A stretch of DNA of 62,756 nt, filler included, from Candidatus Coatesbacteria bacterium (GTDB lineage: Bacteria > JAFGND01), in NCBI GenBank assembly GCA_016927185.1. It is 5 parts of 5 records of this genome, joined end to end, with 100 filler letters (N's around TTAATTAATTAA, not from the genome) between each part and the next. Parts side by side here need not be neighbours in the genome. Positions count along the whole stretch, not along the records: positions 1 to 30,772 come from JAFGND010000001.1; 4 more parts are not named here. One strand, written 5' to 3'. The position numbers were made by a program, and so were the translations under genes. Every line of letters begins with the position of its first letter. Positions within the stretch are counted from its first letter, which is position 1. Positions 1-62,756 of this stretch are shown here, in pieces. Under the pieces are notes generated by a model, which was not told the DNA's origin, did not search any database, and saw only the letters and a list, made by a program, of their open reading frames with translations.

Positions 1-67
1 CCCCTCTCCTTGCAGGAGAGGGGCTAGGGGTGAGGTTTATGCAAAGAGGGGTCAGGGGGCGAGGTTT
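1..67. repeat. REP-like GC-rich palindromic repeat (one full and one degenerate unit)
   Basis: CCCCTCTCC-ttgca-GGAGAGGGG hairpin followed by CTAGGGGTGAGGTTT, then a degenerate copy AGAGGGGTCAGGGGGCGAGGTTT. Much more GC-rich than the surroundings and truncated by the window edge. Confidence 0.6.
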
Positions 68-232
68 GCACTAGATAACCCAGTCCAATAGTCCTTAGGC
101 TATATTATATACCTTCTTAAAATAATCTTGACAAAACTATACAATTGAAGGCTTTACCCCAGCAATGTTAATGAGTTTGATTGCAATAAACAGCAGTTTA
201 TGCTTTTGTAGTTTTTCAGGACATGTATATCA

Positions 233-1627
233 ATGACAATAAAATTTCTTCTTGTAAGACCTGATATAATTGAACATCATCTGGATACAAGGGAATCAGG
301 GAAGAGACTTGGTGAATCAAACCAGCCAATGGGATTGCTTTATCTCGGGACTGTACTCAAGCAAGCGGGTATTGATATACTGATCTGTGACGAGATTGTG
401 GAGGACGATTATTCAAGAATGCTTCAGGAATATGATCCTGATTTTGTAGGAGTGACAATAACTTCACCAATGTGGGACAGGGCAAAAGAGATAGTAAGGG
501 AAGCAAAGATCAAGAACAAGAAGGTTGTCCTTGGCGGTCCTCACATGAATTATAAGCCACAGGAAAGACTTGAGGAAAGCGGGGCTGATTTTGTATGCTA
601 TGGTGAAGGTGAAGAAACAATTGTGGAGATAACGCATAAGAATCCTTCTGATATCCTGGGAATAGCCTACTGGGATAATGGTACTTCAAAACTGAACCCG
701 CCAAGACCAGTCAATAACGATCTGGACAGCATACCAATTCCAGACAGATCCCTGATTGACCTGAACAAGTATCAGAGAGATGAGGAATTTGGCTGGCCTC
801 TTCCCCTGAAGGGACGTCAGATATTCAGGATTTTCTCATCAAGAGGATGCCCTTTCCAGTGCACTTTCTGCGCATCATGGAGAATATTCGGCAGGAAAAT
901 ACGATACAGATCTCCAGAAAACGTGCTTGAGGAAGTCAGGGAATGCAGGGAGAAGTTCGGTGCAGAATATATAATGTTCATTGACGATACATTCACAGAA
1001 GACAGCAAGAGAATGAGAAGCATTTGTGAAGGCTTGAAGCAAATGAACATACACTGGGCATGCTACTCTAGAGTTGGTGTACCAGAGGATGATCTTCGTT
1101 TGATGAAGGAAAGCGGATGCGAAATGATAGGTTTTGGTGTAGAGAATGGCTCAGCTAAGGTTCTTAAAACAATAAAGAAGGCAATAACACCTGCCAGAAT
1201 CGAGGAAACTTTCAAAATATGCCAGAAATTGCGCTTTCCAGTAAAAGCAAACTGGATGGTTGGACTTCCAGATGAAGATGAAAAGGAATTCCGGGAATCT
1301 CTGGAATTTGCAAAAAAACTCAATCCCCCTTTCATAATGCTGAGCATATTGATTCCACTTCCAGGCTCGGAAGTATATGACAAGATGCTTGCTGATCCAG
1401 CTTATCTTCCCGGGATTAACAAGCAGTCTTACTTTCATAGTGATGATCCAGTAATACAGAAAAGGCACAGTACTTTCATAAATGAATACTATATAAGACC
1501 AAGGTATCTGCTTAATATCTGGTATTACAGGAACTTCAGATACTGGAGTATTTATTACAGAATGATAAAGGCTTATTTCATTTACAGAAAAATAGAAAGA
1601 AAGAAAGCAACTGCTGTTTCAAATTAG
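233..1627 (+). CDS. B12-binding domain radical SAM protein
   Basis: N-terminal PMGLLYLGT...VVLGGPH...GEGE cobalamin-binding motifs, SSRGCPFQCTFC (CxxxCxxC), DDTF and GVENGS. Confidence 0.9.
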   Translation: MTIKFLLVRPDIIEHHLDTRESGKRLGESNQPMGLLYLGTVLKQAGIDILICDEIVEDDYSRMLQEYDPDFVGVTITSPMWDRAKEIVREAKIKNKKVVLGGPHMNYKPQERLEESGADFVCYGEGEETIVEITHKNPSDILGIAYWDNGTSKLNPPRPVNNDLDSIPIPDRSLIDLNKYQRDEEFGWPLPLKGRQIFRIFSSRGCPFQCTFCASWRIFGRKIRYRSPENVLEEVRECREKFGAEYIMFIDDTFTEDSKRMRSICEGLKQMNIHWACYSRVGVPEDDLRLMKESGCEMIGFGVENGSAKVLKTIKKAITPARIEETFKICQKLRFPVKANWMVGLPDEDEKEFRESLEFAKKLNPPFIMLSILIPLPGSEVYDKMLADPAYLPGINKQSYFHSDDPVIQKRHSTFINEYYIRPRYLLNIWYYRNFRYWSIYYRMIKAYFIYRKIERKKATAVSN

Positions 1628-1705
1628 TTTTACAGTCTCTGGAAATCATTGTAATAGCAGGGATGATATTTCTGCATTCCTGGAATTTATGAATATAAGG
1701 AATTC

Positions 1706-2863
1706 ATGACAATATTCAGACCCTTTGTACTGAAAAGTGTTGATATCTTCTTTGACACTCTGTCCAGATTGAAGTACAAGAATTTCAACTGGTTCACTGA
1801 ATGGGATATTACAGAAAAATGCAATCTCAAATGCAGGTATTGCTTCCGTCCTCATGTCAAGAAGGAAGCAAGGCATTACAATGAAGATTATCAGAAAAGC
1901 CTCAAGACTATCCTGAAATTGAAACCTAAAGGAATGATTATAACAGGTGGAGAACCTCTCATGGTAGAAAGTTTTCCTTCACTTCTGGAAAAACTGAAGA
2001 AGGAACTCAATCCCAGGATTATTGTTACTACTAATCTGAGTGTATCTGAAAACAGGATAAAAAGCATAATGCCTTATGTAAGCAATTATCATATCTCACT
2101 TGATGGTCTTGGAAAGGTTAATAAAGGCTTACGGGGCTACAGTGGTGATTTGATAATAAATAATATGAGGTTTTTATGGAACAACATAAAAGACTATCAT
2201 GAGAATCCATCAATGATGACATTGACAGTACTTACAAGAGAGAACTGCAGGGAAGAGCATATTGTGCCAATGCTTGAGGCAATAAAGAGCATTGATGCAG
2301 GATTGCTTGCTTCCTTTGCAGTAATGCTGCCAGTTACAGACAGTCTTTCAGTTGCATCAGACAACACTCTTCTTGAAGAAACCAGGGAGCTTCTTCATGA
2401 GCTGAAAAACAGGTATAACATAATAACAGTCGGTTCAATAAACAGGTTATCTGACAAAAAGGAAACTGAAATGACAGCAGTGAAGTGTTACAGGCAATTT
2501 TTCAGATCCCGCATAAAACCTGATGGAAGTATAGTAAACTGCAAGCCAAGTGTCAATATTCCTTACTTCAAATCCCAGTTTCTTGAAGCTCTTTCAAGGA
2601 AGGATTTTTCAGGAATATATAAAGTGCTTAAGAGAATCTACAAGACCATGTTAAGAGATCCTGGCAATCCTCTTTGCCTCCAGCCATGCAAATGCGAGGA
2701 ATTCATTGATACTTTTCTTTTACAAAAGGAGCTTGACATGGAGAACAGGAAGGTTTTCAGGATAATGCTTAATTCCCTTGCTGAAAAAGAAAAGGAAGAA
2801 TCTTTCAGATACATAACTGAAAAGATCAACAAAGGATTCAAAAGGGAGTTACTTGACTGGTGA
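1706..2863 (+). CDS. radical SAM protein with C-terminal Cys cluster (Twitch/SPASM-like)
   Basis: ITEKCNLKCRYC, TGGEPL, ISLDG, C-terminal CYR...IKPDGSIVNC...CLQPCKC. Confidence 0.85.
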   Translation: MTIFRPFVLKSVDIFFDTLSRLKYKNFNWFTEWDITEKCNLKCRYCFRPHVKKEARHYNEDYQKSLKTILKLKPKGMIITGGEPLMVESFPSLLEKLKKELNPRIIVTTNLSVSENRIKSIMPYVSNYHISLDGLGKVNKGLRGYSGDLIINNMRFLWNNIKDYHENPSMMTLTVLTRENCREEHIVPMLEAIKSIDAGLLASFAVMLPVTDSLSVASDNTLLEETRELLHELKNRYNIITVGSINRLSDKKETEMTAVKCYRQFFRSRIKPDGSIVNCKPSVNIPYFKSQFLEALSRKDFSGIYKVLKRIYKTMLRDPGNPLCLQPCKCEEFIDTFLLQKELDMENRKVFRIMLNSLAEKEKEESFRYITEKINKGFKRELLDW

Positions 2864-2865
2864 TA

Positions 2866-2895
2866 CAGAAAGGGAGGTTAAGCACCTCCCTTCTG
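2866..2895. terminator. bidirectional intrinsic terminator
   Basis: CAGAAAGGGAGGT-taagc-ACCTCCCTTCTG hairpin between convergent genes. Confidence 0.75.
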
Positions 2896-2896
2896 A

Positions 2897-4087
2897 TTAC
2901 TTTAGTTTCACTATTCTTAATGATTCCCTTCCGGATGTTATTATATATACTCCCTCTGACCATTCATCAGTCTTAATCTCGTTTTTCCCTTTCTTGAGAC
3001 TAACTATTAATTGACCAGTAATGGAATAGATAAATCCTTCTTCTGCAACAGATATAGTTACTCTGTTTTTGAATGGAACCGGATAAGCAGCAATCCTGTT
3101 TTGTGGTAATGCCATTCCTGCATTTTCTTCTTTTAAACCCACGGTATCCGACGGATACCAGGCTACTGCTCATATTCGTTGCGTATGACCGGTAAAGGTT
3201 CTCAGGCATGTACCATCTGAAATGCGCCACAATTTTATTGTCTTGTCCCAGCTTGCTGATAATGCATAAGCAGTATCAGGAGAAATGACAACAGGACATA
3301 TGTTATCTGTATGTCCAGTCCATGTTCTGATGCATGTTCCATCTGATATTCTCCAATGCTTTATTGTCCTGTCACTACTTGTAGAAAGTGCTTCCTGTGC
3401 ATTCGGGAAGAAAGTCACAGTCCTTACCCAGTTAGTATGTCCTGTGAAAGTCCTGAGACATGTTCCATCAGATATTCTCCAATACTTCATGGTCTTGTCG
3501 AGACTTCCTGATAATGCATAAATGCCATCATATGAAATATCAACAGTGCCAACCCAGTCAGTATGACCTGTGAAAGTTCTTATGCAAGTGCCATTAGATA
3601 TTTGCCAGTACTTCAAGGTTTTATCTTCACTGCCTGAAAGTACATATTGTTCATCTGGAGACAGCTTTATTGATCTCACTCCATCTGTATGACCTGTAAA
3701 GGTTCTTATGCAAGTACCATCAGACAATCTCCAGTGCTTGATGGTATTGTCGAAAGCACATGACAGAGCATATTCCTCGTTCCTGAAAACCTCGACACCG
3801 TAAATCTGATCCGTATGTCCAGTATATGTTCTCAATACTACTCCGTCATATACCCTCCACATCTTCAATGTATAATCCCAGCTTCCTGTCAGCATCTTGT
3901 AGCCGTCATCTATTATTTTCAAAGCCCTGACATTTTCATCATGACCTTTGTAGGTTTTCAGACAGACTCCATCAGAAATTCTCCATAATTTCATGGTACT
4001 GTCTGCACAACCTGATATGAAATAGACGGGCAATGTAGCTGACAAGAAAGACATTGTGATAATAATCAGTAAAATAATCATTTTCAT
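2897..4087 (-). CDS. secreted 7-bladed WD40 protein with T9SS-like C-terminal domain and an in-frame TGA at 3170-3172
   Basis: Start ATG at 4087 behind AAGGAGG, signal peptide and seven GH...W repeats. ORFs 3170..4183 and 2897..3142 are in the same frame and separated only by one TGA (GHTQRI*AVAWYPSDTVGLKEEN...YPVPF...YSITGQL...GVYII...IVKLK). Confidence 0.85.
3143..3159 (-). promoter_or_regulatory. candidate bacterial SECIS or readthrough hairpin
   Basis: GGUAUCC-GUC-GGAUACC starts 10 nt after the in-frame UGA and has GU at the start of the apical loop. Confidence 0.45.
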
Positions 4088-4287
4088 ATACAATCCTCCT
4101 TTCATGTAAAAATTGCAGCGTGGTATTTCAATGCAATTTATTTTGTCAAGAAAGCTCTTCAAGTAGAAAATAATGCAATCCATAAGTCTTATAAAGATTT
4201 ACAGCGGTTTTCTTTCATTGGCTTGACAATAATGTTGCTATCTAAGAACTTAGCACTGTTGAATTAATGGAAGTAAAGGAGGTAGCG

Positions 4288-4572
4288 ATGGACGAACCTG
4301 TCTTTAATGTACAAGTCACTAAAGCAGAACCTCTTGAGTCTATTCGTTTTATTATTGATGATTTTATTGAAAAGCGTCTTACCTTTTGTGTTGATGGATC
4401 TGGAGATAAATGGGTTATCTGGAGGGAAGCATTGATTACTGACAGCAGCCAGATAATAAGAAGAAGCGGTTATCCAAAGAGACCAAAAATAGTCTTTATA
4501 AGGGGCAAGCAAGTCTCTGATATAGGTCCTGATGAAATAATTGCCTTGCTAGCAGCTCAGCAACCAGGTTAA
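4288..4572 (+). CDS. hypothetical protein
   Basis: ORF with AAGGAGG RBS before ATG 4288, TTGACA at 4223 and a terminator after the stop. Confidence 0.7.
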   Translation: MDEPVFNVQVTKAEPLESIRFIIDDFIEKRLTFCVDGSGDKWVIWREALITDSSQIIRRSGYPKRPKIVFIRGKQVSDIGPDEIIALLAAQQPG

Positions 4573-4579
4573 TGATAAT

Positions 4580-4601
4580 AAGCCTTCTTTGAAGAAGGCT
4601 T
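4580..4601. terminator. bidirectional intrinsic terminator
   Basis: Perfect AAGCCTTCT-ttga-AGAAGGCTT hairpin between convergent genes. Confidence 0.75.
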
Positions 4602-5446
4602 TAAAAAACCTCCAGTGTTATTCCAAAACCAGTCAGATTTTTTTTCAATGATTCTGTGAAAATGCTTTTGAAATTGCTCTCTGGAACAAGAAACCTTGTT
4701 GAAGAAAGATTACTTGAAATGTATCTGGCAAAAAAACCTGAAAACAAGCCTCCAGTAATATAGAATATTTTATCCTCGGTAATATTTCCAAGAAAGTAAG
4801 ATGGCATTTCATTTTCGCAGACAAGATATTCTGGACTCAAAAGTATCTTGAGATTTGCATTTTTCTCAAGCAGTCTTCTCATCCTTTCATCAGGAATGTC
4901 CTTTATGAAAACATATGCCATTTCACAATCTTCTGTTTTCAGGTGAAGTTTCTGAATAATCTCTTCATTCAATAAGTCTGCTTTCAGGAAAACCGAAGGT
5001 GGATTGGAAATATTTCTGTCTGCGTTCTTTTCAAGATCATTCAAGAAGTCTCCAAGAGATGGACTGCCAAGTTCCAGCATTGTAACAATATTTTCGTAGC
5101 TGATTATTTCCTTGAAACCTATTCCTGTGAAGATGACTGTATTGTCAGGCTTTGTGAAAACAAGAATATGCGTTCTCCCTCTTTCATACAATTCCTGGAC
5201 AAGTGCAGTAAGTATCTCTGCGCCAAGACCTTCGCTTTGATAATCAGGACTTATACCTATGCATTTTATAATATTTCCCTGAAATGAGCCTGTTCCAATT
5301 ATTTCTTCGCACTCTTCCAGCATTATAACTATTGTATATTCAACACTACGTTCATATTTCAAGTTCAACATGCCGAGAAAGGCAGCCACTTGATTTATAC
5401 TGTTTTCGTCAGTTCTGTCAATTATTCTCAAAAAACTTCCGTACAT
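4601..5446 (-). CDS. CitC-like protein (GNAT N-terminal domain of citrate lyase ligase, degenerate C-terminal domain)
   Basis: IIGTGSFQGNIIKCIGISPDYQSEGLG...HILVFTKP matches the CitC N-terminus. The NANPFTxGH motif is not recognisable. Confidence 0.7.
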   Translation of the reverse strand: MYGSFLRIIDRTDENSINQVAAFLGMLNLKYERSVEYTIVIMLEECEEIIGTGSFQGNIIKCIGISPDYQSEGLGAEILTALVQELYERGRTHILVFTKPDNTVIFTGIGFKEIISYENIVTMLELGSPSLGDFLNDLEKNADRNISNPPSVFLKADLLNEEIIQKLHLKTEDCEMAYVFIKDIPDERMRRLLEKNANLKILLSPEYLVCENEMPSYFLGNITEDKIFYITGGLFSGFFARYISSNLSSTRFLVPESNFKSIFTESLKKNLTGFGITLEVF

Positions 5447-5954
5447 TAAATCTCTCTTGAAATTTCATCAAAACAACTTCGGATTTCCTTAAAGGAATGC
5501 TTACCGATTCTTCTGCAAGTTAAATAATCATCTCCGCAAACAATGCAAGTCCTTCCAGTATTTCCAAGATCTTCCCTTGATATCCTATTATGGTTATTAT
5601 CAAATACATCAAGATCAATGATCCTTCCAAATTGCAGATTGTTCTCCCAGTTTATGCAAATTGACTTGAGTTCTGTTGCATCAAGATTGACAGGTACATG
5701 CCATTCCCAGCCATCTTCCTCTTCAACGCAAATAGAGAATTCCCTTTTCAGTTTTTTCCCGGACATCAAGCTGTATAGTTTTTTTTTATGCTGAAAAAAA
5801 CATTTGTAAGATCAGGACTTCTCTTTGGAAGCCCTGGAATATTCATATGCAGGACAAGAAGCGTTGTTTTCGTTTCCGAAATTATTTCCTTCTGAAGATT
5901 TGCTCTCTTGTCTCTTGCTTCAAGTATTTTTTTTATGTGGAATCGCTTATCCAT
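5446..5954 (-). CDS. citX: citrate lyase holo-ACP synthase CitX, frameshifted at an A9 run
   Basis: The N-half (ILEARDKRA...MNIPG) and C-half (LKSICINWE...GRIIDLDV...ISREDLG...RTCIVCG...CRR...H) are in different frames. One extra A in the run at 5779-5787 joins them. Confidence 0.8.
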
Positions 5955-7087
5955 AATCCGAATTCATCAACAGATTCAGGCTTGTATAGTTGTGAAACGC
6001 TACCGCTAGTATGAATTTCATATATGGCTTGTGCAATGAGCTTTGAAATAGTAAGCTCACAATACCAGGGAGCGTATTTTACATAATTGGGTTGTGGAAT
6101 TGCATCTGTTCCTATAAGCAGTTTTAAAGGACCATTCCCATTATCATATAGCCTCTGCATCCGTTCTACACCATTCCCGACAAGGGTGGCAAATGTGCAG
6201 GCTGCTATTATGTCCAGAGCTCCGTATTCTGCTATGCAGTCTATAACCTTCTCTATAGTTCCCCCTGTTCCAACTATATCATCTACAATTGCAATATGAT
6301 ATCCCTTGACATTTCCCAGTATTTTCAATACAAGATCACCTGTTGCATGTTCTCTTGTCTTGTATCCCATTATAAGCGGAACATTGAGTTTCCTGGCAAA
6401 ATTGGTTCCCTTCTTTGCAGCACCAGGATCAGGGCCTCCAATCTTGTATTCCTTGTTCTCTCCAATCACTTCCTTTAGCTTGTGAATAATGAGTGGCGAG
6501 GCATACATGTGCTCAACCTTGGTCAACTTTGGATTAAAGAAGCCGATTATCTGATCCGCATGCAAATCCATTGTTATTATCCTGTCAATACATGCAGTTT
6601 CGAACATTTTTGCCACGAATGCAGCAGGAATACCATCCTTGGCATGCTGCTTGTCACCTCTTGCATAAGGATAATATGGCATAATAAGAGTTATGAATGC
6701 AGCTCCTGCGAATTTCAAGGATGATGCAAACAAACACGACTCCATTAAATTTTCATTGAGATTATTGCCACTGTCAGGTGTGAAATGATGATGTACTATG
6801 AAAACATCCTTGTCCCTCACATTAACGTCAGCCATTATCTGGGGATCCATCTCTCCCTCACCAAAATGCTTTTTTTCATATTGTTCAAGCTTTAACCCAC
6901 AATTTTTTTCTGATTGCTCCCCGAATTCCATCACCTTGCGTTCCTGAAGCGAAAGTTCCTTCCATGCCCTGTTTTGAAGTGCTTTGTAATTATATACAAC
7001 AATCTCCTCAAGACAATGGCATATCTTTTCACCAAGTTCTTTTGCAGTACTTGTCGCAAACAATGCAAATTCTCCTCTTGGATTCAT
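5933..7087 (-). CDS. prs: ribose-phosphate pyrophosphokinase
   Basis: MPYYPYARGDK, TMDLHADQIIGFF, PDPGA and IVDDIVGTGGT. Start ATG 7087 behind AAGGAGG. Confidence 0.92.
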   Translation of the reverse strand: MNPRGEFALFATSTAKELGEKICHCLEEIVVYNYKALQNRAWKELSLQERKVMEFGEQSEKNCGLKLEQYEKKHFGEGEMDPQIMADVNVRDKDVFIVHHHFTPDSGNNLNENLMESCLFASSLKFAGAAFITLIMPYYPYARGDKQHAKDGIPAAFVAKMFETACIDRIITMDLHADQIIGFFNPKLTKVEHMYASPLIIHKLKEVIGENKEYKIGGPDPGAAKKGTNFARKLNVPLIMGYKTREHATGDLVLKILGNVKGYHIAIVDDIVGTGGTIEKVIDCIAEYGALDIIAACTFATLVGNGVERMQRLYDNGNGPLKLLIGTDAIPQPNYVKYAPWYCELTISKLIAQAIYEIHTSGSVSQLYKPESVDEFGLWISDST

Positions 7088-7116
7088 TATCCCTCCTTGA
7101 AAACCTCCATGCATTG

Positions 7117-7151
7117 AATTGACTGATAGTTGTCAAACATCTCAGTCAATT
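7117..7151. promoter_or_regulatory. 10-bp inverted repeat straddling the prs -35 element
   Basis: AATTGACTGA-N15-TCAGTCAATT. The spacer contains TTGACA on the minus strand (7131-7136). Confidence 0.5.
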
Positions 7152-7303
7152 GCACAGACAAGAAAAATGGAAACTTTTGGCAAGAAAAAAACTCAGGAAG
7201 CTTATCAAGTCAATTATTCTATAAATTCATTAATGGAAAATGCTTCAGGTTTTTTTGGTATCTTTGCTTGACTCTGAATTGCATTTTCAAGTATTTGTTA
7301 CTC

Positions 7304-8632
7304 ATGCAAATTTATTCCACTGATATGTACAGGAAAGCACTTTCTTGCATTTCCATACTGAGGAATAATGGATTCAAGGCATATCTTGCAGGTGGATGTG
7401 TAAGGGACATGCTTCTTGGAATTGAACCAATGGATTATGATATTGCTACTGATGCAAAACCTGATCAGATAGGTAAAATATTCAAGGAAGCCGTCCTTAC
7501 ATGGGGACATCTTGGTGTTGTAATCTTGCCCTACAGAAAGAACAGATTCGAAATCACGACTTTCAGGGGGGATGGTGAATATGATGATGCAAGACACCCA
7601 GTTAATGTTGTCTTCACCAATGAACAGGAAGATGCACAAAGACGTGATTTCACAATAAACGGGATATTTTATGATACTGAAAATGACAAGATAATTGACT
7701 ATGTTAATGGACAGGAGGATCTGAAAAACGGAATAATAAGGGCAATAGGCAATCCAGAAGACAGATTTAATGAGGATCATTTGAGGATAATCAGAGCTAT
7801 TCGATTTGCAGCAAGATTTGGATTCTGTATTGAGAAAGATACTTATAATGCAATCCTGAAATACGCTGACAAGATAGAGACAGTAAGCAACGAACGCATT
7901 TATATGGAACTTACCAAAATTCTTGTTGCTGAGAATGCAGTTGCAGCTTTTGAACTTCTATTTGAAACCAGGATACTTGAAAAAATTCTTAAAGAAGTTC
8001 ATGCATTGAAGGGAGTCAGGCAACCTCCCGAATTTCATCCTGAAGGTGATGTCTGGGATCATACAATGCTTATGCTTAGAAATCTGGGGAAAACTGATAA
8101 ACCTGTACTTGCATGGGCAGTACTCCTGCATGATATAGGAAAGCCTGCTACATACATGGAGACTGACAGGATAAGATTCAATGAACATTCAAGGATAGGA
8201 TCACACATGGCAAGTGATATCTTAAGGAGGTTTCACTGCCCTAACAAAGACAGGGAAACAATTATCTCCCTTATTGATCAACACATGAAATTCATGGCAG
8301 TGAAGGAAATGAGATTAAGTACTCTCAAGAGGTTTTTAAGGCAGGATGATTTTGACTTGCATCTTGAACTTCATAGACTGGATTGCATTTCAAGCCATTC
8401 GAAACTGGATAATTATGACTTCACAATCAGAATGATAAAAGAACTTGCAAAAGAAACTGCAGATTTAAAACCTAAACTTCTTGTTAATGGGGATGATCTT
8501 ATAGAGCTGGGTTTTAAACCAGGACCTCTGTTCAAGGATATATTACGGAGTATTGAAGATGAACAGCTGGAAGGTAATCTTGTTGACAGGGAAAATGCAA
8601 TTGATTGGATTAAAAAAAGATACTTAAGATAA
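7304..8632 (+). CDS. cca: CCA tRNA nucleotidyltransferase with HD domain
   Basis: AYLAGGCVRDMLLG...DYDIAT, EITTFR, DAQRRDFTING, EDHLRIIRAIRF and LLHDIGKP. Likely start ATG 7304. Confidence 0.9.
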   Translation: MQIYSTDMYRKALSCISILRNNGFKAYLAGGCVRDMLLGIEPMDYDIATDAKPDQIGKIFKEAVLTWGHLGVVILPYRKNRFEITTFRGDGEYDDARHPVNVVFTNEQEDAQRRDFTINGIFYDTENDKIIDYVNGQEDLKNGIIRAIGNPEDRFNEDHLRIIRAIRFAARFGFCIEKDTYNAILKYADKIETVSNERIYMELTKILVAENAVAAFELLFETRILEKILKEVHALKGVRQPPEFHPEGDVWDHTMLMLRNLGKTDKPVLAWAVLLHDIGKPATYMETDRIRFNEHSRIGSHMASDILRRFHCPNKDRETIISLIDQHMKFMAVKEMRLSTLKRFLRQDDFDLHLELHRLDCISSHSKLDNYDFTIRMIKELAKETADLKPKLLVNGDDLIELGFKPGPLFKDILRSIEDEQLEGNLVDRENAIDWIKKRYLR

Positions 8633-8644
8633 GGAGCTTTCTTT

Positions 8645-10267
8645 GTGAAAAGTTTTTTTAATAAATATATGCGGGAGTATTTCAGTGGTAGAAAGTCAGC
8701 TTCCCAAGCTGAATGTCGCGGGTTCGAATCCCGTCTCCCGCTCATTATAGTTGTTCTGCTGATATCTATAAATCTTTTTGCAATTGAACCTGTTTATGAT
8801 TTGATTGCAATCGACATGCCATATGATTCAGGAAAAATGATAGCAGTAGGATGGAGACATAAACTTGACAATCAGGATATCAACAAGAACGGAGAGAACG
8901 TAAAGGGATACTTGATATTCAGAAGTGAAGATGGCAAGAATTTTGAAATGATTGGCAATCTTGCATTTGGTATAACTGATACTCAGACTGAAGCATTATG
9001 GAGAGCAAATGGAATAAAGCATCCTTCTTATGGGAGGATTTATTATTCAGATAATGTAGACGAAGACAACAAGGATTATTTCTATAAGGTTAAGGTAATA
9101 GCTCCTTCTGATTCAGTCTGGCAATCAGTTGATATGTGGGCAGCTGGTGATACTTCATATGTACCAGTTCCCAACAGGAAAGAATATTTCACCCGTGCTG
9201 AAGTAAAAGCAGATACCATTCTCTTCAGGGAAATAAACGCAGATGAAAAAAAATATGAACAGAGAATGGTTGAATACGGAGATACAGTCTGGAAGGAAGC
9301 AGAATATGATTCCACAATAAAACCAGTTCCAGACAAGAAAGGCTATTATTTCAAGATTATAAAAGGAGAAACAAAAGAGACTTACAGGATTGATTCAGGT
9401 AAGGCATATAAACTAAAGGTTACAGAAAATTACAGCTCATTTTCAGATATAGTGAAAGCAAATGCTAGCATACAATACTGGGATTGGTCTAAAATGAATA
9501 TTCTTATATTGTCAATTCTGTTCTCTGCAGTGCTTCTTTTTTATATAAACAGAGCCAAGAAAGGAACTAACCTCTTTGTAAGAAGGATCGCAGGATTATC
9601 GGAAGTAGATGAGGCAATAGGCAGGGCAACAGAGATGGGCAGACCAATTCTCTACATATCAGGATTGAGTACTATAGGAGACATTGCCACAATGGCAGCG
9701 ATAAATATACTGGGGGAAGTAGCAAAAAGGACTGCAGAGTATTCAACTCCCCTTATTGTTCCAGCGTATGATGTAATTGTCCTTCAGGTTGAAATTGAAG
9801 TATTGAAAGAAGCTTATCTTCATGCAGGAAGGCCAGATGCTTTCAACAGCGAAGTAAAGGCATTTTTCCTTACTGATTCGCAGTTCGGATATGCTGCTGC
9901 AGTTGACGGGATAATGGTCAGGGAAAAACCAGCAGCAAATTTCTATATGGGAATGTTCTTTGCAGAGAGCCTTATAATGACTGAAACTGGAGCTGCAGAA
10001 GGTGCCATTCAGATAGCTGGAACTGATGCTGTAACACAGATCCCGTTTTTCATTACAAGCTGCGATTACACGCTCATGGGAGAAGAGCTTTATGCAGCAA
10101 GTGCTTATCTATCAAGAGAAGCCAGACTTCTGGGTAATTTGAAAGCAGTTGATTTCATAAAATTGGTGTTCATGATTTCAATTACACTTGGGGTAATAAC
10201 TACTACAATTGGCTGGAACGGGCTGGCTTATATTTTCAATACTGTCATTTGCATTTTTCCCCAATAA
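8645..10267 (+). CDS. membrane protein with extracytoplasmic FN3-like N-terminus and DUF6754-like C-terminal domain; its 5' coding region contains the tRNA-Gly
   Basis: AAGGAG lies 8 nt before GTG 8645 and the frame is open through the tRNA into a signal-peptide H-region (LIIVVLLISINLFA). The conserved-looking segment VRRIAGLSEVDEAIGRATEMGRPILY...CDYTLMGEELYAASAYLSRE was assigned to its family from memory. Confidence 0.8.
   Translation: MKSFFNKYMREYFSGRKSASQAECRGFESRLPLIIVVLLISINLFAIEPVYDLIAIDMPYDSGKMIAVGWRHKLDNQDINKNGENVKGYLIFRSEDGKNFEMIGNLAFGITDTQTEALWRANGIKHPSYGRIYYSDNVDEDNKDYFYKVKVIAPSDSVWQSVDMWAAGDTSYVPVPNRKEYFTRAEVKADTILFREINADEKKYEQRMVEYGDTVWKEAEYDSTIKPVPDKKGYYFKIIKGETKETYRIDSGKAYKLKVTENYSSFSDIVKANASIQYWDWSKMNILILSILFSAVLLFYINRAKKGTNLFVRRIAGLSEVDEAIGRATEMGRPILYISGLSTIGDIATMAAINILGEVAKRTAEYSTPLIVPAYDVIVLQVEIEVLKEAYLHAGRPDAFNSEVKAFFLTDSQFGYAAAVDGIMVREKPAANFYMGMFFAESLIMTETGAAEGAIQIAGTDAVTQIPFFITSCDYTLMGEELYAASAYLSREARLLGNLKAVDFIKLVFMISITLGVITTTIGWNGLAYIFNTVICIFPQ
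8671..8742 (+). tRNA. tRNA-Gly(CCC), no encoded CCA end
   Basis: Full cloverleaf: acceptor GCGGGAG/CTCCCGC, D-stem TTTC/GAAA, anticodon arm TCAGC-TTCCCAA-GCTGA, T-arm GCGGG-TTCGAAT-CCCGT and discriminator U. Followed by CAT rather than CCA. Confidence 0.93.
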
Positions 10268-10277
10268 ACCTGGAATA

Positions 10278-10315
10278 TTCTCCTTTATATTAAGATAATA
10301 TGTTATAAAGGAGAA
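10278..10315 (+). promoter_or_regulatory. 12-bp inverted repeat sequestering the Shine-Dalgarno sequence
   Basis: TTCTCCTTTATA-N14-TATAAAGGAGAA. The right arm contains AAGGAG of the gene starting at 10319. Confidence 0.6.
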
Positions 10316-10318
10316 AAT

Positions 10319-11188
10319 ATGTTGTTATACCTTATCTTTATTGTTACATTATCAGCGAATTTCTGCCCTGAAGAAGCCCCATTCATATGGGAAATTGAAT
10401 ATCCTTCCTTATTTCTAATTCCTCCTGGTTATCTTGGAAAAGGTAATTACAAGTTGAGTTCATCATTCATTCATTATTCAGGTGATAAATATACTGATAA
10501 TGATGGAAACAAGTTCTCTATAGACAGACTGAAAAACAATGAGCTTGAGATTGATTTCAGCTATGGATTAATGAAAAGAGTGGATATCGGGTTTCAGTCT
10601 GGATATATTTCAAGGGAAGACAATCTATATAACCCTTCAACAGGTAAGGGCATAAGCGATTTCAAACTTAAATTGAATTATATGCCTCCCCTGGAAAATC
10701 ATTATTTTACATTGAATTATGGTGTCATGGGTATTTTCAAGACAGGCAAGGAAAGGGATGCTTCAAATCTCGGGACAACGCTAGGCTACAATGCTCTTGA
10801 TCAGAGATTTACGGCTTTGTTTCCCATAAACACCAAGCTGAACGCAATGCTTGAAGAAAGATTTACTGTTCCTCTCGAGGAAACTGAAAATGGTTACAAG
10901 GGAACACTTAGTTCTTCATTGTCATTGGGTTACAGGATAAAAAAACTGAGACCTTCAATAGAATCTGCGTATATTTATGAAATGGGCAAGGAAAACATGA
11001 ACAGCAGGAACCTATCTATAGGAGCAGGATTGGGAGTTAACATACTCAAATCCCTGCTACTGAAAGTGGGTTTCAGGAATGATTTTCAAGGAATCAATTC
11101 AAGATTAAACAGGAATTTTGCTGTCTCTCTGACTTACTTCAGTAATCCTTGTTCCTGTTCTATTCCTTGCCCTCAACCATTTGAATAA
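10319..11188 (+). CDS. putative outer-membrane beta-barrel/transporter-like protein
   Basis: Signal peptide, alternating beta-strand pattern and GISDFKLKLNY...KTG motif typical of MetA-pathway phenol-degradation-like barrels. Confidence 0.6.
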   Translation: MLLYLIFIVTLSANFCPEEAPFIWEIEYPSLFLIPPGYLGKGNYKLSSSFIHYSGDKYTDNDGNKFSIDRLKNNELEIDFSYGLMKRVDIGFQSGYISREDNLYNPSTGKGISDFKLKLNYMPPLENHYFTLNYGVMGIFKTGKERDASNLGTTLGYNALDQRFTALFPINTKLNAMLEERFTVPLEETENGYKGTLSSSLSLGYRIKKLRPSIESAYIYEMGKENMNSRNLSIGAGLGVNILKSLLLKVGFRNDFQGINSRLNRNFAVSLTYFSNPCSCSIPCPQPFE

Positions 11189-12044
11189 TATATTCTGTAA
11201 GGTTTCTGAACGATCTGGAAACAGGACTATCAAGATCAATATCTACTGTAATTCCTGCATCCCCATCTATGGCAACACTAGGTTCAAATGGTATCTGTGA
11301 AAGTAGTGGAATATTGGTTTCTTCCGAAAGGATTTTTCCTGCATTACCCTTGAATAATACGCTTTCAGAAGAGCAATTAGGACAGAAGAAGCTGCTCATG
11401 TTTTCCACTATTCCAATAACAGGCAGGTTTACTTTCTCGCAGAAGGTAATTGATCTTCTGACAGCAGACATGGCAACAGCTTGTGGTGTTGTTACTATTA
11501 TTGCACCAGTTGCATTTCTAATCAATTGCACTGCTGATAAAGGTTCATCTCCTGTTCCTGGAGGTGAATCTATTATAAGGTAATCAAGGCATCCCCAGTC
11601 AACATCTCTGAGGAATTGCTTTATGGCTCCCATTTTCAATGGACCTCTCCAGATGAAAGCTTCAGTGTCATCTTTCAGGAGAAATCCTGGTGAAAATGCT
11701 TTCAATCCATCCATGGCAATAACCGGTTTAATCATGTTATTCTCAACTTCAAGGTTTATGTTCCTTAGATTGAGAAGTCTTGGGATACTTGGTCCATGAA
11801 TATCTATATCCAGTATTCCGACATTCTTTTTTCGCTTGCTGAGACCAGCTGCAAGATTTACTGCAACTGTTGATTTACCTACCCCACCCTTGCCACTCAG
11901 TACGATAATCTTGTTTTCAATCTCGCATAGTTTTTTCGCAATTAGCTGCCTGTCTTCAATTTCCTCCTTGGAAAACCCTTGATTCGGATTCTTTACAGGG
12001 CATGAAGCATCAGTGCATGTTTTGCAATCTTTTCCCATATCCAA
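11160..12044 (-). CDS. mrp: Mrp/NBP35 (ApbC) Fe-S cluster carrier ATPase
   Basis: SGKGGVGKST, DIDIHGPSIP, IWRGP, DSPPGTGDE and VENMS..CPNC. Confidence 0.93.
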   Translation of the reverse strand: MDMGKDCKTCTDASCPVKNPNQGFSKEEIEDRQLIAKKLCEIENKIIVLSGKGGVGKSTVAVNLAAGLSKRKKNVGILDIDIHGPSIPRLLNLRNINLEVENNMIKPVIAMDGLKAFSPGFLLKDDTEAFIWRGPLKMGAIKQFLRDVDWGCLDYLIIDSPPGTGDEPLSAVQLIRNATGAIIVTTPQAVAMSAVRRSITFCEKVNLPVIGIVENMSSFFCPNCSSESVLFKGNAGKILSEETNIPLLSQIPFEPSVAIDGDAGITVDIDLDSPVSRSFRNLTEYIIQMVEGKE

Positions 12045-12175
12045 CTCCTATCTTGTTCTTGAAAACATGAGATCATTTCACTGCCATTTTTGCCAAGCTT
12101 TATTTGCTGATTTTTTTAGAAAAACTGAAATAATCGCTTGACTAAATAGGATTAAAATAATGTTACTTTAAAACA

Positions 12176-12577
12176 ATGGAACATAAAAAGGAAAGAAGAA
12201 AAGAAACAAGAATTTCAGTTGAAATCAAGGTTTCAATCAAGGCAGAATCTTTATCTAAAGAAATCACTGAATTAAGGACAAGAAATATTTCATTAAGTGG
12301 TGTATTACTGCAAGGTCAACCTGTTTTCCCGATTGGAACAATATGCCATATAAATTTTTATCTTCAAACAGCTAACCAGACCAATGATGATATATCTTTC
12401 AGACTTGTGAGCAGGGTTGTAAGGAATGACAATAATGAAATGGCTCTTGAATTTATAGAGATCCCACCTGTTTCATTTTATCATCTAAAGAGAATTATCT
12501 GCAGCAATTCACTGCTTTCTGATTTCATAAACAAGGAAATAAGACTTATGTACGGAAATATCCCTGAGGATTTTTAG
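12176..12577 (+). CDS. PilZ domain protein
   Basis: ERRKETR (RxxxR) and NISLSG ((D/N)xSxxG) motifs. Confidence 0.85.
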   Translation: MEHKKERRKETRISVEIKVSIKAESLSKEITELRTRNISLSGVLLQGQPVFPIGTICHINFYLQTANQTNDDISFRLVSRVVRNDNNEMALEFIEIPPVSFYHLKRIICSNSLLSDFINKEIRLMYGNIPEDF

Positions 12578-13372
12578 CTAAATATTCATTTTTGCCCTGT
12601 ATTCAAAAGCTTTTTTAGCAGCAGCTTCATAGAATTTCCTGGCCATGGATGCAAAAATAATTGATCTTGAAATACTAATTATCAATCCCTTGCCATTGTT
12701 GTTTATCCCGTATTCCATTACCTTATTCAAATCCCCACCCTGTACTCCAATACCTGGAACGAGTATCAAACCGTTGAAACCAAGGCTTTTTCTAATTTTT
12801 CTTAAATAACCAGGTTTAGTTGCTCCGATAACAAGCCCCAGATTTTCTTTGTCCCATTCAATGACTTTCTTTGCTACTTTTCTATAAAGACCTCCAGATA
12901 GCTGGAAATCATTTGCGCCTTCATTGCTTGTAAGCGCAAGAATAAAGGAAAAATTGCCTTTGTAATCAGCAAAGGGTTTTACTGAATCCCATCCCATATA
13001 AGGAGATAGAGTTACCGCATCAGCCTTGTAAACTTCAAAACAGGCTTTTGCATATGCTTCAGCAGTTGATCCAATATCGCCTCTTTTGCAGTCAAGTATC
13101 AAAGGTGTGCCTGATTTCTTTATATATGAGATAAGTTCTATTAGTTGCTCAATACCTTTTGCCCCATGAACTTCAAAGAATGCTATATTAATCTTGTATG
13201 CACATACAAATTCTCTTGTATGATCCACTATTTTTCTTCCGAAATCAAGAAGCATGCTTCTTTTATCAAGACCTTCTATTTCATCCAGTTTTTTCTGATG
13301 TGGATCTATTCCTATGCATAAACAGGTTCCTCTATCATGACTTGTTTTATTGACATGTGATACGAAATCCAT
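12578..13372 (-). CDS. pyrF: orotidine-5'-phosphate decarboxylase
   Basis: LCIGIDP, ILDCKRGDIGST, TLSPYMG and LVPGIGVQGG. Start ATG 13372 behind AAGGAG. Confidence 0.93.
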   Translation of the reverse strand: MDFVSHVNKTSHDRGTCLCIGIDPHQKKLDEIEGLDKRSMLLDFGRKIVDHTREFVCAYKINIAFFEVHGAKGIEQLIELISYIKKSGTPLILDCKRGDIGSTAEAYAKACFEVYKADAVTLSPYMGWDSVKPFADYKGNFSFILALTSNEGANDFQLSGGLYRKVAKKVIEWDKENLGLVIGATKPGYLRKIRKSLGFNGLILVPGIGVQGGDLNKVMEYGINNNGKGLIISISRSIIFASMARKFYEAAAKKAFEYRAKMNI

Positions 13373-13423
13373 TATGTTTCTCCTTGCAAAAACTAGCTGG
13401 CAAATAAAAAAATGGCATGAGGT

Positions 13424-14251
13424 ATGACAACAGAAAACAACGAAAAGATTGAAGAAATAGCTTCTGACAGCCAGACAGTTACTGACAAGAAGATTGATTT
13501 GCCCCCTACCCAATCAATAGATTATTCAGTTATAAAAAGAAAGCACAGGAAAAGAAAAAGATCTGAAGGTATCTGGAAGAAAATAAAGAAAAACAAGCAT
13601 TTCTCGAGAGTTATAAGTGTTCTTGCATTCATTGCATTTGTCTTTCTTGTGTACCTTTATTTTGCAAATAAGGCTATCAAGGATGAAACTAAAGGCTTGA
13701 TAAGGAATAATATAAACAGCTTTCCCCATACTGAAGCCCTGATTTTGATTGATATAGAGAAGTTTGACAAAATACCTGAAGAGACTATCCTGGATTTCTA
13801 CAACAGCAAGAGGATAAAAAAAATCCTTTTTCTTGGTAACGGAAAGAATATATCTTTATACAAGAATTTGAGAGTGAAACTGCTCAAGATGGATGTGAAA
13901 CCTGAAGATATATTCCAGGATGTTGCATCTGGTTCCTTATATAAAGCCGTTTTCAGATCCCAGTATGTTTATAGGGTATCATCCGGAGTAATAATGACAA
14001 CAAACAATGAAATAGAAAGAGCTGTCTTTTTTTCAAATCAGTATGGTATAAGAACATTCGGGTATCCGGTAAAGAACAAACTGCTGGATATAAGTTTCAT
14101 AAAGGAGCCTATAATCAGAGGCATTGATTTTCTCAAGCATACATTCTATGCCTATCCTTCGGAAGAAGACGAGGAATTGCCAATACCTATTACTGGAAAT
14201 GGAAAATATACATGGGAAGAAAGAGGCTATGATCCTATATTTGAGGAATAA
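13424..14251 (+). CDS. membrane-anchored SanA/YdcF (DUF218)-like protein, divergent
   Basis: Single TM segment then KKILFLGNG...VKPEDIFQD...ERAVF pattern resembling SanA. Confidence 0.55.
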   Translation: MTTENNEKIEEIASDSQTVTDKKIDLPPTQSIDYSVIKRKHRKRKRSEGIWKKIKKNKHFSRVISVLAFIAFVFLVYLYFANKAIKDETKGLIRNNINSFPHTEALILIDIEKFDKIPEETILDFYNSKRIKKILFLGNGKNISLYKNLRVKLLKMDVKPEDIFQDVASGSLYKAVFRSQYVYRVSSGVIMTTNNEIERAVFFSNQYGIRTFGYPVKNKLLDISFIKEPIIRGIDFLKHTFYAYPSEEDEELPIPITGNGKYTWEERGYDPIFEE

Positions 14252-14256
14252 ATACA

Positions 14257-15513
14257 ATGACAGTTAAATTCAAATCCATTATTGACTGGAATGATGTAAG
14301 TGAAACACTATTAGAAAAAGCACTGGCAGCTAATATGGCATTGAAAGACAAGACTTCCCCTGGCAATGATTTTCTTGGCTGGTTAAATCTTCCCGAAAAA
14401 TTTGACAAAGGTTTATTGAAGGATATGGAAGAGACATCTGAGCTTATTAGAGGTAACTGTCAGGTATTCGTGATTATAGGTATAGGAGGTTCATATCTGG
14501 GTGCAAGAGCTGTCATTGATGCACTCAGAAATGAAACATCGCCTGAAATACTCTATGCGGGACATCATCTTGGAAGCAGATATCTTGAGGAACTTCTTGA
14601 ATACCTGAAGGACAAAGAGGTATTCTTGAATGTTATAAGCAAGAGTGGAACAACACTTGAACCTGCCCTTGCATTCAGATTTATGGAAGAATTCATGAAA
14701 AAGAAATATGGTAAATCGAGATGGAAAAGGATTATCATTACAACAGATAGAAGCAAAGGTTCATTGAAAAAAGCTGCTGAGATTAACAAGGCAAAAACCT
14801 TTGTAATTCCTGATGATATTGGTGGCAGATTCAGTGTTTTAACACCCGTTGGATTATTGCCAATATCAGTTTCAGGTTTGAATATCAAAAAGCTTATTGA
14901 AGGTGCAGGAAAAGCTCTTCATAAATGCGAGAAAAAAGAAGTAGAGAATAATATATCTCTTCAATATGCAATTTGCAGGAATCATTTCATGAACAAGGGA
15001 AGGAATATCGAGATATTATCAAGCTTTGAACCTGAACTTCATTATCTGGGTGAATGGTGGAAGCAGTTATATGGAGAAAGTGAAGGAAAAGAGGGAAAAG
15101 GGATATTTCCTGCAACCTGTCAATTCACTACTGATCTGCATTCAATGGGACAGTACATACAGGATGGACAGAGAATGCTTTTCGAGACTTTTCTTGTTGT
15201 CAGGAAAAGCAAATACAAGCTTAGAATAAGGAAAAACAAGAAAAACCTGGATAGCTTGAATTATCTATCTGAAAAAACCCTTGATTACATAAATATGAAG
15301 GCCTTTGAAGGAACTTTGAAAGCTCATCTGGAAGGGAATGTCCCCTGCAATGTAATAGAAATTGATGAGTTGAACGAACATGAAATAGGGGAGCTTCTTT
15401 ATTATTTCATGAGATCATGCGGAATATCTGCTCAATTGCTCAGGTTAAATCCTTTCAATCAACCTGGAGTGGAAGCATATAAAAAGAATATTTATATGCT
15501 TCTCAAGAAATAA
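14257..15513 (+). CDS. pgi: glucose-6-phosphate isomerase
   Basis: IGIGGSYLGA, SKSGTTLEP, GGRFSVLT, WKQLYGESEGK and FNQPGVEAYK. Confidence 0.95.
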   Translation: MTVKFKSIIDWNDVSETLLEKALAANMALKDKTSPGNDFLGWLNLPEKFDKGLLKDMEETSELIRGNCQVFVIIGIGGSYLGARAVIDALRNETSPEILYAGHHLGSRYLEELLEYLKDKEVFLNVISKSGTTLEPALAFRFMEEFMKKKYGKSRWKRIIITTDRSKGSLKKAAEINKAKTFVIPDDIGGRFSVLTPVGLLPISVSGLNIKKLIEGAGKALHKCEKKEVENNISLQYAICRNHFMNKGRNIEILSSFEPELHYLGEWWKQLYGESEGKEGKGIFPATCQFTTDLHSMGQYIQDGQRMLFETFLVVRKSKYKLRIRKNKKNLDSLNYLSEKTLDYINMKAFEGTLKAHLEGNVPCNVIEIDELNEHEIGELLYYFMRSCGISAQLLRLNPFNQPGVEAYKKNIYMLLKK

Positions 15514-17049
15514 CTAACTGCTGATTTTTATCATGCGCTTTGTATAATTCAATGACTTGAATATATAAACTCCTGGTTTCCATGAAGAAGTATCTATATT
15601 GTAGTTACCTGGTTTCAGTATCTTTATTAATTGACCAGTCAATGAATATATTCTTGCAGAATCAGACGATCTGAAATATAACTGCCTGTTGAATGGATTG
15701 GGTGAAATTACAGTTTTCAAGGGAATAGAAGAACTAAAATTCTTTTCCTTGAAACCTACTGTTGAATAGATCGTGAAAAAATTGTCACTTTGTTCTATAG
15801 TGCTTCCTGAAGTGATCTTCATCAGACATGCATCCGAAGGAGTTTGGGGTACTGTCCATAAATGATTCTTCACACCTGTCACATTAGCTATATATATCCA
15901 GCTGTTTCCGGCATCAGTAGTATATTCAATCTTGAAATCATTGTAATTTGCTGATGCATCCCATTTTATTTCCTGTGTGCTTCCTGCTTCCCATATTTCC
16001 CCTCCATTCGGGACAAGCAAATTCAATACTGTTGCATCAAGACAATATATATATTGATCCTTGCTTGAGAAATATACTTTGGAATCATGGCAGAATATTG
16101 ATGAGAAAATTTCTCCAGTTGTCTTGTACTGCCACATTATTTTCCCGTCATGCTTGTTAAGCGCATAAAGGGTTTTCCCGCTGCAGCCAATATATGCATA
16201 ACCATCTGATATACCTGCTGATGAAAGATAAACAGGATAGGATAGATTTGCCTTCCATTTAAGCTGACCTGTAACAGTATCTATTGCATAGAAATAACTA
16301 TCATTACTGCCTATGAAAACAGTGCTGTCGCTTGTTGCGGGAGAGGAATTTATACGATTCTTTGTTTCATATCTCCACCTGAAACCACCATTACTGCTGT
16401 TTAATGCATAAACAAAGCCATCATCGCATCCAAAGTATACTACACTATCATAGATTGTTGCTCCGGAAATTATCCAGTCAGTTGTCAAATACTTCCATTT
16501 CAGCTGCCCATTTGAAGCATTAATTGCATAAATATTTCCGTCCCAGCTTCCATTGTAAACAGTTGAATTATAGCAGACTGGCGAAGAGGTAACATCATAA
16601 TCTGTTTCATATTCCCAGATCTGATTTCCGGTTTCCACGTCAACTGCGTAAATTGAATTGTCAGCACTCCCGAAATAGACTATTCCATTGCTTACAGCTG
16701 GTGTTGATCTTATGGCATCTCTCGTTGGGTATGCCCATATAGGTGAACCTGTTGATGCATTCATTGCGTACATATTCCTGTCAAAACTTCCTATGAAGAG
16801 AATTCCATTATCTACTATGCATCCAGCATGTATCATTCCATCAGTTTCATAACTCCAGATAAGGGAACCTGTAAGTGCATTCAAGGCATAGATTTTATGA
16901 TCACCGCTTCCGACATAAAGCACACCATCAACAACATATGGAGTTCCATAATTGAAGTTCCCGGTTTTGTAGCTCCATATTAAATCACCTGACGCTGATT
17001 GCAGGCAGGTTGAAAATAACAACAGAAAAATCAATAACATTATTCTCAT
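15514..17049 (-). CDS. secreted PQQ-like/BamB beta-propeller repeat protein with T9SS-like C-terminal domain
   Basis: Signal peptide, repeated YxGSxD..YALNA.TG..W.Y, a PNGGEIW Ig-like module and C-terminal SPNPF...YSLTGQL...W.PGVYI...IK. Confidence 0.88.
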   Translation of the reverse strand: MRIMLLIFLLLFSTCLQSASGDLIWSYKTGNFNYGTPYVVDGVLYVGSGDHKIYALNALTGSLIWSYETDGMIHAGCIVDNGILFIGSFDRNMYAMNASTGSPIWAYPTRDAIRSTPAVSNGIVYFGSADNSIYAVDVETGNQIWEYETDYDVTSSPVCYNSTVYNGSWDGNIYAINASNGQLKWKYLTTDWIISGATIYDSVVYFGCDDGFVYALNSSNGGFRWRYETKNRINSSPATSDSTVFIGSNDSYFYAIDTVTGQLKWKANLSYPVYLSSAGISDGYAYIGCSGKTLYALNKHDGKIMWQYKTTGEIFSSIFCHDSKVYFSSKDQYIYCLDATVLNLLVPNGGEIWEAGSTQEIKWDASANYNDFKIEYTTDAGNSWIYIANVTGVKNHLWTVPQTPSDACLMKITSGSTIEQSDNFFTIYSTVGFKEKNFSSSIPLKTVISPNPFNRQLYFRSSDSARIYSLTGQLIKILKPGNYNIDTSSWKPGVYIFKSLNYTKRMIKISS

Positions 17050-17191
17050 ATTCTCGCTCCTTTCTATTTGCATTTAATAATTATTTGAAGTAAAAAAAGT
17101 CAAGCATAATCTGCAAAATTATCTTTAAAAAGTAAAAAACATCAATATTTTGACTTGCTTTTAAAATGCATATTTCTGTGTCTGCCTTTAT

Positions 17192-18439
17192 ATGTACCTT
17201 GAGCCTCAAGAGAAGAATCTCTTTATCAGGCATTTGATTATATCAATCCTAGGTGGTCTGGCGGCTGGAATTCTGTCATTGGCAGACATTGTACTCCGGA
17301 AAACATTGAGAGCCAATATGGAATCCATAACAATACTGGGGCTTCTTCCTCCCATAAGTTTCATTTTTTCACTTTCATTAACACAAGCGCTTGGGTTTGG
17401 AAGAAGAAGGAAAATAATACTTTTCTCTCTTGCAGTATTAGGGGCAGTTCCCTTAGGTCTAGTTTACTTCTTCAATTATTCGATACCATTTCTGCTTTTT
17501 GCTTTCCTCTGCTTTTTCATGTCTGTAACTGTTATATCTCCTGCATTTTCAAATCTCTATAAAAGGTATTACAGACAGGAGATTATTGGGAAGTTATTCG
17601 GATATGCAGTTTCAGCTAATGTAGTTGCATCAATGATTGGAGCATATATGACTGGATATCTTCTGGATAAAGATTCTTCTCTTTACAGTATTATGTTTCC
17701 AGCTGGAGGAGTATTAAGCTTCATAACAATAGTTTTGCTGGCTTTAATCTCTTTCGAGCATGGAAAAGATGCTGAATTCCATCCTTTTGATATGAATCTT
17801 CTGCTTGCTCCATACAAATCCTTGAGAAAAGTGCTGAAGGAAGACAGGGAATATGCCATTTTCCAGAGGAACTTCTTCTGCTATGGATTTGCATTCTTGT
17901 TGCTTATTCCTGTTCTGCCCTTGTTTTTTGTTGAAAGGCTGCATATAGATTATCAGACAGTTGCTGAAGCAAGATCCATTATTGGTCAGCTGGGGATATT
18001 GTTTCTTTCGCCTCTTGCAGGTACTTATTTTGACAGGCAGAATCCTTACAGATTTACTGGTTATTCATTCATGCTTCTTGGAATTTTCCCGACTCTTGTC
18101 TGTTTATCTCAATTCTTCTCTGGGAATTATATGATAGCAGTATTATATCTGGGGTATGGCATACTATCTATTGGAATGACAGGGGTTAGTTTAAGCTGGA
18201 ATCTCTCTTCCTTATATTTTGCCAAAAACAGGGACACTTCAATATATCAGGGAATACATGTGACACTTACTGGATTGAGGGGCTTAATAAGTCCATTAGT
18301 TGGTTATCTTATACTTCTGTTCTTTTCATATGAAGTTGCTTTCACAATAAGCGCTCTTGTTTTTGCACTTTCTTCGTTTCTCATGCTTTACAGATACTAT
18401 AAGGTCATAAAACCGGGAAATATCCCTAAAACAGCATAA
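17192..18439 (+). CDS. MFS transporter
   Basis: About 12 hydrophobic segments in two halves, 415 aa. Confidence 0.8.
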   Translation: MYLEPQEKNLFIRHLIISILGGLAAGILSLADIVLRKTLRANMESITILGLLPPISFIFSLSLTQALGFGRRRKIILFSLAVLGAVPLGLVYFFNYSIPFLLFAFLCFFMSVTVISPAFSNLYKRYYRQEIIGKLFGYAVSANVVASMIGAYMTGYLLDKDSSLYSIMFPAGGVLSFITIVLLALISFEHGKDAEFHPFDMNLLLAPYKSLRKVLKEDREYAIFQRNFFCYGFAFLLLIPVLPLFFVERLHIDYQTVAEARSIIGQLGILFLSPLAGTYFDRQNPYRFTGYSFMLLGIFPTLVCLSQFFSGNYMIAVLYLGYGILSIGMTGVSLSWNLSSLYFAKNRDTSIYQGIHVTLTGLRGLISPLVGYLILLFFSYEVAFTISALVFALSSFLMLYRYYKVIKPGNIPKTA

Positions 18440-18522
18440 AGTTTATAGATATCAAAAGGAACCTTCTTATTGCATTCACCGGTTTCAGCCTTTTTGCTTG
18501 ACATACAATAAGCTTTTTAGAC

Positions 18523-21500
18523 ATGCAAAAGCTTATGATAAGAATTTATTCCATATTACTCTTATTGACATGCATACTCGAAGGGGAAACTTCAAGAGGG
18601 ATTAATTATAAATATCCTGTAATATCTTCTCCTACATATATATATTTCGGAACTCCACTAGGTCTTCTTAAATACAATATTGAACACAAGGAATGGAGTT
18701 TTGTTACAGGCAAAGTCCTTGGTGGAAATAATGTAAGACAAATTGGGCTTGATGAGGATTATCTTTATGTAACCACAGAAGAAGGACTTGCAGTTTCAGA
18801 CATCAGGTTGAATGACTGGAGAGTATTCAGGAAGGAAATTGCTGAATTGCCTGTTAATGATATATGTTTCTCAACCGATTATGTCTTTCTTGCCTGTGAT
18901 GGAGGTTTGTCATTATGGGACAAACTTGGTCAGGCATGGAAAACTGCTCTTGAAAATGAAAAAGTATATTGCATTCAGGTTGTAAAGGACAATCTCTGGT
19001 TAGGCACTGAAAAAGGAATAAAATCCTATTCAATTAAGTTTGAGAGATTTACCAAATACGACAAGCAGGGTCTGCCAGCATGGAGATTTCATTCAATTGT
19101 ACAAACCCCTTCTTTCATATGGTTCATAGCAGATGAAGGACTTATACGTTATAACAAGGAACTGAAATCATTCAAGAGTTATGCAGCTTCTGCCAGTCTT
19201 CCTGTTTCAAGGGAAACAATCGGTTATGCATCCGCAGAGGAATTCTGGTTATTGAATTCGAAAGCGGATAAGAATGGAGTGACTATACTTAAATATGAAA
19301 CATCGCAGGATAATTTCTTCCCTTATATATACTTCGATAGATTACCCTCCAGCAAAATCAGCTCAGCAATAATGTCTTCATCAGACTGCTATTTCGCTTC
19401 AGATAAAGGACTTACAAGATACCTTTCATCTGAAAAGGACTGGAAGAATTACAGCCTTACTGATGGATTGTCATCTGTAAATATTGAACAGGTTTTCTTA
19501 AGCGGTAATACAATATTCTGTATCAATGAAAAGGGTATAGATAAAGGGGAGCTTGATAAGAATCAATGGAGACAATATTCCTGGGATAATCTTACAAGTG
19601 TTTCTGCATTCTCATTCCTTAATATGACAACAGACAAGGATGGCTTGACCACGAAATTTGCCGAGAAAACCAATCTTCAGATAAGGGGAAACAGTTCTCA
19701 TTATATCAAGGGTGAGAAAGAAACCGATAGCCAGAAGGACAGCAAGAATGATGTAAATGCAAGATTCAATATTGATGAAAAACGTTCAATATCAGGTTTT
19801 TATAATGATACGGATGAAGATGATGTAGAATGGGGGGCGACTTACAGGGGAGCAGACAGGGATATATTGAAAGAGGCATCAGTAGGTGAACAGAGGATGG
19901 CATATTATCAGAACAAGATAATAAATCCCATTACCATCAAGGGTGGTTCTGCATATCTGCAGGCCTTTTATTTTGAGGAAGAAAGCAATCAATCCAGATT
20001 GTATTTAAAAAGCTGGGCTGGCGAGAGGATTAGTGCGAAAACCAGGGATTATTTCAAGGGAAAAGGCAGAAGCGGTTCTACAACAAGAAACGATACTGAT
20101 TATCTTGGTAGCATTTACAGACTTACCAGAACAGGAATAGTGCCAGATGAACCTCATAAAATGGAAATCTGGCTTGATGATGGCAATCAATCCAATAATA
20201 CAAGGGATACAAGATTACTTACAATTGAAAACCAGAGAGGAAATTTTGACAGATTAAATCCAGGAATAGACTACTACTATATAAAAGAAGACAATGTTCT
20301 TGTAATGCAGAAGAGTGTTCCATCATCTGGATTGCTTGCTGCACATTTCACATCAGATGGAATTGAATACTGGATATTAATTGCATCTTCTTCGCGTTCA
20401 CAGGCTTTGACGAATTATTACAGTTCAGGTGGCAAGAAGATAATTCCCCATTCTTTTCATTTGTCTATAAGAGATAGTCTTGACAGAAGCATTTCATTGT
20501 CAAGATTCGGACTTGATAGAAACAGTGATGGAATGGTTGATGAGGAGTTTTTTGATTTTCAAAATGGCATACTTCATTTCCCTCAGGAAAAGCCTTTCAA
20601 TGCAGGTTGTTATGATCCGGATAATCCCGTAAGTACTTACAGATTAACTTTTCAATACGAAACAGAGATAAGTATTTTCTCTCTCAAGCATCAGGAAATA
20701 ATCCAGAATAGTGAAACTGTATACCTTGACAAGCTCCCTTTAGACAGGGGCAATGATTATATACTGGATTATTCCACAGGATCACTTCTGATTATTGATG
20801 AAAACCTGCTTTCTACAAACAGCTTTCTTGAAGTAACATATGAATTAGAGAAGAAAACCGGTCTTGATTTGTATGCAGGTGAGCTAGGCATACAACCTTT
20901 GAAGCAGGCAAGACTGGGTGGTAATTATATCAGATACAAGAGCAGGCACTTCTCAAGCCAGAGTTTGAGAGTAGATTTGCCAGGACCTTTCAAGGACAGT
21001 TCCATAAGAATTGAGCCTGAATTTGCCTTAAGCAAGCAGGATACAACAAATGCTGCTTATGCTGGAAGAGGAGAAATTCAGTTAAGATCAGATATCATGC
21101 AGGTTTTTATTGATTATCTGAGGAATACGGAGAAATTCGAGAATCTTGACACATTATATAATTCAGGTGGAGCAATAAGAGATAGAATAAGCGAGGAAGC
21201 TACAGTGAAGCCATATTCCTGGCTTCCGATAAGCATTATTTGCGGATTAGAGACTTCCTGGGCTGATTCCATTGGATCAGAAAGATTGCTTAAGAGCAAG
21301 AGTTTTCAAGGAGAAATCTCTGAAAACAAACCCGAATTTCCTTCCATGACACTGACTGCATTGAACTGGTCAAGAGAGGAAACTGAACAAGATGTAGTAA
21401 CCAATATGGGAAAAAGCAAGATATCTTATGATTTGCCAAAAGAATTACTGGATAACGTGAAAATATACAGTCTGAATATAGAGGCATTCTATAAAAGGAA

Positions 21501-22611
21501 CTGGATCAGCGAATATTTCACATATGAAGATTCTCTGCCAGACGTGAAATCCCAGGAATCTACATGGTATACGCAGTTCAAGATTTCTCCCATAAACAAT
21601 CTTTCTGCCTCAGTCAAATTCGAGGAAGGAAAAACAAAAGACGACAGGGCATCTCTTCCATGGCATACCAGCCAGCTTGGAAGGGAATTAACACTAGAGA
21701 TTACAACTGATGCCTTGAAGGGATTTTATTTCAAGGAAACTCTTGAAGGTCAATATGATGATTTTTCATTGCAGCTTTCTCCATTCATTGTTGAGGAAGA
21801 ACAGAGAAGAAAGATAAAAAGTGAAATTAAATTCTATCCTGGACAATATTATACTCCAATGAATTTCATATCATTGATTTTTGATATAAATAATGAAAAA
21901 AACGGCTGGATAAGAAAGGGAGCTAATGGAAGTCTCAAAGATATCATTTTCACCAACTGGAATGAAAGTGATTTTTTATCTCTTTCTGATCCAACAATTT
22001 ACGGTATTGGAACTGAAATAACACCTTTCTCTCAGTTAAGCCTGAGCTCCAGATATGACTTTGGAAAAAGCGAGGAATGGAATTATGATACAGAAAAACT
22101 GCTTAATCTGAATACATTGACTAACAAGATTATAATGAAACCCAAGGATAAAACACAAATAACCTTAAAGGAAATAGATACATGGAATCATGAAGAACAG
22201 GGTGCAAAAACTGTAAAGCATAATCCCTGGATTTCATGGCAGGAAAACTGGAGTTCTTTGCTTCTAAGCAATCTGGCTTTCACCTTCAAGAATGAAAGGG
22301 ATTCATGGATAGAAATATGGGAAATAAAGAGAAGCTATGGTCAAAGTCTATCTCTTACTTTCAATTTCGGCAAGCATAAATATATTGGAGAACTTATTGT
22401 AATACCAGCATTTAACCTGACGAGACAGAATAGCTGGGACTGGAACAGCTACAGCAGAAGAGATGCAATGTATCTTGACTTGAATATAGACTGGAATCCC
22501 CTAAGTTTCATAACAACAAGACTTTACTCAACTGCTATTTATTCAAAAACAGATAATGAAACCTCAAAATGGAATTATCAATTCTCTATGGAAGGAAGTA
22601 TTCATTTCTAA
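18523..22611 (+). CDS. large outer-membrane protein with N-terminal beta-propeller, SprA-like central motifs and C-terminal beta-barrel
   Basis: Signal peptide, GL...N.V repeats, IIQNSETVYLD..PL.RG.DY.LDY.TG.L...LEVTYE and LNPGIDYY motifs, a beta-rich C-terminus and a terminal Phe. Confidence 0.6.
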   Translation: MQKLMIRIYSILLLLTCILEGETSRGINYKYPVISSPTYIYFGTPLGLLKYNIEHKEWSFVTGKVLGGNNVRQIGLDEDYLYVTTEEGLAVSDIRLNDWRVFRKEIAELPVNDICFSTDYVFLACDGGLSLWDKLGQAWKTALENEKVYCIQVVKDNLWLGTEKGIKSYSIKFERFTKYDKQGLPAWRFHSIVQTPSFIWFIADEGLIRYNKELKSFKSYAASASLPVSRETIGYASAEEFWLLNSKADKNGVTILKYETSQDNFFPYIYFDRLPSSKISSAIMSSSDCYFASDKGLTRYLSSEKDWKNYSLTDGLSSVNIEQVFLSGNTIFCINEKGIDKGELDKNQWRQYSWDNLTSVSAFSFLNMTTDKDGLTTKFAEKTNLQIRGNSSHYIKGEKETDSQKDSKNDVNARFNIDEKRSISGFYNDTDEDDVEWGATYRGADRDILKEASVGEQRMAYYQNKIINPITIKGGSAYLQAFYFEEESNQSRLYLKSWAGERISAKTRDYFKGKGRSGSTTRNDTDYLGSIYRLTRTGIVPDEPHKMEIWLDDGNQSNNTRDTRLLTIENQRGNFDRLNPGIDYYYIKEDNVLVMQKSVPSSGLLAAHFTSDGIEYWILIASSSRSQALTNYYSSGGKKIIPHSFHLSIRDSLDRSISLSRFGLDRNSDGMVDEEFFDFQNGILHFPQEKPFNAGCYDPDNPVSTYRLTFQYETEISIFSLKHQEIIQNSETVYLDKLPLDRGNDYILDYSTGSLLIIDENLLSTNSFLEVTYELEKKTGLDLYAGELGIQPLKQARLGGNYIRYKSRHFSSQSLRVDLPGPFKDSSIRIEPEFALSKQDTTNAAYAGRGEIQLRSDIMQVFIDYLRNTEKFENLDTLYNSGGAIRDRISEEATVKPYSWLPISIICGLETSWADSIGSERLLKSKSFQGEISENKPEFPSMTLTALNWSREETEQDVVTNMGKSKISYDLPKELLDNVKIYSLNIEAFYKRNWISEYFTYEDSLPDVKSQESTWYTQFKISPINNLSASVKFEEGKTKDDRASLPWHTSQLGRELTLEITTDALKGFYFKETLEGQYDDFSLQLSPFIVEEEQRRKIKSEIKFYPGQYYTPMNFISLIFDINNEKNGWIRKGANGSLKDIIFTNWNESDFLSLSDPTIYGIGTEITPFSQLSLSSRYDFGKSEEWNYDTEKLLNLNTLTNKIIMKPKDKTQITLKEIDTWNHEEQGAKTVKHNPWISWQENWSSLLLSNLAFTFKNERDSWIEIWEIKRSYGQSLSLTFNFGKHKYIGELIVIPAFNLTRQNSWDWNSYSRRDAMYLDLNIDWNPLSFITTRLYSTAIYSKTDNETSKWNYQFSMEGSIHF

Positions 22612-22653
22612 AATTCAATTGACATTATTGATATCTAATAAGGACTAAAGACC

Positions 22654-24060
22654 ATGCTAAAAAGCATTCCTCTCTGGGCTGAGATTGCAACTCCGCTAGT
22701 TGGTCTAAATAAAAACGGTACAATATACTGGATAAACAAGGAAGCAAGAAGCAAATTGCCTTTTTTCCTAAACCATTCAGAGACTCCAATCTGGGAAGAT
22801 ATGAGCTGGACTGCTACTGAAGCAATGAAGATAGAGGATCTGATAATGAATGAAGCCTCAAACACTCTGGAAATCAATATCACTGATTTGTTCGGATTTC
22901 AAGAGAAAACGATATGGAAGAAGGTATGGCATAGTTCTGCAGATAATCCTGATATACTGCTGCATATCCTCATAAGCAGCGACAAGGAACATCTCAAGAA
23001 TAAGTATCAATCCTTGGTTAATCTTGTAGATGAATTCCAGAATATACTTCCTATTGGGATGATTTCATTCAACAGGGATGAAATTATAACTGGCCTTACA
23101 AGAAAGGCTTTGCAGATATTATATCCTGTTCCCCTTAGGAGAAATCATTCGCTAAAGGAGTTCGATTCAATTCTGGGAAATGAATGGCATGATATAATAA
23201 AAAGTGAAGATCTTTATGGAAACAGGAAAATTATTACTCCGGGTGGCAAGAATCTCAATATAACATTTTCCAAGCATGATGAACAGATAATCTGTTTCAT
23301 AGATGATTTAACCCAGCAGTTCTATTACGATGAGAAACTTAAGGAACTTTCTGATTTGAAGGATTTTGCTGAACTTGTCCTGAGTGCTGCAAGACAAATC
23401 AATAATATACTTGGGGTTGTCAGTGCAAGAGCACAATATCTGGAGAAACATCCAGGGGATCAGGAAAAAGTGAAACAGACTATAGATATTATAATAAAAA
23501 AGACTGAGGAGAACAGTGTCTTGATAAAAAATATACAGAATTATGCAAATCTGAAATTAGCTCATAAATTCCTCAATTTTGATATAATAGAATATATTAA
23601 GAATATAGTAAAAAATGAACAATATTTGTGGCATTCAACCCAGAAGAGAATACATCTCTCTCTCAGATTCAAGGTTGAAAGGGCTGTAATAAGTGGTAAT
23701 CCTGATGAAATAATGGAGCTTATCAGGATACTCTTGAAGAATGCCAAGGATTCAATAATATCTCAGGGAGAAATAATACTTACTGTTAGAGAGGAGCTGA
23801 ATCAGATAATCCTGGAAGTCAGTGACAATGGAATAGGTATTCCCAAGGAGAACCATACAAAGATTTTTCAGGCATTTTTCACTACAAAGCAATCTCCAGC
23901 TAAAGGTACAGGACTTAACATAGCTATGGGGATTGCTCTCAGGCATCAGGCAAGAATAAACTTCGAAAGTGAGCCAGGCAAGGGAACAGATTTTCAGGTT
24001 ATTTTCCCTAAAAAACCTATCATGGATTCTTATCAGGAGAAGCTATCTTTTCAGGCTTAG
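22654..24060 (+). CDS. histidine kinase-like protein (HATPase_c), phospho-His apparently absent
   Basis: N box ILLKNAKDS, D box VSDNGIGI, F box IFQAFFTTK and G box GTGL. The H-box reads AARQINNILG. Confidence 0.8.
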   Translation: MLKSIPLWAEIATPLVGLNKNGTIYWINKEARSKLPFFLNHSETPIWEDMSWTATEAMKIEDLIMNEASNTLEINITDLFGFQEKTIWKKVWHSSADNPDILLHILISSDKEHLKNKYQSLVNLVDEFQNILPIGMISFNRDEIITGLTRKALQILYPVPLRRNHSLKEFDSILGNEWHDIIKSEDLYGNRKIITPGGKNLNITFSKHDEQIICFIDDLTQQFYYDEKLKELSDLKDFAELVLSAARQINNILGVVSARAQYLEKHPGDQEKVKQTIDIIIKKTEENSVLIKNIQNYANLKLAHKFLNFDIIEYIKNIVKNEQYLWHSTQKRIHLSLRFKVERAVISGNPDEIMELIRILLKNAKDSIISQGEIILTVREELNQIILEVSDNGIGIPKENHTKIFQAFFTTKQSPAKGTGLNIAMGIALRHQARINFESEPGKGTDFQVIFPKKPIMDSYQEKLSFQA

Positions 24061-24874
24061 GGGCATCTTTCTTTAAAAGCACTTTTACAGCTGTCTTTGG
24101 ATCAGGTTTTGCTTCCTTCTTTGCAGGTGGTTGAGGAGTTCTCTTTTTCTTGTCCTTAGGCATAGGTGGTTTCTTTTCAGCCTTTATTGATTTTGTACTG
24201 TCAATCTGGGTAGCTGCTGGAACAAGTTTCTGCTCTTCCTCTTTGGATATTTCATCCCATACAACATCAATGTGACATGAAATGGAAATCCCGAGTGCAA
24301 ACAATGCTTCTTTTGCCTTCTTCTGAACATCATTTCTTTCTTTCTCTAAATCCAGCCTCTTGAAAATATGCTCCCTTAATTCCTGTTCGATATTCTCCAT
24401 CTTGTTTGCATCATGGAATTTGTTATACCATCCATTTGTTGGATCAAACATTAGTAAATCAGCTTTCTTGGAAATGAGAGCAGGTCTGTACAGGTTTACT
24501 GTAGCAAAATACCTATCTTTATCTTTTTTTACATTAAGCTGCCTGAAAGATTGTTCACTGAAACCGATTTTATAATCACCCTTTATTATTACTGATACTG
24601 ATATGTAATTCTCCATGTATTCAGAGAAATAAGGCAGATTGAATTCTTTTGCTTCATTTCCCTTTATGACTTCTATTTTCTCTGATGAAACAAACATGTT
24701 TGAAAGTACAATTGGTATTGCCTCCTTGAGTTTATCTTCGACTTCCTTTCTCTCCTTTTCATGATCAGGAGGTGGTTCAGGCCACAACATATATGTTACA
24801 AGGATTATCAAAGCAAGCGTTTCAGCTATAGCAATGACAGGTATAATCAGTTTGTATATTTTCTCTTTATCCAT
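24020..24874 (-). CDS. membrane-anchored hypothetical protein (DUF4230-like) with Pro/Lys-rich tail
   Basis: N-terminal TM segment, IKGDYKIGF...VNL..P pattern and low-complexity C-terminus. Confidence 0.5.
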   Translation of the reverse strand: MDKEKIYKLIIPVIAIAETLALIILVTYMLWPEPPPDHEKERKEVEDKLKEAIPIVLSNMFVSSEKIEVIKGNEAKEFNLPYFSEYMENYISVSVIIKGDYKIGFSEQSFRQLNVKKDKDRYFATVNLYRPALISKKADLLMFDPTNGWYNKFHDANKMENIEQELREHIFKRLDLEKERNDVQKKAKEALFALGISISCHIDVVWDEISKEEEQKLVPAATQIDSTKSIKAEKKPPMPKDKKKRTPQPPAKKEAKPDPKTAVKVLLKKDAPKPEKIASPDKNP

Positions 24875-24906
24875 AATATTGCATTATATCTATAAGAACT
24901 TACATT

Positions 24907-26241
24907 CTAATAATTATCAATTATTGTACTATGCGGAATACCACTTCCCCTTCCTATACTGTCATATATGAATCCTTTTGACTGAACATGGTTTGGATCA
25001 TATGTATTCCTGGCATCAAAGAAGTATGGGGATCTTACAACGCTTTTCAGCTCAGTGAAATTCAGTTCCTTGAATTCATTCCATTCAGTTAAAAGAAGTA
25101 ACAGATCAACATCTCTTGCAAGTTCTACCGGATTTTTTGCATATTCAATACTGTTATTGAAAATCTTCCTGAATTCATCATTTGCAACAGGATCATAAAT
25201 CCTTACCTTGCAGCCTTCAGATAGAAACCATCTTGTTATATCAATTGATGGAGCTTCCCGTATATCATCGGTATTCGGCTTGAAACTCACTCCCAGAATT
25301 CCTATTGTCTTGTTTTCCAATGGATTACATAGATTTTTTATCTTGGAGAAAACCATTTTTCTTTGCTTGAAATTAGCTTCCTGTGCAGATTTCACTATCC
25401 CCAGATTAATATTGTTCTGCTCGCCTATTTTGATAAGAGCGCTGATATCCTTTGGAAAACATGAACCACCAAATCCTGCACCCGCCTTGAGAAACATTGG
25501 ATTTATGCGCTTATCCATACCCATTCCATGAGAAACCAGCTCAATGTCTGCACCGACTTTCTCGCATAATGCTGCTATCTCGTTTATGAATGATATTTTT
25601 GTTGCAAGGAAAGCATTTGATGCATATTTTATCATTTCTGCACTTCTTACATCAGTTACAATAATGGGGCTCTTCAATGGTCTGTAAAGATTTATCATAG
25701 TCTGAGCTGCTCCCTCAGTTCTTGTTCCAATTATAATCCTGTCCGGGAAAAAGAAATCGTTTATTGCAGAACCTTCCTTAAGAAATTCAGGATTGGAAAC
25801 AACCTCGAAATCGAAACTTTCAGACTGATTTTCCATTATTATTTTTGTAACAATATCTCCCATGCCTATTGGAACTGTTGATTTGTTAACTACAATCTTG
25901 TAGCCATTCATGTATTTGCCAACCAGTTCACTTACAGATTTGACATATGAAAGATCAGCATCTCCTGTAGGAAGCGGGGGAGTTCCAACTGCAATGAAAA
26001 TAATGCTGCTGTTTTCAACTGCATACTTGATATCTGTTGTAAATCTCAATCTTCCCTGATTTATGTTTCTCTTAAGGAGTTCTTCTATGCCCGGCTCGAA
26101 AATAGGACTTATGCTGTTTCTGAGATTATTAATCTTGTTCTCATCTATATCCACACCGATAACATCATTCCCTATTTCTGCAAGACAAGTTCCTGTAACA
26201 AGACCTACATAACCAGTTCCAACTACGCTTACCTTATTCAT
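24907..26241 (-). CDS. ugd: UDP-glucose/GDP-mannose dehydrogenase
   Basis: GTGYVGL, KSTVP, SNPEFLKEG, KYASNAFLATKISF, GFGGSCFPKD and FKPNTDDIRE. Confidence 0.94.
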   Translation of the reverse strand: MNKVSVVGTGYVGLVTGTCLAEIGNDVIGVDIDENKINNLRNSISPIFEPGIEELLKRNINQGRLRFTTDIKYAVENSSIIFIAVGTPPLPTGDADLSYVKSVSELVGKYMNGYKIVVNKSTVPIGMGDIVTKIIMENQSESFDFEVVSNPEFLKEGSAINDFFFPDRIIIGTRTEGAAQTMINLYRPLKSPIIVTDVRSAEMIKYASNAFLATKISFINEIAALCEKVGADIELVSHGMGMDKRINPMFLKAGAGFGGSCFPKDISALIKIGEQNNINLGIVKSAQEANFKQRKMVFSKIKNLCNPLENKTIGILGVSFKPNTDDIREAPSIDITRWFLSEGCKVRIYDPVANDEFRKIFNNSIEYAKNPVELARDVDLLLLLTEWNEFKELNFTELKSVVRSPYFFDARNTYDPNHVQSKGFIYDSIGRGSGIPHSTIIDNY

Positions 26242-26497
26242 ACAAACTCCTTAGGACTTCAATTATCACTGGTCAGGTTTCTCTATCATACTTCCCTGTC
26301 AACTATCTTGTTAAAGAAGCAAGAAAAATTAAACCATAAACCTTTGATTGTCATTGATTTAACGGAAACTAATAAAGAGGGCTTTTCAGGAAACCTGTTA
26401 TTAGGCAATTCGTCTTTAGTATAAGTCAATCATATAAAACATTGATTTTCATATGCTTATTGGCTTATTAACCCAGTCTTGTTTCTTGAAACCTGAC

Positions 26498-26526
26498 CTT
26501 GAAACACTATATTTAAGGACCCATGA
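26498..26526 (+). promoter_or_regulatory. sigma32-like heat-shock promoter candidate upstream of clpB
   Basis: CTTGAAA-N14-ACCCATGA resembles CTTGAAA-N13/14-CCCCATNT. Confidence 0.35.
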
Positions 26527-26629
26527 CAAAATGACATGCTCAATGATTCTTGAAAAGCTTCTGTTTATAGGTATAAGAAGTCTGGTATGATATTTTCTAT
26601 ATAAATTGAAAAAAGTCGTGGAGGGATTT

Positions 26630-29236
26630 ATGAATCTTGAGAAATTCACTGTAAAGTCACAGGAAGCAATTGCTGATGCACAGCAGAAAGCCCTGTCAGG
26701 AAAACAGCAGCAGATTACTGCACTTCATCTGCTTAAAGCACTTCTGGAGCAGGAAGACAGTATAATACGTCCAATGCTGGAACGACTTTCTGTCGCATCT
26801 GACAAAATGCTTAAAAATATCACAAGAGAAATAGGAAAGATTCCAAAGGTTGAAGGAGATGCTGCTTCACAAATTTACATATCAGGTGATCTTCATGCAG
26901 TTATAAACAAATCATTCGAGGAGGCGGAAGCATTCAAGGATGAATATATAAGCACTGAACACTTGTTTCTTGGAATGTTTGCAGCTAAAAATATAGTTTC
27001 AGGCATATTCAAGGAATTTCAGCTTACAAGAGAAAAAGTACTCACTTCATTGAAGGAAATAAGAGGTGAACAGAGAGTAACTGACCAGAATCCCGAGGAA
27101 AAGTATCAGACGCTGCAGAAATATGGCAGAGATTTAACTGATCTTGCAAGAAAGGGGAAACTGGATCCAGTGATCGGGCGTGATGAGGAAATAAGACGTG
27201 TTATACAGGTGCTTTCAAGGAGAACCAAGAACAATCCTGTGCTTCAGGGAGAACCCGGAGTCGGAAAGACTGCTATTGTAGAGGGACTTGCCCAGAGGAT
27301 TGTAAATGGTGATGTGCCCCAGTCACTCAAGGACAGACAGGTTGTAGCTCTTGATATAGGAGCGCTGCTTGCTGGAACCAAGTTCAGGGGAGAATTCGAG
27401 AACAGATTAAAGGCATTGATACAGGAAGTAATAAAAAGTGAGGGGAAGATAATTCTCTTCATAGATGAGCTTCATACAATTGTAGGGGCAGGAAAAGCTG
27501 AAGGAGCTGTTGATGCAGGAAATATGCTGAAACCTGCACTTGCAAGAGGAGAGCTTCGCTGTATTGGTGCAACAACACTGGATGAATACAGGAAAAATAT
27601 AGAGAAGGATGCTGCATTAGAGAGAAGATTCCAGCCCGTGCCTGTAATGGAGCCATCTCTTGAAGACACAATTGCAATACTGCGAGGTTTGAAGGAGAGA
27701 TACGAAACCCATCATGGAGTGCGCATAAAAGATTCAGCAATTGTAAGCGCTGCGGTTCTTTCAACCAGATACATTTCAGACAGATTCCTTCCTGACAAGG
27801 CAATAGATCTGATTGATGAAGCTGCAAGCAAACTCAGGATTGAGATAGATTCACTGCCAACAGAGATTGATGTTATAAGCAGGCAGATAATGCAGCTTCA
27901 GATTGAAAGGGAAGCCTTGAGAAAAGAGAAGGAATCCAATCCTGCAACAATGGAAAAATGGAATGAGATAAACAGAGAGATTGCTGAGCTTGAAGAGAAA
28001 CTGAATGGTCTCAAGGCTCACTGGATGAGAGAAAAGGAAATCATAACAGAAATATCGAAGCTCAAGGCTGAACAAGAGGAACTAAGGACAAAAGAGCAGA
28101 AACTTGAAAGAGAGGGAAATCTTGAGGAACTTGCAAAGATTAAATATGGCACAATGCAGGAAATTGTCCAGAAGATCAATGAAGCTAATCAGAAACTTGC
28201 TGAGATTCAGAAAGACAGAAAAATACTGAAAGAGGAAGTTGATGAAGAGGATATTGCTTCCATAATATCACGATGGACTGGAATACCAGTATCAAGGCTT
28301 ATTGAAAGCGAGATCATGAAACTTGTGAAAATGGAGGAAAGGCTTTCAGAGCGTGTAATTGGGCAGGAGAAGGCAATAAATGCAGTTTCAAATGCAGTCA
28401 GAAGGGCAAGATCAGGTTTGTCGGATCCCAAGAGACCAATTGGCTCCTTCATATTTGTAGGACCTACTGGTGTAGGAAAAACGGAACTTGCAAGGGCACT
28501 GGCAGAATTCTTGTTTGATAATGAACAGGCAATGATAAGAATTGACATGAGCGAGTTCATGGAAAAGCACTCTGTATCAAGACTTATTGGTGCCCCTCCT
28601 GGTTACATTGGATATGACGAGGGAGGAGTGCTGACTGAAGCAGTAAGAAGACGTCCTTACAGTGTTGTGCTCTTTGATGAGATAGAGAAAGCCCATACTG
28701 AAGTTTTCAATGTACTGCTTCAAATACTTGAGGATGGGAGACTTACTGACGGAAAGGGAAGGACAGTAGATTTCAAGAATACTGTCATTATTATGACAAG
28801 CAATCTTGGAAGCGAGCAGATAATGAGAATGGTTGAAGACAGGAATTCCGATGAGGAAATAACTGCAATAGTGAGTACACTTCTCAAGAATACGCTCAAG
28901 CCAGAATTTCTCAACAGGATTGATGAGATAATAGTATTTCACAGTCTTAACAAGGAAGAGATAATTGCAATTCTTGAAATACAACTTAAGGAAATTAAGA
29001 AAAGGCTTGATGAGCATAAAATCGTAATAGAATTGACTGATACCGCAAAGGAATATCTTGCGAATGAAGGTTTTGAACCAAGCTTTGGGGCAAGGCCTTT
29101 GAAGAGGGTACTTCAGAATGAAATAGTAAACAATCTTGCATTGATGATACTGAAAGGCGAGATAAAGGACAATTCCAGAATAGAGATAGATTATAAGGGA
29201 AAGAACCTTGCATTCAGAACAGTCCAGGATGAATAA
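26630..29236 (+). CDS. clpB: ATP-dependent chaperone ClpB
   Basis: Two AAA modules ([17 protein letters not shown]), long coiled-coil M domain and GARPLKR. Start ATG 26630. Confidence 0.96.
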
Positions 29237-29241
29237 AAAAG

Positions 29242-29270
29242 AAAGCACTAGTGAAAGGCTGGTGCCTTTT
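29242..29270. terminator. intrinsic terminator between convergent genes
   Basis: GCACTAG-tgaaagg-CTGGTGC stem flanked by A and T tracts. Confidence 0.55.
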
Positions 29271-29273
29271 CTC

Positions 29274-30647
29274 TTAATTAATCTTTATTATCCTCTTGCA
29301 TTCCTTCCCACTCTTCACAATATAAACTCCCTCTCTCCATTTGCTTGTATCAAGAGAATGCTTGCCTTTGGAGAGGTTCATTATAAACTGACCAGTCAGG
29401 GAATATACTGCTCCTGAGGAAGGAAGAGAAACTGACAAGTGGGTTGAGAATGGGTTGGGGGAGATGGAGAGGGAGGGGGTGGGAAGGGATTTAGTAGAAA
29501 CATAAGAAGAGAATCCAGTTTCACCGTCTTTATCAGTTTTAACAAGATAAATATCGAAGTCCAAGCCATGAGTTTCTGTATACCGATCACCTGCAATATA
29601 ATAACCATCGCTTGTCACTATTATGTGTACTCCTCTTTCAGCAGAATTATCTTCACCATAAGTTCTACTCCAGATCTTATTACCTGCATTGTCTGTTTTC
29701 AACAAATACAAAAAACCCTCACGTGAGGATTTACTCCAATCCCAGCCTGTTACTATATAGTCATTGTTTTCGTCCTGTTTAACACAGATTCCAACTGTAG
29801 TATCATTCTCCTTAAATGTCTTTTCCCATTCCTTGATACCATCTGCATTTGTTTTGAGAAGGCATAGTTCGTTTTCATAATCACCTGTGATAATGAAACC
29901 TCCATCATTTGTTATTTCTACGCATTCCCCAATGTCATTACCTGTATCACCAAACATTTTTTCCCATACTATATTTCCTTCACTATCTATCTTCATTAAA
30001 AAGACTTTTGTTGTATCTTCTTGATTATTTCTCGTACTTCCTGCTGTAATAAATCCTCCATCATTCAGTTTCGAAATAGATGAAAGACTAGAATGTCCCA
30101 ATCCTGAATTTGCATATTGCTTTTCCCAGATTATGTTACCTGTACTGTCAGTTCTCAGTAGATAAATATCATGACTTTCAGATTTGTTGAAAGTACTTCC
30201 TATTATTATTATATCACCATTATCTGCTTCTACCAAGGAGATGCCATAATTGTAATCGTTAGAACCATATACCTTACTCCATAATTCATTATATTCCTTA
30301 TCTACTTTCATCAAATATACTTGTCCAAAAGCGTTTCTATATTTAATTGTTCCAACAATAATTAGAGAACCATCAGTTGTATTTATCATATTAAAGGATC
30401 TTATTGTATCAAGCTTGTTGAAATCCTTCTTAAATAAAATACTTCCACTCTTGTCAATCCTGAACAAGCTAATATCAATATTGTCAATTTCGCTCCGTTC
30501 TTGCATTATTTCACATATTGTGAAATTCCCATCTTTATCTTTTATAATCCCAGGATTTTCTTCATTATAGATAGTATCCCCATAATACTTCTCCCAGCCA
30601 AGAAGTAAAGATGGTAAGAGAAATGATAAAAGCAATAGAACTTTCAT
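29274..30647 (-). CDS. secreted beta-propeller repeat protein with T9SS-like C-terminal domain
   Basis: Signal peptide, repeats DGGFIITG...YLLKTD..G...W.K.YG and C-terminal SPNPFS...YSLTGQ...WREGVYIVK...IIKIN. Start ATG 30647 behind AAGGAGG. Confidence 0.85.
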   Translation of the reverse strand: MKVLLLLSFLLPSLLLGWEKYYGDTIYNEENPGIIKDKDGNFTICEIMQERSEIDNIDISLFRIDKSGSILFKKDFNKLDTIRSFNMINTTDGSLIIVGTIKYRNAFGQVYLMKVDKEYNELWSKVYGSNDYNYGISLVEADNGDIIIIGSTFNKSESHDIYLLRTDSTGNIIWEKQYANSGLGHSSLSSISKLNDGGFITAGSTRNNQEDTTKVFLMKIDSEGNIVWEKMFGDTGNDIGECVEITNDGGFIITGDYENELCLLKTNADGIKEWEKTFKENDTTVGICVKQDENNDYIVTGWDWSKSSREGFLYLLKTDNAGNKIWSRTYGEDNSAERGVHIIVTSDGYYIAGDRYTETHGLDFDIYLVKTDKDGETGFSSYVSTKSLPTPSLSISPNPFSTHLSVSLPSSGAVYSLTGQFIMNLSKGKHSLDTSKWREGVYIVKSGKECKRIIKIN

Positions 30648-30772
30648 ATTAACCTCCTTGAATTTATTCCTTATTTTTGGCAATACTTTTATAAAATCTA
30701 TACCCAATAACATTCTGGTAGATTTTATATTATCTTTCTTTGTAAATCTCCATATAGTCAAAAAAAAAAAAA

Positions 30773-30872
30773 NNNNNNNNNNNNNNNNNNNNNNNNNNNN
30801 NNNNNNNNNNNNNNNNTTAATTAATTAANNNNNNNNNNNNNNNNNNNNNNNNNNNNNNNNNNNNNNNNNNNN
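30773..30872. other. artificial contig linker
   Basis: N44-TTAATTAATTAA-N44, a stop-codon linker. Confidence 0.98.
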
Positions 30873-32940
30873 GAAATTCTTCTATTGCATTAGTAAGAAT
30901 TATATCAAAAATCCTTCTATCTATCCATCTTGATGAAACAAGCTGAGCCAAAAAACCTTTTTCACTAATATGCTTAGATGCTTCTTTATAGAATTCCCTG
31001 GAATAAAATCTATCCTGTCCCAATTGCCATATAATTCTGGAGTCCATTATTATTATATCGTATTTATTCTTGTTCCACATCAAGTAAGTAAACTCATCTT
31101 CTTTAAAGTGATTAAACTTATTTTGAGAAGAATTCAAACTCAGATTCGTTATCTTGGATATTTTCTGGAAAATATTGCTATAGGGTGAAACAAAGTCCAC
31201 ATTTCTGTTTGCAAGAAAAGACAAACTATACTCAATTAATCCAGATCTGTCTCCCAGGACTAATGTATTGTTTGATTCTATAAACATGTTTGGTATTGTG
31301 CTTAATAGTACTGGGGCTGAAGACAGGTTTTTGTTATTGAAATTGATTTGTCTAATACCGTTTATAAATAACTCATATTCTCCATCTTCTTTCTTATTTT
31401 CATTTTCAATCAACATATAATTCTGGATTATATCATCTTTATGAAAGACCACATTTCTCTTTTCCTTGTTATTTATAAAAGCCTTGAATTCAATAGATTG
31501 CCATTGACTATGTATATTCGTACTCCATAAACCTAAGGAAACCCATGGGCTTCTCATATAAAGGAAAACTATTATAATGGCTAAGACAGAGAAACTTAGA
31601 AGTGTTTTGTATCTTTTTTTCCACACTGGGGAAGAAAAAAGAAGTAAAACTCCAAATAAAAAAGACATTATTACATTCAAGAAAAAAGCTTTTTTGATTC
31701 CCCAGCTAGGAACTACAAGTATTTGAGTAAGGAATATTCCTGCTATGCTTCCCCATAAAAGGTAATTAATCATTCTTGATAGTGATGCTCCCTGTGCTTT
31801 TGGATTGATTGTCATCAAATCTACTGTCTTAATAAAACCAGATACTAATAGAGATACAGGTGGAATTATAAAAGAAGACAAAAGGAGAAAAATAAAAGCG
31901 TTAATAAAATAAAAGGTTATTCTTGTGTGATAGAACCAGTGATTTATATGTTCTATCCAATAAGGAAGTCTTGGATACAGGATAAGGCTTAGCATGAAGC
32001 ATAGGGATGATATGAATGAAGTCACTCCCCATCCTGGCAATACAGATTGTATCTTAGTACTTCCTTTGAAATTCAAGATGCATCCTATTCCAAGAGAGAG
32101 AAGAAAAATAGTATTAATAAGAATAAAAGTGATTTGATTAGAAAAGAGGATTATAGAGAAGAGTTTCTGCCAAAGTATCAGGCAAGCACCAAGTACCCAT
32201 CCAAGCATCAAGCAAGCTATCAATATCATTTTTTTCTGTGCTTGCGAGAAAGCTTGTTTTGATGAATAAGCTCCATTTCCTTCATCTAATTCTCTCTTCA
32301 AAATGGCAGGATGAGCCCATGTTGATCTCAATAAAGTTAATCCCACTATTATCACTAAATATAGCAAAGATGTCGCTATATAATACAACTTGAAAGTGAA
32401 ATAATAGCTACCAACCAGCAATGCATAAACAAGAAGACCTAAGCATGATGAAAAGAAGTAGATGCAAACAGCTTCAATAATCACTTTCTTGAAATCTTGT
32501 GTCAGTTTTATTATGTATCTGGTGAATAAAATTATATTTGAAGAAATAAAAAAACAAAAAGGAATAATTATTAATGAAATCCAGATAATTTTTAAAATGC
32601 TTAAACCAGGGCTTCCTTTAAAAGCAGCTTGTCCTATATATATATATATTGGATTAATCAATCTTAAAACCTGTTCAAAACAAAGCCACCAAATCAAGAA
32701 TCCACATTGTGATATTATATATAATCTCAGTATGTCTTTTGAAGTATCGCTTTTCTTCCCCCAATAGCTTAATCCTGAAATAAAACCTATTATTATCAAG
32801 AAAGGTAATGAAATAGATGTAAATAACGTATACCCCGAATAATAAAACGAAATCCTGATTGCATAAATCAATGCAGGAAAAGCAATCAATCCTGAAAGGA
32901 AAAGAGAAATTGATAAGATAATGTTAATCCTCTTATCCAT
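30873..32940 (-). CDS. multi-TM protein fused to a spermidine synthase-like domain (3' truncated by contig end)
   Basis: About 13 TM segments then LFING...LVLG..SG...KYDIIIMD...FYSREFY. Confidence 0.75.
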
Positions 32941-32944
32941 GACT

Positions 32945-34849
32945 TCATTCAGACAAAGCTATAACTTTATCTTCATCCTTTACTATGAATTTCTCATCTT
33001 TGTTCAAATTAATACGTATATTATTCTCTTTCCGAGTATTCTGGATAATACCGAGGGCTACATCTCCCCTTCTCTTTGCTGAAGCTATTAATTCCGCAAA
33101 AGTTGCGGTCTTATTTATTGGAAGATAATATGAAACAGGTTTTAGATAAATCTCATAACCTTCTGGATTGAATAATTCCCGGAAAATTTGATTAATACTC
33201 CTGTTCTCACTTATTTGTGAAAAAATCATTGAAATCAGTTTATTACTTACTATAAAATCATTTATTGCGGATATTGTAGCTAATTCCTTGTTTTTTATTG
33301 AAAGAATCTCTGATGAAATATTTACTTCAGATCTTCTTTCAGGATATTGCTGCATGATCTCCCTTAATATCAATAATACTATCAATGTTTTTGCATCAGA
33401 AGATTCAAGATTGTCATATAAAAGCTGATCACTCAATATAATAATGCTGGTAAACGAAATAGGATCAATATTAAGTAATTCCTTTTTTCTAATTGGTGAA
33501 CCTTTCTTGTATTCTATATTCAGATTATTCAGATCTCCTACTACTTCTTTTATATATTTATTTGCAAATTCCTCCTCTTGCTCACTAAATATCAAGCAGC
33601 TTGAACCTTTAGATACATATTGATCCAGCTGCTGCAAGATAAATGCTATCTCCCTTGACCAGTTAACAAGTAGAAACCTTTCAGGAATATGAGCATCATC
33701 TACTGATAGTTTTGATTCATCGGGAAGAACGGGTGGAGATTTATATGAAATCTTCAAAGGATAATCATCTTCCATCATTATTATAATCCTGTCATCTCCA
33801 CGTATTATTTCTTCATCAGGAGGATTTAGCTTATGTTTACCGTTTCTCACTAATCCTATCAATGTTCCATTATCTATAGCGAACATGGCGCTGTAGTAAG
33901 TTTTGCCTGATAGTTCTTTAGGTACATCAACAAAATAAAACTCACTTCCCTCGAAAGAAAGCAGGTGCTCATATATTAAAGATAAACCAGATTGCCTTGC
34001 TGTCTGGACAACAATCCGGGAAATGATACCACATGAAAAAACTATTTCCACTTCCTTTCCAAGAGTTTCAAAAAGCTGTATATTCTCTTCATTCTGAACT
34101 TCTACTATAATTTGAAATGGTTCAGTTCTCCTATTTGGATGATTCAAAATAGCCATAATCACTTTGAGATTTCTTGTATCGCTATCCAGAGCAGATCTGT
34201 TACTTTCTTCATCTCCTATAATCAATATTGCCTTAGTTTCATTGAAATTAACCATCTCCAAACTAGCTAAATCTATAGGATCTCCTGACCTGAATATTAC
34301 CTTTGTAGTCTTGAAGTCATCAATTTTGAGTTTCACAGCATCTTCCATTGTCTCCTTGTCTTCATCTGCAAGAATAACTATTTTGGCAGAAGCCTGGTTT
34401 TCGTTAGCTCTTATCAGTTCCTCAACAATAGTGAATATCTTGTTATTCCATCCAATAATTAATGTATGATTACTTTCTATTACAAAAGTTTTCCCCTTCT
34501 TTAATTCAGAAATCCTGCTCTCAATCTGGCTTGTCAAAAGACCTATCAACAGACTCATTAACAGAATTCCTAAAAGAGTTATGAAAAAGACAACAAAAAG
34601 AAATCCAAGAGGTGGATTTTCATGAGAAGCTATTGCACCAGGATCAATCAAATGAGTGAATGCATACCATATTGCCCTTGATGCACTACCATTGACTTTT
34701 GCATCTGCCAATATTCTTATCCCAACTGCTCCAAACAAGATTATTATTACAGACAGAACAACAAGTCCAATTATTTGTGAATATGGATTTCTAGAAAAAA
34801 AGTCATCCAGGTAATAAGAGACTCTTTCCTTGAGTGTTATTTTTTTCAT
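32945..34849 (-). CDS. CASTOR/POLLUX-related ion channel
   Basis: W..FTHLIDPG pore region, LKKGKT.VIE.NHTLIIGWN, two RCK-like domains and G.EIYLKP. Confidence 0.85.
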   Translation of the reverse strand: MKKITLKERVSYYLDDFFSRNPYSQIIGLVVLSVIIILFGAVGIRILADAKVNGSASRAIWYAFTHLIDPGAIASHENPPLGFLFVVFFITLLGILLMSLLIGLLTSQIESRISELKKGKTFVIESNHTLIIGWNNKIFTIVEELIRANENQASAKIVILADEDKETMEDAVKLKIDDFKTTKVIFRSGDPIDLASLEMVNFNETKAILIIGDEESNRSALDSDTRNLKVIMAILNHPNRRTEPFQIIVEVQNEENIQLFETLGKEVEIVFSCGIISRIVVQTARQSGLSLIYEHLLSFEGSEFYFVDVPKELSGKTYYSAMFAIDNGTLIGLVRNGKHKLNPPDEEIIRGDDRIIIMMEDDYPLKISYKSPPVLPDESKLSVDDAHIPERFLLVNWSREIAFILQQLDQYVSKGSSCLIFSEQEEEFANKYIKEVVGDLNNLNIEYKKGSPIRKKELLNIDPISFTSIIILSDQLLYDNLESSDAKTLIVLLILREIMQQYPERRSEVNISSEILSIKNKELATISAINDFIVSNKLISMIFSQISENRSINQIFRELFNPEGYEIYLKPVSYYLPINKTATFAELIASAKRRGDVALGIIQNTRKENNIRINLNKDEKFIVKDEDKVIALSE

Positions 34850-35157
34850 TTCTTCCTCTCAATATTCTTTTTCCTTGAATCTCTCCACCACTTCAAATAT
34901 GCACATTTTGATGGTAAATATCTCTTGGATTTTACCTGGGAAAGCTTCAATTTCTTGCATTCTGGATTTATTTCAAATCTATTTTTATAAATTTTACATA
35001 ACATACTTTCCATATCCAGGTATTGACATGGAATATCCGTGAAAATAAGCCTTCCATTACTGTCATAATACTTTTCAAAACAGCAAGATCCGCATTTTAA
35101 GCAGATAGCCTCCCATTCCTTAGTAGTTATCTTATCAAGTTTTATTGATTTTGCCAA
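34846..35157 (-). CDS. YkgJ/YcgN-family cysteine cluster protein
   Basis: WEAICLKCGSCC...PCQYLD....CKIY..RF...PEC...LP..CAY. Confidence 0.85.
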   Translation of the reverse strand: MAKSIKLDKITTKEWEAICLKCGSCCFEKYYDSNGRLIFTDIPCQYLDMESMLCKIYKNRFEINPECKKLKLSQVKSKRYLPSKCAYLKWWRDSRKKNIERKK

Positions 35158-37577
35158 TGGTCAAGAAGCCTTTGGGCTTTTGCTTTTACTTCGTTCTCAC
35201 CTCTATTGACAGCCAGGTTCAGCAATCCCCTAACCTGATCCAATTTATAGTTTGCTAAAGCCTCCAATACTGCTATCTTGGTTTCAATCAGGGGTTGACG
35301 ATTAAAAATCCTCCATTCATTTAGAATTGCTTCAAAATAAACCAATGCTTCTTTATTCTGCATTTTACCAAAGGTTTTTATTATTGTCTTTTTCATAGTG
35401 CTCATATCCTGATCAGACATCAATTCCTCTTTCATCTTTCCTACCAGTTTCTGCTTGGTAGACAGGAAAGGAGAGAGAACATATACTGTCTGATCCCCAC
35501 CCCATCCAGAAAGAAGCTCAATGGCTATTACTCTTATTCCAAGTATTGGATCTGTGGTTGCAATTTTAAGCAAGGTATCTTCAATCTTCTCTCTTGGTCC
35601 TGGTAGTGCAGCAATAGCTTCCAGAGCAGTCTGTCTTAACTGTTCATTCTTGTCTTCCAATGTAGGCAATAATAAAGTAAATTCCTCCTCTGTTCCTACT
35701 TGACCGAGTAATTTTAAAATCCTTATCTTTGCAGTTGTTCCTGCCTGTGGAAGAACCCTTGCAAGAGGACCTGTCAATTCAGTTCCAAAGCTAAGTAATA
35801 CCTGACTCAAAATATATGCTCTTGATGGATCCGGCTCTTCTGTCAAATATTCAATCAATCTGGGAATAGCAGGCATTCCAAGAGTTATAAGGACTTCCTT
35901 GACTTCAGTTTTAAGATCCTCATGTCCGAATGCCTCTATAAAGGATTCAAGGCTTTCAATACCCCAAACCTCAGCAAGTGTTTCCAGTATCTTCCTTTTA
36001 GCTCCAGCTGGAATTATCGAAAATGGTTTCAGCTGATATTCAAGTTCTCTTTTTATTAATAGCAAAACCTCTTTCTGACCTCTCGATTTCGCCAAGGTAG
36101 CTTCTTTACTCAAGCAACTGACTAAACCTTTGAGAATATTAGCATTTTTTTCTGTTTTTAAGTGCTTTGCCAGCAATTGGGCAAGTTCAAGAGAAAGGAA
36201 TTTCTCAAAATAAGCATCCATCCTTGCAAGTATGAATCTTATTACATTGAGTCTTGTTTTCAGGCTCTCATCATCCATTTTCCTGTCTATGCTCAAGATC
36301 ATCTTCTCGAAAAGCTCATCCTGTTCTGAAGTATCCTGGTTTTGTGTTTGAAGTCTGTTAAAAGTTGATTCCTTAAGCAGAACTACCCTGTTATCCTTGC
36401 CAACCTGTTCAAGTATTCTTACACCAATGTCATCAGTCATGTTTTCTTCTTTCAGTCTTCCTTCTATTATCTTGGAAAGTTTTGCTATCCTGTTATTATC
36501 AGCTTCTTCAACTGAAGACATGAAATTATTGAGAATCTTCACCTTGTCTTCATCATTAGTATGGATTTCCTTTACATCTCTGTATCTTGATACAACCAAC
36601 TCTATCAATTGTTCATCACTCATGTTCTTGATGGCTGTTCTGAATATTGTACCCATAGAGGAGTCATTTTCATAATCCTGCATAACTCTTTTGTATACAT
36701 TAGGTTCTAGACCTGCTGCAATCTGAGTTATTTGCTTGGCATAATTTTGCCAGTCTTTTCCACCCTTGACTCTGAAAAGAACGCTTGTCATACTTTCAAA
36801 AGCTTTTACTATCTCATCATCTTTCTGTTTCTCTCCTCCACCTTTAACTAAAGCTTCATTGATTGCATTAACTAATTCAGGTCCTAATTCTTGCTCATCT
36901 AGTATTCTTTCCCTCAAACTTGGATTCAGACCTATTGCCATCTGAGCCATTTTCTTAGTCATTTCATCCCATTTGTCCTTTCCATACAGGCTCATCATGC
37001 TTTGTGCTAGACTCTTGAAGGCAGCAATAACCTGCTCCTGGACTGGATCTTTTCCAGTCTGATCTTCCGTTTCTTCATCAGGAGTAAGATATTTTGTATA
37101 GTCCAGAGTTGTTAATCCTCGTGTTTTAGCTCCTCCCTGCCCTATTATTCCAAACTGCACTTGGTTTATTCCAATCTCATTAATTCCCTTTTCTTTCAAT
37201 AGATCAGCAGCCGTTTTCTTTTCATTTTTTCCAATCGTAGTTGCAAGAAACTGGAGATGTGATGAGGTTAAACCATATCTGAATGAAACAGATTCAATCC
37301 CTCGTTTCATAAGTCTCTTTATATAACTACCAAGAATTGGATTTTTTTCAGGATCAAATTTGATATTGTTTGCAATCATCTTGCTTTCGAAAACTACTAA
37401 GACTAACTCCCCATTTTTCTTGACCCAGTTATTTATCATTCCTGAAACCTGATCGAATATCTTCAATGGATGAGGATGTCCAGCAGGATAAGTAATAAAA
37501 AGTTGTGTTCCAAGCGATAGCTTCTGAACTATATCACCAATGTCCTTGGCAAGTTTCTCGTCAATTTTTTCAGTCAT
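35142..37577 (-). CDS. HEAT repeat protein
   Basis: N-terminal YPAGHP motif and C-terminal HEAT-like helical repeats (L.D....LR..ALEAIA). Confidence 0.75.
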   Translation of the reverse strand: MTEKIDEKLAKDIGDIVQKLSLGTQLFITYPAGHPHPLKIFDQVSGMINNWVKKNGELVLVVFESKMIANNIKFDPEKNPILGSYIKRLMKRGIESVSFRYGLTSSHLQFLATTIGKNEKKTAADLLKEKGINEIGINQVQFGIIGQGGAKTRGLTTLDYTKYLTPDEETEDQTGKDPVQEQVIAAFKSLAQSMMSLYGKDKWDEMTKKMAQMAIGLNPSLRERILDEQELGPELVNAINEALVKGGGEKQKDDEIVKAFESMTSVLFRVKGGKDWQNYAKQITQIAAGLEPNVYKRVMQDYENDSSMGTIFRTAIKNMSDEQLIELVVSRYRDVKEIHTNDEDKVKILNNFMSSVEEADNNRIAKLSKIIEGRLKEENMTDDIGVRILEQVGKDNRVVLLKESTFNRLQTQNQDTSEQDELFEKMILSIDRKMDDESLKTRLNVIRFILARMDAYFEKFLSLELAQLLAKHLKTEKNANILKGLVSCLSKEATLAKSRGQKEVLLLIKRELEYQLKPFSIIPAGAKRKILETLAEVWGIESLESFIEAFGHEDLKTEVKEVLITLGMPAIPRLIEYLTEEPDPSRAYILSQVLLSFGTELTGPLARVLPQAGTTAKIRILKLLGQVGTEEEFTLLLPTLEDKNEQLRQTALEAIAALPGPREKIEDTLLKIATTDPILGIRVIAIELLSGWGGDQTVYVLSPFLSTKQKLVGKMKEELMSDQDMSTMKKTIIKTFGKMQNKEALVYFEAILNEWRIFNRQPLIETKIAVLEALANYKLDQVRGLLNLAVNRGENEVKAKAQRLLDHWQNQ

Positions 37578-37636
37578 TAATCATTTTTTTTATTCTTTTC
37601 TAAGCAACTAAATAAGCAATTTATGTCAATCCTTTT

Positions 37637-37645
37637 TTATCCACA
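37637..37645 (+). promoter_or_regulatory. single consensus DnaA box
   Basis: TTATCCACA in a divergent intergenic region. Confidence 0.3.
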
Positions 37646-37693
37646 TTTTTTACTTGTAAAAACTGACTGCTATAGGAAAACGGGAATAATAAT

Positions 37694-38863
37694 ATGACTA
37701 GCAAACAAAATATATTTCCTCAAAAACGCCCTCTAGCGGGAAAAACAGAACATACTTCCAAATTGAATCCTCTCTATTTGGTGTTATGGTCTTTTCTTCC
37801 AATTCTCCTCTTTATAATAGCAGACAGTTTCTGGGGACTGGAATGGGGACTAATCGTTGGAATTGCAACAGGATTGATTGAATTTATCTATTCTTTAGCC
37901 AAAGAAAAGAGAGTGGAAAAGTTTATACTTGCTGATGTAGGTTTGTTGATTCTAATGGGTATAATATCATATTTTCTTGATAATCCAATCTTTATAAAAC
38001 TCAAACCAGCTATTCTAGAATTCATGCTTCTGATAATTATCTTAATCAGCATATTTTCTCCTTACAATATTGTATGGTTAATGATGAGTAGAATGACGAG
38101 ATATATAAAATCTGATCTGATAAAACCTCAGTTCAATCAGATGATGAAATTTATAGCTTTGTTATTGATTGTTCACATTGTTCTGACATCATTTTCTGCA
38201 TTTTATTCAAATAAAGTCATATATGCATTCATAAGCGGTCCTTTGCTTTACATCCTCACCGGAATCTTCCTTCTATTTTATTGGATAGCAAAGAAATATT
38301 TCAAATATAAGTCCATTCCTGCTAAGGAATTTCTTGATATAATTGGTGATAATGGAAAAATAATAGGTCAGGCATCAAGAGATCAAGTTCATAGAAATCC
38401 AAACCTGCTTCATCCAGCTGTTCATATGCATATATATAACTCAAACGGGGAAATACTATTGCAGAAACGTTCAGATAGCAAAGATATGTTTCCAGGTAAA
38501 TGGGATACAGCAGTAGGAGGTCATGTCATTAGTGGAGAATTGCCTGATAATGCTATTTTAAGAGAAGCAAAAGAAGAGCTTGGATTAGAAGATATTATTC
38601 CAGAAAGATATATGATATACAGATATCAGGATGATACTCAAAGCGAGCTTATGCATGTATACTTGATAAATCTGGACAGGGAATACAAACCTGATGATAA
38701 TGAGATAAGCGAGATAGCTTTTTTCAAATATGAAGAAATTCTTGAACTGAAAAAAACCGAGGAAATTACACCTACTGCATTTATCGAACTCTCGCATATA
38801 TTTGAAAACACCGATCTTAAGTCATTCATTAAAAAAGAGAAAAGCAAGAAAAAAAAGAAATAA
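37694..38863 (+). CDS. IspZ/YciB-like membrane domain fused to a NUDIX hydrolase
   Basis: DNPIFIKLKP (YciB-like) followed by LLQKRS..K..FPGKWD...GGHV.SGE....A..RE..EELG (Nudix box). Confidence 0.85.
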   Translation: MTSKQNIFPQKRPLAGKTEHTSKLNPLYLVLWSFLPILLFIIADSFWGLEWGLIVGIATGLIEFIYSLAKEKRVEKFILADVGLLILMGIISYFLDNPIFIKLKPAILEFMLLIIILISIFSPYNIVWLMMSRMTRYIKSDLIKPQFNQMMKFIALLLIVHIVLTSFSAFYSNKVIYAFISGPLLYILTGIFLLFYWIAKKYFKYKSIPAKEFLDIIGDNGKIIGQASRDQVHRNPNLLHPAVHMHIYNSNGEILLQKRSDSKDMFPGKWDTAVGGHVISGELPDNAILREAKEELGLEDIIPERYMIYRYQDDTQSELMHVYLINLDREYKPDDNEISEIAFFKYEEILELKKTEEITPTAFIELSHIFENTDLKSFIKKEKSKKKKK

Positions 38864-39505
38864 CTACATTCCCATCATTTTGAGAAAGCTTTTTGAATAG
38901 CTTTCTGAAGCCTTTTCAAGATTCTTGTATTCTCTTATTCCATTGATTATCTCTAGAATATCTGAATCCTTAATGTCTTTGTGAAAATTGAAATTGAATC
39001 TCCAGTATGGTACTGCCTTGAGTTCACCATATTGAATATCCACACTCAGCATGAAGGTGTCTTCCTGAAATCTCATCCTTACACCAGTATCTGATTTTTT
39101 TTCAATCAAGAATGTACTGAGATCATTGCTGAATATTTCTATCCTGTATGGCGGAAGAACATCAGGTCTGTGAAGCACATTCGTGAAATTAATGCCTATA
39201 GCTTTGTAAGGGACATAAGGAACTTGCTTCACGTATTTCGTTGCCATATCTGGTATTGGAGAGAATTTTGGAAGATGAGCTGGATTTGCATCCTCAAAGA
39301 CAAGTCTATTCATATCACAGTTTATCGAAATACCATTCTTGAAGTTCATTTGAGCCATTGGTGGTGTTATTACAGGTGATGAACTCAATTCGAAGCCAGG
39401 ATCATCAGTCCTGAATAGCCCCATCTTCAATAAAAGATCGGGGCTAAAACTTGAAGGATTGTGGTTTTCAGCAAGAATAACTAAAGCAAAATTTACTAAT
39501 TGCAT
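38864..39505 (-). CDS. hypothetical protein
   Basis: ORF directly downstream of fba with HNPS, PYKAIGINF and NFNFH motifs. No function recognised. Confidence 0.7.
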   Translation of the reverse strand: MQLVNFALVILAENHNPSSFSPDLLLKMGLFRTDDPGFELSSSPVITPPMAQMNFKNGISINCDMNRLVFEDANPAHLPKFSPIPDMATKYVKQVPYVPYKAIGINFTNVLHRPDVLPPYRIEIFSNDLSTFLIEKKSDTGVRMRFQEDTFMLSVDIQYGELKAVPYWRFNFNFHKDIKDSDILEIINGIREYKNLEKASESYSKSFLKMMGM

Positions 39506-39509
39506 ATCT

Positions 39510-40775
39510 TTAATCTTCAAAATTCCCAGATTGTGATTCATCCTTCTTGAAATCAGGTGCTTTCTGAGCAGAAAAATCCTCTCTCTTTGCAATTATCTTT
39601 CTATAGGGAGCACAATTATGATCGGCTCTTTTGAGAATATTTTCTATAACCAATGAAGCGGTTCCTTCGCTGTTGAATGCCTTGAAGAACTTCATTGCCC
39701 ATTCTTCAGTTTCATCGACTATTCTGTCTATATACTTCTTTTCAAGCTTCATTATTTCATCAAGGAAAACAATATTCGATTTCTTGTAATCACCTGATTT
39801 CCTTGACATCCCTTTTCCATCTGCCCATTTGACAATTTTCTCCCAAAGTTCATCCGAAATTCCTCTGCCTGAATCCTTTATATAAGAACCATTTTCTATG
39901 ACAGGATTACCGGTATCATCAATTTTCGAACCAAATAATATTGTCTGCCACAAAGTTCCCACATTGCCTTTATGGATTTTAGAGTTCTTGAACTTTCCCA
40001 CCTTGTCAAGTGGAGTGCCGCTAATTCCATGCTGTGCAATAACAACTCCATATTTTTCAATTGCATCTGCGATTTCCAGAGTTCTGTTAAGATCTATACC
40101 TTCATCTTCACCAGATGATCTGTCATATGCACCATGTTTGGAGCCATTTGAAATTGCGAGGTAATCAGGAAAAATACTCCAGCTATTCAATCCTCCAATA
40201 AAATATTCGGCTTCCTCTACAGTAGAAAGTACTCCTGCACCTCGTATCTCCCCTACTTCAACTTCAAGAGAGATGTATGCTGGAATATGCATTGCAACAT
40301 CTCTGGTATAGATGAGATTCCTGAAGTCATCATTATGTGATGCATCTACAGCGACACTTGTCCAGCCAAGGGATATTGCTTGAGGGATAAATGAACATGC
40401 TTGATCCCTGTCTGAATCACTTTTTATTGCATAATGATCCATATGGAGTGCAAACACCGCTCCATGTCCAATATTTCTGCTGTATTCAAGAGCCATTATT
40501 GGAAGATTGTCAAAATGTACACCACAATATGTATTCTCGCTTTTAGCCAGTTCAAGAATTACTGCTGAATCCATCTTCTTGGCAGCACGCAATATTCCTG
40601 CAGCACTGAGTGGATTTCTGATATTCGCTGCCATAGCAATTGCATTTGATTGCTTCATGGCATTGCAGATATCCCTTCCAGAGACTAATGCAATCCCCTC
40701 ATTTCCGAAACATTGCAGAACATTCAATGGACGAAAGTTGAGAAATTTTTCATAGTTTGCTTGTGAAACAGGCAT
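39510..40775 (-). CDS. fba: class II fructose-bisphosphate aldolase
   Basis: ALHMDH, VDASH, LEVEVGEI, LAISNGSKHG, AQHGISG and KGNVGT. Confidence 0.9.
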   Translation of the reverse strand: MPVSQANYEKFLNFRPLNVLQCFGNEGIALVSGRDICNAMKQSNAIAMAANIRNPLSAAGILRAAKKMDSAVILELAKSENTYCGVHFDNLPIMALEYSRNIGHGAVFALHMDHYAIKSDSDRDQACSFIPQAISLGWTSVAVDASHNDDFRNLIYTRDVAMHIPAYISLEVEVGEIRGAGVLSTVEEAEYFIGGLNSWSIFPDYLAISNGSKHGAYDRSSGEDEGIDLNRTLEIADAIEKYGVVIAQHGISGTPLDKVGKFKNSKIHKGNVGTLWQTILFGSKIDDTGNPVIENGSYIKDSGRGISDELWEKIVKWADGKGMSRKSGDYKKSNIVFLDEIMKLEKKYIDRIVDETEEWAMKFFKAFNSEGTASLVIENILKRADHNCAPYRKIIAKREDFSAQKAPDFKKDESQSGNFED

Positions 40776-40860
40776 TCAAACCTCCTTGAGAGTTTTGTTT
40801 AAAATATAAGTTGAGATCCCTTTTTAATGAGATTATGTCAAGATATTAGAAATCTGAGGC

Positions 40861-40882
40861 TAATCTAGCTAATAGACATCAT
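40861..40882. repeat. 22-nt direct repeat, copy 1
   Basis: TAATCTAGC-taa-TAGACATCAT, 19/22 identical to 42347-42368. Confidence 0.7.
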
Positions 40883-40981
40883 AAACTAATTTATAAAGAA
40901 GTGATATTGATTGATAAATCAGAAAAACAAAACCCCATGAATTTCATGAGATCTTATTCTAAAATTGTAAGAAAGTAATAG

Positions 40982-42265
40982 TTATTTTAATTTTATTATT
41001 CTTCTATTTTCAGAAGCTGATTTAATAATATAAACTCCCTCTCTCCATTTGCTTGTATCAATAGAGTGCTTGCCTTTATCTAATTTCATAATTAGCTGAC
41101 CAGTCAGGGAATAGATGGTACCTGAAGAAGGCAGAGAAACTACCAAGCGAGTTGAGAAGGGGTTAGGGGAAATAGAGAAGGATTTTGATGGAAGCCTTGT
41201 TGCTGATTTAGTTTGCTTGAAACCATCTTTATAAGTTTCAATTGCATATAAATAATAATCATAACTTCCGCAATATACTTTTCCCTTGGATGCATATGGA
41301 GAAGATCTAACTGCTTTTTCTGTCTGATATTTCCATTTAAGGCTTCCATCCTCAGTGTTTAATGCATAAATCTTACAATCAAGACTTCCAATATATAGAA
41401 TTCCATCAGTTACAAAAGGTGAAGAATATGAAATTGCTCCATCTGTTAAGTATTTCCATTTTAGAAATCCATCTGAAGCATTTAATGCATAGATATAATT
41501 ATCTTCACTTCCAATATAAACTACATTGTCAACTACTAAAGGAGAAGAAGTAATATAGTTGTCTGTCTTGTATTGCCATTTCAAGCTTCCATCTGATGAA
41601 TTAATAGCATTTACGGAATGATTGTCATAAGTGCCAAAATAAACTACTCCATCTTTAATATAAGGTTTAGTAATAACAAAACCAGATGCCTGATATTTCC
41701 ATTTTGAACTACCATTAGAAGCATTTAATGCATATAGAAACCAATCCCAGCTACCAAAATATACTATTCCTTCTGAAATAGAAGGTGATTCAACATTATT
41801 TTTTGCTCCAAATCTCCAGATTAGCTTGCCATTTGTAATGTCAATAGCATAAAGATATCCATGATCTTGTTCATCTATATCACATCCAACGTAAACTAGT
41901 CCCTTTGAAACACAAGGTGATGAGCTTATTGAACTATTAGTTGCAAATTTCCATTTTAATGATCCATCTGAATTATTTATTGCATATAAATAACTATCCT
42001 TGCTTCCTATATAAGTTACTCCTCCTTCAATAAAAGGCGTAGAATAAACATCCTTACCAGTTTTATATTTCCATTTTAAAGATCCGTCATTAATATACAA
42101 AGAATATACATATGTGTCACAACTACCTATATATAATGCATCTTCATATAAACATGGAGATGAAAAAACCGCATTAGCTGTCCTATATCTCCATAATAGA
42201 TCTCCGGGTTCTGAAAAAAGAATAGAGATTAATAAACAGAGAGAAACAAAGATACTAACTTTCAA
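40982..42265 (-). CDS. secreted PQQ-like beta-propeller repeat protein with T9SS-like C-terminal domain
   Basis: TTG start behind AAGGAGG, signal peptide, repeats SSP...VYIGS.D..YALN..DGSLKWKY and C-terminal SPNPFS...WREGVYII. Confidence 0.88.
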   Translation of the reverse strand: MKVSIFVSLCLLISILFSEPGDLLWRYRTANAVFSSPCLYEDALYIGSCDTYVYSLYINDGSLKWKYKTGKDVYSTPFIEGGVTYIGSKDSYLYAINNSDGSLKWKFATNSSISSSPCVSKGLVYVGCDIDEQDHGYLYAIDITNGKLIWRFGAKNNVESPSISEGIVYFGSWDWFLYALNASNGSSKWKYQASGFVITKPYIKDGVVYFGTYDNHSVNAINSSDGSLKWQYKTDNYITSSPLVVDNVVYIGSEDNYIYALNASDGFLKWKYLTDGAISYSSPFVTDGILYIGSLDCKIYALNTEDGSLKWKYQTEKAVRSSPYASKGKVYCGSYDYYLYAIETYKDGFKQTKSATRLPSKSFSISPNPFSTRLVVSLPSSGTIYSLTGQLIMKLDKGKHSIDTSKWREGVYIIKSASENRRIIKLK

Positions 42266-42346
42266 GGAAACCTCCTTATTTTCAAATAATTGAATTTAGA
42301 ATATTCTGTTTTGTCATAATTAGTCAAGGAAAAATCTCTTTTTTCT

Positions 42347-42368
42347 TAATCTAGCCCCTAGACATCAT
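42347..42368. repeat. 22-nt direct repeat, copy 2
   Basis: TAATCTAGC-ccc-TAGACATCAT with an internal TCTAG-N3-CTAGA palindrome. Confidence 0.7.
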
Positions 42369-42900
42369 GGATATGTTGGGATAGCAATTATCAATGCATT
42401 CAAATATAATAACATGGTTTTTAATTTAAGGTATAATTTTAATCTTGCTTGTCTGAAAAAAACTTAGGGACTTTTTTTCTGTTGCATGAAGGAAGATTTC
42501 TTTGCCTTTTATGCTCCATGGTTATTATTTTTAAAGCATTACGAAGAGGCTGAATAAATCTGCTGACTTATCCTTATGTCTATAATTATTTATCTATCAA
42601 TAAATTAATTTAATTGCTTGATACTTAAAAAACTGAAGAGCCTTCAGACCAGGAATTATTTCTATTTGTATTTTTTAAACAAAGGTTTAAAATACTTCCA
42701 TTTATTCACTCGATGATTATTACTATTTCTAATCGCTACTACAATCTAGAGGTTCCATTTGCAATAATTTCGTTATCTGGACTATTATTTGTATTTACTC
42801 TATATCAATATAGAGTCTGTTAAAAATTCAATTCTTAAATATTTGTTTGCTAAAAATTCATACAAATAAAACATTGAACCTGAAGAAGAAAGGAGAAGAA

Positions 42901-43584
42901 ATGACTAAGATAATTTTCAATGGACACGCAAATGTCTCAATTTTCGGGAATAGTGGATGTCATATCTTGATTGATCCTTTTTTTACTGGAAATCCATCTG
43001 CAAAAATAAAGGACATATCAAGTATAACTCCTGATGTAATAATAGTAACTCATGGACACTCAGATCATATTGGCGATACTATTAAAATCTCGAAACAAAG
43101 CAAATCTACAATAGTAGTAACGAATTTCGAGATCGCTAATTATTTAGAAAGACAAGGAGTTAAGGTTCATAAACTACATATTGGAGGTGAGGTAAAATTC
43201 CCTTATGCCACTATCAAACTAATACCAGCTATCCATGGCTCAACTCTTCCTGATGGTTCAAATGGAGGCGTAGCTGCTGGAGCACTAGTTTTTATAGATG
43301 GCAAGGTTATATTTCATGCGGGAGATACTGCATTAACCAGGGAATTCAGGACACTTGGTGAATTTTATCCTCCTGATGTAGCAATAATGCCTGTTGGGGA
43401 TACATTCACAATGGGACCAAAGGATGCTGGAATTGCTGCCAAATGGCTTGGTGCGAAAAAAGTGATACCAATGCACTATAATACCTGGCAACCCATTGAA
43501 CAAAACGATGCCTTTATAAGAGAAAACATCTCTAAATATGCTGAAGTTATTTTCCTGAAACCGGGTGAAGAATATATCTTATAA
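42901..43584 (+). CDS. metal-dependent hydrolase (MBL fold, UPF0173-like)
   Basis: LIDPF, THGHSDH, FHAGDT and IPMHYNTW. Confidence 0.9.
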   Translation: MTKIIFNGHANVSIFGNSGCHILIDPFFTGNPSAKIKDISSITPDVIIVTHGHSDHIGDTIKISKQSKSTIVVTNFEIANYLERQGVKVHKLHIGGEVKFPYATIKLIPAIHGSTLPDGSNGGVAAGALVFIDGKVIFHAGDTALTREFRTLGEFYPPDVAIMPVGDTFTMGPKDAGIAAKWLGAKKVIPMHYNTWQPIEQNDAFIRENISKYAEVIFLKPGEEYIL

Positions 43585-45166
43585 AACCATTAAAGAATGG
43601 CACTACATAACTATTTTATTTAGTGCCACCATAATTTTATATTTACTATTGGGAAAAGCAGAACCAATCGTAGACGACTACTATATAGAACATAAGCTAA
43701 AATTGCCAGGCAAACTAACTCCACTGCTGGCATATACTTTCATTTACAAGGGACTTGATATAAATGCATTAAAAGAAAATGGTCAGATTCCATGGTGGAG
43801 TGAACCTGGTATAAGCGTTAATTTCTTCAGACCCTTTGCAAGCCTTTATCTATTCCTGATGTGGAAATTCAAGTCTTTCTATTTGCTTTATATTACTGGT
43901 ATTATCTTGTTCTCATTATCAGTGATTATTCTGTTCAAGATATTGCTCTTGAAGAGATTATCTCTAATCCTATCAGCTGCTTCCTCTTTTATTTTCATGG
44001 TTCTTACTTCCCATTGCATTACAGTAACATGGCCTGCTGCAGTAAATGATTTATTAGGGTTGTTGCTAGTATTACTCGGGTTCTATTTTCTTGAAAAATA
44101 CCTTATTCAACCTAATCCTGTCTTCTTATTATTGCTTTTATTATCTTTTCTATGTTCAGGCATGTCAAAGGAAACTTACCTTGCTTCTCCAATATGGTTA
44201 ATTGCAAGGCTTTACCTAATGGAACTCCCCCAAAAAGCCACTGAATACAAAAAAAAGATAACGATATATATGCTGTCATTATTAACCATGAATTCATTAT
44301 ATTTTCTTTTTTACCTGAAAATTGGATTTGGAACAAATTGTGCCTATTATATTCCCTTTTATGAGATAGCACTTTATTTAAGGCATGGATTGCCTTCTTT
44401 GCTGGATGGGATTGCTGCCTTGTTTGCTATTAACTTCTCTTTAAGAACAAGCTCTATTCTACCAAACTACATTTTCGGAGTATTGCTTCTCAGCTTGCTT
44501 TTTTATCTATTGAAGTTAAGAAGATTTTTATTCATGATAATTCTTTTCTTGCCTGTGGCAATTATCTTGCCAAGAGATATGTCTATGAGATTATTGTCAG
44601 CTCCTTTGGCTGTTCTTTTTATTTACCTGACACCAGAAATCTTTAATCTCATTAAATCTGCAAGACTGATAAAAATTGCCTGTATTATAATAGTAATACT
44701 TAATCTTTTCTCTACTTATATGCAAGCCTATTTAAGGGACAGGTATTTAGAATCAATTGGATCCCTGATTAAGGAGATTGAGAAAACTCCGTCTGATAGC
44801 ATTGTATTGGTTGCAGGGAACCCATTTCCAGGAATTCATTTCACAATTGATATTGTATATACAAAAAAAACTGGCAAACTGGCACCCAAAATATTCGTTT
44901 TACATCCTTCCTTCGGAGAGGTTAAAGTGAAATATAATGAAAAACAGCTTGTCTTAGAAGGTTCATCACATTCACCCATCTCTTATATTTTTCGCTTGCC
45001 ACAAAACAAAGATCTTTTTAAGGGAGAAACCTCTGTTTTTAAAGCTTATGAAGAAATTGAAGGCAAGGTAATCATTAATATCAAGGAAAATGTTGATATA
45101 AACAAAGTCTATCTTCTAAGATTTGATGGCAGGAATTATTCCACAGAAAGGCTTTTGAACCAATAA
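43565..45166 (+). CDS. multi-TM membrane protein, GT-C glycosyltransferase-like
   Basis: DDY motif after the first TM, FFRP and SKE motifs, many TM segments and a soluble C-terminus. Confidence 0.6.
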   Translation: MKNISYKTIKEWHYITILFSATIILYLLLGKAEPIVDDYYIEHKLKLPGKLTPLLAYTFIYKGLDINALKENGQIPWWSEPGISVNFFRPFASLYLFLMWKFKSFYLLYITGIILFSLSVIILFKILLLKRLSLILSAASSFIFMVLTSHCITVTWPAAVNDLLGLLLVLLGFYFLEKYLIQPNPVFLLLLLLSFLCSGMSKETYLASPIWLIARLYLMELPQKATEYKKKITIYMLSLLTMNSLYFLFYLKIGFGTNCAYYIPFYEIALYLRHGLPSLLDGIAALFAINFSLRTSSILPNYIFGVLLLSLLFYLLKLRRFLFMIILFLPVAIILPRDMSMRLLSAPLAVLFIYLTPEIFNLIKSARLIKIACIIIVILNLFSTYMQAYLRDRYLESIGSLIKEIEKTPSDSIVLVAGNPFPGIHFTIDIVYTKKTGKLAPKIFVLHPSFGEVKVKYNEKQLVLEGSSHSPISYIFRLPQNKDLFKGETSVFKAYEEIEGKVIINIKENVDINKVYLLRFDGRNYSTERLLNQ

Positions 45167-45167
45167 A

Positions 45168-46175
45168 ATGATTTACTGCAAGTTATTAATTGTAATCATT
45201 GTTACAGTCTTAATGTTTTCCTGCAAGAGCTCCAGAAAAGAAAAAACCTATAAATTGGGAGATAAGATAAAAATTGGTAATCTGGAAGTAGAAATAGAGA
45301 AATATGATATACGATACCCAGTTCTGACAAATATGTTTGGAGATGGATTTGGTTCTGAACCTGAACTAGCAATTTTTATGAAAATCACTAATAAAAGCAA
45401 GAAAAACTTTTCATATAATCCTGAACATGGAAGTACAGCAGTCAAGGGGATCTCATATCCCATGATATTTCCAGATGGAGATGAGCAGAAACCTTTGAAG
45501 ATTTTTGCGTCTCTTGGCATAAGTAAAACCCAGGGACAGGTAGAAAAAAAATACCTTATTGAACCTGATATGACTATAACTGATGTATTCACCTATAATC
45601 TTCCACCAACAGAGACTAATGAACTATATCTGAGAATTCCAGGAAAGCTTTTCAATGAAAAAAAATTCTATTATGTTGTTATCCCTTATGTATTTACAAA
45701 ACCCAGCCTCCCCCAGGCAATTCCAATGAATGAACTGACCCAAGTTGGAAATCTGAAAATCGCTGTAATAGACTGCAAGTTCGAAAATATCATTTACTCC
45801 TTTAATGGAAAAAAATTCCAAACCCCTAAACCTTTACTGACCATTGAAATAAAAATTGTTAATTCAACTAACAAGGCAATACCATACAAGCCATCTCATT
45901 CTTCTCAGACTGTAAATAGAAACAGACCTTCTTTACATTATGAGGATTTCAAGAGCATCGAAAGATATGAAATGAAGGCTAATTATATTGTTGAATCTCA
46001 AGTACATGGGACTAAATTGATAGAACCGGGTCAGGTCCTGACTGATAGATTCTTATTCAAAGTGCCTGAACAGAAATATGATTTTCTTTATCTGCATATA
46101 CCTGGTTGCATGTTTGCAGGTGAAAATATTGTAAGATTCAAAATTAAAGTCCCTCCTAGTATTGATCAAGATTAG
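45168..46175 (+). CDS. lipoprotein with two tandem DUF4352-like domains
   Basis: Lipobox MFSC and an internal duplication (KIGNL...I.N...Y.P.H.S...LIEP...TD.F...P....LYL.IPG twice). Confidence 0.7.
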   Translation: MIYCKLLIVIIVTVLMFSCKSSRKEKTYKLGDKIKIGNLEVEIEKYDIRYPVLTNMFGDGFGSEPELAIFMKITNKSKKNFSYNPEHGSTAVKGISYPMIFPDGDEQKPLKIFASLGISKTQGQVEKKYLIEPDMTITDVFTYNLPPTETNELYLRIPGKLFNEKKFYYVVIPYVFTKPSLPQAIPMNELTQVGNLKIAVIDCKFENIIYSFNGKKFQTPKPLLTIEIKIVNSTNKAIPYKPSHSSQTVNRNRPSLHYEDFKSIERYEMKANYIVESQVHGTKLIEPGQVLTDRFLFKVPEQKYDFLYLHIPGCMFAGENIVRFKIKVPPSIDQD

Positions 46176-46369
46176 CCACCACCTATTAGATGAGTAGCTT
46201 CAACTTCTGCATTGTCAGGAATCAATTGAGTTTTATAATTGCTTCTTGGTATAAGCTCTCCATTGACTTTCACTATAATAAGAGGGAAATTGTAATTGCA
46301 GTTCTTGAGCATTTCTGAAACGGTGAGGTTTTCTTGCCATTCATATTCATTACCATTTACTTTTATCAT
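46172..46369 (-). CDS. thiS: sulfur carrier protein ThiS
   Basis: 65 aa ubiquitin-like protein with VNG motifs and C-terminal GG. Confidence 0.9.
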   Translation of the reverse strand: MIKVNGNEYEWQENLTVSEMLKNCNYNFPLIIVKVNGELIPRSNYKTQLIPDNAEVEATHLIGGG

Positions 46370-46373
46370 TTTA

Positions 46374-47003
46374 CTACCTATTCAATACATCAAGCAAAAT
46401 CTCTATAGCAAGATTAGCTTGCATATTCGCTACAATAGCCACTCTAGGGGCACACAAACCATTTTTTTCATTAGCTTCTCTTTTTTCATCACCACAAATA
46501 TATAGTTTCCCGAAATTTCTTATTCCCAAATCAGTAAAAGCACCATAACCTGCCAAACCACTTGCAGAAATAATATATTTTTCTGGAAAATTCTTGATTA
46601 CTTCTTCAATAAGCATATATTTCTCTGTAGCTAAATCAAATGCTTCAATTATTATATCTGCATCCTTGAAGATCAATTTTATATTGTCTTCATTTAGTTT
46701 ATTGGTAATAGTCACAACATCAACTATTGGACTAATTAACAGCAAATATTCCTTTAATGCATCAACTTTCATTTTTCCTATCTGATCAATTCTGAACTGC
46801 TGTCTGTTCAGATTGGAAGCTTGTACAGTATCAAAATCACAAAGAATTATCTTGCCAATCCCAGCTCTTGCAAGAGAAACAGCTACATTACTTCCAAGAC
46901 CTCCAACGCCAGCTATTCCAATAACAGAACTGGATAAGATCTTGAAAGAATCAGGTGGATTTTTTGCAAAGCAATCTTCTATGAAATCCTTACTGTAAAC
47001 CAT
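46374..47003 (-). CDS. thiF: sulfur carrier adenylyltransferase ThiF
   Basis: GVGGLGS, DFD.V..SNLNRQ and APRVAIVA. Adjacent to thiS. Confidence 0.9.
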   Translation of the reverse strand: MVYSKDFIEDCFAKNPPDSFKILSSSVIGIAGVGGLGSNVAVSLARAGIGKIILCDFDTVQASNLNRQQFRIDQIGKMKVDALKEYLLLISPIVDVVTITNKLNEDNIKLIFKDADIIIEAFDLATEKYMLIEEVIKNFPEKYIISASGLAGYGAFTDLGIRNFGKLYICGDEKREANEKNGLCAPRVAIVANMQANLAIEILLDVLNR

Positions 47004-47134
47004 GAAAAAAGCCTATGCTTTATTATCTTTTAGTCAAGGACTTTCTTCTGTTTCTTTATAGCGATAAAGGACTTGACCTATAAAAGCAATTCTAAGCCTT
47101 TGGATTAACAAACATGGTTAATGAAAGGAAAAAA

Positions 47135-48376
47135 ATGAATACATATGATTTTCCCGGAAAAGGTAAAGTAGCTGTTCTAAGAACAAAACCTGCTTCTGTA
47201 TTAGAAGACTATGCCAGATTACTTGATCTAATAGATTATCAATCATCCATACAATCCATTTATCCAACACTTCTGAAAATAAATATTTCCTGGCAAACAT
47301 GGTATCCGGCATGTTCGACAACTCCCTGGCAGCTGGAAGGTGTCATTCAGAAACTTTTCGCAGACGGTTATTCTGATCTTATTGCAGCACATAATAAGAC
47401 AGTGGTTGTAGATGCATATATTGGAGAAAAAAATAATAAACATAAGCTTATTACTGATAGATACAAGATAACCAATACCCATCTATATGAACCGGAAGTA
47501 AGCTGGAATGTCTATAAACCTCAAGGGGAATATCTTGTTCTTCATAAAATCTATCCTGATGGAGTAAAGATTCCAGATTTATTTCATGGAAAAAATATCA
47601 TTCAGTTTCCTACTGTTAAAACCCATGTCTTTACAACAATAACTGGAGCAATGAAAAATGCATTCGGTGGACTTCTTAGTGAAAGAAGGCACTGGACTCA
47701 TAGTGTAATCCATGAAACCCTTGTTGACTTGCTTATGATACAAAGGGAAATCCATCCTGGAATACTTGCAGTAATGGATGGAACATTTGCAGGCGACGGT
47801 CCAGGCCCAAGAGCCATGCGCTGGCATGAAAAAGATGTTATACTGGCAAGTTCTGATCAAGTTGCGATTGATGCAATAAGTGCAAAATTACAGGGATTTA
47901 ACCCCATGGAACTGAAATTCATAAGACTTGCTCACGAAAAAGGATTAGGGATAGGAGATCCGAAAGACATCGAAATAGTCGGGGATGAAGATGTCATGCT
48001 TGAGAATTGGCATTTCATCCAGACTGATACATTCGCCTCAAAAGGTCAGAAAGCTATATATCATGGTCCACTGAAGCCTTTTGAGAAGATGCTTCTTCAA
48101 TCTCCCATTGTTCCATGGAGCTATTTTGCAAGCAATTTTTACCATAATGTAGCCTGGTATCCAGCTGTTGGTAAAAAAAGAGTGGAGTCAGCTGCTAAAA
48201 CCAAATGGGGACAGCTGTTTTCAAGATATGGAGAAGAAGAAGGTCAAGGAGGCATAGTGTATTCAGAAATCCCTAAAAAAGAGCTAGCTATAGGATTATT
48301 AATTGGAACAGCAGGTTTGGCAACTCTGGGATTAGCTGCACATTCATTCCTTAAAAAAACAAGGAAAAAGAACTAG
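47135..48376 (+). CDS. DUF362 domain protein with C-terminal TM anchor
   Basis: LLKINISW, PTVKTH...TGAMKN.FGG, DG...GDGPGP and DQVAIDA. Confidence 0.8.
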   Translation: MNTYDFPGKGKVAVLRTKPASVLEDYARLLDLIDYQSSIQSIYPTLLKINISWQTWYPACSTTPWQLEGVIQKLFADGYSDLIAAHNKTVVVDAYIGEKNNKHKLITDRYKITNTHLYEPEVSWNVYKPQGEYLVLHKIYPDGVKIPDLFHGKNIIQFPTVKTHVFTTITGAMKNAFGGLLSERRHWTHSVIHETLVDLLMIQREIHPGILAVMDGTFAGDGPGPRAMRWHEKDVILASSDQVAIDAISAKLQGFNPMELKFIRLAHEKGLGIGDPKDIEIVGDEDVMLENWHFIQTDTFASKGQKAIYHGPLKPFEKMLLQSPIVPWSYFASNFYHNVAWYPAVGKKRVESAAKTKWGQLFSRYGEEEGQGGIVYSEIPKKELAIGLLIGTAGLATLGLAAHSFLKKTRKKN

Positions 48377-48409
48377 TAAATTTTGCCTATTAAGATATAA
48401 ATGAAAGAA

Positions 48410-48509
48410 NNNNNNNNNNNNNNNNNNNNNNNNNNNNNNNNNNNNNNNNNNNNTTAATTAATTAANNNNNNNNNNNNNNNNNNNNNNNNNNNNNNNNNNN
48501 NNNNNNNNN
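48410..48509. other. artificial contig linker
   Basis: N44-TTAATTAATTAA-N44. Confidence 0.98.
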
Positions 48510-49762
48510 AAACCTGGAATGTTTTCTGGGATGCTATCAGTGGTGGTAAATTCAGGAAAAACATGTTCGGATATAGATTTTCTGAGTTTTTCTGGCATTC
48601 GAAAAGACTTATTGTACTATTTTATTATCAATTCCCTTTATGGGGTATACCTATTTTAATATATGGAATCTATGCAAGTTTCAAGAAACAACCAAGATTC
48701 TTTGCTTTCATTTCTGCATGCTTCATCCCGATATTCATTTTCTTTGCCAATTATAGAGTATTCGATTACAAGGTCTTCATGCTTCCATGTTTCTTTATTT
48801 TATCATTGTTTTTTGCAGCACCTTTAGAAAAAATAATTAGTCTCACAGATAGATTAAATTTCTGGCCTCCTTTCTATAAACTAAAACTTTACGGAACCAA
48901 AGTATTAGTTTATATATTTATCTTGATGATTCCGTTCTTTTCATTACTGAACACATGGGAAGAGAATAATAACAGGGAAGACCATTATAACTATAAACCA
49001 TTTCTAGATTTTTTGAGACAGAGTTCTTTGAACTCACAAGTATATGCGACAGGGGATCTCAAGCTTTTAATGATGTACTACAAAACAACAGGGCTGATAA
49101 CAGAAAATAGATTGACTACCTGGATTTGGCCTCCACATATAAGAAAAAGCAAGGATAACAAGGTTGATAAATATTTATATGAAATTATTGAAAAAGATCC
49201 AATAGAACCAACTTATATATTTCTGTTTTCAAGAGAACCTTTTATTGAAAGCAGAGTTTTGAAAGCATGCATAACCAAAGGAAATAAATATAGTGATTTC
49301 TATGCAAGCAAACCAGCAAAATATAAGGAAGGATATCCAGTCAGTTTTAATGATGTTGTAGTACTTGATAATGCTGAGGTTTATCCACTGAGAATTCAGC
49401 CTGGTGATAGTATTCATACAGATTTCATATGGCATGCACTTGAAAAAAGCCGAACAGACAAGATGCTTGGAATAAAAATCTTTGTTCACTTCATCAGGAA
49501 ACCTGGATGGGGATTTTATTCCTGGCAGATGGATCATTTCCCTGTTTATGATCAATATCCAATAAACTGGTGGCCTTTGGATAAACATATCAAAGAACAA
49601 TATAGCAGAAGAATCCCTTTGTTATTAATACCTGGAGAATATGAAGTCTGGATGGGAGTCTGGGATCATAAACAAAGACTGAAAATATATGATAAAAATG
49701 GAAATCAAATTGGTAATAAGGACAGGCTTTTGATTGGCAAAGTAAAAGTGGAATACTTTTAA
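48510..49762 (+). CDS. membrane glycosyltransferase-like protein (DUF2723-like), 5' truncated
   Basis: TM-rich N-part (Y...D..VF.LP) and C-terminal W...IFVH...DH.P....YP...W...PGEY.V..G.W domain. Confidence 0.6.
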
Positions 49763-49778
49763 GTATCATTTTGTATAA

Positions 49779-50795
49779 TCATGGATAGATAAGCATTCCA
49801 TCACCATAAGAATAAAATCTATACCTTTTTTCAATAGCCTCCTTATAAGCTGAAAGAACTCTTGCATATCCTCCAAATGAACAAACTAACATCAGGAGAG
49901 AGGATTTAGGGAGATGAAAATTAGTAATGAGACCTGATACTATCTTGAAATTAAAACCGGGCTTTATGAATAAATCAGTTTCTCCAGAAAGCTTCTTCTT
50001 ATTTAGCATCCATGTTTCCAGAGCTCTTACAGTTGTTGTTCCTACGGAAATGACTTTTTTCCTGTTCATAAGCGCAAAATCTAATTCAATAGCAGCTTCT
50101 TCGGGGATTTCAAAATACTCAGAATGAAGTGAGTTCTTTTTGAAAGTCTCTTCAGTTAAAGGCTTGAAAGTCCCTAAACCTACATGCAAGATTATTTCAA
50201 CTATCTTTATCCCTTTGTTCTTGATCCTCTCAATAAGGTCACTATCAAAATGCAATCCAGCTGTTGGTGAAGCAACAGAACCTTCAACCTTGGCAAATAT
50301 CGTTTGATAATCAGATCTATCTTCTATTTCGTCTTTTCTTCTAATATATGGTGGTAATGGAACATGTCCAATGCTATTCATTATTTCATATCCATTAACA
50401 TTGAATCTAATCAATATTCCATCTTCTGTAAATGAAATAACTTCACCATATATTTCATCAGTAAACAATATTTTGGAATTCAGCTTGATTTTCCTTCTTG
50501 GTTTAGCTAATGCTTCAAATGTAAAATCATCAAATCTTGAACAGGCTGGAAGCAGCAGGAATTCAAATCCCCTACCCTCTACATCTTCTCCGAAGAGCCT
50601 TGCCAATAAGACTTTAGTCTTGTTGATAACCATAACTGAATCTTCCAGAAGAAATTCGGGAAGATCATTAAAATGATTGTGTCCTGTTTTTTCTGCCAAT
50701 ATCATCAATCTAGCATTATCTCTTGGATATAAAGGTTTGAAGGCAATCAACTCTTCAGGCAAGTTATAATCAAAGTCTTCCAATTCAAATTTCAT
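49779..50795 (-). CDS. queA: S-adenosylmethionine:tRNA ribosyltransferase-isomerase
   Basis: DFDYNLPEELIA, PLPPYI, GSVASPTAGLHF, LHVGLGTF, VGTTTVRALE, TNFHLPKS and YSYGD. Confidence 0.96.
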   Translation of the reverse strand: MKFELEDFDYNLPEELIAFKPLYPRDNARLMILAEKTGHNHFNDLPEFLLEDSVMVINKTKVLLARLFGEDVEGRGFEFLLLPACSRFDDFTFEALAKPRRKIKLNSKILFTDEIYGEVISFTEDGILIRFNVNGYEIMNSIGHVPLPPYIRRKDEIEDRSDYQTIFAKVEGSVASPTAGLHFDSDLIERIKNKGIKIVEIILHVGLGTFKPLTEETFKKNSLHSEYFEIPEEAAIELDFALMNRKKVISVGTTTVRALETWMLNKKKLSGETDLFIKPGFNFKIVSGLITNFHLPKSSLLMLVCSFGGYARVLSAYKEAIEKRYRFYSYGDGMLIYP

Positions 50796-50963
50796 GCATG
50801 TTTGAAGCAAATTCCTTAAATATATAGTCAAGTTATAAACCATGAGATTATTATAAGACTGAAAATCCAAGGAACAGGTTTTTAAAAATCTTTTAGGCTT
50901 TTACTTGACGAAATAATGCCCAAAAGGCGACCTGTTATAAGAATATCCTAACAAGGAGTATAT

Positions 50964-53453
50964 ATGACTAAACATCTAGTTCCAATTTATATAGAAGAAG
51001 AGATGAAAAAATCCTATCTGGATTATGCCATGAGTGTTATTATAAGCAGGGCATTACCAGATGTAAGAGATGGCTTAAAACCTGTTCACAGAAGAATACT
51101 TTTCGCAATGAATGATATGGGGCTTCAGCATAACAAATCCTATAAGAAATCAGCAAGAGTCATTGGAGAAGTGCTTGGTAAGTATCACCCTCATGGAGAA
51201 ACTGCCATATACGATGCAATGGTTCGTATGGCACAGGATTTTTCCTTGCGTTATACACTTATTGATGGACAAGGGAATTTCGGTTCCGTTGATGGAGATG
51301 AAGCTGCTGCCATAAGATATACGGAGGTAAGGTTATCAAGAATAGCTGAGGAAATCCTTGTTGACCTTGAAAAAAATACAGTGGATTTCAAGAGGAATTT
51401 TGATGATTCACTTGAAGAACCAGAGATATTACCTTCAGCAATTCCTGATCTTCTAATAAATGGAGCCCATGGTATAGCAGTAGGCATGGCAACTAATATC
51501 CCTCCGCACAATCTTGGAGAAATAATAGATGCAACAATAGCTTTAATAGATAATCCTGAAATGGAATGTATAGAACTTCTCAATTTCGTAAAAGGTCCTG
51601 ATTTTCCAACTGCCGGGATAATATATGGTTATGAAGGAATTAAGGATGCCCTGTTAACAGGAAGAGGAATAATAACACTCAGAGGCAAGGCAGAAATAGA
51701 GGAAAGCAAAAGTGAGAAATTCAGAATTGTAATAACTGAACTTCCTTATCAAGTAAATAAAGCAAAACTTATAGAGAAAATCGCTGATCTTGTCAGGGAA
51801 CAGAGAATTGAAGGTATTTCTGATCTCAGGGATGAATCAGACAGAGAAGGGATGAGAATTGTTGTTGAACTGAAGCGTGGAGCTAATCCCAATGTTGTCC
51901 TGAACCAGTTATACAAACATACTTCTCTTAATACTTCATTCGGAGTAATAATGTTAGCTTTAGCAGATGGAATACCTAAAGTTCTTAATTTAAAGGAAGC
52001 TATAGGATATTTTATTGAACATAGACATGAAGTTGTTGTAAGAAGAACTCAGTTTGATCTTGATAAAGCCAAGAAAAGAGCACATATATTAGAAGGGCTG
52101 AGGATAGCATTAGATCATATAGATGCTGTCATAAATTTAATAAGGAAATCAGCTGATGTTCAAGTAGCCCAGAATGGTTTAATGACAAAATTCGGTCTTT
52201 CGGAAGCTCAGGCAAAAGCTATTCTTGATATGAGATTGCAGAGACTAACAGGGCTTGAAAGACAGAAAGTTGAAGATGAATACCGTGAATTGGTCAAGAC
52301 AATGGAAGAACTGCAATTCATACTTTCAAACAAAGAAAAGAGAATGTCAATTATAAAAGAAGAACTGCAAATCATAAAAAATAAATATGCAGATAAAAGA
52401 AGAACCCAGATAATTCCATCTACTTCAGAAATAGCTATTGAAGATCTGATCCCTGACGAGGAAGTTGTAATAACTGTTTCGCATGATGGTTATGTTAAAC
52501 GTATTCCTCTTGAAACATACAGAAAGCAACGCAAGGGAGGCAAGGGTGTATCCGGAATCACAACAAAGAAAGAGGATTTTGCAGAGCAGGTTTTTGTTGC
52601 CTCTAATCATGAATATTTGTTAATCGTAAGTAATATAGGAAGAATCTATTGGCTTAAAGTTTATGATATTCCTCAATCTGGAAAACAAGCCAAAGGTACT
52701 GCATTCATTAACCTCATTCAGATAACCGAGGATGAAAAAATAAGAACCATACTTCCTTTAAGGGATTTTGATGTTGCCCAGTACTTAATATTTGCAACTG
52801 AACAGGGCTTGGTAAAGAAAACCCTTTTATCTGCTTATTCAAAACCAAGAAAAGGTGGTATTAACGGAATAAAAATAAGACCTGATGATCAGGTTATTCA
52901 TGTAGCAATAGGTTCAGATGACAAGGATCTCATTCTATCATCATACTTCGGTCTGGCAATTAGATTCAGTATTTCAAAAGTAAGAGCTTGTGGAAGAAAT
53001 AGCATGGGTGTTATAGGAATGCGCTTGAATAGAGCAGATAAAGTGATCGGAATGATTGTTGTTCCTTCGGTTGAGGAAGAGACTAATCTAACACTTTTAA
53101 GTGTCAGCCAGTTTGGATATGGAAAGAGGACTGAGCTTTGTCAATATAGAAGAACAAACAGGGGAGGAAAAGGGATAATTACTCATAAAACCTCAAGAAA
53201 GACTGGCAGCATTATAGCGGTCAAGGAAGTAAATCAAGATGATGAGTTAATGATAATAACAACTGGAGGCAAAATAATCAGGATTTCCATCGAAAGCATA
53301 AGAGAATTAGGTAGAAATACAATGGGAGTGAAACTAATAAATCTCAATCAAGAGGATTATGTTGTAGATGTTGCCAAGATAAAAAAAGAAGAAAATGAAG
53401 ATAATGATCAAACAAAGCTATTTGATGAGGAAAATGAAAACAATAATGAATAG
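50964..53453 (+). CDS. gyrA: DNA gyrase subunit A
   Basis: [29 protein letters not shown] and GyrA-box QRKGGKG. Confidence 0.97.
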
Positions 53454-53460
53454 GAATATA

Positions 53461-54219
53461 TTAGTATACACTTCCTAATCTTATCTGAAGAGAAATCCCG
53501 AACTTGAAATCACTTCTATTCTCCCTGTGGGAATAAGTCATTGAAGGATTCATGTTTTTCAATGACCACATTTGGTAGTTATATTCTCCATTGAAACAAA
53601 ACCTGTAACGACCCCAGGGTTTTAATCCTATATATATGTCTGGTCCATGTGATGAACAAAAACCCTGAACTATCCATGTTTCATCAAGATAGGAATCTTT
53701 CTGTTTTCTGCTTTCAAGATATCCATGATAACCAATATTAAAACTTGTATTATGTATGGTTTTACCTATGATCAAACCTGCTCTTAATTGATTAACATCC
53801 ATAGAATTAACTGTATCTGCAGGGATTTTTGCATGATACATATGGATATTTCCATACATCATCAAGGCAGGCTTGTTATACTTCTCTTCAAGCAGATTAA
53901 GTCTGGGTTCTATTCCTCCACCTCCTGCATAAGGTGGAGCAACTAATGCAGTCAATCCTAGATTGAAATCATTGGTTAATCTTAAATTAGTTGTAAGTGC
54001 TGGAAGAGGAATTTTATTAGCTATATAAAGCTCTCGCCCATTTACTCTAAGTTCTTTTGTGGGGATTTCGGACTGAGCTCCCACTTCCACGAAATGTCTA
54101 AAATCCTCTCTTGTAGCAGCTTCTCTATATGAGAAGAAACAGCCATTAAGTAGAAAAATAAGTGAAACACTTATAGCAACAATATAAATATTTCTGAACT
54201 TCTTAAGGTTTGAATTCAT
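53461..54219 (-). CDS. hypothetical lipoprotein/outer-membrane protein
   Basis: Lipobox-like LLNGC and beta-strand-rich body. Confidence 0.6.
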   Translation of the reverse strand: MNSNLKKFRNIYIVAISVSLIFLLNGCFFSYREAATREDFRHFVEVGAQSEIPTKELRVNGRELYIANKIPLPALTTNLRLTNDFNLGLTALVAPPYAGGGGIEPRLNLLEEKYNKPALMMYGNIHMYHAKIPADTVNSMDVNQLRAGLIIGKTIHNTSFNIGYHGYLESRKQKDSYLDETWIVQGFCSSHGPDIYIGLKPWGRYRFCFNGEYNYQMWSLKNMNPSMTYSHRENRSDFKFGISLQIRLGSVY

Positions 54220-54622
54220 TTTTAAAGCATATCCTTCTTTTATCTGATGTACAATATGTTTTAGGAACATTTGATCCTTCTGCTTTTACATACCAGTAGT
54301 GATATCCTAGAGGAAGAGAATCCAAAGCAACAACTACCTGAGTGTTTTCCCCTGAATACAATTCAATATCATATAGTCCTTTTATTTCAATATTCAATGT
54401 ATAAGTTATTTTACCAATATTTTCTGCATCCAGTTCTACCCATTTGAAACTTAAAGTATCTAGCCCAAGAGATATGGTTTCTGATTCTTCTGGATATTCG
54501 AGTTGCAGTTTTTCCGATGGAAGATACTTCTCTCCTTCAGGAATATCTGTTTCTGTAGACATGCATGAAGCAACTAATAATATCAACAAGGATAGACTAA
54601 ATATTCTTTTCAAGAATTTCAT
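54203..54622 (-). CDS. hypothetical lipoprotein (FN3-like)
   Basis: Lipobox LVASC and L.YP...F.W...Y.L...YWYVKA pattern. Confidence 0.65.
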   Translation of the reverse strand: MKFLKRIFSLSLLILLVASCMSTETDIPEGEKYLPSEKLQLEYPEESETISLGLDTLSFKWVELDAENIGKITYTLNIEIKGLYDIELYSGENTQVVVALDSLPLGYHYWYVKAEGSNVPKTYCTSDKRRICFKNEFKP

Positions 54623-55178
54623 CAATTATACCATATTCCAAAGCCTGTGATGGACTTAAAAAATGATCTCTGTCAGTATCTTTTTCTATTTTCTCTATCG
54701 GTTGTCCTGTATGTTTAGCCAGAAGGTTGTTTAATTCCTTTCTCATAAAGACTATTTCTTCTGCATGTATCTGAATATCGGTTGCAGGAGCATATATTGC
54801 ACCACTGATTAAGGGTTGATGAATCAAAATCCTTGAATGTGACATTGCTGCCCTTCTGCCTTTCTTGCCTGCTGCTAGAAGAAACGATCCCATGCTGGCA
54901 GCTATCCCAAGACAAACTGTTCTTACTGGACATGAACAAATCTGCATAATATCATAAATGGCCAAACCAGCACTTATGGAGCCTCCAGGACTGTTTATAT
55001 AGAAAAGTATCTCCCCTTTTGGATCTACCTGCTCAAAATACAATATCTTCTTGATTATCGGTGCAACAGACTCATCATAGACAGGACCCCACAAGAATAT
55101 TGTTCGTTTTGATAAAAATTGCCTATCTATCTGGCTTTCAACTAATAGCTTCTCAATGTTCTCTTTCAAATCATCCAT
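54597..55178 (-). CDS. clpP: ATP-dependent Clp protease proteolytic subunit
   Basis: YINSPGG, AASMG (catalytic Ser), IHQP and DRD. Confidence 0.95.
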   Translation of the reverse strand: MDDLKENIEKLLVESQIDRQFLSKRTIFLWGPVYDESVAPIIKKILYFEQVDPKGEILFYINSPGGSISAGLAIYDIMQICSCPVRTVCLGIAASMGSFLLAAGKKGRRAAMSHSRILIHQPLISGAIYAPATDIQIHAEEIVFMRKELNNLLAKHTGQPIEKIEKDTDRDHFLSPSQALEYGIIDEILEKNI

Positions 55179-55376
55179 CTGTGTCCTTTCATAATAATGC
55201 GTATAGGGAGTTTAAGTGATATTTTGCGTCAAGGTTTTTGTTACATTTCTAATCTAATTGATAAAGAGTTAATTGAATTCATAGGTATACACCAAAATCT
55301 AATCTCTTATTAAGAAACAAGTTGACATAAATCTGAAATATTGAATTTCAAATCTTGAAAGAAGAAAGGAGGAAAA

Positions 55377-55601
55377 GTGGCATCAAACAAGACAGAATGG
55401 GAGTACTTGATAATCTCGGAAGAGGAACTTTCAGAATTATCAGGAAAATGCACGTTGAAGAAAGAGAGTACGAATATTTTCAAGGACAATGTTAAGTGCT
55501 CTGGGTTGAATACACTTGGACAGGAAGGCTGGGAATTAGTAGCAATTGAGGATGAGAAGTATTTTTTCAAAAGAGCTGTCAAATATTATGAGACTTTCTA
55601 G
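55377..55601 (+). CDS. small DUF4177-like protein
   Basis: WEY...LNTLGQEGWELV...YFFKR with an AGGAGG RBS. Confidence 0.7.
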   Translation: MASNKTEWEYLIISEEELSELSGKCTLKKESTNIFKDNVKCSGLNTLGQEGWELVAIEDEKYFFKRAVKYYETF

Positions 55602-55616
55602 AAAGAGGGGGGAAAA

Positions 55617-56447
55617 ATGGCAGAGAAAATGTTTTTAACACCAATAGAAACAGCAAAAGCTTTGGTAGGGGTTGGCGAAAAGAAAGCTCAACTTCCAATT
55701 CTTAAAATGCTTGTTTTAGGGATATTGGCTGGTGTTTATATAGGCTTTGCGGCACATCTGGCAACCACAATCAGTACAGGTGACTATGCTTTCGGGATAA
55801 AGAAATTTCTTACTGGAGCAGTATTTGCTTGTGGCCTTATGTTAGTCATCATTCCAGGAAGTGAACTATGGACTGGAAATAATCTCATGTCAGTAGCATT
55901 GCTTGAAAACAAAATCAATATAGCACAGTTACTGAAAAACTGGTTTTTTGTATATCTTGGAAACTTTCTTGGCTCTTTGTTATTAGCTTTGATAATAGCA
56001 AATTCCGGCTTGGCAAGTAATGCAGAGGTAGGTCTTACTGCCTGTTCAATAGCAGCTGGCAAGTGCAGTTTGCCATTTCTGAGTGCACTTTGCAGGGGTA
56101 TTGGCTGTAACTGGCTTGTTTGCCTTGCAGTTGTGATGGCATTAGCTGCACAGGATATCGGTGGAAAAGTCTGGGGTATTTTCTTCCCAATCATGGCATT
56201 TGTTGCTTCAGGCTATGAGCACAGTATTGCCAATATGTACTTCATATCAGCTGGCATCTTCAACAAGATGGACGTTATTAATGTACTGGTAGCAGCTGGC
56301 AAGCCAATTCCACCCAGCTTCGAGGCATTAAACTGGTATAATTTCCTTATAACGAATCTGGTTCCAGTTACTCTGGGTAATTTTATCGGTGGCAGCTTGT
56401 TTGTTGGGGGTATATACTGGTATACTTTTGTAAAGGAAGATAAATAA
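55617..56447 (+). CDS. formate/nitrite transporter (FocA/FdhC family)
   Basis: LGILAGVYIGF, G.ELWTGN, GIGCNWLVCLAV, GYEHSIANM and TLGNFIGG. Confidence 0.93.
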   Translation: MAEKMFLTPIETAKALVGVGEKKAQLPILKMLVLGILAGVYIGFAAHLATTISTGDYAFGIKKFLTGAVFACGLMLVIIPGSELWTGNNLMSVALLENKINIAQLLKNWFFVYLGNFLGSLLLALIIANSGLASNAEVGLTACSIAAGKCSLPFLSALCRGIGCNWLVCLAVVMALAAQDIGGKVWGIFFPIMAFVASGYEHSIANMYFISAGIFNKMDVINVLVAAGKPIPPSFEALNWYNFLITNLVPVTLGNFIGGSLFVGGIYWYTFVKEDK

Positions 56448-56464
56448 CCCTCGATTAGTTGTCT

Positions 56465-56564
56465 NNNNNNNNNNNNNNNNNNNNNNNNNNNNNNNNNNNN
56501 NNNNNNNNTTAATTAATTAANNNNNNNNNNNNNNNNNNNNNNNNNNNNNNNNNNNNNNNNNNNN
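56465..56564. other. artificial contig linker
   Basis: N44-TTAATTAATTAA-N44. Confidence 0.98.
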
Positions 56565-56583
56565 TAAAAATATATCGCTCTTA

Positions 56584-57441
56584 TCATATCAAACCAACAT
56601 CTCTCATTTTCTGTTGGAAACCCGGAGATGCATCTAGGGTAACTCCTGTATTTGTAGTAACTATGCTTCCTCCTGTTCTTGAACCACCACCTCCCCAATT
56701 ACCTCCTCCTTTTTTATTAACTTGAGCATTTCCTGACAATATGTTATTATATAATGAATTTAATAAGTTACCTATATCTTGGAATAAATTTCTTCCAGCG
56801 ATTTCACTATATTTGCTGGAAATCTCGGATAAAGTACCTATACCTTCATACGAAGTTCCAGATAAAAGCTTAGAACCCCCTCCCATTGCAATTAAATCTG
56901 TAACAAGTGATGGTACAGCCCAAGCAGCTTCTTCTCTTGCTTTATTCAATCTTTCCTGAGATACACAAGATTCACAAGCTGAATGAAGCTCCTCCGTCAT
57001 AAACCACCAAAGCACTTTTCCACCACTGCTAACTATTGGAACACGATTATAAATTCCTTTTGTTGCTTGTATATAAGGGTCGTTATTAAGCTGCTCTTGA
57101 GCTGGGTTTGCAACTTCGCTTTTAAACCAATTATAAGTTTCTTGTGGGAAATTTTTAATTCCTTCCCACATTCTATCTAAAAAGTCTGCTCCTCCAAAAA
57201 GATGCCCATCTTCATCTGTATACTTATAAGGATTATTCCTCTCAAAACTATATCTGTTCAATAATTGCGGATCATAAACATTCTGTATCAAAGTATCGGG
57301 TTGAAGATAGATATCCCATCCGGGCTTATACTTTCTGAAGTGAAAATCTGTATCACCAACTAGGCTATCATATTCTTTTCCTTCATAACCATACCGAATA
57401 GCTTCACCACCTTCAACAACGCTTCCAAAAGGCTTATAGGT
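56584..57441 (-). pseudogene. orphan RHS repeat-associated core fragment with variable C-terminal tail
   Basis: The frame extends upstream of the called ORF without a start codon: TYKPFG...RYGYEGKEYD...FHFRKY.P...QPDTLIQNVYDPQLLNRYSFERNNPYKYTDEDGH. Confidence 0.8.
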
Positions 57442-57453
57442 ATTGTTTGGAAT

Positions 57454-57469
57454 CGAAAGTTTTATATAA
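57454..57469 (+). promoter_or_regulatory. archaeal-type BRE/TATA promoter candidate
   Basis: CGAAAG-TTTTATATAA about 26-30 nt before ATG 57495, which has no SD. Confidence 0.5.
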
Positions 57470-57494
57470 TAAGATGGATATTATTATTCATAAA

Positions 57495-58205
57495 ATGAAT
57501 AATACTATTCAAAAATTAAAAATAGACGAAATTCAACTTGAAATTTTAAATATCTTATCAAAATTTCCATCTGATTATTTTACAGTGGATAAGGTACTAC
57601 AATTGCTTAAAGAATCAAATTATGCAACAGTATACAGGAAAGTTGATTCACTAGTTAAACAGGGAATCCTGTCAAAAGCAATGTATGGACAGGCTAGTCA
57701 AATAAGTATAAACTTAAGAAATGAAGAGACAATATCTTTATTATCCCTGATTGAAACTAAGCATCTTGAAACGTTCTTAACAAAACTAAAAGGCAATTTA
57801 TTAATCAGTGTAAGAGAAATAATAAAAGACACTAGAAATATCTCTGAACTTAAATGTATCCTTGTATTTGGAAGTTATGCAAAAGGCACTCAAACAAAAA
57901 ATAGTGATTTGGATTTATTGATTATCCAAGAGCCTTCCAAAATAGCAATTAAACATTTTTCAAAAGAAAAGCTGGAAAATTATATAAAAGAAGCAAGAAG
58001 TGCTATCATGGGGATAATCAAAACAAATGAGTTAAGAGGAGGGCCGAAAATAAATCCCATCATCATAAGCAATGAGGATTACAAAGAGATGATGCAAGAG
58101 AAGGGAGTCAATGTCGGAAGAGAAGCATTATCAGATCACATAATAATCAAGGGATTCAGTGAATATTGGAGGGTGATAGCAGAATGTTATCAAGAAGAGA
58201 AATAA
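57495..58205 (+). CDS. HTH-fused minimal nucleotidyltransferase (MNT antitoxin-like)
   Basis: VFGSYAKG....SDLDLL motif and an N-terminal winged-helix-like region. Confidence 0.85.
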   Translation: MNNTIQKLKIDEIQLEILNILSKFPSDYFTVDKVLQLLKESNYATVYRKVDSLVKQGILSKAMYGQASQISINLRNEETISLLSLIETKHLETFLTKLKGNLLISVREIIKDTRNISELKCILVFGSYAKGTQTKNSDLDLLIIQEPSKIAIKHFSKEKLENYIKEARSAIMGIIKTNELRGGPKINPIIISNEDYKEMMQEKGVNVGREALSDHIIIKGFSEYWRVIAECYQEEK

Positions 58206-58723
58206 AAGAAGCTTACCAAAAATGCTTAAAAGAATACTCTGTAAGGAAGCAAGACAGCGAAAAGAAATTTGTAAACAACTATTTAGAGAAGGCAATGCAT
58301 AATCTTGAACTCGCAGGAGTACTCGACCTATTATCAAGAGATGAAGAAGCCAAGAAAGCCATAGGAATATCATCAAAAAGCAACTACTATGACTGGATAA
58401 TCATCACTTCTTACTACTCTATGTATCTAGCAGCAACCACTGCCCTAGCTAAGATAGGAATAAAATCAACAACTCACGGCGCAACAATAATCGCTTTAGA
58501 ATATCATTACTGCATTGAAAAAAATCTTCTTGCAAGAAAATACATCCAGATGATCGAAGAAGCAAGCTTTGGAAGAGAAGACGTCGAGAAACTCGACCAA
58601 GCAATGAAAGGAAGAATAAGCGTACAATACACAGTCTCTAAAAGCTACGGTGACAACGAAGCAAAGAGGATGCTGAAAGACGCTAAAGAATTCGTCAACA
58701 AAATAAGTGAAATAATAACATAA
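58184..58723 (+). CDS. HEPN domain protein (toxin partner)
   Basis: YLEKAMHNL...W.IITSYYSMY.AA.ALAK.GIKS..H...R...QY. Overlaps the MNT gene and has a GGAGGGTGAT SD. Confidence 0.85.
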   Translation: MLSRREIKEAYQKCLKEYSVRKQDSEKKFVNNYLEKAMHNLELAGVLDLLSRDEEAKKAIGISSKSNYYDWIIITSYYSMYLAATTALAKIGIKSTTHGATIIALEYHYCIEKNLLARKYIQMIEEASFGREDVEKLDQAMKGRISVQYTVSKSYGDNEAKRMLKDAKEFVNKISEIIT

Positions 58724-58789
58724 CCATCCTGAACCATTCTTTTTTTCTCGTCTATAACTCTTACGCAAGGTTTTTGCAAAACTTCCTAC

Positions 58790-59467
58790 TTCTCATATCA
58801 AAATGACTTATGCACGTCCGAACGGTTGAGTTGTTGTGCTCGATTTATGCGCCTGTGAAAAGTTGTTATAAGTGAGGATTGATAAAAAATGTTTTGCGGA
58901 ATAGATGTGTCTAAAGGAAAATCTAACGTGTGCATATTAGGCCAGGACAAAAAAGTAAAATCAGAATTCGAAATAAAACATGACAAGCAAGGATTTGAAA
59001 AGCTAGAAAAACACCTAACAAAAGAAACAATCATAGGCATGGAAACAACAGGGAACTACTGCAAGATAATCTACAGATACTTAAAAGAAAGATATGAAAA
59101 CGTAAACTACGTAGACAATCTCCAAATGAAAAACTTTGCAAGTGTCTATTCCCCGACAATAAAGAACGACAGAGTAGATGCAAGACTTATAGCAGCATTC
59201 CTATCTCAAGACTTTAAAAGAGTAAATCCTTTGAAAGTGGATGAACTAAAAGATCTATCTAAACTGTATCAAAAAACACTGAAACAAATGACCAGATACA
59301 AATACATGTTCAAGGATCAGATCAACATAATCTTTCCAGAACTAGACAAACTCATAGGAATGGGATATATCAAAGGAATATCTTACTTATTACTAAAACA
59401 TCCTTCTCCTGAAGAAATCGCTAAGTTATCTGTTGAAGAGATAAAAAAAGCTTTCACTGAAAATCTA
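58790..59467 (+). mobile_element. IS110-family element, partial (non-coding left end plus transposase CDS 58889 to >59467)
   Basis: MFCGIDVSK...IGMETTGNY...KNDRVDARLIA (DEDD RuvC-like domain). Truncated by the contig end, and the left boundary is approximate. Confidence 0.88.
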
Positions 59468-59567
59468 NNNNNNNNNNNNNNNNNNNNNNNNNNNNNNNNN
59501 NNNNNNNNNNNTTAATTAATTAANNNNNNNNNNNNNNNNNNNNNNNNNNNNNNNNNNNNNNNNNNNN
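59468..59567. other. artificial contig linker
   Basis: N44-TTAATTAATTAA-N44. Confidence 0.98.
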
Positions 59568-60074
59568 CCAAGTAGAATAAGTTTTCAGGTTCCAAGCAAA
59601 TATGATTCAAGAACTATACTGGATAGAATTGGAGCTGAAAAACTTCTTGGGAGAGGTGATATGTTCTTTCTGCCGGCAGGAAGAAAAGATCCATACAGGA
59701 TACATGGTGCTTTTATTACTGATGAGGAGGCAGAAAAGGTTGCAGAATTCCTTAAAACCCAGAACTCAGATGCTTTTTGGAAAATCGATGCATCTGAGCT
59801 TGAAAAAGCAAAAGGAACTGATGCATTTTTGACAAAAACTGATGATGACGAAAGCTATGGAGATAATCTTTTTTTTCAGGCTGGTGAACTGGTGTTAAGA
59901 CATGATCAGGCATCCGCATCTTTCTTGCAAAGAAGAATGCAGATTGGTTATCCTAGAGCAGCTAAACTAATAGATTTACTGGAAGAAAAGGGTGTCATAG
60001 GTCCTGCTTCAGGGAGTAAAAAGAGAGATTGCCTTATAGGGATAGATGAATTCATAGAGAGATTTAAAAAATAA
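59568..60074 (+). CDS. ftsK: DNA translocase FtsK, C-terminal part (5' truncated)
   Basis: PSRISFQV.S..DSRTILD..GAEKLLGRGDM, RIHGAF and gamma domain ASASFLQRRMQIGYPRAAKLID. Confidence 0.93.
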   Translation, partial: PSRISFQVPSKYDSRTILDRIGAEKLLGRGDMFFLPAGRKDPYRIHGAFITDEEAEKVAEFLKTQNSDAFWKIDASELEKAKGTDAFLTKTDDDESYGDNLFFQAGELVLRHDQASASFLQRRMQIGYPRAAKLIDLLEEKGVIGPASGSKKRDCLIGIDEFIERFKK

Positions 60075-60086
60075 ACCGGAGGAGTA

Positions 60087-61877
60087 ATGTTGAAATATTT
60101 TATTATGCTTTTATTGACATGTCTAGTGATTATTGGTTGCAATGAAAAGATACCAGAAGATGCATTAGCAAAAGTAGGTGATAAGTATGTTACAAAAGAA
60201 GAATTCCTCAAGCAATTTAGCAAATTGACCAATGAAGAAAAGAAAAACACCATAACTGAAGAAGGCAGAAAAGCATTTCTTAAAACAATCCTATACAAAG
60301 AACTTATGGAAAAAGAAGCCTTTTTTAGAAAAATAGATGAAAGTAGTATTGTTAAAGATAGACTTAATAAGATAAGGGAAAACTGGATTTTGAACGAACT
60401 ATTCATCTTAACAATATCAAAACCAAGTGAAATAAATGACAGTGTTTTCAATGAAATACAAAAAAAATGGAATGAAGAATTGTTTGTTCAGGTAGTGGTT
60501 TTGGAAACCAGAGAAAAGGCAAATGAATTCAGAGATAGAGCTATCAAGGGAGAAAAATGGACTGATTTGGCACCCATTTATGGTATTACCAATTGGGAAG
60601 TAGGTTTAAAAGGAGAACTTGGCTGGCTTTTGTTTGGAGCATTAGGGACAGATCTTGATGAATTTGTCTGGTCACTGCCCTTGAATGAAGTTTCTGCCAT
60701 TCATGAAATCAATCCTGGGGCATTTTGTGTGGCAAGGGTTTTAAAAAGAAGACCTACCAAACCTGATGTAATAACAAAAGAAGTAAAACACAGGTTCTGG
60801 CATAATCTATATGAGAAAAGAAGATGGTTGAGATTGAAAGCCGTAAGAGATTCATCAATAAAAGCTTCCAATGCCAAAATAGACAGTGCTGCATTCGATA
60901 TTTTCATGGATAATGCATACAAATTCAGGGGTAAAGGGAAGTATTCAGCTAGAGATACAACAAAAGGACTTAAATCAGTAAAGAAATTTTTCACTTTTTT
61001 TACTCCGGATCAAAAGAAAATGATAATTCTTACATATAATAATAAGCAATTGACTATTGAAGAGCTGCTTAAAAAGCTGGATAAAGAAGGACCCTATACA
61101 TCACCTAATGAATCATCTATTGATGCCATGAGACATTACTTGTTTGAAATTGCATTTATTGATGTGCAATTAAATAGGGCTAGTGAACTTAAAATAGATA
61201 CTAAAAAAGAATTGCTTGATTTACTCGAAAAAAAGAAAGCCGAGCTTGTGGTTGACGAGTTATATAATATTGAAGTCTTGAAAAAAGTGGATTATAAGAG
61301 TTTTAAAGAAGATGACAAGATAAAGTACTATGAATCAAATAAATTAAAGTTCCTTGGAGCTCCTCCATTAAAAGTGGCATGGATAATAAACGAAAACGAG
61401 GATACTTTGAAAAGTATCTTGAAAACAAAATCATTTGACTTCTCTGAAACTGCCAAGAAATATAGTATTCATGATACGAAAAGCAATGGCGGAGAACGGG
61501 GCTGGATAACTGAAAAAGATCCTTTCCTGGGAAAGTTTTTTTCTGTCTTGCAGAAGCTGAACAAAAATGAAGTAAGTAATGTTCTTCAATTGGAAACAAA
61601 CAAAGGGAAGCCTTCCCGGTATACTATAGTCAAGATACTGGAAAAAGGTCTTCCCCAACCAAAAGCATACAATGATTGCAAGAATGATGTAATAGATGTC
61701 ATGATTTTTGAATGGAGAGAGAAACGTTTGCAGGATTTCCTGTCAGAACTTTATTCTAAATACAAAACCAGGGAGTTTTTTGATAATCTAGCAAAAATGG
61801 AATTGAAAGTGGAAGAAGAAAAGAAGGAAGAAAAAAGTGATATAAAAGAAGAAGAACATCATCATGATAAAAAGTAG
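60087..61877 (+). CDS. parvulin-type peptidyl-prolyl isomerase lipoprotein (PrsA/SurA-like, two PPIase domains)
   Basis: Lipobox IIGC, LAKVG...T, and F...AKKYS....K.NGG..GW repeated. Confidence 0.8.
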   Translation: MLKYFIMLLLTCLVIIGCNEKIPEDALAKVGDKYVTKEEFLKQFSKLTNEEKKNTITEEGRKAFLKTILYKELMEKEAFFRKIDESSIVKDRLNKIRENWILNELFILTISKPSEINDSVFNEIQKKWNEELFVQVVVLETREKANEFRDRAIKGEKWTDLAPIYGITNWEVGLKGELGWLLFGALGTDLDEFVWSLPLNEVSAIHEINPGAFCVARVLKRRPTKPDVITKEVKHRFWHNLYEKRRWLRLKAVRDSSIKASNAKIDSAAFDIFMDNAYKFRGKGKYSARDTTKGLKSVKKFFTFFTPDQKKMIILTYNNKQLTIEELLKKLDKEGPYTSPNESSIDAMRHYLFEIAFIDVQLNRASELKIDTKKELLDLLEKKKAELVVDELYNIEVLKKVDYKSFKEDDKIKYYESNKLKFLGAPPLKVAWIINENEDTLKSILKTKSFDFSETAKKYSIHDTKSNGGERGWITEKDPFLGKFFSVLQKLNKNEVSNVLQLETNKGKPSRYTIVKILEKGLPQPKAYNDCKNDVIDVMIFEWREKRLQDFLSELYSKYKTREFFDNLAKMELKVEEEKKEEKSDIKEEEHHHDKK

Positions 61878-61890
61878 AAAAGGATAAGTT

Positions 61891-62756
61891 ATGTGTTTTC
61901 AAAATAACATAATAACTCATGTAATTTTCTCCTGTTTTTTCCTGTTTTTTTTGAGTTGTGGAGATAAACAGGCGCTTGTAAACATGAGAGAAGATGGATA
62001 TGATGAAGCATTCCAAGAAGTTTACAAGCAAAAGGGTGGAAAGGTAATTGCCCAGGTGGGAGACAAAAAACTTACTGAATTGATGCTCTCAGAATTTTTC
62101 TATGTTATGAACAGGGATAAGGTAACCAGAGAAGAAAAAGCAGATTTTGTTGAACAATGGATTATGATTCAAATACTGGCAAGAGAAGCTAGAAGAGAGG
62201 ATCTGCACAAAAGAATGGGAAATCTTCTTTTTTTAGATCTTGTGTCAAATGAATATCTGGCAAGGATTTATATTGATCAGCATCAGAAGATAACTGAAAA
62301 AGACCTTAAGGATTATTTTGAATCTCACAAAAATCAATTTGTAAGAAAAGAACCAATCAAGAGATTTTCTCTAATAGTAGTAGCTAACAGGAAAAAAGCT
62401 ATAGAGATACTTGGGATGTTAAGAAAGAAGAAGATAACATGGGAGAAACTGGTTTCAAGATATGGAGTTGTAGAACCTTCAAGACCTAACAAGGGAGATA
62501 TAGGGTATGTTACTATTGAAGGTCTGAAAAGGGAAATGGGAAATAAAGGCGCAGAAGCTTTTGCAATTGGACAAGGTAAAATACATGATGATTATATTGT
62601 TGCCAAGAACCAGTTTTTCTTTGTTAAGTGCCTTAGTGAGAAAAAAGCTGGCGAAGCAATTCAATATGAAGAGCTTAGTTCATGGCAATATGATAAGATA
62701 GAAAATGCTGTAAGACTGGAAAAAATGGAACAACTTGTTTATAAAATCAAGAAATC
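61891..62756 (+). CDS. second parvulin-like lipoprotein (3' truncated by the window end)
   Basis: Open frame from ATG 61891 to the end of the window, with lipobox FLSC, VIAQVGDKKLT and GDIGYV. Confidence 0.7.
   Translation, partial: MCFQNNIITHVIFSCFFLFFLSCGDKQALVNMREDGYDEAFQEVYKQKGGKVIAQVGDKKLTELMLSEFFYVMNRDKVTREEKADFVEQWIMIQILAREARREDLHKRMGNLLFLDLVSNEYLARIYIDQHQKITEKDLKDYFESHKNQFVRKEPIKRFSLIVVANRKKAIEILGMLRKKKITWEKLVSRYGVVEPSRPNKGDIGYVTIEGLKREMGNKGAEAFAIGQGKIHDDYIVAKNQFFFVKCLSEKKAGEAIQYEELSSWQYDKIENAVRLEKMEQLVYKIKK

Follow-up and report, generated by a model that had tools for sequence, protein, structure and literature searches.

A possible selenocysteine codon: the in-frame TGA of a secreted-type WD40 propeller gene of Candidatus Coatesbacteria

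Introduction

A gene for a WD40 protein on the minus strand of the window (the whole 62,756-nt stretch of DNA analyzed here) is interrupted by a single TGA, which raises the question of whether this codon terminates the protein or is decoded as selenocysteine (Sec). Translation table 11 gives an ORF that ends at codon 305; since homologs measure ~396-404 residues, the gene is interrupted relative to intact orthologs. A preliminary description of the locus proposed Sec insertion or, as an alternative, readthrough stimulated by RNA structure that would toggle attachment of a secretion signal.

Results

Structure of the interrupted gene

The frame that follows the TGA was found to be open for 90 codons, up to the TAA at 2899-2897, with no further stop or frameshift. 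Homologs begin at equivalent MK... residues in the alignment, matching the start ATG at 4087. The features of the locus are as follows.

2897..4087, minus strand: whole read-through ORF of 396 codons, encoding a putative signal peptide, a seven-blade WD40 propeller, a linker and a type IX secretion system (T9SS) C-terminal domain; stop TAA at 2899-2897
4095..4100, minus strand: Shine-Dalgarno-like AGGAGG, lying 7 nt before ATG 4087, read from the sequence
4025..4087, minus strand: N-terminal hydrophobic signal-peptide-like segment, residues 1-21; helix 2-14 in the AlphaFold2 model, aligning with homolog N-termini
3152..4024, minus strand: seven-blade WD40 propeller, residues 22-312, 28 strands (Pfam, AlphaFold2, Foldseek)
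3296..3298, minus strand: TGT encoding Cys264, in the equivalent column of the preceding blade and the second residue of the innermost strand (sequence and model)
3170..3172, minus strand: in-frame TGA, codon 306 counted from ATG 4087, candidate Sec codon; Cys at this column in ortholog P0003
3136..3164, minus strand: candidate bacterial SECIS, with a 5-bp lower stem, a 2-nt 3' bulge, a perfect 7-bp upper stem (3159-3143) and a GUC loop
3101..3151, minus strand: low-confidence linker, residues 313-329 (pLDDT <50 for residues 315-329)
2900..3100, minus strand: T9SS type A C-terminal sorting domain, residues ~330-396 (PF18962, TIGR04183); beta-sandwich strands 333-394 in the model
2870..2892, unstranded: perfect 9-bp palindromic hairpin, a likely two-way terminator between the convergent WD40 and radical-SAM genes

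The preliminary description had placed a single TGA at codon 306, and counting from ATG 4087 on the minus strand confirmed this position (3172-3170). It had also noted Cys at the same column of the preceding repeat, and this residue was found in the motif GHTDNIC, its TGT (3298-3296) lying exactly 126 nt upstream of the TGA. The further assertion that the residues past the TGA supply the closing strand of the propeller and the sorting domain was upheld by a 28th strand in the model and by the profile scores given below, and the 90-codon open frame agrees with its statement that no further decay follows.

Pfam WD40 matched seven stretches of the propeller (E 5.9e-66), and the AlphaFold2 model placed 28 strands between residues 22 and 310 with a mean pLDDT of 90.3. 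Seven repeats that fold into 28 strands in the model identify a seven-blade WD40 propeller, a fold in which the N- and C-terminal strands belong to one blade; strand 28 (residues 305-310) begins at the TGA column. The candidate shares this fold with WDR5 and the designer protein v31WRAP-T (PDB 7bid; Foldseek TM 0.97 normalised to 7bid, the target, rmsd 1.2 over 292 columns), but differs from them in being bacterial and predicted to be secreted, in its T9SS sorting domain, and in having a Cys/TGA pair in blades 6 and 7. In WDR5, the residue after the GHxxx[VI] motif lines the central channel, and this is the position of the Cys/TGA pair in the candidate.

The 90 downstream residues scored 29.3 bits against Por_Secre_tail (PF18962; cut-off 27) and 24.2 bits against TIGR04183 (cut-off 23); scored within the whole protein, TIGR04183 reached 20.7, under its cut-off of 23. 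By these curated cut-offs the downstream part carries a T9SS type A sorting domain, and the protein is a predicted T9SS cargo. The same kind of sorting domain is present on three other propeller proteins of the window, and no T9SS machinery genes were seen in its 62.7 kb. Of the 32 conserved columns, the window's domain agrees with the family consensus at 23, compared to 15-32 for the other 39 sequences, 5 of which agree at 23 or fewer. At a position where 39 of 39 family members have Asn, the window gene and P0006, a relative discussed below, both have V (PVPF vs PNPF). Judging from the model and these matches, the sequence past the TGA is structurally required and forms a recognisable domain. 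Independent translation of this segment as a downstream ORF (81 residues in the window, 72 in P0006) was rejected on reasoning alone, since a sorting domain that has neither cargo nor a signal peptide would serve no obvious purpose.

Hairpin downstream of the TGA

A hairpin, GGTATCC-GTC-GGATACC, occupies 3159-3143, with its first nucleotide 10 nt past the TGA and the first nucleotide of its loop 17 nt past the UGA. The preliminary description had reported precisely such a perfect 17-nt hairpin ten nucleotides downstream, and had noted that it is built of GC-rich codons in an AT-rich genome. These codons are rare: across 46 window ORFs, CCG makes up 5.8% of the codons for Pro, TCG 3.4% of those for Ser and ACC 13.5% of those for Thr. 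In the consensus model of Zhang and Gladyshev, as summarised in a later source, a bacterial SECIS (bSECIS) has a loop of 3-9 nt with a G among its first two positions, an upper stem of 4-16 bp, a distance from UGA to loop of 16-37 nt, and a minimum free energy (MFE) of -7.5 kcal/mol or less (PMC13188914). The candidate, with its 3-nt GUC loop that opens with G then U, a stem of 7-8 bp, a spacing of 17 nt and an energy of -9.1 kcal/mol, falls inside each of the limits given there.

Hairpins of this kind proved to be rare. Scored by our own implementation of the constraints, which is without bulges and is distinct from bSECISearch, 15 of the 2,899 TGA triplets in the window passed, and 9 of the 2,899 were followed by an equally good hairpin. 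Synonymous resampling yielded a perfect stem of at least 7 bp in 24 of 5,000 sequences, and an equal MFE in 102 of 5,000. For the 42 nt that follow the TGA the folding energy is -13.4 kcal/mol (z = -2.77), a value equaled in 0 of 200 shuffles, and the corresponding stretch of the six other repeats ranges from -9.8 to -0.9 kcal/mol. Against Sec, however, the preceding repeat is likewise unusually stable when folded (-9.8 kcal/mol, z = -2.84), albeit without a G-first loop; the 81-nt context folds at a z of only -1.16, the signal appearing only with the 42 nt after the TGA; and the candidate SECIS is small, a triloop on a 7-bp stem. Rfam returned no match at the TGA/hairpin site. As an intrinsic terminator, the hairpin at 3159-3143 was rejected for want of a U tract and of any terminator-like site in the scan (0 found); a simple terminator scan likewise failed to flag the 9-bp palindrome at 2870..2892.

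Homologs at the TGA column

The ortholog group proper consists of the window gene, P0006, P0003 and P0155, and belongs to a large, fast-evolving WD40-CTD family with many paralogs, the nearest named homologs of which are labelled Candidatus Coatesbacteria. P0003, the closest full ortholog, reads GHTQRI-C-A, with Cys exactly at the TGA column, and keeps the Cys of the preceding blade too. Across 19 aligned homologs, the column holds Cys in 1, one of Y, Q, T, R, N, K or G in 15, and a gap in 2, and is out of frame in 1. Inspection of this column, which the preliminary description had called for, thus gave a divided answer: P0003 has Cys, but more distant homologs have R, Q, T, N, K, Y or G, and the lack of Cys in 15 of the 16 homologs readable here counts against Sec.

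The best N-terminal match, P0155 (69% identical), is frameshifted in its record. Degenerate decoding left Cys as the sole residue at position 264 compatible with the decoded frame, and {stop, C, F, L, S, Y} at position 306; supposing that residue 307 is Ala, which both relatives have there, only C, F, S or Y remain at 306. P0006 is a 72-residue ORF on a 1,775-nt contig of another assembly, is 85% identical to the sorting domain, and has the same Met start, which suggests from sequence comparison that the interruption is common to a diverged relative. Its 72 residues differ from the window at 11 positions, 4 of these 11 falling in the 32 conserved columns (permutation p = 0.11, not significant). 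The differences do not avoid the conserved columns of the sorting domain, and this lack of any sign of purifying selection downstream is a further point against Sec. No N-terminal piece of a relative ending at the same stop was found at lengths of 167-534, a range outside of which a shorter piece on the P0006 contig would fall.

A genome scan for orthologs matched 606 stretches and confirmed 596, the best 80 of which (78 loci) were generic WD40 sequences, mostly cyanobacterial and at most 43% identical. None of these 78 loci, from the best 80 of 596, contained the sorting-domain junction, and tblastn with the last 101 or 90 residues gave best E values of 0.079 and 0.25, respectively. Similar in organization are P0009, P0017, P0114, P0157 and others, secreted WD40 proteins with a T9SS CTD from uncultured bacteria (~396-404 residues). 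They have the architecture, length and putative signal peptide of the candidate, several are labelled Candidatus Coatesbacteria, and their sorting domain is of the type seen in the candidate and in the three other propeller proteins of the window. In contrast to the candidate, they have neither a stop nor a Cys at the column, and their identity to it is only 32-44%.

Sec machinery

Counting against Sec, no selA, selB or selD was found among the 46 ORFs scanned in the 62.7-kb window of this draft genome. ARAGORN and Rfam gave tRNA-Gly only, with no tRNA-Sec, in the same 62.7 kb. In the part of the BSepDB list of Sec-using species that was searched, Candidatus Coatesbacteria had 0 matches, compared to 151 for Cloacimonadota, a further point against Sec.

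Discussion

Selenocysteine insertion as the preferred reading

Taken together, these findings suggest that the TGA looks more like a Sec codon than a plain stop, and we regard its decoding as Sec as about evenly poised between true and false. The lone in-frame TGA is flanked on both sides by recognisable protein, WD40 upstream and the 28th strand and Por_Secre_tail downstream. The Sec insertion put forward in the preliminary description gained from the ortholog with Cys at the exact column, the rare hairpin that fits the constraints and the required downstream domain, but found no support in the more distant homologs, which lack Cys.

If Sec is inserted, a ribosome at the UGA would encounter a stem-loop starting 5-10 nt downstream that recruits SelB with Sec-tRNA(Sec), and translation would go on via the last propeller strand and the linker to the end of the T9SS sorting domain. 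This would yield a protein of 396 residues, exported by the Sec translocon and then by the type IX system, in which Sec306 and Cys264 would occupy the same position of the innermost strands in adjoining blades and could form a selenylsulfide or a metal-binding pair. The analysis establishes the layout of the ORF, its fold and sorting domain, the ortholog with Cys, and how well the hairpin fits and how rare it is; we infer Sec insertion and the presence of SelA, SelB, SelC and SelD, and likewise how the Cys/Sec pair is arranged and whatever chemistry it may carry out.

The published record offers several likenesses. As in E. coli fdhF-type genes, an in-frame UGA is followed directly by an intragenic stem-loop with G then U opening a small loop; as in bSECIS genes, the spacing (17 nt; range 16-37) and energy (-9.1 kcal/mol; < -7.5) are accompanied by a Cys-containing ortholog. 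Unlike known bacterial selenoprotein genes, the host here is a WD40 scaffold rather than a redox enzyme, the Cys is not conserved across the wider WD40 family, and the loop is only 3 nt. A precedent for an outer-membrane selenoprotein is the TonB-dependent receptor family listed in PMC13188914. It is a case of Sec in a protein located outside the cytoplasm, at a Gram-negative outer membrane, but differs from the candidate in its fold, in its CxxU motif contained in one stretch, and in having no T9SS sorting domain; the putative partner Cys of the candidate is 42 residues away, in the adjoining blade.

Alternative explanations

A pseudogene is a possibility that we take seriously while holding it well short of probable. 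By this account a Cys codon, TGT or TGC, became TGA, and the product now stops at codon 305, lacks one propeller strand as well as the sorting signal, and is lost. The downstream ORF would have escaped decay by being so short and so young, and the hairpin would reflect coincidence or a template-switch mutation. Because the ortholog P0003 has Cys at the column, a single substitution would suffice. The size, rapid evolution and many paralogs of the family agree with such a loss, as do the frameshift in the record of its nearest N-terminal ortholog, P0155, the dispensability of Cys at the column in 15 of 16 readable homologs, the departure of the sorting domain from the family at otherwise invariant positions (PVPF vs PNPF), the distribution of window-P0006 differences as neutrality predicts, and the want of Sec machinery in the 62.7-kb window. 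A pseudogene does not, however, account for a SECIS-type hairpin, built of rare codons, at the right spacing, which only 9-15 of 2,899 TGA triplets have. Moreover, by our estimate (not a computed value), only ~1 in 15 random TGA nonsense mutations would strike a Cys codon, the 90 downstream codons bear no further lesions, the split seems to be common to P0006 despite differences at 11 of 72 residues, and the consensus match of 23/32 is not out of line with those of the 39 other sequences (15-32).

The remaining explanations appear far less probable. Sec-independent programmed readthrough, in which a near-cognate tRNA would read the UGA at low frequency with the aid of the hairpin so that the bulk of the product is truncated and a minority carries the secretion signal, is quite unlikely. 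The stable hairpin shortly past the stop and the functional-looking domain downstream would suit it, but truncation removes the closing strand of the seventh blade, making a useful short isoform unlikely, and the Cys ortholog points to a Cys-like residue. Apart from Sec, we are aware of no bacterial example of programmed UGA readthrough of this type. The toggling of the secretion signal suggested in the preliminary description accordingly received no specific support, as a product ending at the TGA would be short of one propeller strand. Slightly less likely again is a sequencing or assembly error in the draft MAG, in which case the true codon would be TGT or TGC and the gene would encode a normal secreted WD40 protein with a Cys. 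Draft contigs strung together by N44-TTAATTAATTAA-N44 linkers make up the window, and with Cys in P0003 one base would explain everything; yet the 81-residue downstream ORF of the window is itself recorded on 2 contigs, the diverged P0006 has the same truncated start, and an error would leave the rare-codon hairpin unexplained. Genome-wide reassignment of TGA (genetic code 4 or 25) is scarcely credible. Nothing beyond the open frame speaks for it, and TGA serves as an ordinary stop elsewhere in the window, which excludes an alternative code: besides the WD40 gene, TGA is the last codon of 6 of 47 called ORFs; by the time it reaches its TGA, QueA (49779-50870) has covered its profile up to position 343 of 346, and YcgN (34846-35157) up to position 99 of 104; and among 15 long TAA/TAG-bounded frames that contain TGA, only the WD40 gene represents a single TGA in a called gene. 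The one other single-TGA frame among these 15 is antisense to the thiF-like gene.

Implications

The preliminary description knew of no WD40 selenoprotein, and our literature search, of limited coverage, agrees, having found no WD40, propeller or T9SS selenoprotein. We tentatively propose, at somewhat less than even confidence, that this is the first WD40-propeller selenoprotein and the first carried by type IX secretion, with Sec306 and Cys264 at equivalent positions of adjoining blades around the central channel. On this reading, because the closing strand and the sorting signal both lie past the UGA, production of any protein able to fold and be exported would hinge on selenium supply. BSepDB holds 111 selenoprotein families and subfamilies (PMC13326102), and the deep-Sep study describes nine new families from 20 genomes (PMC12013277). 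New families are thus reported regularly, so the mechanism would not count as new. Should the gene be a pseudogene, there is nothing unusual in the finding. If Sec is inserted, the gene would represent a new family of bacterial selenoproteins, made by a known mechanism but lying apart from the usual redox-enzyme folds, and would widen the range of small (triloop) SECIS elements known from bacteria. It would also be a natural case of a redox or metal partner drawn from a neighboring repeat rather than from a CxxU motif, and would put selenium on a binding scaffold, either secreted or at the cell surface, in a candidate lineage about which little is known.

Structure of the WD40 gene and its predicted product

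The WD40 gene forms a single 396-codon frame from 4087 to 2897 on the minus strand, and its sole break is the TGA at 3172-3170 (codon 306), the candidate selenocysteine (Sec) codon. An AGGAGG lies 7 nt upstream of the ATG at 4087, and the N-terminus read from this ATG (MKMIILL...) aligns with those of homologs. Pfam detected seven WD40 stretches in the product (E 5.9e-66). When the 90 residues following the TGA were scored alone, they reached 29.3 bits against the type IX secretion system (T9SS) sorting domain PF18962 (curated cut-off 27) and 24.2 against TIGR04183 (curated cut-off 23), the latter falling to only 20.7 when the whole protein was scored. An AlphaFold2 model computed from 20 aligned sequences, with the TGA taken as Sec and entered as Cys, had a mean pLDDT of 90.3. 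In this model, residues 22-310 form 28 strands, or seven four-stranded blades, followed by a disordered linker (315-329) and a beta-sandwich (333-394); strand 28 (305-310) starts at the TGA column. Foldseek matched the propeller to seven-blade WD40 structures, best to 7bid (target-normalised TM 0.97, rmsd 1.2, 292 columns). The 28 strands and the sorting-domain scores above cut-off bear out the preliminary description, which placed a single TGA ahead of the closing strand of the seventh blade and a C-terminal sorting domain. Since strand 28 and the sorting domain lie after the TGA, a product terminated there would, according to the model, lack the entire export signal as well as a strand of the closing blade. 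In WDR5-type propellers, the residue following GHxxx[VI] lines the central channel.

The window strings together five or more draft contigs and is not a continuous stretch of chromosome; the WD40 gene lies on the first (1-30772).

Other features of the window
1-23: perfect 10-bp GC-rich palindrome with which the first contig opens (CCCCTCTCCT...AGGAGAGGGG)
233-1627 (+): B12-binding radical SAM protein, convergent to the WD40 gene; every family score far under curated cut-offs
1706-2863 (+): radical SAM protein, convergent to the WD40 gene; weak SPASM/twitch-type matches, every family score far under curated cut-offs
2870-2892: perfect 9-bp palindrome after the TAA, between the WD40 gene and the convergent radical-SAM gene
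4601-5769 (-): CitC-like (citrate lyase ligase) and CitX-like (holo-ACP synthase) ORFs, shorter than their families, scores under cut-offs
5766-5954: 62-residue upstream ORF overlapped by the 107-residue CitX-like ORF; may represent a split gene
15514-17073 (-), 29274-30761 (-), 40982-42265 (-): three more secreted beta-propeller proteins, two PQQ/BamB-like and one SBBP-like
58889-59515 (+): N-terminal fragment of an IS110-family transposase (208 residues, profile positions 1-169 of 343), ending at a contig join
30773-30872, 48410-48509, 56465-56564, 59468-59567: joins of 44 N, TTAATTAATTAA and 44 N, six-frame stop linkers

A SECIS-like hairpin follows the TGA

The minimal element of E. coli fdhF is a 17-nt stem-loop located 11 nt past the UGA. 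In the WD40 gene, the perfect 17-nt hairpin previously reported ten nt downstream of the TGA was found at 3159-3143 on the minus strand (GGTATCC-GTC-GGATACC); it begins 10 nt past the TGA, its loop begins 17 nt past it, and the minimum-energy fold extends it to 3164-3136 with a 5-bp lower stem and a 2-nt bulge. Its stem is built from uncommon codons (CCG, TCG and ACC, which account for 5.8% of Pro, 3.4% of Ser and 13.5% of Thr codons, respectively). According to PMC13188914 (Fig. 2 legend), the consensus bacterial SECIS (bSECIS) has an apical loop of 3-9 nt and an upper stem of 4-16 bp, a G within the first two loop positions followed mostly by G or U, a UGA-to-loop distance of 16-37 nt and an MFE no higher than -7.5 kcal/mol. 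The candidate agrees with 4 of 4 of these requirements, at -9.1 kcal/mol, in our own bulge-free implementation of the constraints.

Frequency of comparable hairpins and folds
TGA triplets passing the bSECIS constraints (window, both strands): 15 of 2,899
TGA triplets whose hairpin is as good as the candidate, candidate counted (window, both strands): 9 of 2,899
Perfect stem of at least 7 bp within the first 40 nt: 24 of 5,000 synonymous resamplings
MFE equal to or lower than the candidate's: 102 of 5,000 synonymous resamplings
42 nt after the TGA (-13.4 kcal/mol, z = -2.77): 0 of 200 shuffles as stable

The equivalent 42-nt stretches of the six other repeats folded at -9.8, -7.9, -4.9, -0.9, -4.9 and -5.1 kcal/mol. 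The first of these values belongs to the previous repeat and to the 42 nt that follow its Cys264 codon (3254-3295, minus strand; z = -2.84, 1 of 200 shuffles; loop without a leading G). It is itself unusual, so folding by chance is possible in WD40 coding sequence. The 81-nt context of the candidate gave a z of only -1.16. Seven distinct perfect hairpins of at least 7 bp with at least 4 G/C pairs occur in the window, four of them within ORFs. Rfam returned no match at the hairpin site, and a role as a terminator was rejected because the structure is not terminator-like.

An ortholog carries Cys at the interrupted position

A query of the last 142 residues found three proteins among 51 candidates, including P0003, the closest full ortholog (a 235-residue partial protein), which reads GHTQRI-C-ALTW versus GHTQRI-TGA-AVAW in the window. 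The closest N-terminal ortholog is P0155 (JGI record, 384 residues), with 69% identity over its N-terminal part. It is frameshifted in its record after ...STSSDH, a shift that reflects either misassembly or damage to a second copy of the WD40 gene, in another organism. Its tail, rich in Arg and Pro, comes from reading the last two WD40 repeats of a GC-rich gene in the next frame, and degenerate decoding of this tail fits window residues 241-320. At position 306 the decoding allows stop, C, F, L, S or Y; with Ala at residue 307, which both relatives have there, the options narrow to C, F, S and Y. The Cys noted earlier at the same column of the previous repeat (Cys264, TGT at 3298-3296) is retained in P0003 and is the sole possibility at position 264 of P0155. 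Judging from the Cys pair of P0003 and the decoding of P0155, the narrow ortholog group keeps a pair of Cys residues at matching positions of two blades, 6 and 7; at the second of these positions the window has TGA.

With the last 106 residues as query, an exhaustive search without a profile returned 1,020 proteins at E <= 0.001, among them a WD40 family of about 396-404 residues with a sorting domain of the same kind, several members of which carry the source label Candidatus Coatesbacteria. Across a 20-sequence alignment, the codon-306 column is Cys only in P0003, Y/Q/T/R/N/K/G in 15 and a gap in 2, with P0155 out of frame.

The downstream domain in a close relative

P0006 is an ORF from another assembly, located on a contig of 1,775 nt. 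Its 72 residues show 85% identity to the sorting domain of the WD40 gene, and they begin with the Met that the window encodes by its internal ATG. Because a gene caller would not begin there were the frame open upstream, the interruption is probably common to both genes. At lengths of 167-534, no N-terminal piece of a relative ending at the same stop was found; a short partial piece would lie below this range. The window's own 81-residue ORF downstream of the TGA (P0265) is recorded on two contigs. Of the 11 residues at which the window and P0006 differ, four lie in conserved columns of the sorting domain (32 of 72), near chance expectation, and their spread gave a permutation p of 0.11 and a hypergeometric value of 0.40. 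Both sequences have PVPF, versus PNPF in 39 of 39 family members; PNPF also occurs in the window's three other sorting domains. In the window's domain, 23 of the 32 conserved columns agree with the family consensus (39 other sequences, 15-32; 5 of them at 23 or fewer), a result that does not point clearly to either decay or constraint.

The three other propeller proteins share near-identical C-terminal T9SS sorting domains of the ...SPNPFS..IYSLTGQ..KGKHS.DTSKWREGVYI.K... type. This domain is also found on many unrelated proteins from uncultured bacteria labelled Candidatus Coatesbacteria and is a lineage-specific sorting tag.

Alternative readings of the TGA

Reassignment of TGA in this genetic code was evaluated from stop usage and frame structure. 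Among 47 non-overlapping ORFs of at least 90 residues, the stop is TAA in 27, TAG in 13 and TGA in 7 (WD40 gene counted), and the TGA-terminated QueA and YcgN-family proteins match their family profiles until a few positions before the end. A scan for TAA/TAG-bounded frames holding TGA, with two pieces of at least 60 codons, found 15, of which two hold a single TGA: the WD40 gene and one frame antisense to a thiF-like gene. These 15 contained no second candidate selenoprotein gene. Code reassignment is therefore excluded for practical purposes. Sec machinery genes and tRNA-Sec were not found within the window, which carries little weight given that it represents 62.7 kb of a draft genome. In the portion of the BSepDB supplement covered (PMC13326102), Sec users in neighbouring phyla include Cloacimonadota (at least 151 mentions), Marinisomatota (at least 97) and Fibrobacterota (at least 86), and the name Coatesbacteria, the homolog label on which a tentative placement of the organism rests, has no entry among the matches listed.

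We regard insertion of Sec at codon 306 as having about an even chance of being correct; the UGA would then be decoded by the standard bacterial route of SelB, tRNA-Sec and an intragenic SECIS. The TGA itself, the fit of the hairpin and the Cys of P0003 favor this interpretation, first made in the preliminary description, while the variable residue at this column among more distant homologs and the non-significant drift test do not. A Cys-to-stop pseudogene is a serious competitor, if a somewhat doubtful one: by our estimate from codon frequencies only ~1/15 of nonsense TGAs would strike a Cys codon, and a SECIS-type hairpin of such quality is expected beside about 0.3-0.5% of TGAs. On its side, and counted against Sec, are the small prior probability of a new selenoprotein family, the lack of conservation of the codon-306 column across the wider family, the need to presume that the organism uses Sec, evidence drawn from a single genome, and a palindrome that is possibly the product of one template-switch mutation. 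Readthrough of the TGA independent of Sec is improbable, and an error in the sequencing slightly more so.

Relation to known selenoproteins

The terms 'WD40' and 'propeller' are absent from the searched main text of BSepDB (PMC13326102), deep-Sep (PMC12013277) and a 2026 review (PMC13188914), and the covered portion of the BSepDB supplement (PMC13326102) lists nothing under WD40, propeller or T9SS. Within the open-access literature searched, we found no bacterial WD-repeat selenoprotein with an in-frame UGA and no relevant report linking selenocysteine with type IX secretion; the earlier statement that no WD40 selenoprotein has been described held within this literature. A TonB-dependent receptor selenoprotein family, listed in PMC13188914, provides precedent for Sec in envelope proteins. 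The WD40 gene is thus a credible, as yet unproven, candidate for a new selenoprotein family. If Sec is inserted, the novelty would be the host protein, by a mechanism that is already known.

Follow-up and report, generated by a model that had tools for sequence, protein, structure and literature searches.

The locus described here raises the question of how a protein gene is expressed when a complete tRNA gene lies, on the same strand, within its open frame and directly ahead of the hydrophobic core of its signal peptide. Does translation begin upstream and run through the tRNA, or does the protein start behind it? The locus belongs to a 62,756-nucleotide stretch (filler included) of the genome of a Candidatus Coatesbacteria bacterium, hereinafter the window; all features discussed below are on the plus strand.

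The upstream gene (7304..8632; the start is uncertain, with candidates from 7130 to 7325) encodes a class-II nucleotidyltransferase that contains the PolyA_pol head, RNA-binding, HD and tRNA_NucTran2_2 domains of Pfam and is probably a CCA-adding enzyme. The top NCBIfam match is CCA tRNA nucleotidyltransferase, in agreement with the name cca given in the initial annotation, but because the score of 265.9 bits falls just below the model cut-off of 290, this name is likely rather than certified. The TAA stop codon of this gene (8630-8632), which shares the frame of the ORF that follows, is overlapped by a Shine-Dalgarno-like AAGGAG (8631..8636) and, after an 8-nt spacer, GTG 8645..8647 is the first in-frame start past that stop and the proposed start of a DUF6754 precursor. 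From this GTG, a frame of 540 codons (8645..10267; ORF list and Pfam) continues without interruption through the whole tRNA gene, as can be read directly from the sequence. Its leader of 8 codons is followed by the tRNA-encoded stretch and then by the signal-peptide core, behind which lie an N-terminal outer domain and the DUF6754 domain. The next ORF (10319..11188; 289 aa), which has an AAGGAG of its own and matched no Pfam or NCBIfam family, probably belongs to the same operon as the DUF6754 gene.

The canonical in-frame starts are GTG 8645, ATG 8669, TTG 8801 and ATG 8816, of which GTG 8645 is the only one with a Shine-Dalgarno site. The organism uses such sites: in the window, a 5- or 6-mer of the Shine-Dalgarno type precedes a candidate start in 16 of the 41 long ORFs, and 12 of the 53 copies of AAGGAG on the two strands of the 62.8 kb precede the start of an ORF of at least 100 aa. 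GTG accounts for 12% of the Val codons in the ORFs of the window.

The tRNA gene, a 72-nt tRNA-Gly(CCC) at 8671..8742, is the single tRNA that ARAGORN reports in the window (as tRNA-Gly(ccc) at 8671-8743). The Rfam tRNA model RF00005, with a gathering score of 29 bits, aligns over its full length (positions 1-71 of 71) with 8671-8742 at 71 bits (E 3.8e-15), and the minimum free energy fold has a z of -3.6. The anticodon CCC (8703-8705) lies in a 7-nt loop, the D-stem is paired UUUC/GAAA in the Rfam alignment, and the acceptor stem is GCGGGAG/CUCCCGC. The glycine identity set of tRNA consists of U73, G1-C72, C2-G71 and G3-C70, and all of these are present here. The discriminator U73 (8742) is followed by CAU, so that CCA is not encoded; the earlier proposal that the tRNA thus needs the product of the upstream enzyme is sound in this respect, but the same holds for every CCA-less tRNA gene and is not specific to this locus. 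Judging by these features and by its conservation (see below), this is a genuine tRNA-Gly(CCC) that is constrained as a tRNA.

An unusual feature of this tRNA is found where its fold and the reading frame meet. Positions 8-10 of the tRNA (U8, A9 and U10; 8678..8680) form an in-frame codon, UAU (Tyr), in the sequence and in the Rfam alignment. A purine at position 10 would turn this codon into a stop, UAG in the case of G and UAA in the case of A, so the frame through the tRNA is open only because position 10 is a U that pairs with A25 instead of the usual purine. The U10-A25 pair (8680 and 8694) is intact and the fold is unbroken, which bears out the initial annotation in its claim that UAU in place of the usual U8-A9-G10, with a compensating A25, keeps both the cloverleaf and the frame. 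That annotation left room for U10-A25 being common elsewhere, which is not what the survey shows: position 10 is a purine in all 110 tRNA-Gly(CCC) matches from 258 genomes (26 plus 232), a rule from which the tRNA in the window departs. Among the 21 matches from the 26 genomes, 13 have A10-U25, 8 have G10-C25 and none has a pyrimidine at this position; neither does any of the 89 matches from the 232 genomes. There were also no pyrimidine hits across 401 further genomes (a count of genomes, with no tRNA-Gly(CCC) denominator), none in IMG/VR, against 13 sequences with a purine, and none among the 4 best hits in a phage collection; the D-arm of the window tRNA had no hits in the JGI metagenomes.

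Two relatives bear on the conservation of this arrangement, namely, P0121, a 540-aa protein from an independent assembly (Logan contig) that is 91% identical to the window protein, and P0002, a 545-aa protein from an NCBI contig with about 70% identity. Judging by their protein translations, both carry this tRNA in the corresponding frame, with the hydrophobic core directly behind it. An upstream in-frame start, an open frame and a zero spacer between tRNA and core are found in all three sequences, and the nested arrangement is present in 3 of the 3 known members of the subfamily and absent at 9 of the 9 distant DUF6754 loci; the three are the only lineages available and all derive from a single ancestor that already had the arrangement. 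Within codons 8669-8743, the window and P0002 agree at 24 of 25 residues, whereas identity in the neighbouring N-domain is 52%. The two residue changes within the tRNA stretch both fit the rules of tRNA structure: the E to K replacement in P0121 amounts to a G57 to A change in the T-loop, where both forms occur in the survey, and the L to F replacement in P0002 to a C66 to U change facing G7. Tyr at the codon of positions 8-10 and Lys at the codon of A25 are retained in both relatives, so the possibility, raised at the outset, that relatives carry G10 or a closed frame does not materialize. Taken from the translations, this pattern points to purifying selection on the tRNA at the RNA level across the lineages.

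The protein encoded behind the tRNA consists of two main parts. The membrane-embedded C-terminal half is a DUF6754 domain (PF20539; 9470..10228, residues 276-528), with a Pfam score of 371.5 bits against a gathering score of 27 bits. The N-terminal domain (8783..9493), presumably extracytoplasmic, is lineage-specific: a full HMMER scan of 1.84 billion representatives returned only its own cluster and short, repeat-like matches, the latter FN3-like. Ahead of this domain, the hydrophobic core and c-region IIVVLLISINLFA (8744..8782) align with the N-terminal signal peptides of the family. Sec-type signal peptides combine a positively charged n-region with a core of about 10-15 hydrophobic residues and, before the cut, with small residues at -1 and -3; here, residues 1-33 include 7 K/R and 3 E, the tRNA-encoded 24 residues being basic overall, IIVVLLISINLF forms the core, and the site LFA↓IEP (the arrow marks the predicted cleavage, between 8782 and 8783) is common to homologs, the signal peptides of several family members ending in A↓IEP. 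The n-region of 33 residues is exceptional for the family, in which the hydrophobic region begins no more than 15 residues from the N-terminus in 109 of the 121 proteins; the signal-peptide call itself was made by inspection. In P0002, the hydrophobic character of the core is kept, with a one-codon in-frame indel, and so is the EP.YD motif. By homology and conservation, the hydrophobic core behind the tRNA is coding, and therefore a start at or upstream of 8744 is needed. The codons from 8744 are ATT, ATA, GTT and GTT, and no in-frame ATG, GTG or TTG occurs between the tRNA and the core in the window sequence or the ORF list; the first canonical starts past the tRNA, TTG 8801 and ATG 8816, are both downstream of the core. 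The two sides of the tRNA differ in kind: the downstream side is coding by homology and conservation, and the upstream side consists of 8 poorly conserved codons plus the AAGGAG-GTG. Of the 8 leader residues, 3 differ between the window protein and P0121 despite the 91% overall identity, and these codons read like a translated AT-rich spacer.

We consider it reasonably probable that translation starts at GTG 8645 and proceeds through the tRNA, yielding a long, cleavable signal peptide, and that tRNA maturation competes for the same transcript. This reading is favoured because the relatives share the arrangement, because U at position 10 was seen in no other tRNA-Gly(CCC) surveyed, and because the organism uses Shine-Dalgarno sites. 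It has to be weighed against several alternatives.

The main rival places the start behind the tRNA, at the non-canonical ATT 8744 or ATA 8747. Ribosomes would initiate on the uncut transcript or, alternatively, on a leaderless message that owes its 5' end to 3' processing of the tRNA (8742/8743), and neither the upstream GTG nor the frame through the tRNA would serve to make the protein. We regard this rival as unlikely, if far from negligible. The product, M-(I)VVLLISINLFA↓IEP, has the length and style of many family members and is comparable to P0012, which reads MNIFLILLLTLS↓IEP; given that the hydrophobic region is at offset 0-4 in 65 of the 121 family proteins, such a start would give a family-typical signal peptide. 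The zero spacer between tRNA and core in three lineages is what a processing-defined 5' end requires, the leader codons are poorly conserved, and the residue directly past the tRNA in P0002 is a Val that could be a GTG start; leaderless downstream messages are also foreseen in the model of Mukai 2021 (PMC8124441). However, the window offers neither ATG nor GTG nor TTG at this site, and P0121, which reads I-I-L-V there, probably has none either. Moreover, the sequence ahead of 8744 is the T-arm and acceptor stem of the tRNA and contains neither a Shine-Dalgarno site nor any purine-rich site, and the pyrimidine at position 10 (0 of 110) and the well-spaced AAGGAG-GTG both become coincidences. 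Leaderless initiation in bacteria depends strongly on a 5'-terminal AUG, and AUU and AUA starts have about 1% or less of the efficiency of AUG, which also counts against this alternative. Considered as a leaderless message of the mitochondrial style, the end created by tRNA 3' processing offers no canonical start, with AUU and AUA remaining as candidates.

Under another alternative, the protein lacks a signal peptide and begins with ATG 8816..8818, as the deposited annotation has it (P0001, 483 aa), everything upstream being an untranslated spacer that is open by chance. This Met is conserved in P0002 and P0121, but it probably is an internal residue of the family motif D-M/T/N-P-x-D, and P0065 carries the DMP version of that motif behind a signal peptide of its own. 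Furthermore, 8744-8815 shows the conservation of a protein, with hydrophobic replacements, an indel of one codon and EP.YD..ID retained, and can be aligned with homologs over their signal peptides and the beginning of their mature parts, the Shine-Dalgarno site is absent ahead of 8816, and a large outer N-terminal domain preceding the membrane domain would need an export signal, all of which makes a start at 8816 very unlikely.

It is more improbable still that the tRNA is a frame-preserving intervening sequence, with an RNA ligase joining 8670 to 8743. As stated in the initial annotation, and as follows from the sequence, removal of exactly 8671-8742 leaves a textbook signal peptide, MKSFFNKY-IIIVVLLISINLFA, the frame being kept because 72 is a multiple of three, and cleavage by RNase P and the 3' endonuclease would leave a ligatable 3'-OH and 5'-phosphate. 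However, no 8670/8743 joint was found in the contigs of four runs, one of them an RNA library, and the intron idea is not supported; this absence is weak evidence because contigs drop rare forms and so cannot exclude them, and they show neither RNA ends nor strand. In addition, a ligase gene was not noticed in the vicinity of the locus, splicing of this kind is not known in bacteria, and an intervening sequence does not need an open frame in the tRNA, so that U10 would go unexplained.

Finally, a chimeric assembly or a decaying tRNA pseudogene has the slimmest chance of all, for although the contigs of all runs tend to break in the tRNA (X1 ends at 8715; X2 ends at 8724 and resumes at 8787), the junctions asked about in the initial annotation are bridged at 8671 by X2, from a different study (7784-8724), and at 8742 by X9, from an RNA library (8669-9021), the independently assembled P0121 and P0002 each span the entire stretch concerned, and a score of 71 bits, intact stems throughout and a conservation far above that of the flanking protein sequence speak against a decaying tRNA. 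The junctions around the tRNA are not an assembly artefact. Contig breaks inside a tRNA are typical of sequence common to the tRNAs of other organisms.

Translation through the tRNA could then proceed as follows. The nucleotidyltransferase gene, the tRNA gene and the DUF6754 gene would be co-transcribed, and ribosomes would bind AAGGAG 8631-8636, initiate at GTG 8645 and translate the eight leader codons, the 72 nt of the tRNA gene and the hydrophobic core 8744-8782. The 24 tRNA-encoded residues would give a Sec-type signal peptide an n-region of unusual length, and signal peptidase, cutting at LFA↓IEP, would remove them together with that peptide and leave the mature protein unaffected. Conversely, a ribosome-free stretch of the RNA would fold into the cloverleaf, and RNase P and the 3' endonuclease would excise the tRNA, with CCA added afterwards. 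Because the body of the message would lose its start codon through this excision, a given transcript would yield either tRNA or protein; if read-through occurs, such exclusive fates would follow from the known chemistry of RNase P and 3'-end processing, and the same RNA is probably able to become one or the other. Some properties of the tRNA stretch count against read-through: it carries four of the rarest codons of the window (CGG 0.8, CGC 1.0, CGT 1.8 and CCG 1.9 per thousand) and a stable structure (-28.5 kcal/mol), both of which would slow translation. The variable leader, the exceptional length of the n-region and the descent of all three lineages from one ancestor count against it as well.

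The first interpretation of this locus accordingly stands in part: its statements on the sequence all hold, including the bounds of the tRNA, the D-stem and the missing CCA, and so do the genuine, conserved tRNA, the open frame, the U10-A25 pair that no other surveyed tRNA-Gly(CCC) has and the good ribosome-binding site, whereas the intron (see above) and the switch controlled by tRNA processing do not, nothing pointing to regulation. A self-sensing form of such a switch is conceivable but quite doubtful. The tRNA gene contains one in-frame GGG codon (8720..8722; codon list), the codon read by tRNA-Gly(CCC), and GGG makes up 110 of the 991 Gly codons in 32 ORFs. In this scenario, the membrane protein can be translated only by passing through the tRNA gene, with its GGG and its four rare codons. 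How fast ribosomes cross this stretch might depend in part on the amount of charged tRNA-Gly(CCC) and might determine how long the cloverleaf stays unfolded, deciding the fate of the transcript. If so, a single RNA would link tRNA supply to the neighbouring 3'-end enzyme and to the making of an envelope protein.

If translation does run through the tRNA, the 72-nt stretch is under dual selection, for RNA shape and for an open reading frame, and the compensated U10-A25 would be a visible trace of this double constraint. Hardly any site in a protein other than the n-region of a cleaved signal peptide would tolerate 24 arbitrary residues, which suggests where further overlaps may be sought. Pipelines that mask tRNAs before gene calling would truncate such proteins. 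The public call P0001 loses the signal peptide.

Among known systems, the thrU-tyrU-glyT-thrT-tufB operon of E. coli has tRNAs and a downstream protein gene on one transcript, and processing releases the message. The same co-transcription is proposed here, but in operons of that type the tRNAs are in the untranslated leader and translation of the protein gene relies on a separate ribosome-binding site and start past the last tRNA. Extended signal peptides, such as those of autotransporters, have a long charged stretch ahead of a normal hydrophobic core and cleavage site; the autotransporter extensions are conserved peptide motifs, whereas the sequence of the extension in the window is dictated by a tRNA. 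In mitochondrial tRNA punctuation, tRNA excision likewise defines or destroys the neighbouring messages, AUU and AUA starts directly behind a tRNA occur, and a tRNA in direct orientation can lie in a coding region, as does tRNA-Lys inside cox1 of Armadillidium vulgare, a case cited in PMC8124441. Those, however, are compact organelle genomes with relaxed initiation, whereas the window comes from a bacterium of the free-living type, with 35.5% GC, ordinary intergenic spacers and Shine-Dalgarno-led genes.

The closest precedent is the nesting of selC (tRNA-Sec) in the selB ORF of Alphaproteobacteria, a bioinformatic prediction (Mukai 2021, PMC8124441). In both cases, a bacterial protein ORF encloses an entire tRNA gene of its own orientation, a layout that relatives share, and in both, tRNA processing is predicted to compete with full-length translation, leaving a truncated upstream and a leaderless downstream message. 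The tRNA of selB, by contrast, is at the 3' end, in a C-terminal extension of a functionally linked protein, SelB being a tRNA-Sec-binding protein, and that of the window is at the 5' end, where it falls in the n-region of a signal peptide that an unrelated membrane protein is predicted to lose by cleavage, and where processing would cut the start codon off the message. The available part of PMC8124441 mentions for selC-in-selB no counterpart of the compensated U10-A25 that removes an in-frame stop here. If ribosomes do translate through the tRNA, the present locus would be, following the predicted selC-in-selB, only the second known bacterial example of a protein ORF with an entire tRNA gene inside it, and the first nesting at the 5' end, in which maturation of the tRNA removes the start codon from the message.

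An open reading frame (ORF) for a DUF6754 membrane protein on the + strand of the window (GTG 8645 to 10267; 540 codons, of which residues 276-528 make up the DUF6754 domain, 371.5 bits) contains, in frame and on the same strand, a complete tRNA-Gly(CCC) gene at 8671-8742. The initial annotation had described this nested arrangement, and its account of the locus proved accurate in all points that could be checked against the sequence, the ORF, ARAGORN and Rfam. The ORF is the second of three closely packed + strand ORFs within 7130-11188, in a window with a GC content of 35.5%. The first, which ends at a TAA at 8630-8632, encodes a class-II nucleotidyltransferase with the PolyA_pol head, RNA-binding and HD domains, the best NCBIfam match of which is the CCA tRNA nucleotidyltransferase (265.9 bits, slightly below the cut-off of 290). 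The third, directly behind the DUF6754 gene (10319-11188, +), has its own AAGGAG and encodes a protein of 289 amino acids with a hydrophobic N-terminus that neither Pfam nor NCBIfam matched and that had no homolog among the fetched comparison loci. The TAA of the upstream gene is in frame with the DUF6754 ORF and overlaps an AAGGAG, and the GTG lies 12 nt past this stop. Elsewhere in the window, very large ORFs (1362, 707, 634 and 811 amino acids) at 18523-22611 (+) and 30817-37577 (-) had no NCBIfam match at E <= 1e-10.

The embedded gene is the single tRNA reported by ARAGORN in the whole window, as tRNA-Gly(ccc) at 8671-8743, and the Rfam tRNA model matches it over its full length (8671-8742) with 71 bits, compared with a gathering score of 29. 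Its G1, at 8671, is the third base of an in-frame ATG, and its positions 8-10 (8678-8680) coincide with an in-frame TAT codon. In the D-stem, UUUC (8680-8683) pairs with GAAA (8691-8694); this weak stem is not drawn by the minimum free energy fold and was taken from the covariance model. The CCA is not encoded, the discriminator U at 8742 being followed by CAU. Given that GGG accounts for 110 of the 991 glycine codons in the 32 ORFs of the window, a tRNA-Gly(CCC) has work to do.

The protein database holds only two other members of this subfamily, namely, P0121 (540 amino acids, from a Logan contig, identical to the window protein at 491 of 540 positions) and P0002 (545 amino acids, encoded on a 2831-nt NCBI contig, approximately 70% identical), and in both, the translated tRNA is present in the same frame. 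Relative to MREYFSGRKSASQAECRGFESRLPL in the window, P0121 has a single replacement of E by K and P0002 one of L by F; between the window and P0002, 24 of the 25 tRNA-encoded residues are identical, and the adjoining N-terminal domain is 52% identical. Because constraint on a protein is usually weakest in the n-region of its signal peptide, the conservation of the tRNA-encoded residues must stem from the RNA. The replacement in P0121 corresponds to G57 to A in the T-loop, where TTCGA and TTCAA are both found among the surveyed tRNAs, and that in P0002 corresponds to C66 to U opposite G7, which yields a G-U pair or, if GAG became GAA, an A-U pair, the two being indistinguishable from the protein sequence. 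Both changes appear to fall at tRNA positions that tolerate them, and the sequence comparison indicates that the tRNA is functional and not a relic.

In tRNAs, U8-A9 is usual, and when a purine follows at position 10, these three bases read UAG or UAA in the frame of the protein. In the window, a compensated U10-A25 pair is present instead, and P0121 and P0002 keep both the tyrosine at the position-10 codon and the lysine at the codon with A25 as its middle base. Of the two remaining frames across the tRNA, one is shut by the UAG of the D-loop (GGUAG) and the other is open, so that an open frame by itself is unremarkable; what is notable is that a rare compensated change occurs in exactly the frame that needs it. 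Because no close genome exists, position 10 was surveyed in tRNA-Gly(CCC) genes of three phylum-level groups that were reached via distant DUF6754 loci and may not be the nearest kin of the organism, using a structure-aware pattern that the window tRNA also satisfies. In one uncultured group (26 genomes, the group of genome G003, with G002, G004, G005 and their relatives), there were 21 matches, of which 13 had A10-U25 instead of G10-C25 and eight had G10-C25. The group of genome G001 (232 genomes) gave 89 matches, with position 10 always G or A. Thus, a pyrimidine at position 10, which keeps the frame open, was found in 0 of 110 comparable tRNAs (21 + 89). The pyrimidine-10 pattern also had no match in the 401 genomes of the third group, a count that comes with no denominator; in IMG/VR, there were 0 pyrimidines and 13 purines, the four best matches from the phage collection all had a purine, and the D-arm DNA pattern of the window tRNA had no match in JGI metagenomes. 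On these sequences, the first D-stem pair of tRNA-Gly(CCC) seems to be evolutionarily labile and yet is purine-pyrimidine in every case seen.

Immediately behind the tRNA, the codons ATT ATA GTT GTT CTG CTG and those that follow encode IIVVLLISINLFA and then IEP. In this region, the window (IIVVLLISINLFAIEPVYDLIAID) and P0002 (VILLLLSSL-LYSLEPIYDFSVID) differ by hydrophobic replacements and by an indel of one codon that keeps the frame, and share the EP.YD..ID motif, a pattern that points to translation of the hydrophobic stretch. The A/IEP ending is common to the window protein and, among others, the family members P0067, P0091 and P0098. In 109 of the 121 family proteins, the hydrophobic region starts within the first 15 residues (offset 0-4 in 65, 5-9 in 24 and 10-14 in 20); it comes late in P0002 (offset 27), P0121 (30), P0092 (22), P0009 (69) and three more (15-19), and is absent in five, namely, P0001 and some truncated calls. 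P0001, the deposited call for the window protein (483 amino acids), starts at the internal Met 8816 and thereby loses the signal peptide, presumably through masking of the tRNA ahead of gene prediction, and the Logan-derived call for the 91%-identical variant, P0121, keeps all 540 codons. Met 8816 falls within the family motif D-[TNM]-P-x-D, and P0065, which has a normal signal peptide, carries DMP behind it. With the hydrophobic stretch coding and Met 8816 internal to a motif, translation of the protein must start no further downstream than 8744.

The only canonical in-frame starts are at 8645, 8669, 8801 and 8816. The start at GTG 8645 is preceded, at a spacing of eight bases, by AAGGAG (8631-8636, +), and we consider it probable, with some reserve, that translation starts there and runs through the tRNA, such that one transcript has two exclusive fates. 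Shine-Dalgarno sites are in use in this organism: a 5-mer or 6-mer (AAGGAG/AGGAGG type) lies ahead of an early candidate start in 16 of 41 long ORFs, and, counting both strands, AAGGAG occurs 53 times, in 12 cases ahead of the start codon of an ORF with at least 100 amino acids. The chance of an AAGGAG at useful spacing from a given start is about 0.3% (about 53 copies per 125 kb of strand), and that of any 5-mer of the family is about 1%, as estimated from counts. The resulting n-region of 33 residues, with seven K/R and three E, would be unusual and compatible with export. The stop/AAGGAG/GTG layout at 8630-8647 is of a kind that would allow translation of the DUF6754 precursor to be coupled to that of the nucleotidyltransferase; among 13 promoter-like sites found in a promoter and terminator scan (12.6 expected), none was convincing ahead of the tRNA.

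The main competing candidate is a start behind the tRNA, at ATT 8744 or ATA 8747, the attraction of which is that it would yield a signal peptide of the commonest style in the family. However, both are non-canonical start codons without a purine-rich site ahead, the preceding bases being those of the T-arm and acceptor stem of the tRNA, and such a start makes coincidences of both the U10-A25 change and the ribosome-binding site. After cleavage between LFA and IEP, the mature protein is identical whichever start is used.

If translation starts at GTG 8645, a ribosome loading at 8631-8645 would cover the 5' half of the tRNA in the emerging RNA and, translating through, would produce the precursor, the tRNA-encoded n-region being discarded with the signal peptide. 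Conversely, were the cloverleaf to form first, or between ribosomes, RNase P would cut at 8670/8671 and the 3' endonuclease after 8742, the released tRNA would receive its CCA, the body of the message would lose its start codon, and the upstream fragment would be left as a non-stop message. The RNase P, 3' endonuclease and CCA-addition steps are established enzymology, applied here by inference. The tRNA gene contains an in-frame GGG (8720-8722), the codon read by tRNA-Gly(CCC), and the embedded stretch 8669-8743 holds CGG, CGC, CGT and CCG, which are some of the least used codons in the window (0.8, 1.0, 1.8 and 1.9 per thousand, respectively). Conceivably, these codons could make the competition between tRNA and protein responsive to translation capacity.

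Misassembly, which the initial annotation had raised, does not explain the arrangement: P0121 and P0002 derive from assemblies other than that of the window, and contigs of two sequencing runs bridge the flanks of the tRNA. The contig of run X2, from a different study, covers 7784-8724 with nine differences, none past 8611, and links the upstream gene to the tRNA; that of X9, an RNA library, spans 8669-9021 (28 differences, one gap) and links the tRNA to the ORF. The contigs of X3 (8714-8827) and X1 (from 8715) extend over fewer than 31 letters of the tRNA and were not counted as bridging. An unprocessed tRNA-mRNA co-transcript would account for the X9 contig, as might DNA carry-over, and contigs reveal neither RNA ends nor strand. 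An X9 contig end at 8677, with the next start at about 8664, was considered as an RNase P end (expected at 8670/8671) and rejected, as the depth there is 3-7 with many gaps. The suggestion that the tRNA is a frame-preserving intron found no counterpart, no 8670/8743 joint being seen in the contigs.

The comparison involves three lineages with a common ancestor, two of them known as protein only, because scans for further loci failed. Two scans of genome contigs yielded no close relatives and nine distant DUF6754 loci only; a protein scan of metagenome contigs detected no relative, residues 1-200, used as a query for shorter protein fragments, retrieved none, and a full HMMER scan of 1.84 billion representatives with the N-domain returned its own cluster and short repeat-like matches only. 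Neither a tRNA of any kind nor a homolog of the upstream gene occurs in any of the nine distant loci, and DUF6754 is found in none of the four tRNA-Gly(CCC) loci of G002-G005. The best non-self matches of GyrA (50964-53453) are 59-60% identical and scattered across Ignavibacteria, Calditrichota, Zixibacteria and Bacteroidota, and the lineage of the organism appears to be deep and poorly sampled. The nucleotidyltransferase is at most 39% identical to its counterparts in five genomes. Sediment and biogas-fermenter runs of separate studies contain near-identical DNA.

In full-text literature searches, DUF6754 was not mentioned in any paper, and a single bacterial precedent was found, with nothing closer on tRNA-mRNA, leaderless messages or RNase P. 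In that case, the 3' end of the selB ORF in many Alphaproteobacteria is predicted to contain the tRNA-Sec gene in its entirety (Mukai 2021, PMC8124441); the same article cites a mitochondrial tRNA-Lys inside cox1. As far as the consulted part of this article goes, a tRNA within a protein ORF is thus a known kind of arrangement, so far predicted only, of which the DUF6754 locus is a variant, and the same either/or logic is proposed there. Within those limits, the differences are that the DUF6754 tRNA lies at the 5' end, within the signal peptide, whereas the tRNA-Sec of selB lies at the 3' end; that the partner here is an unrelated envelope protein; that processing would cost the start codon here and the tail there; and that a visible compensated tRNA change removing a stop is a feature of the DUF6754 locus.
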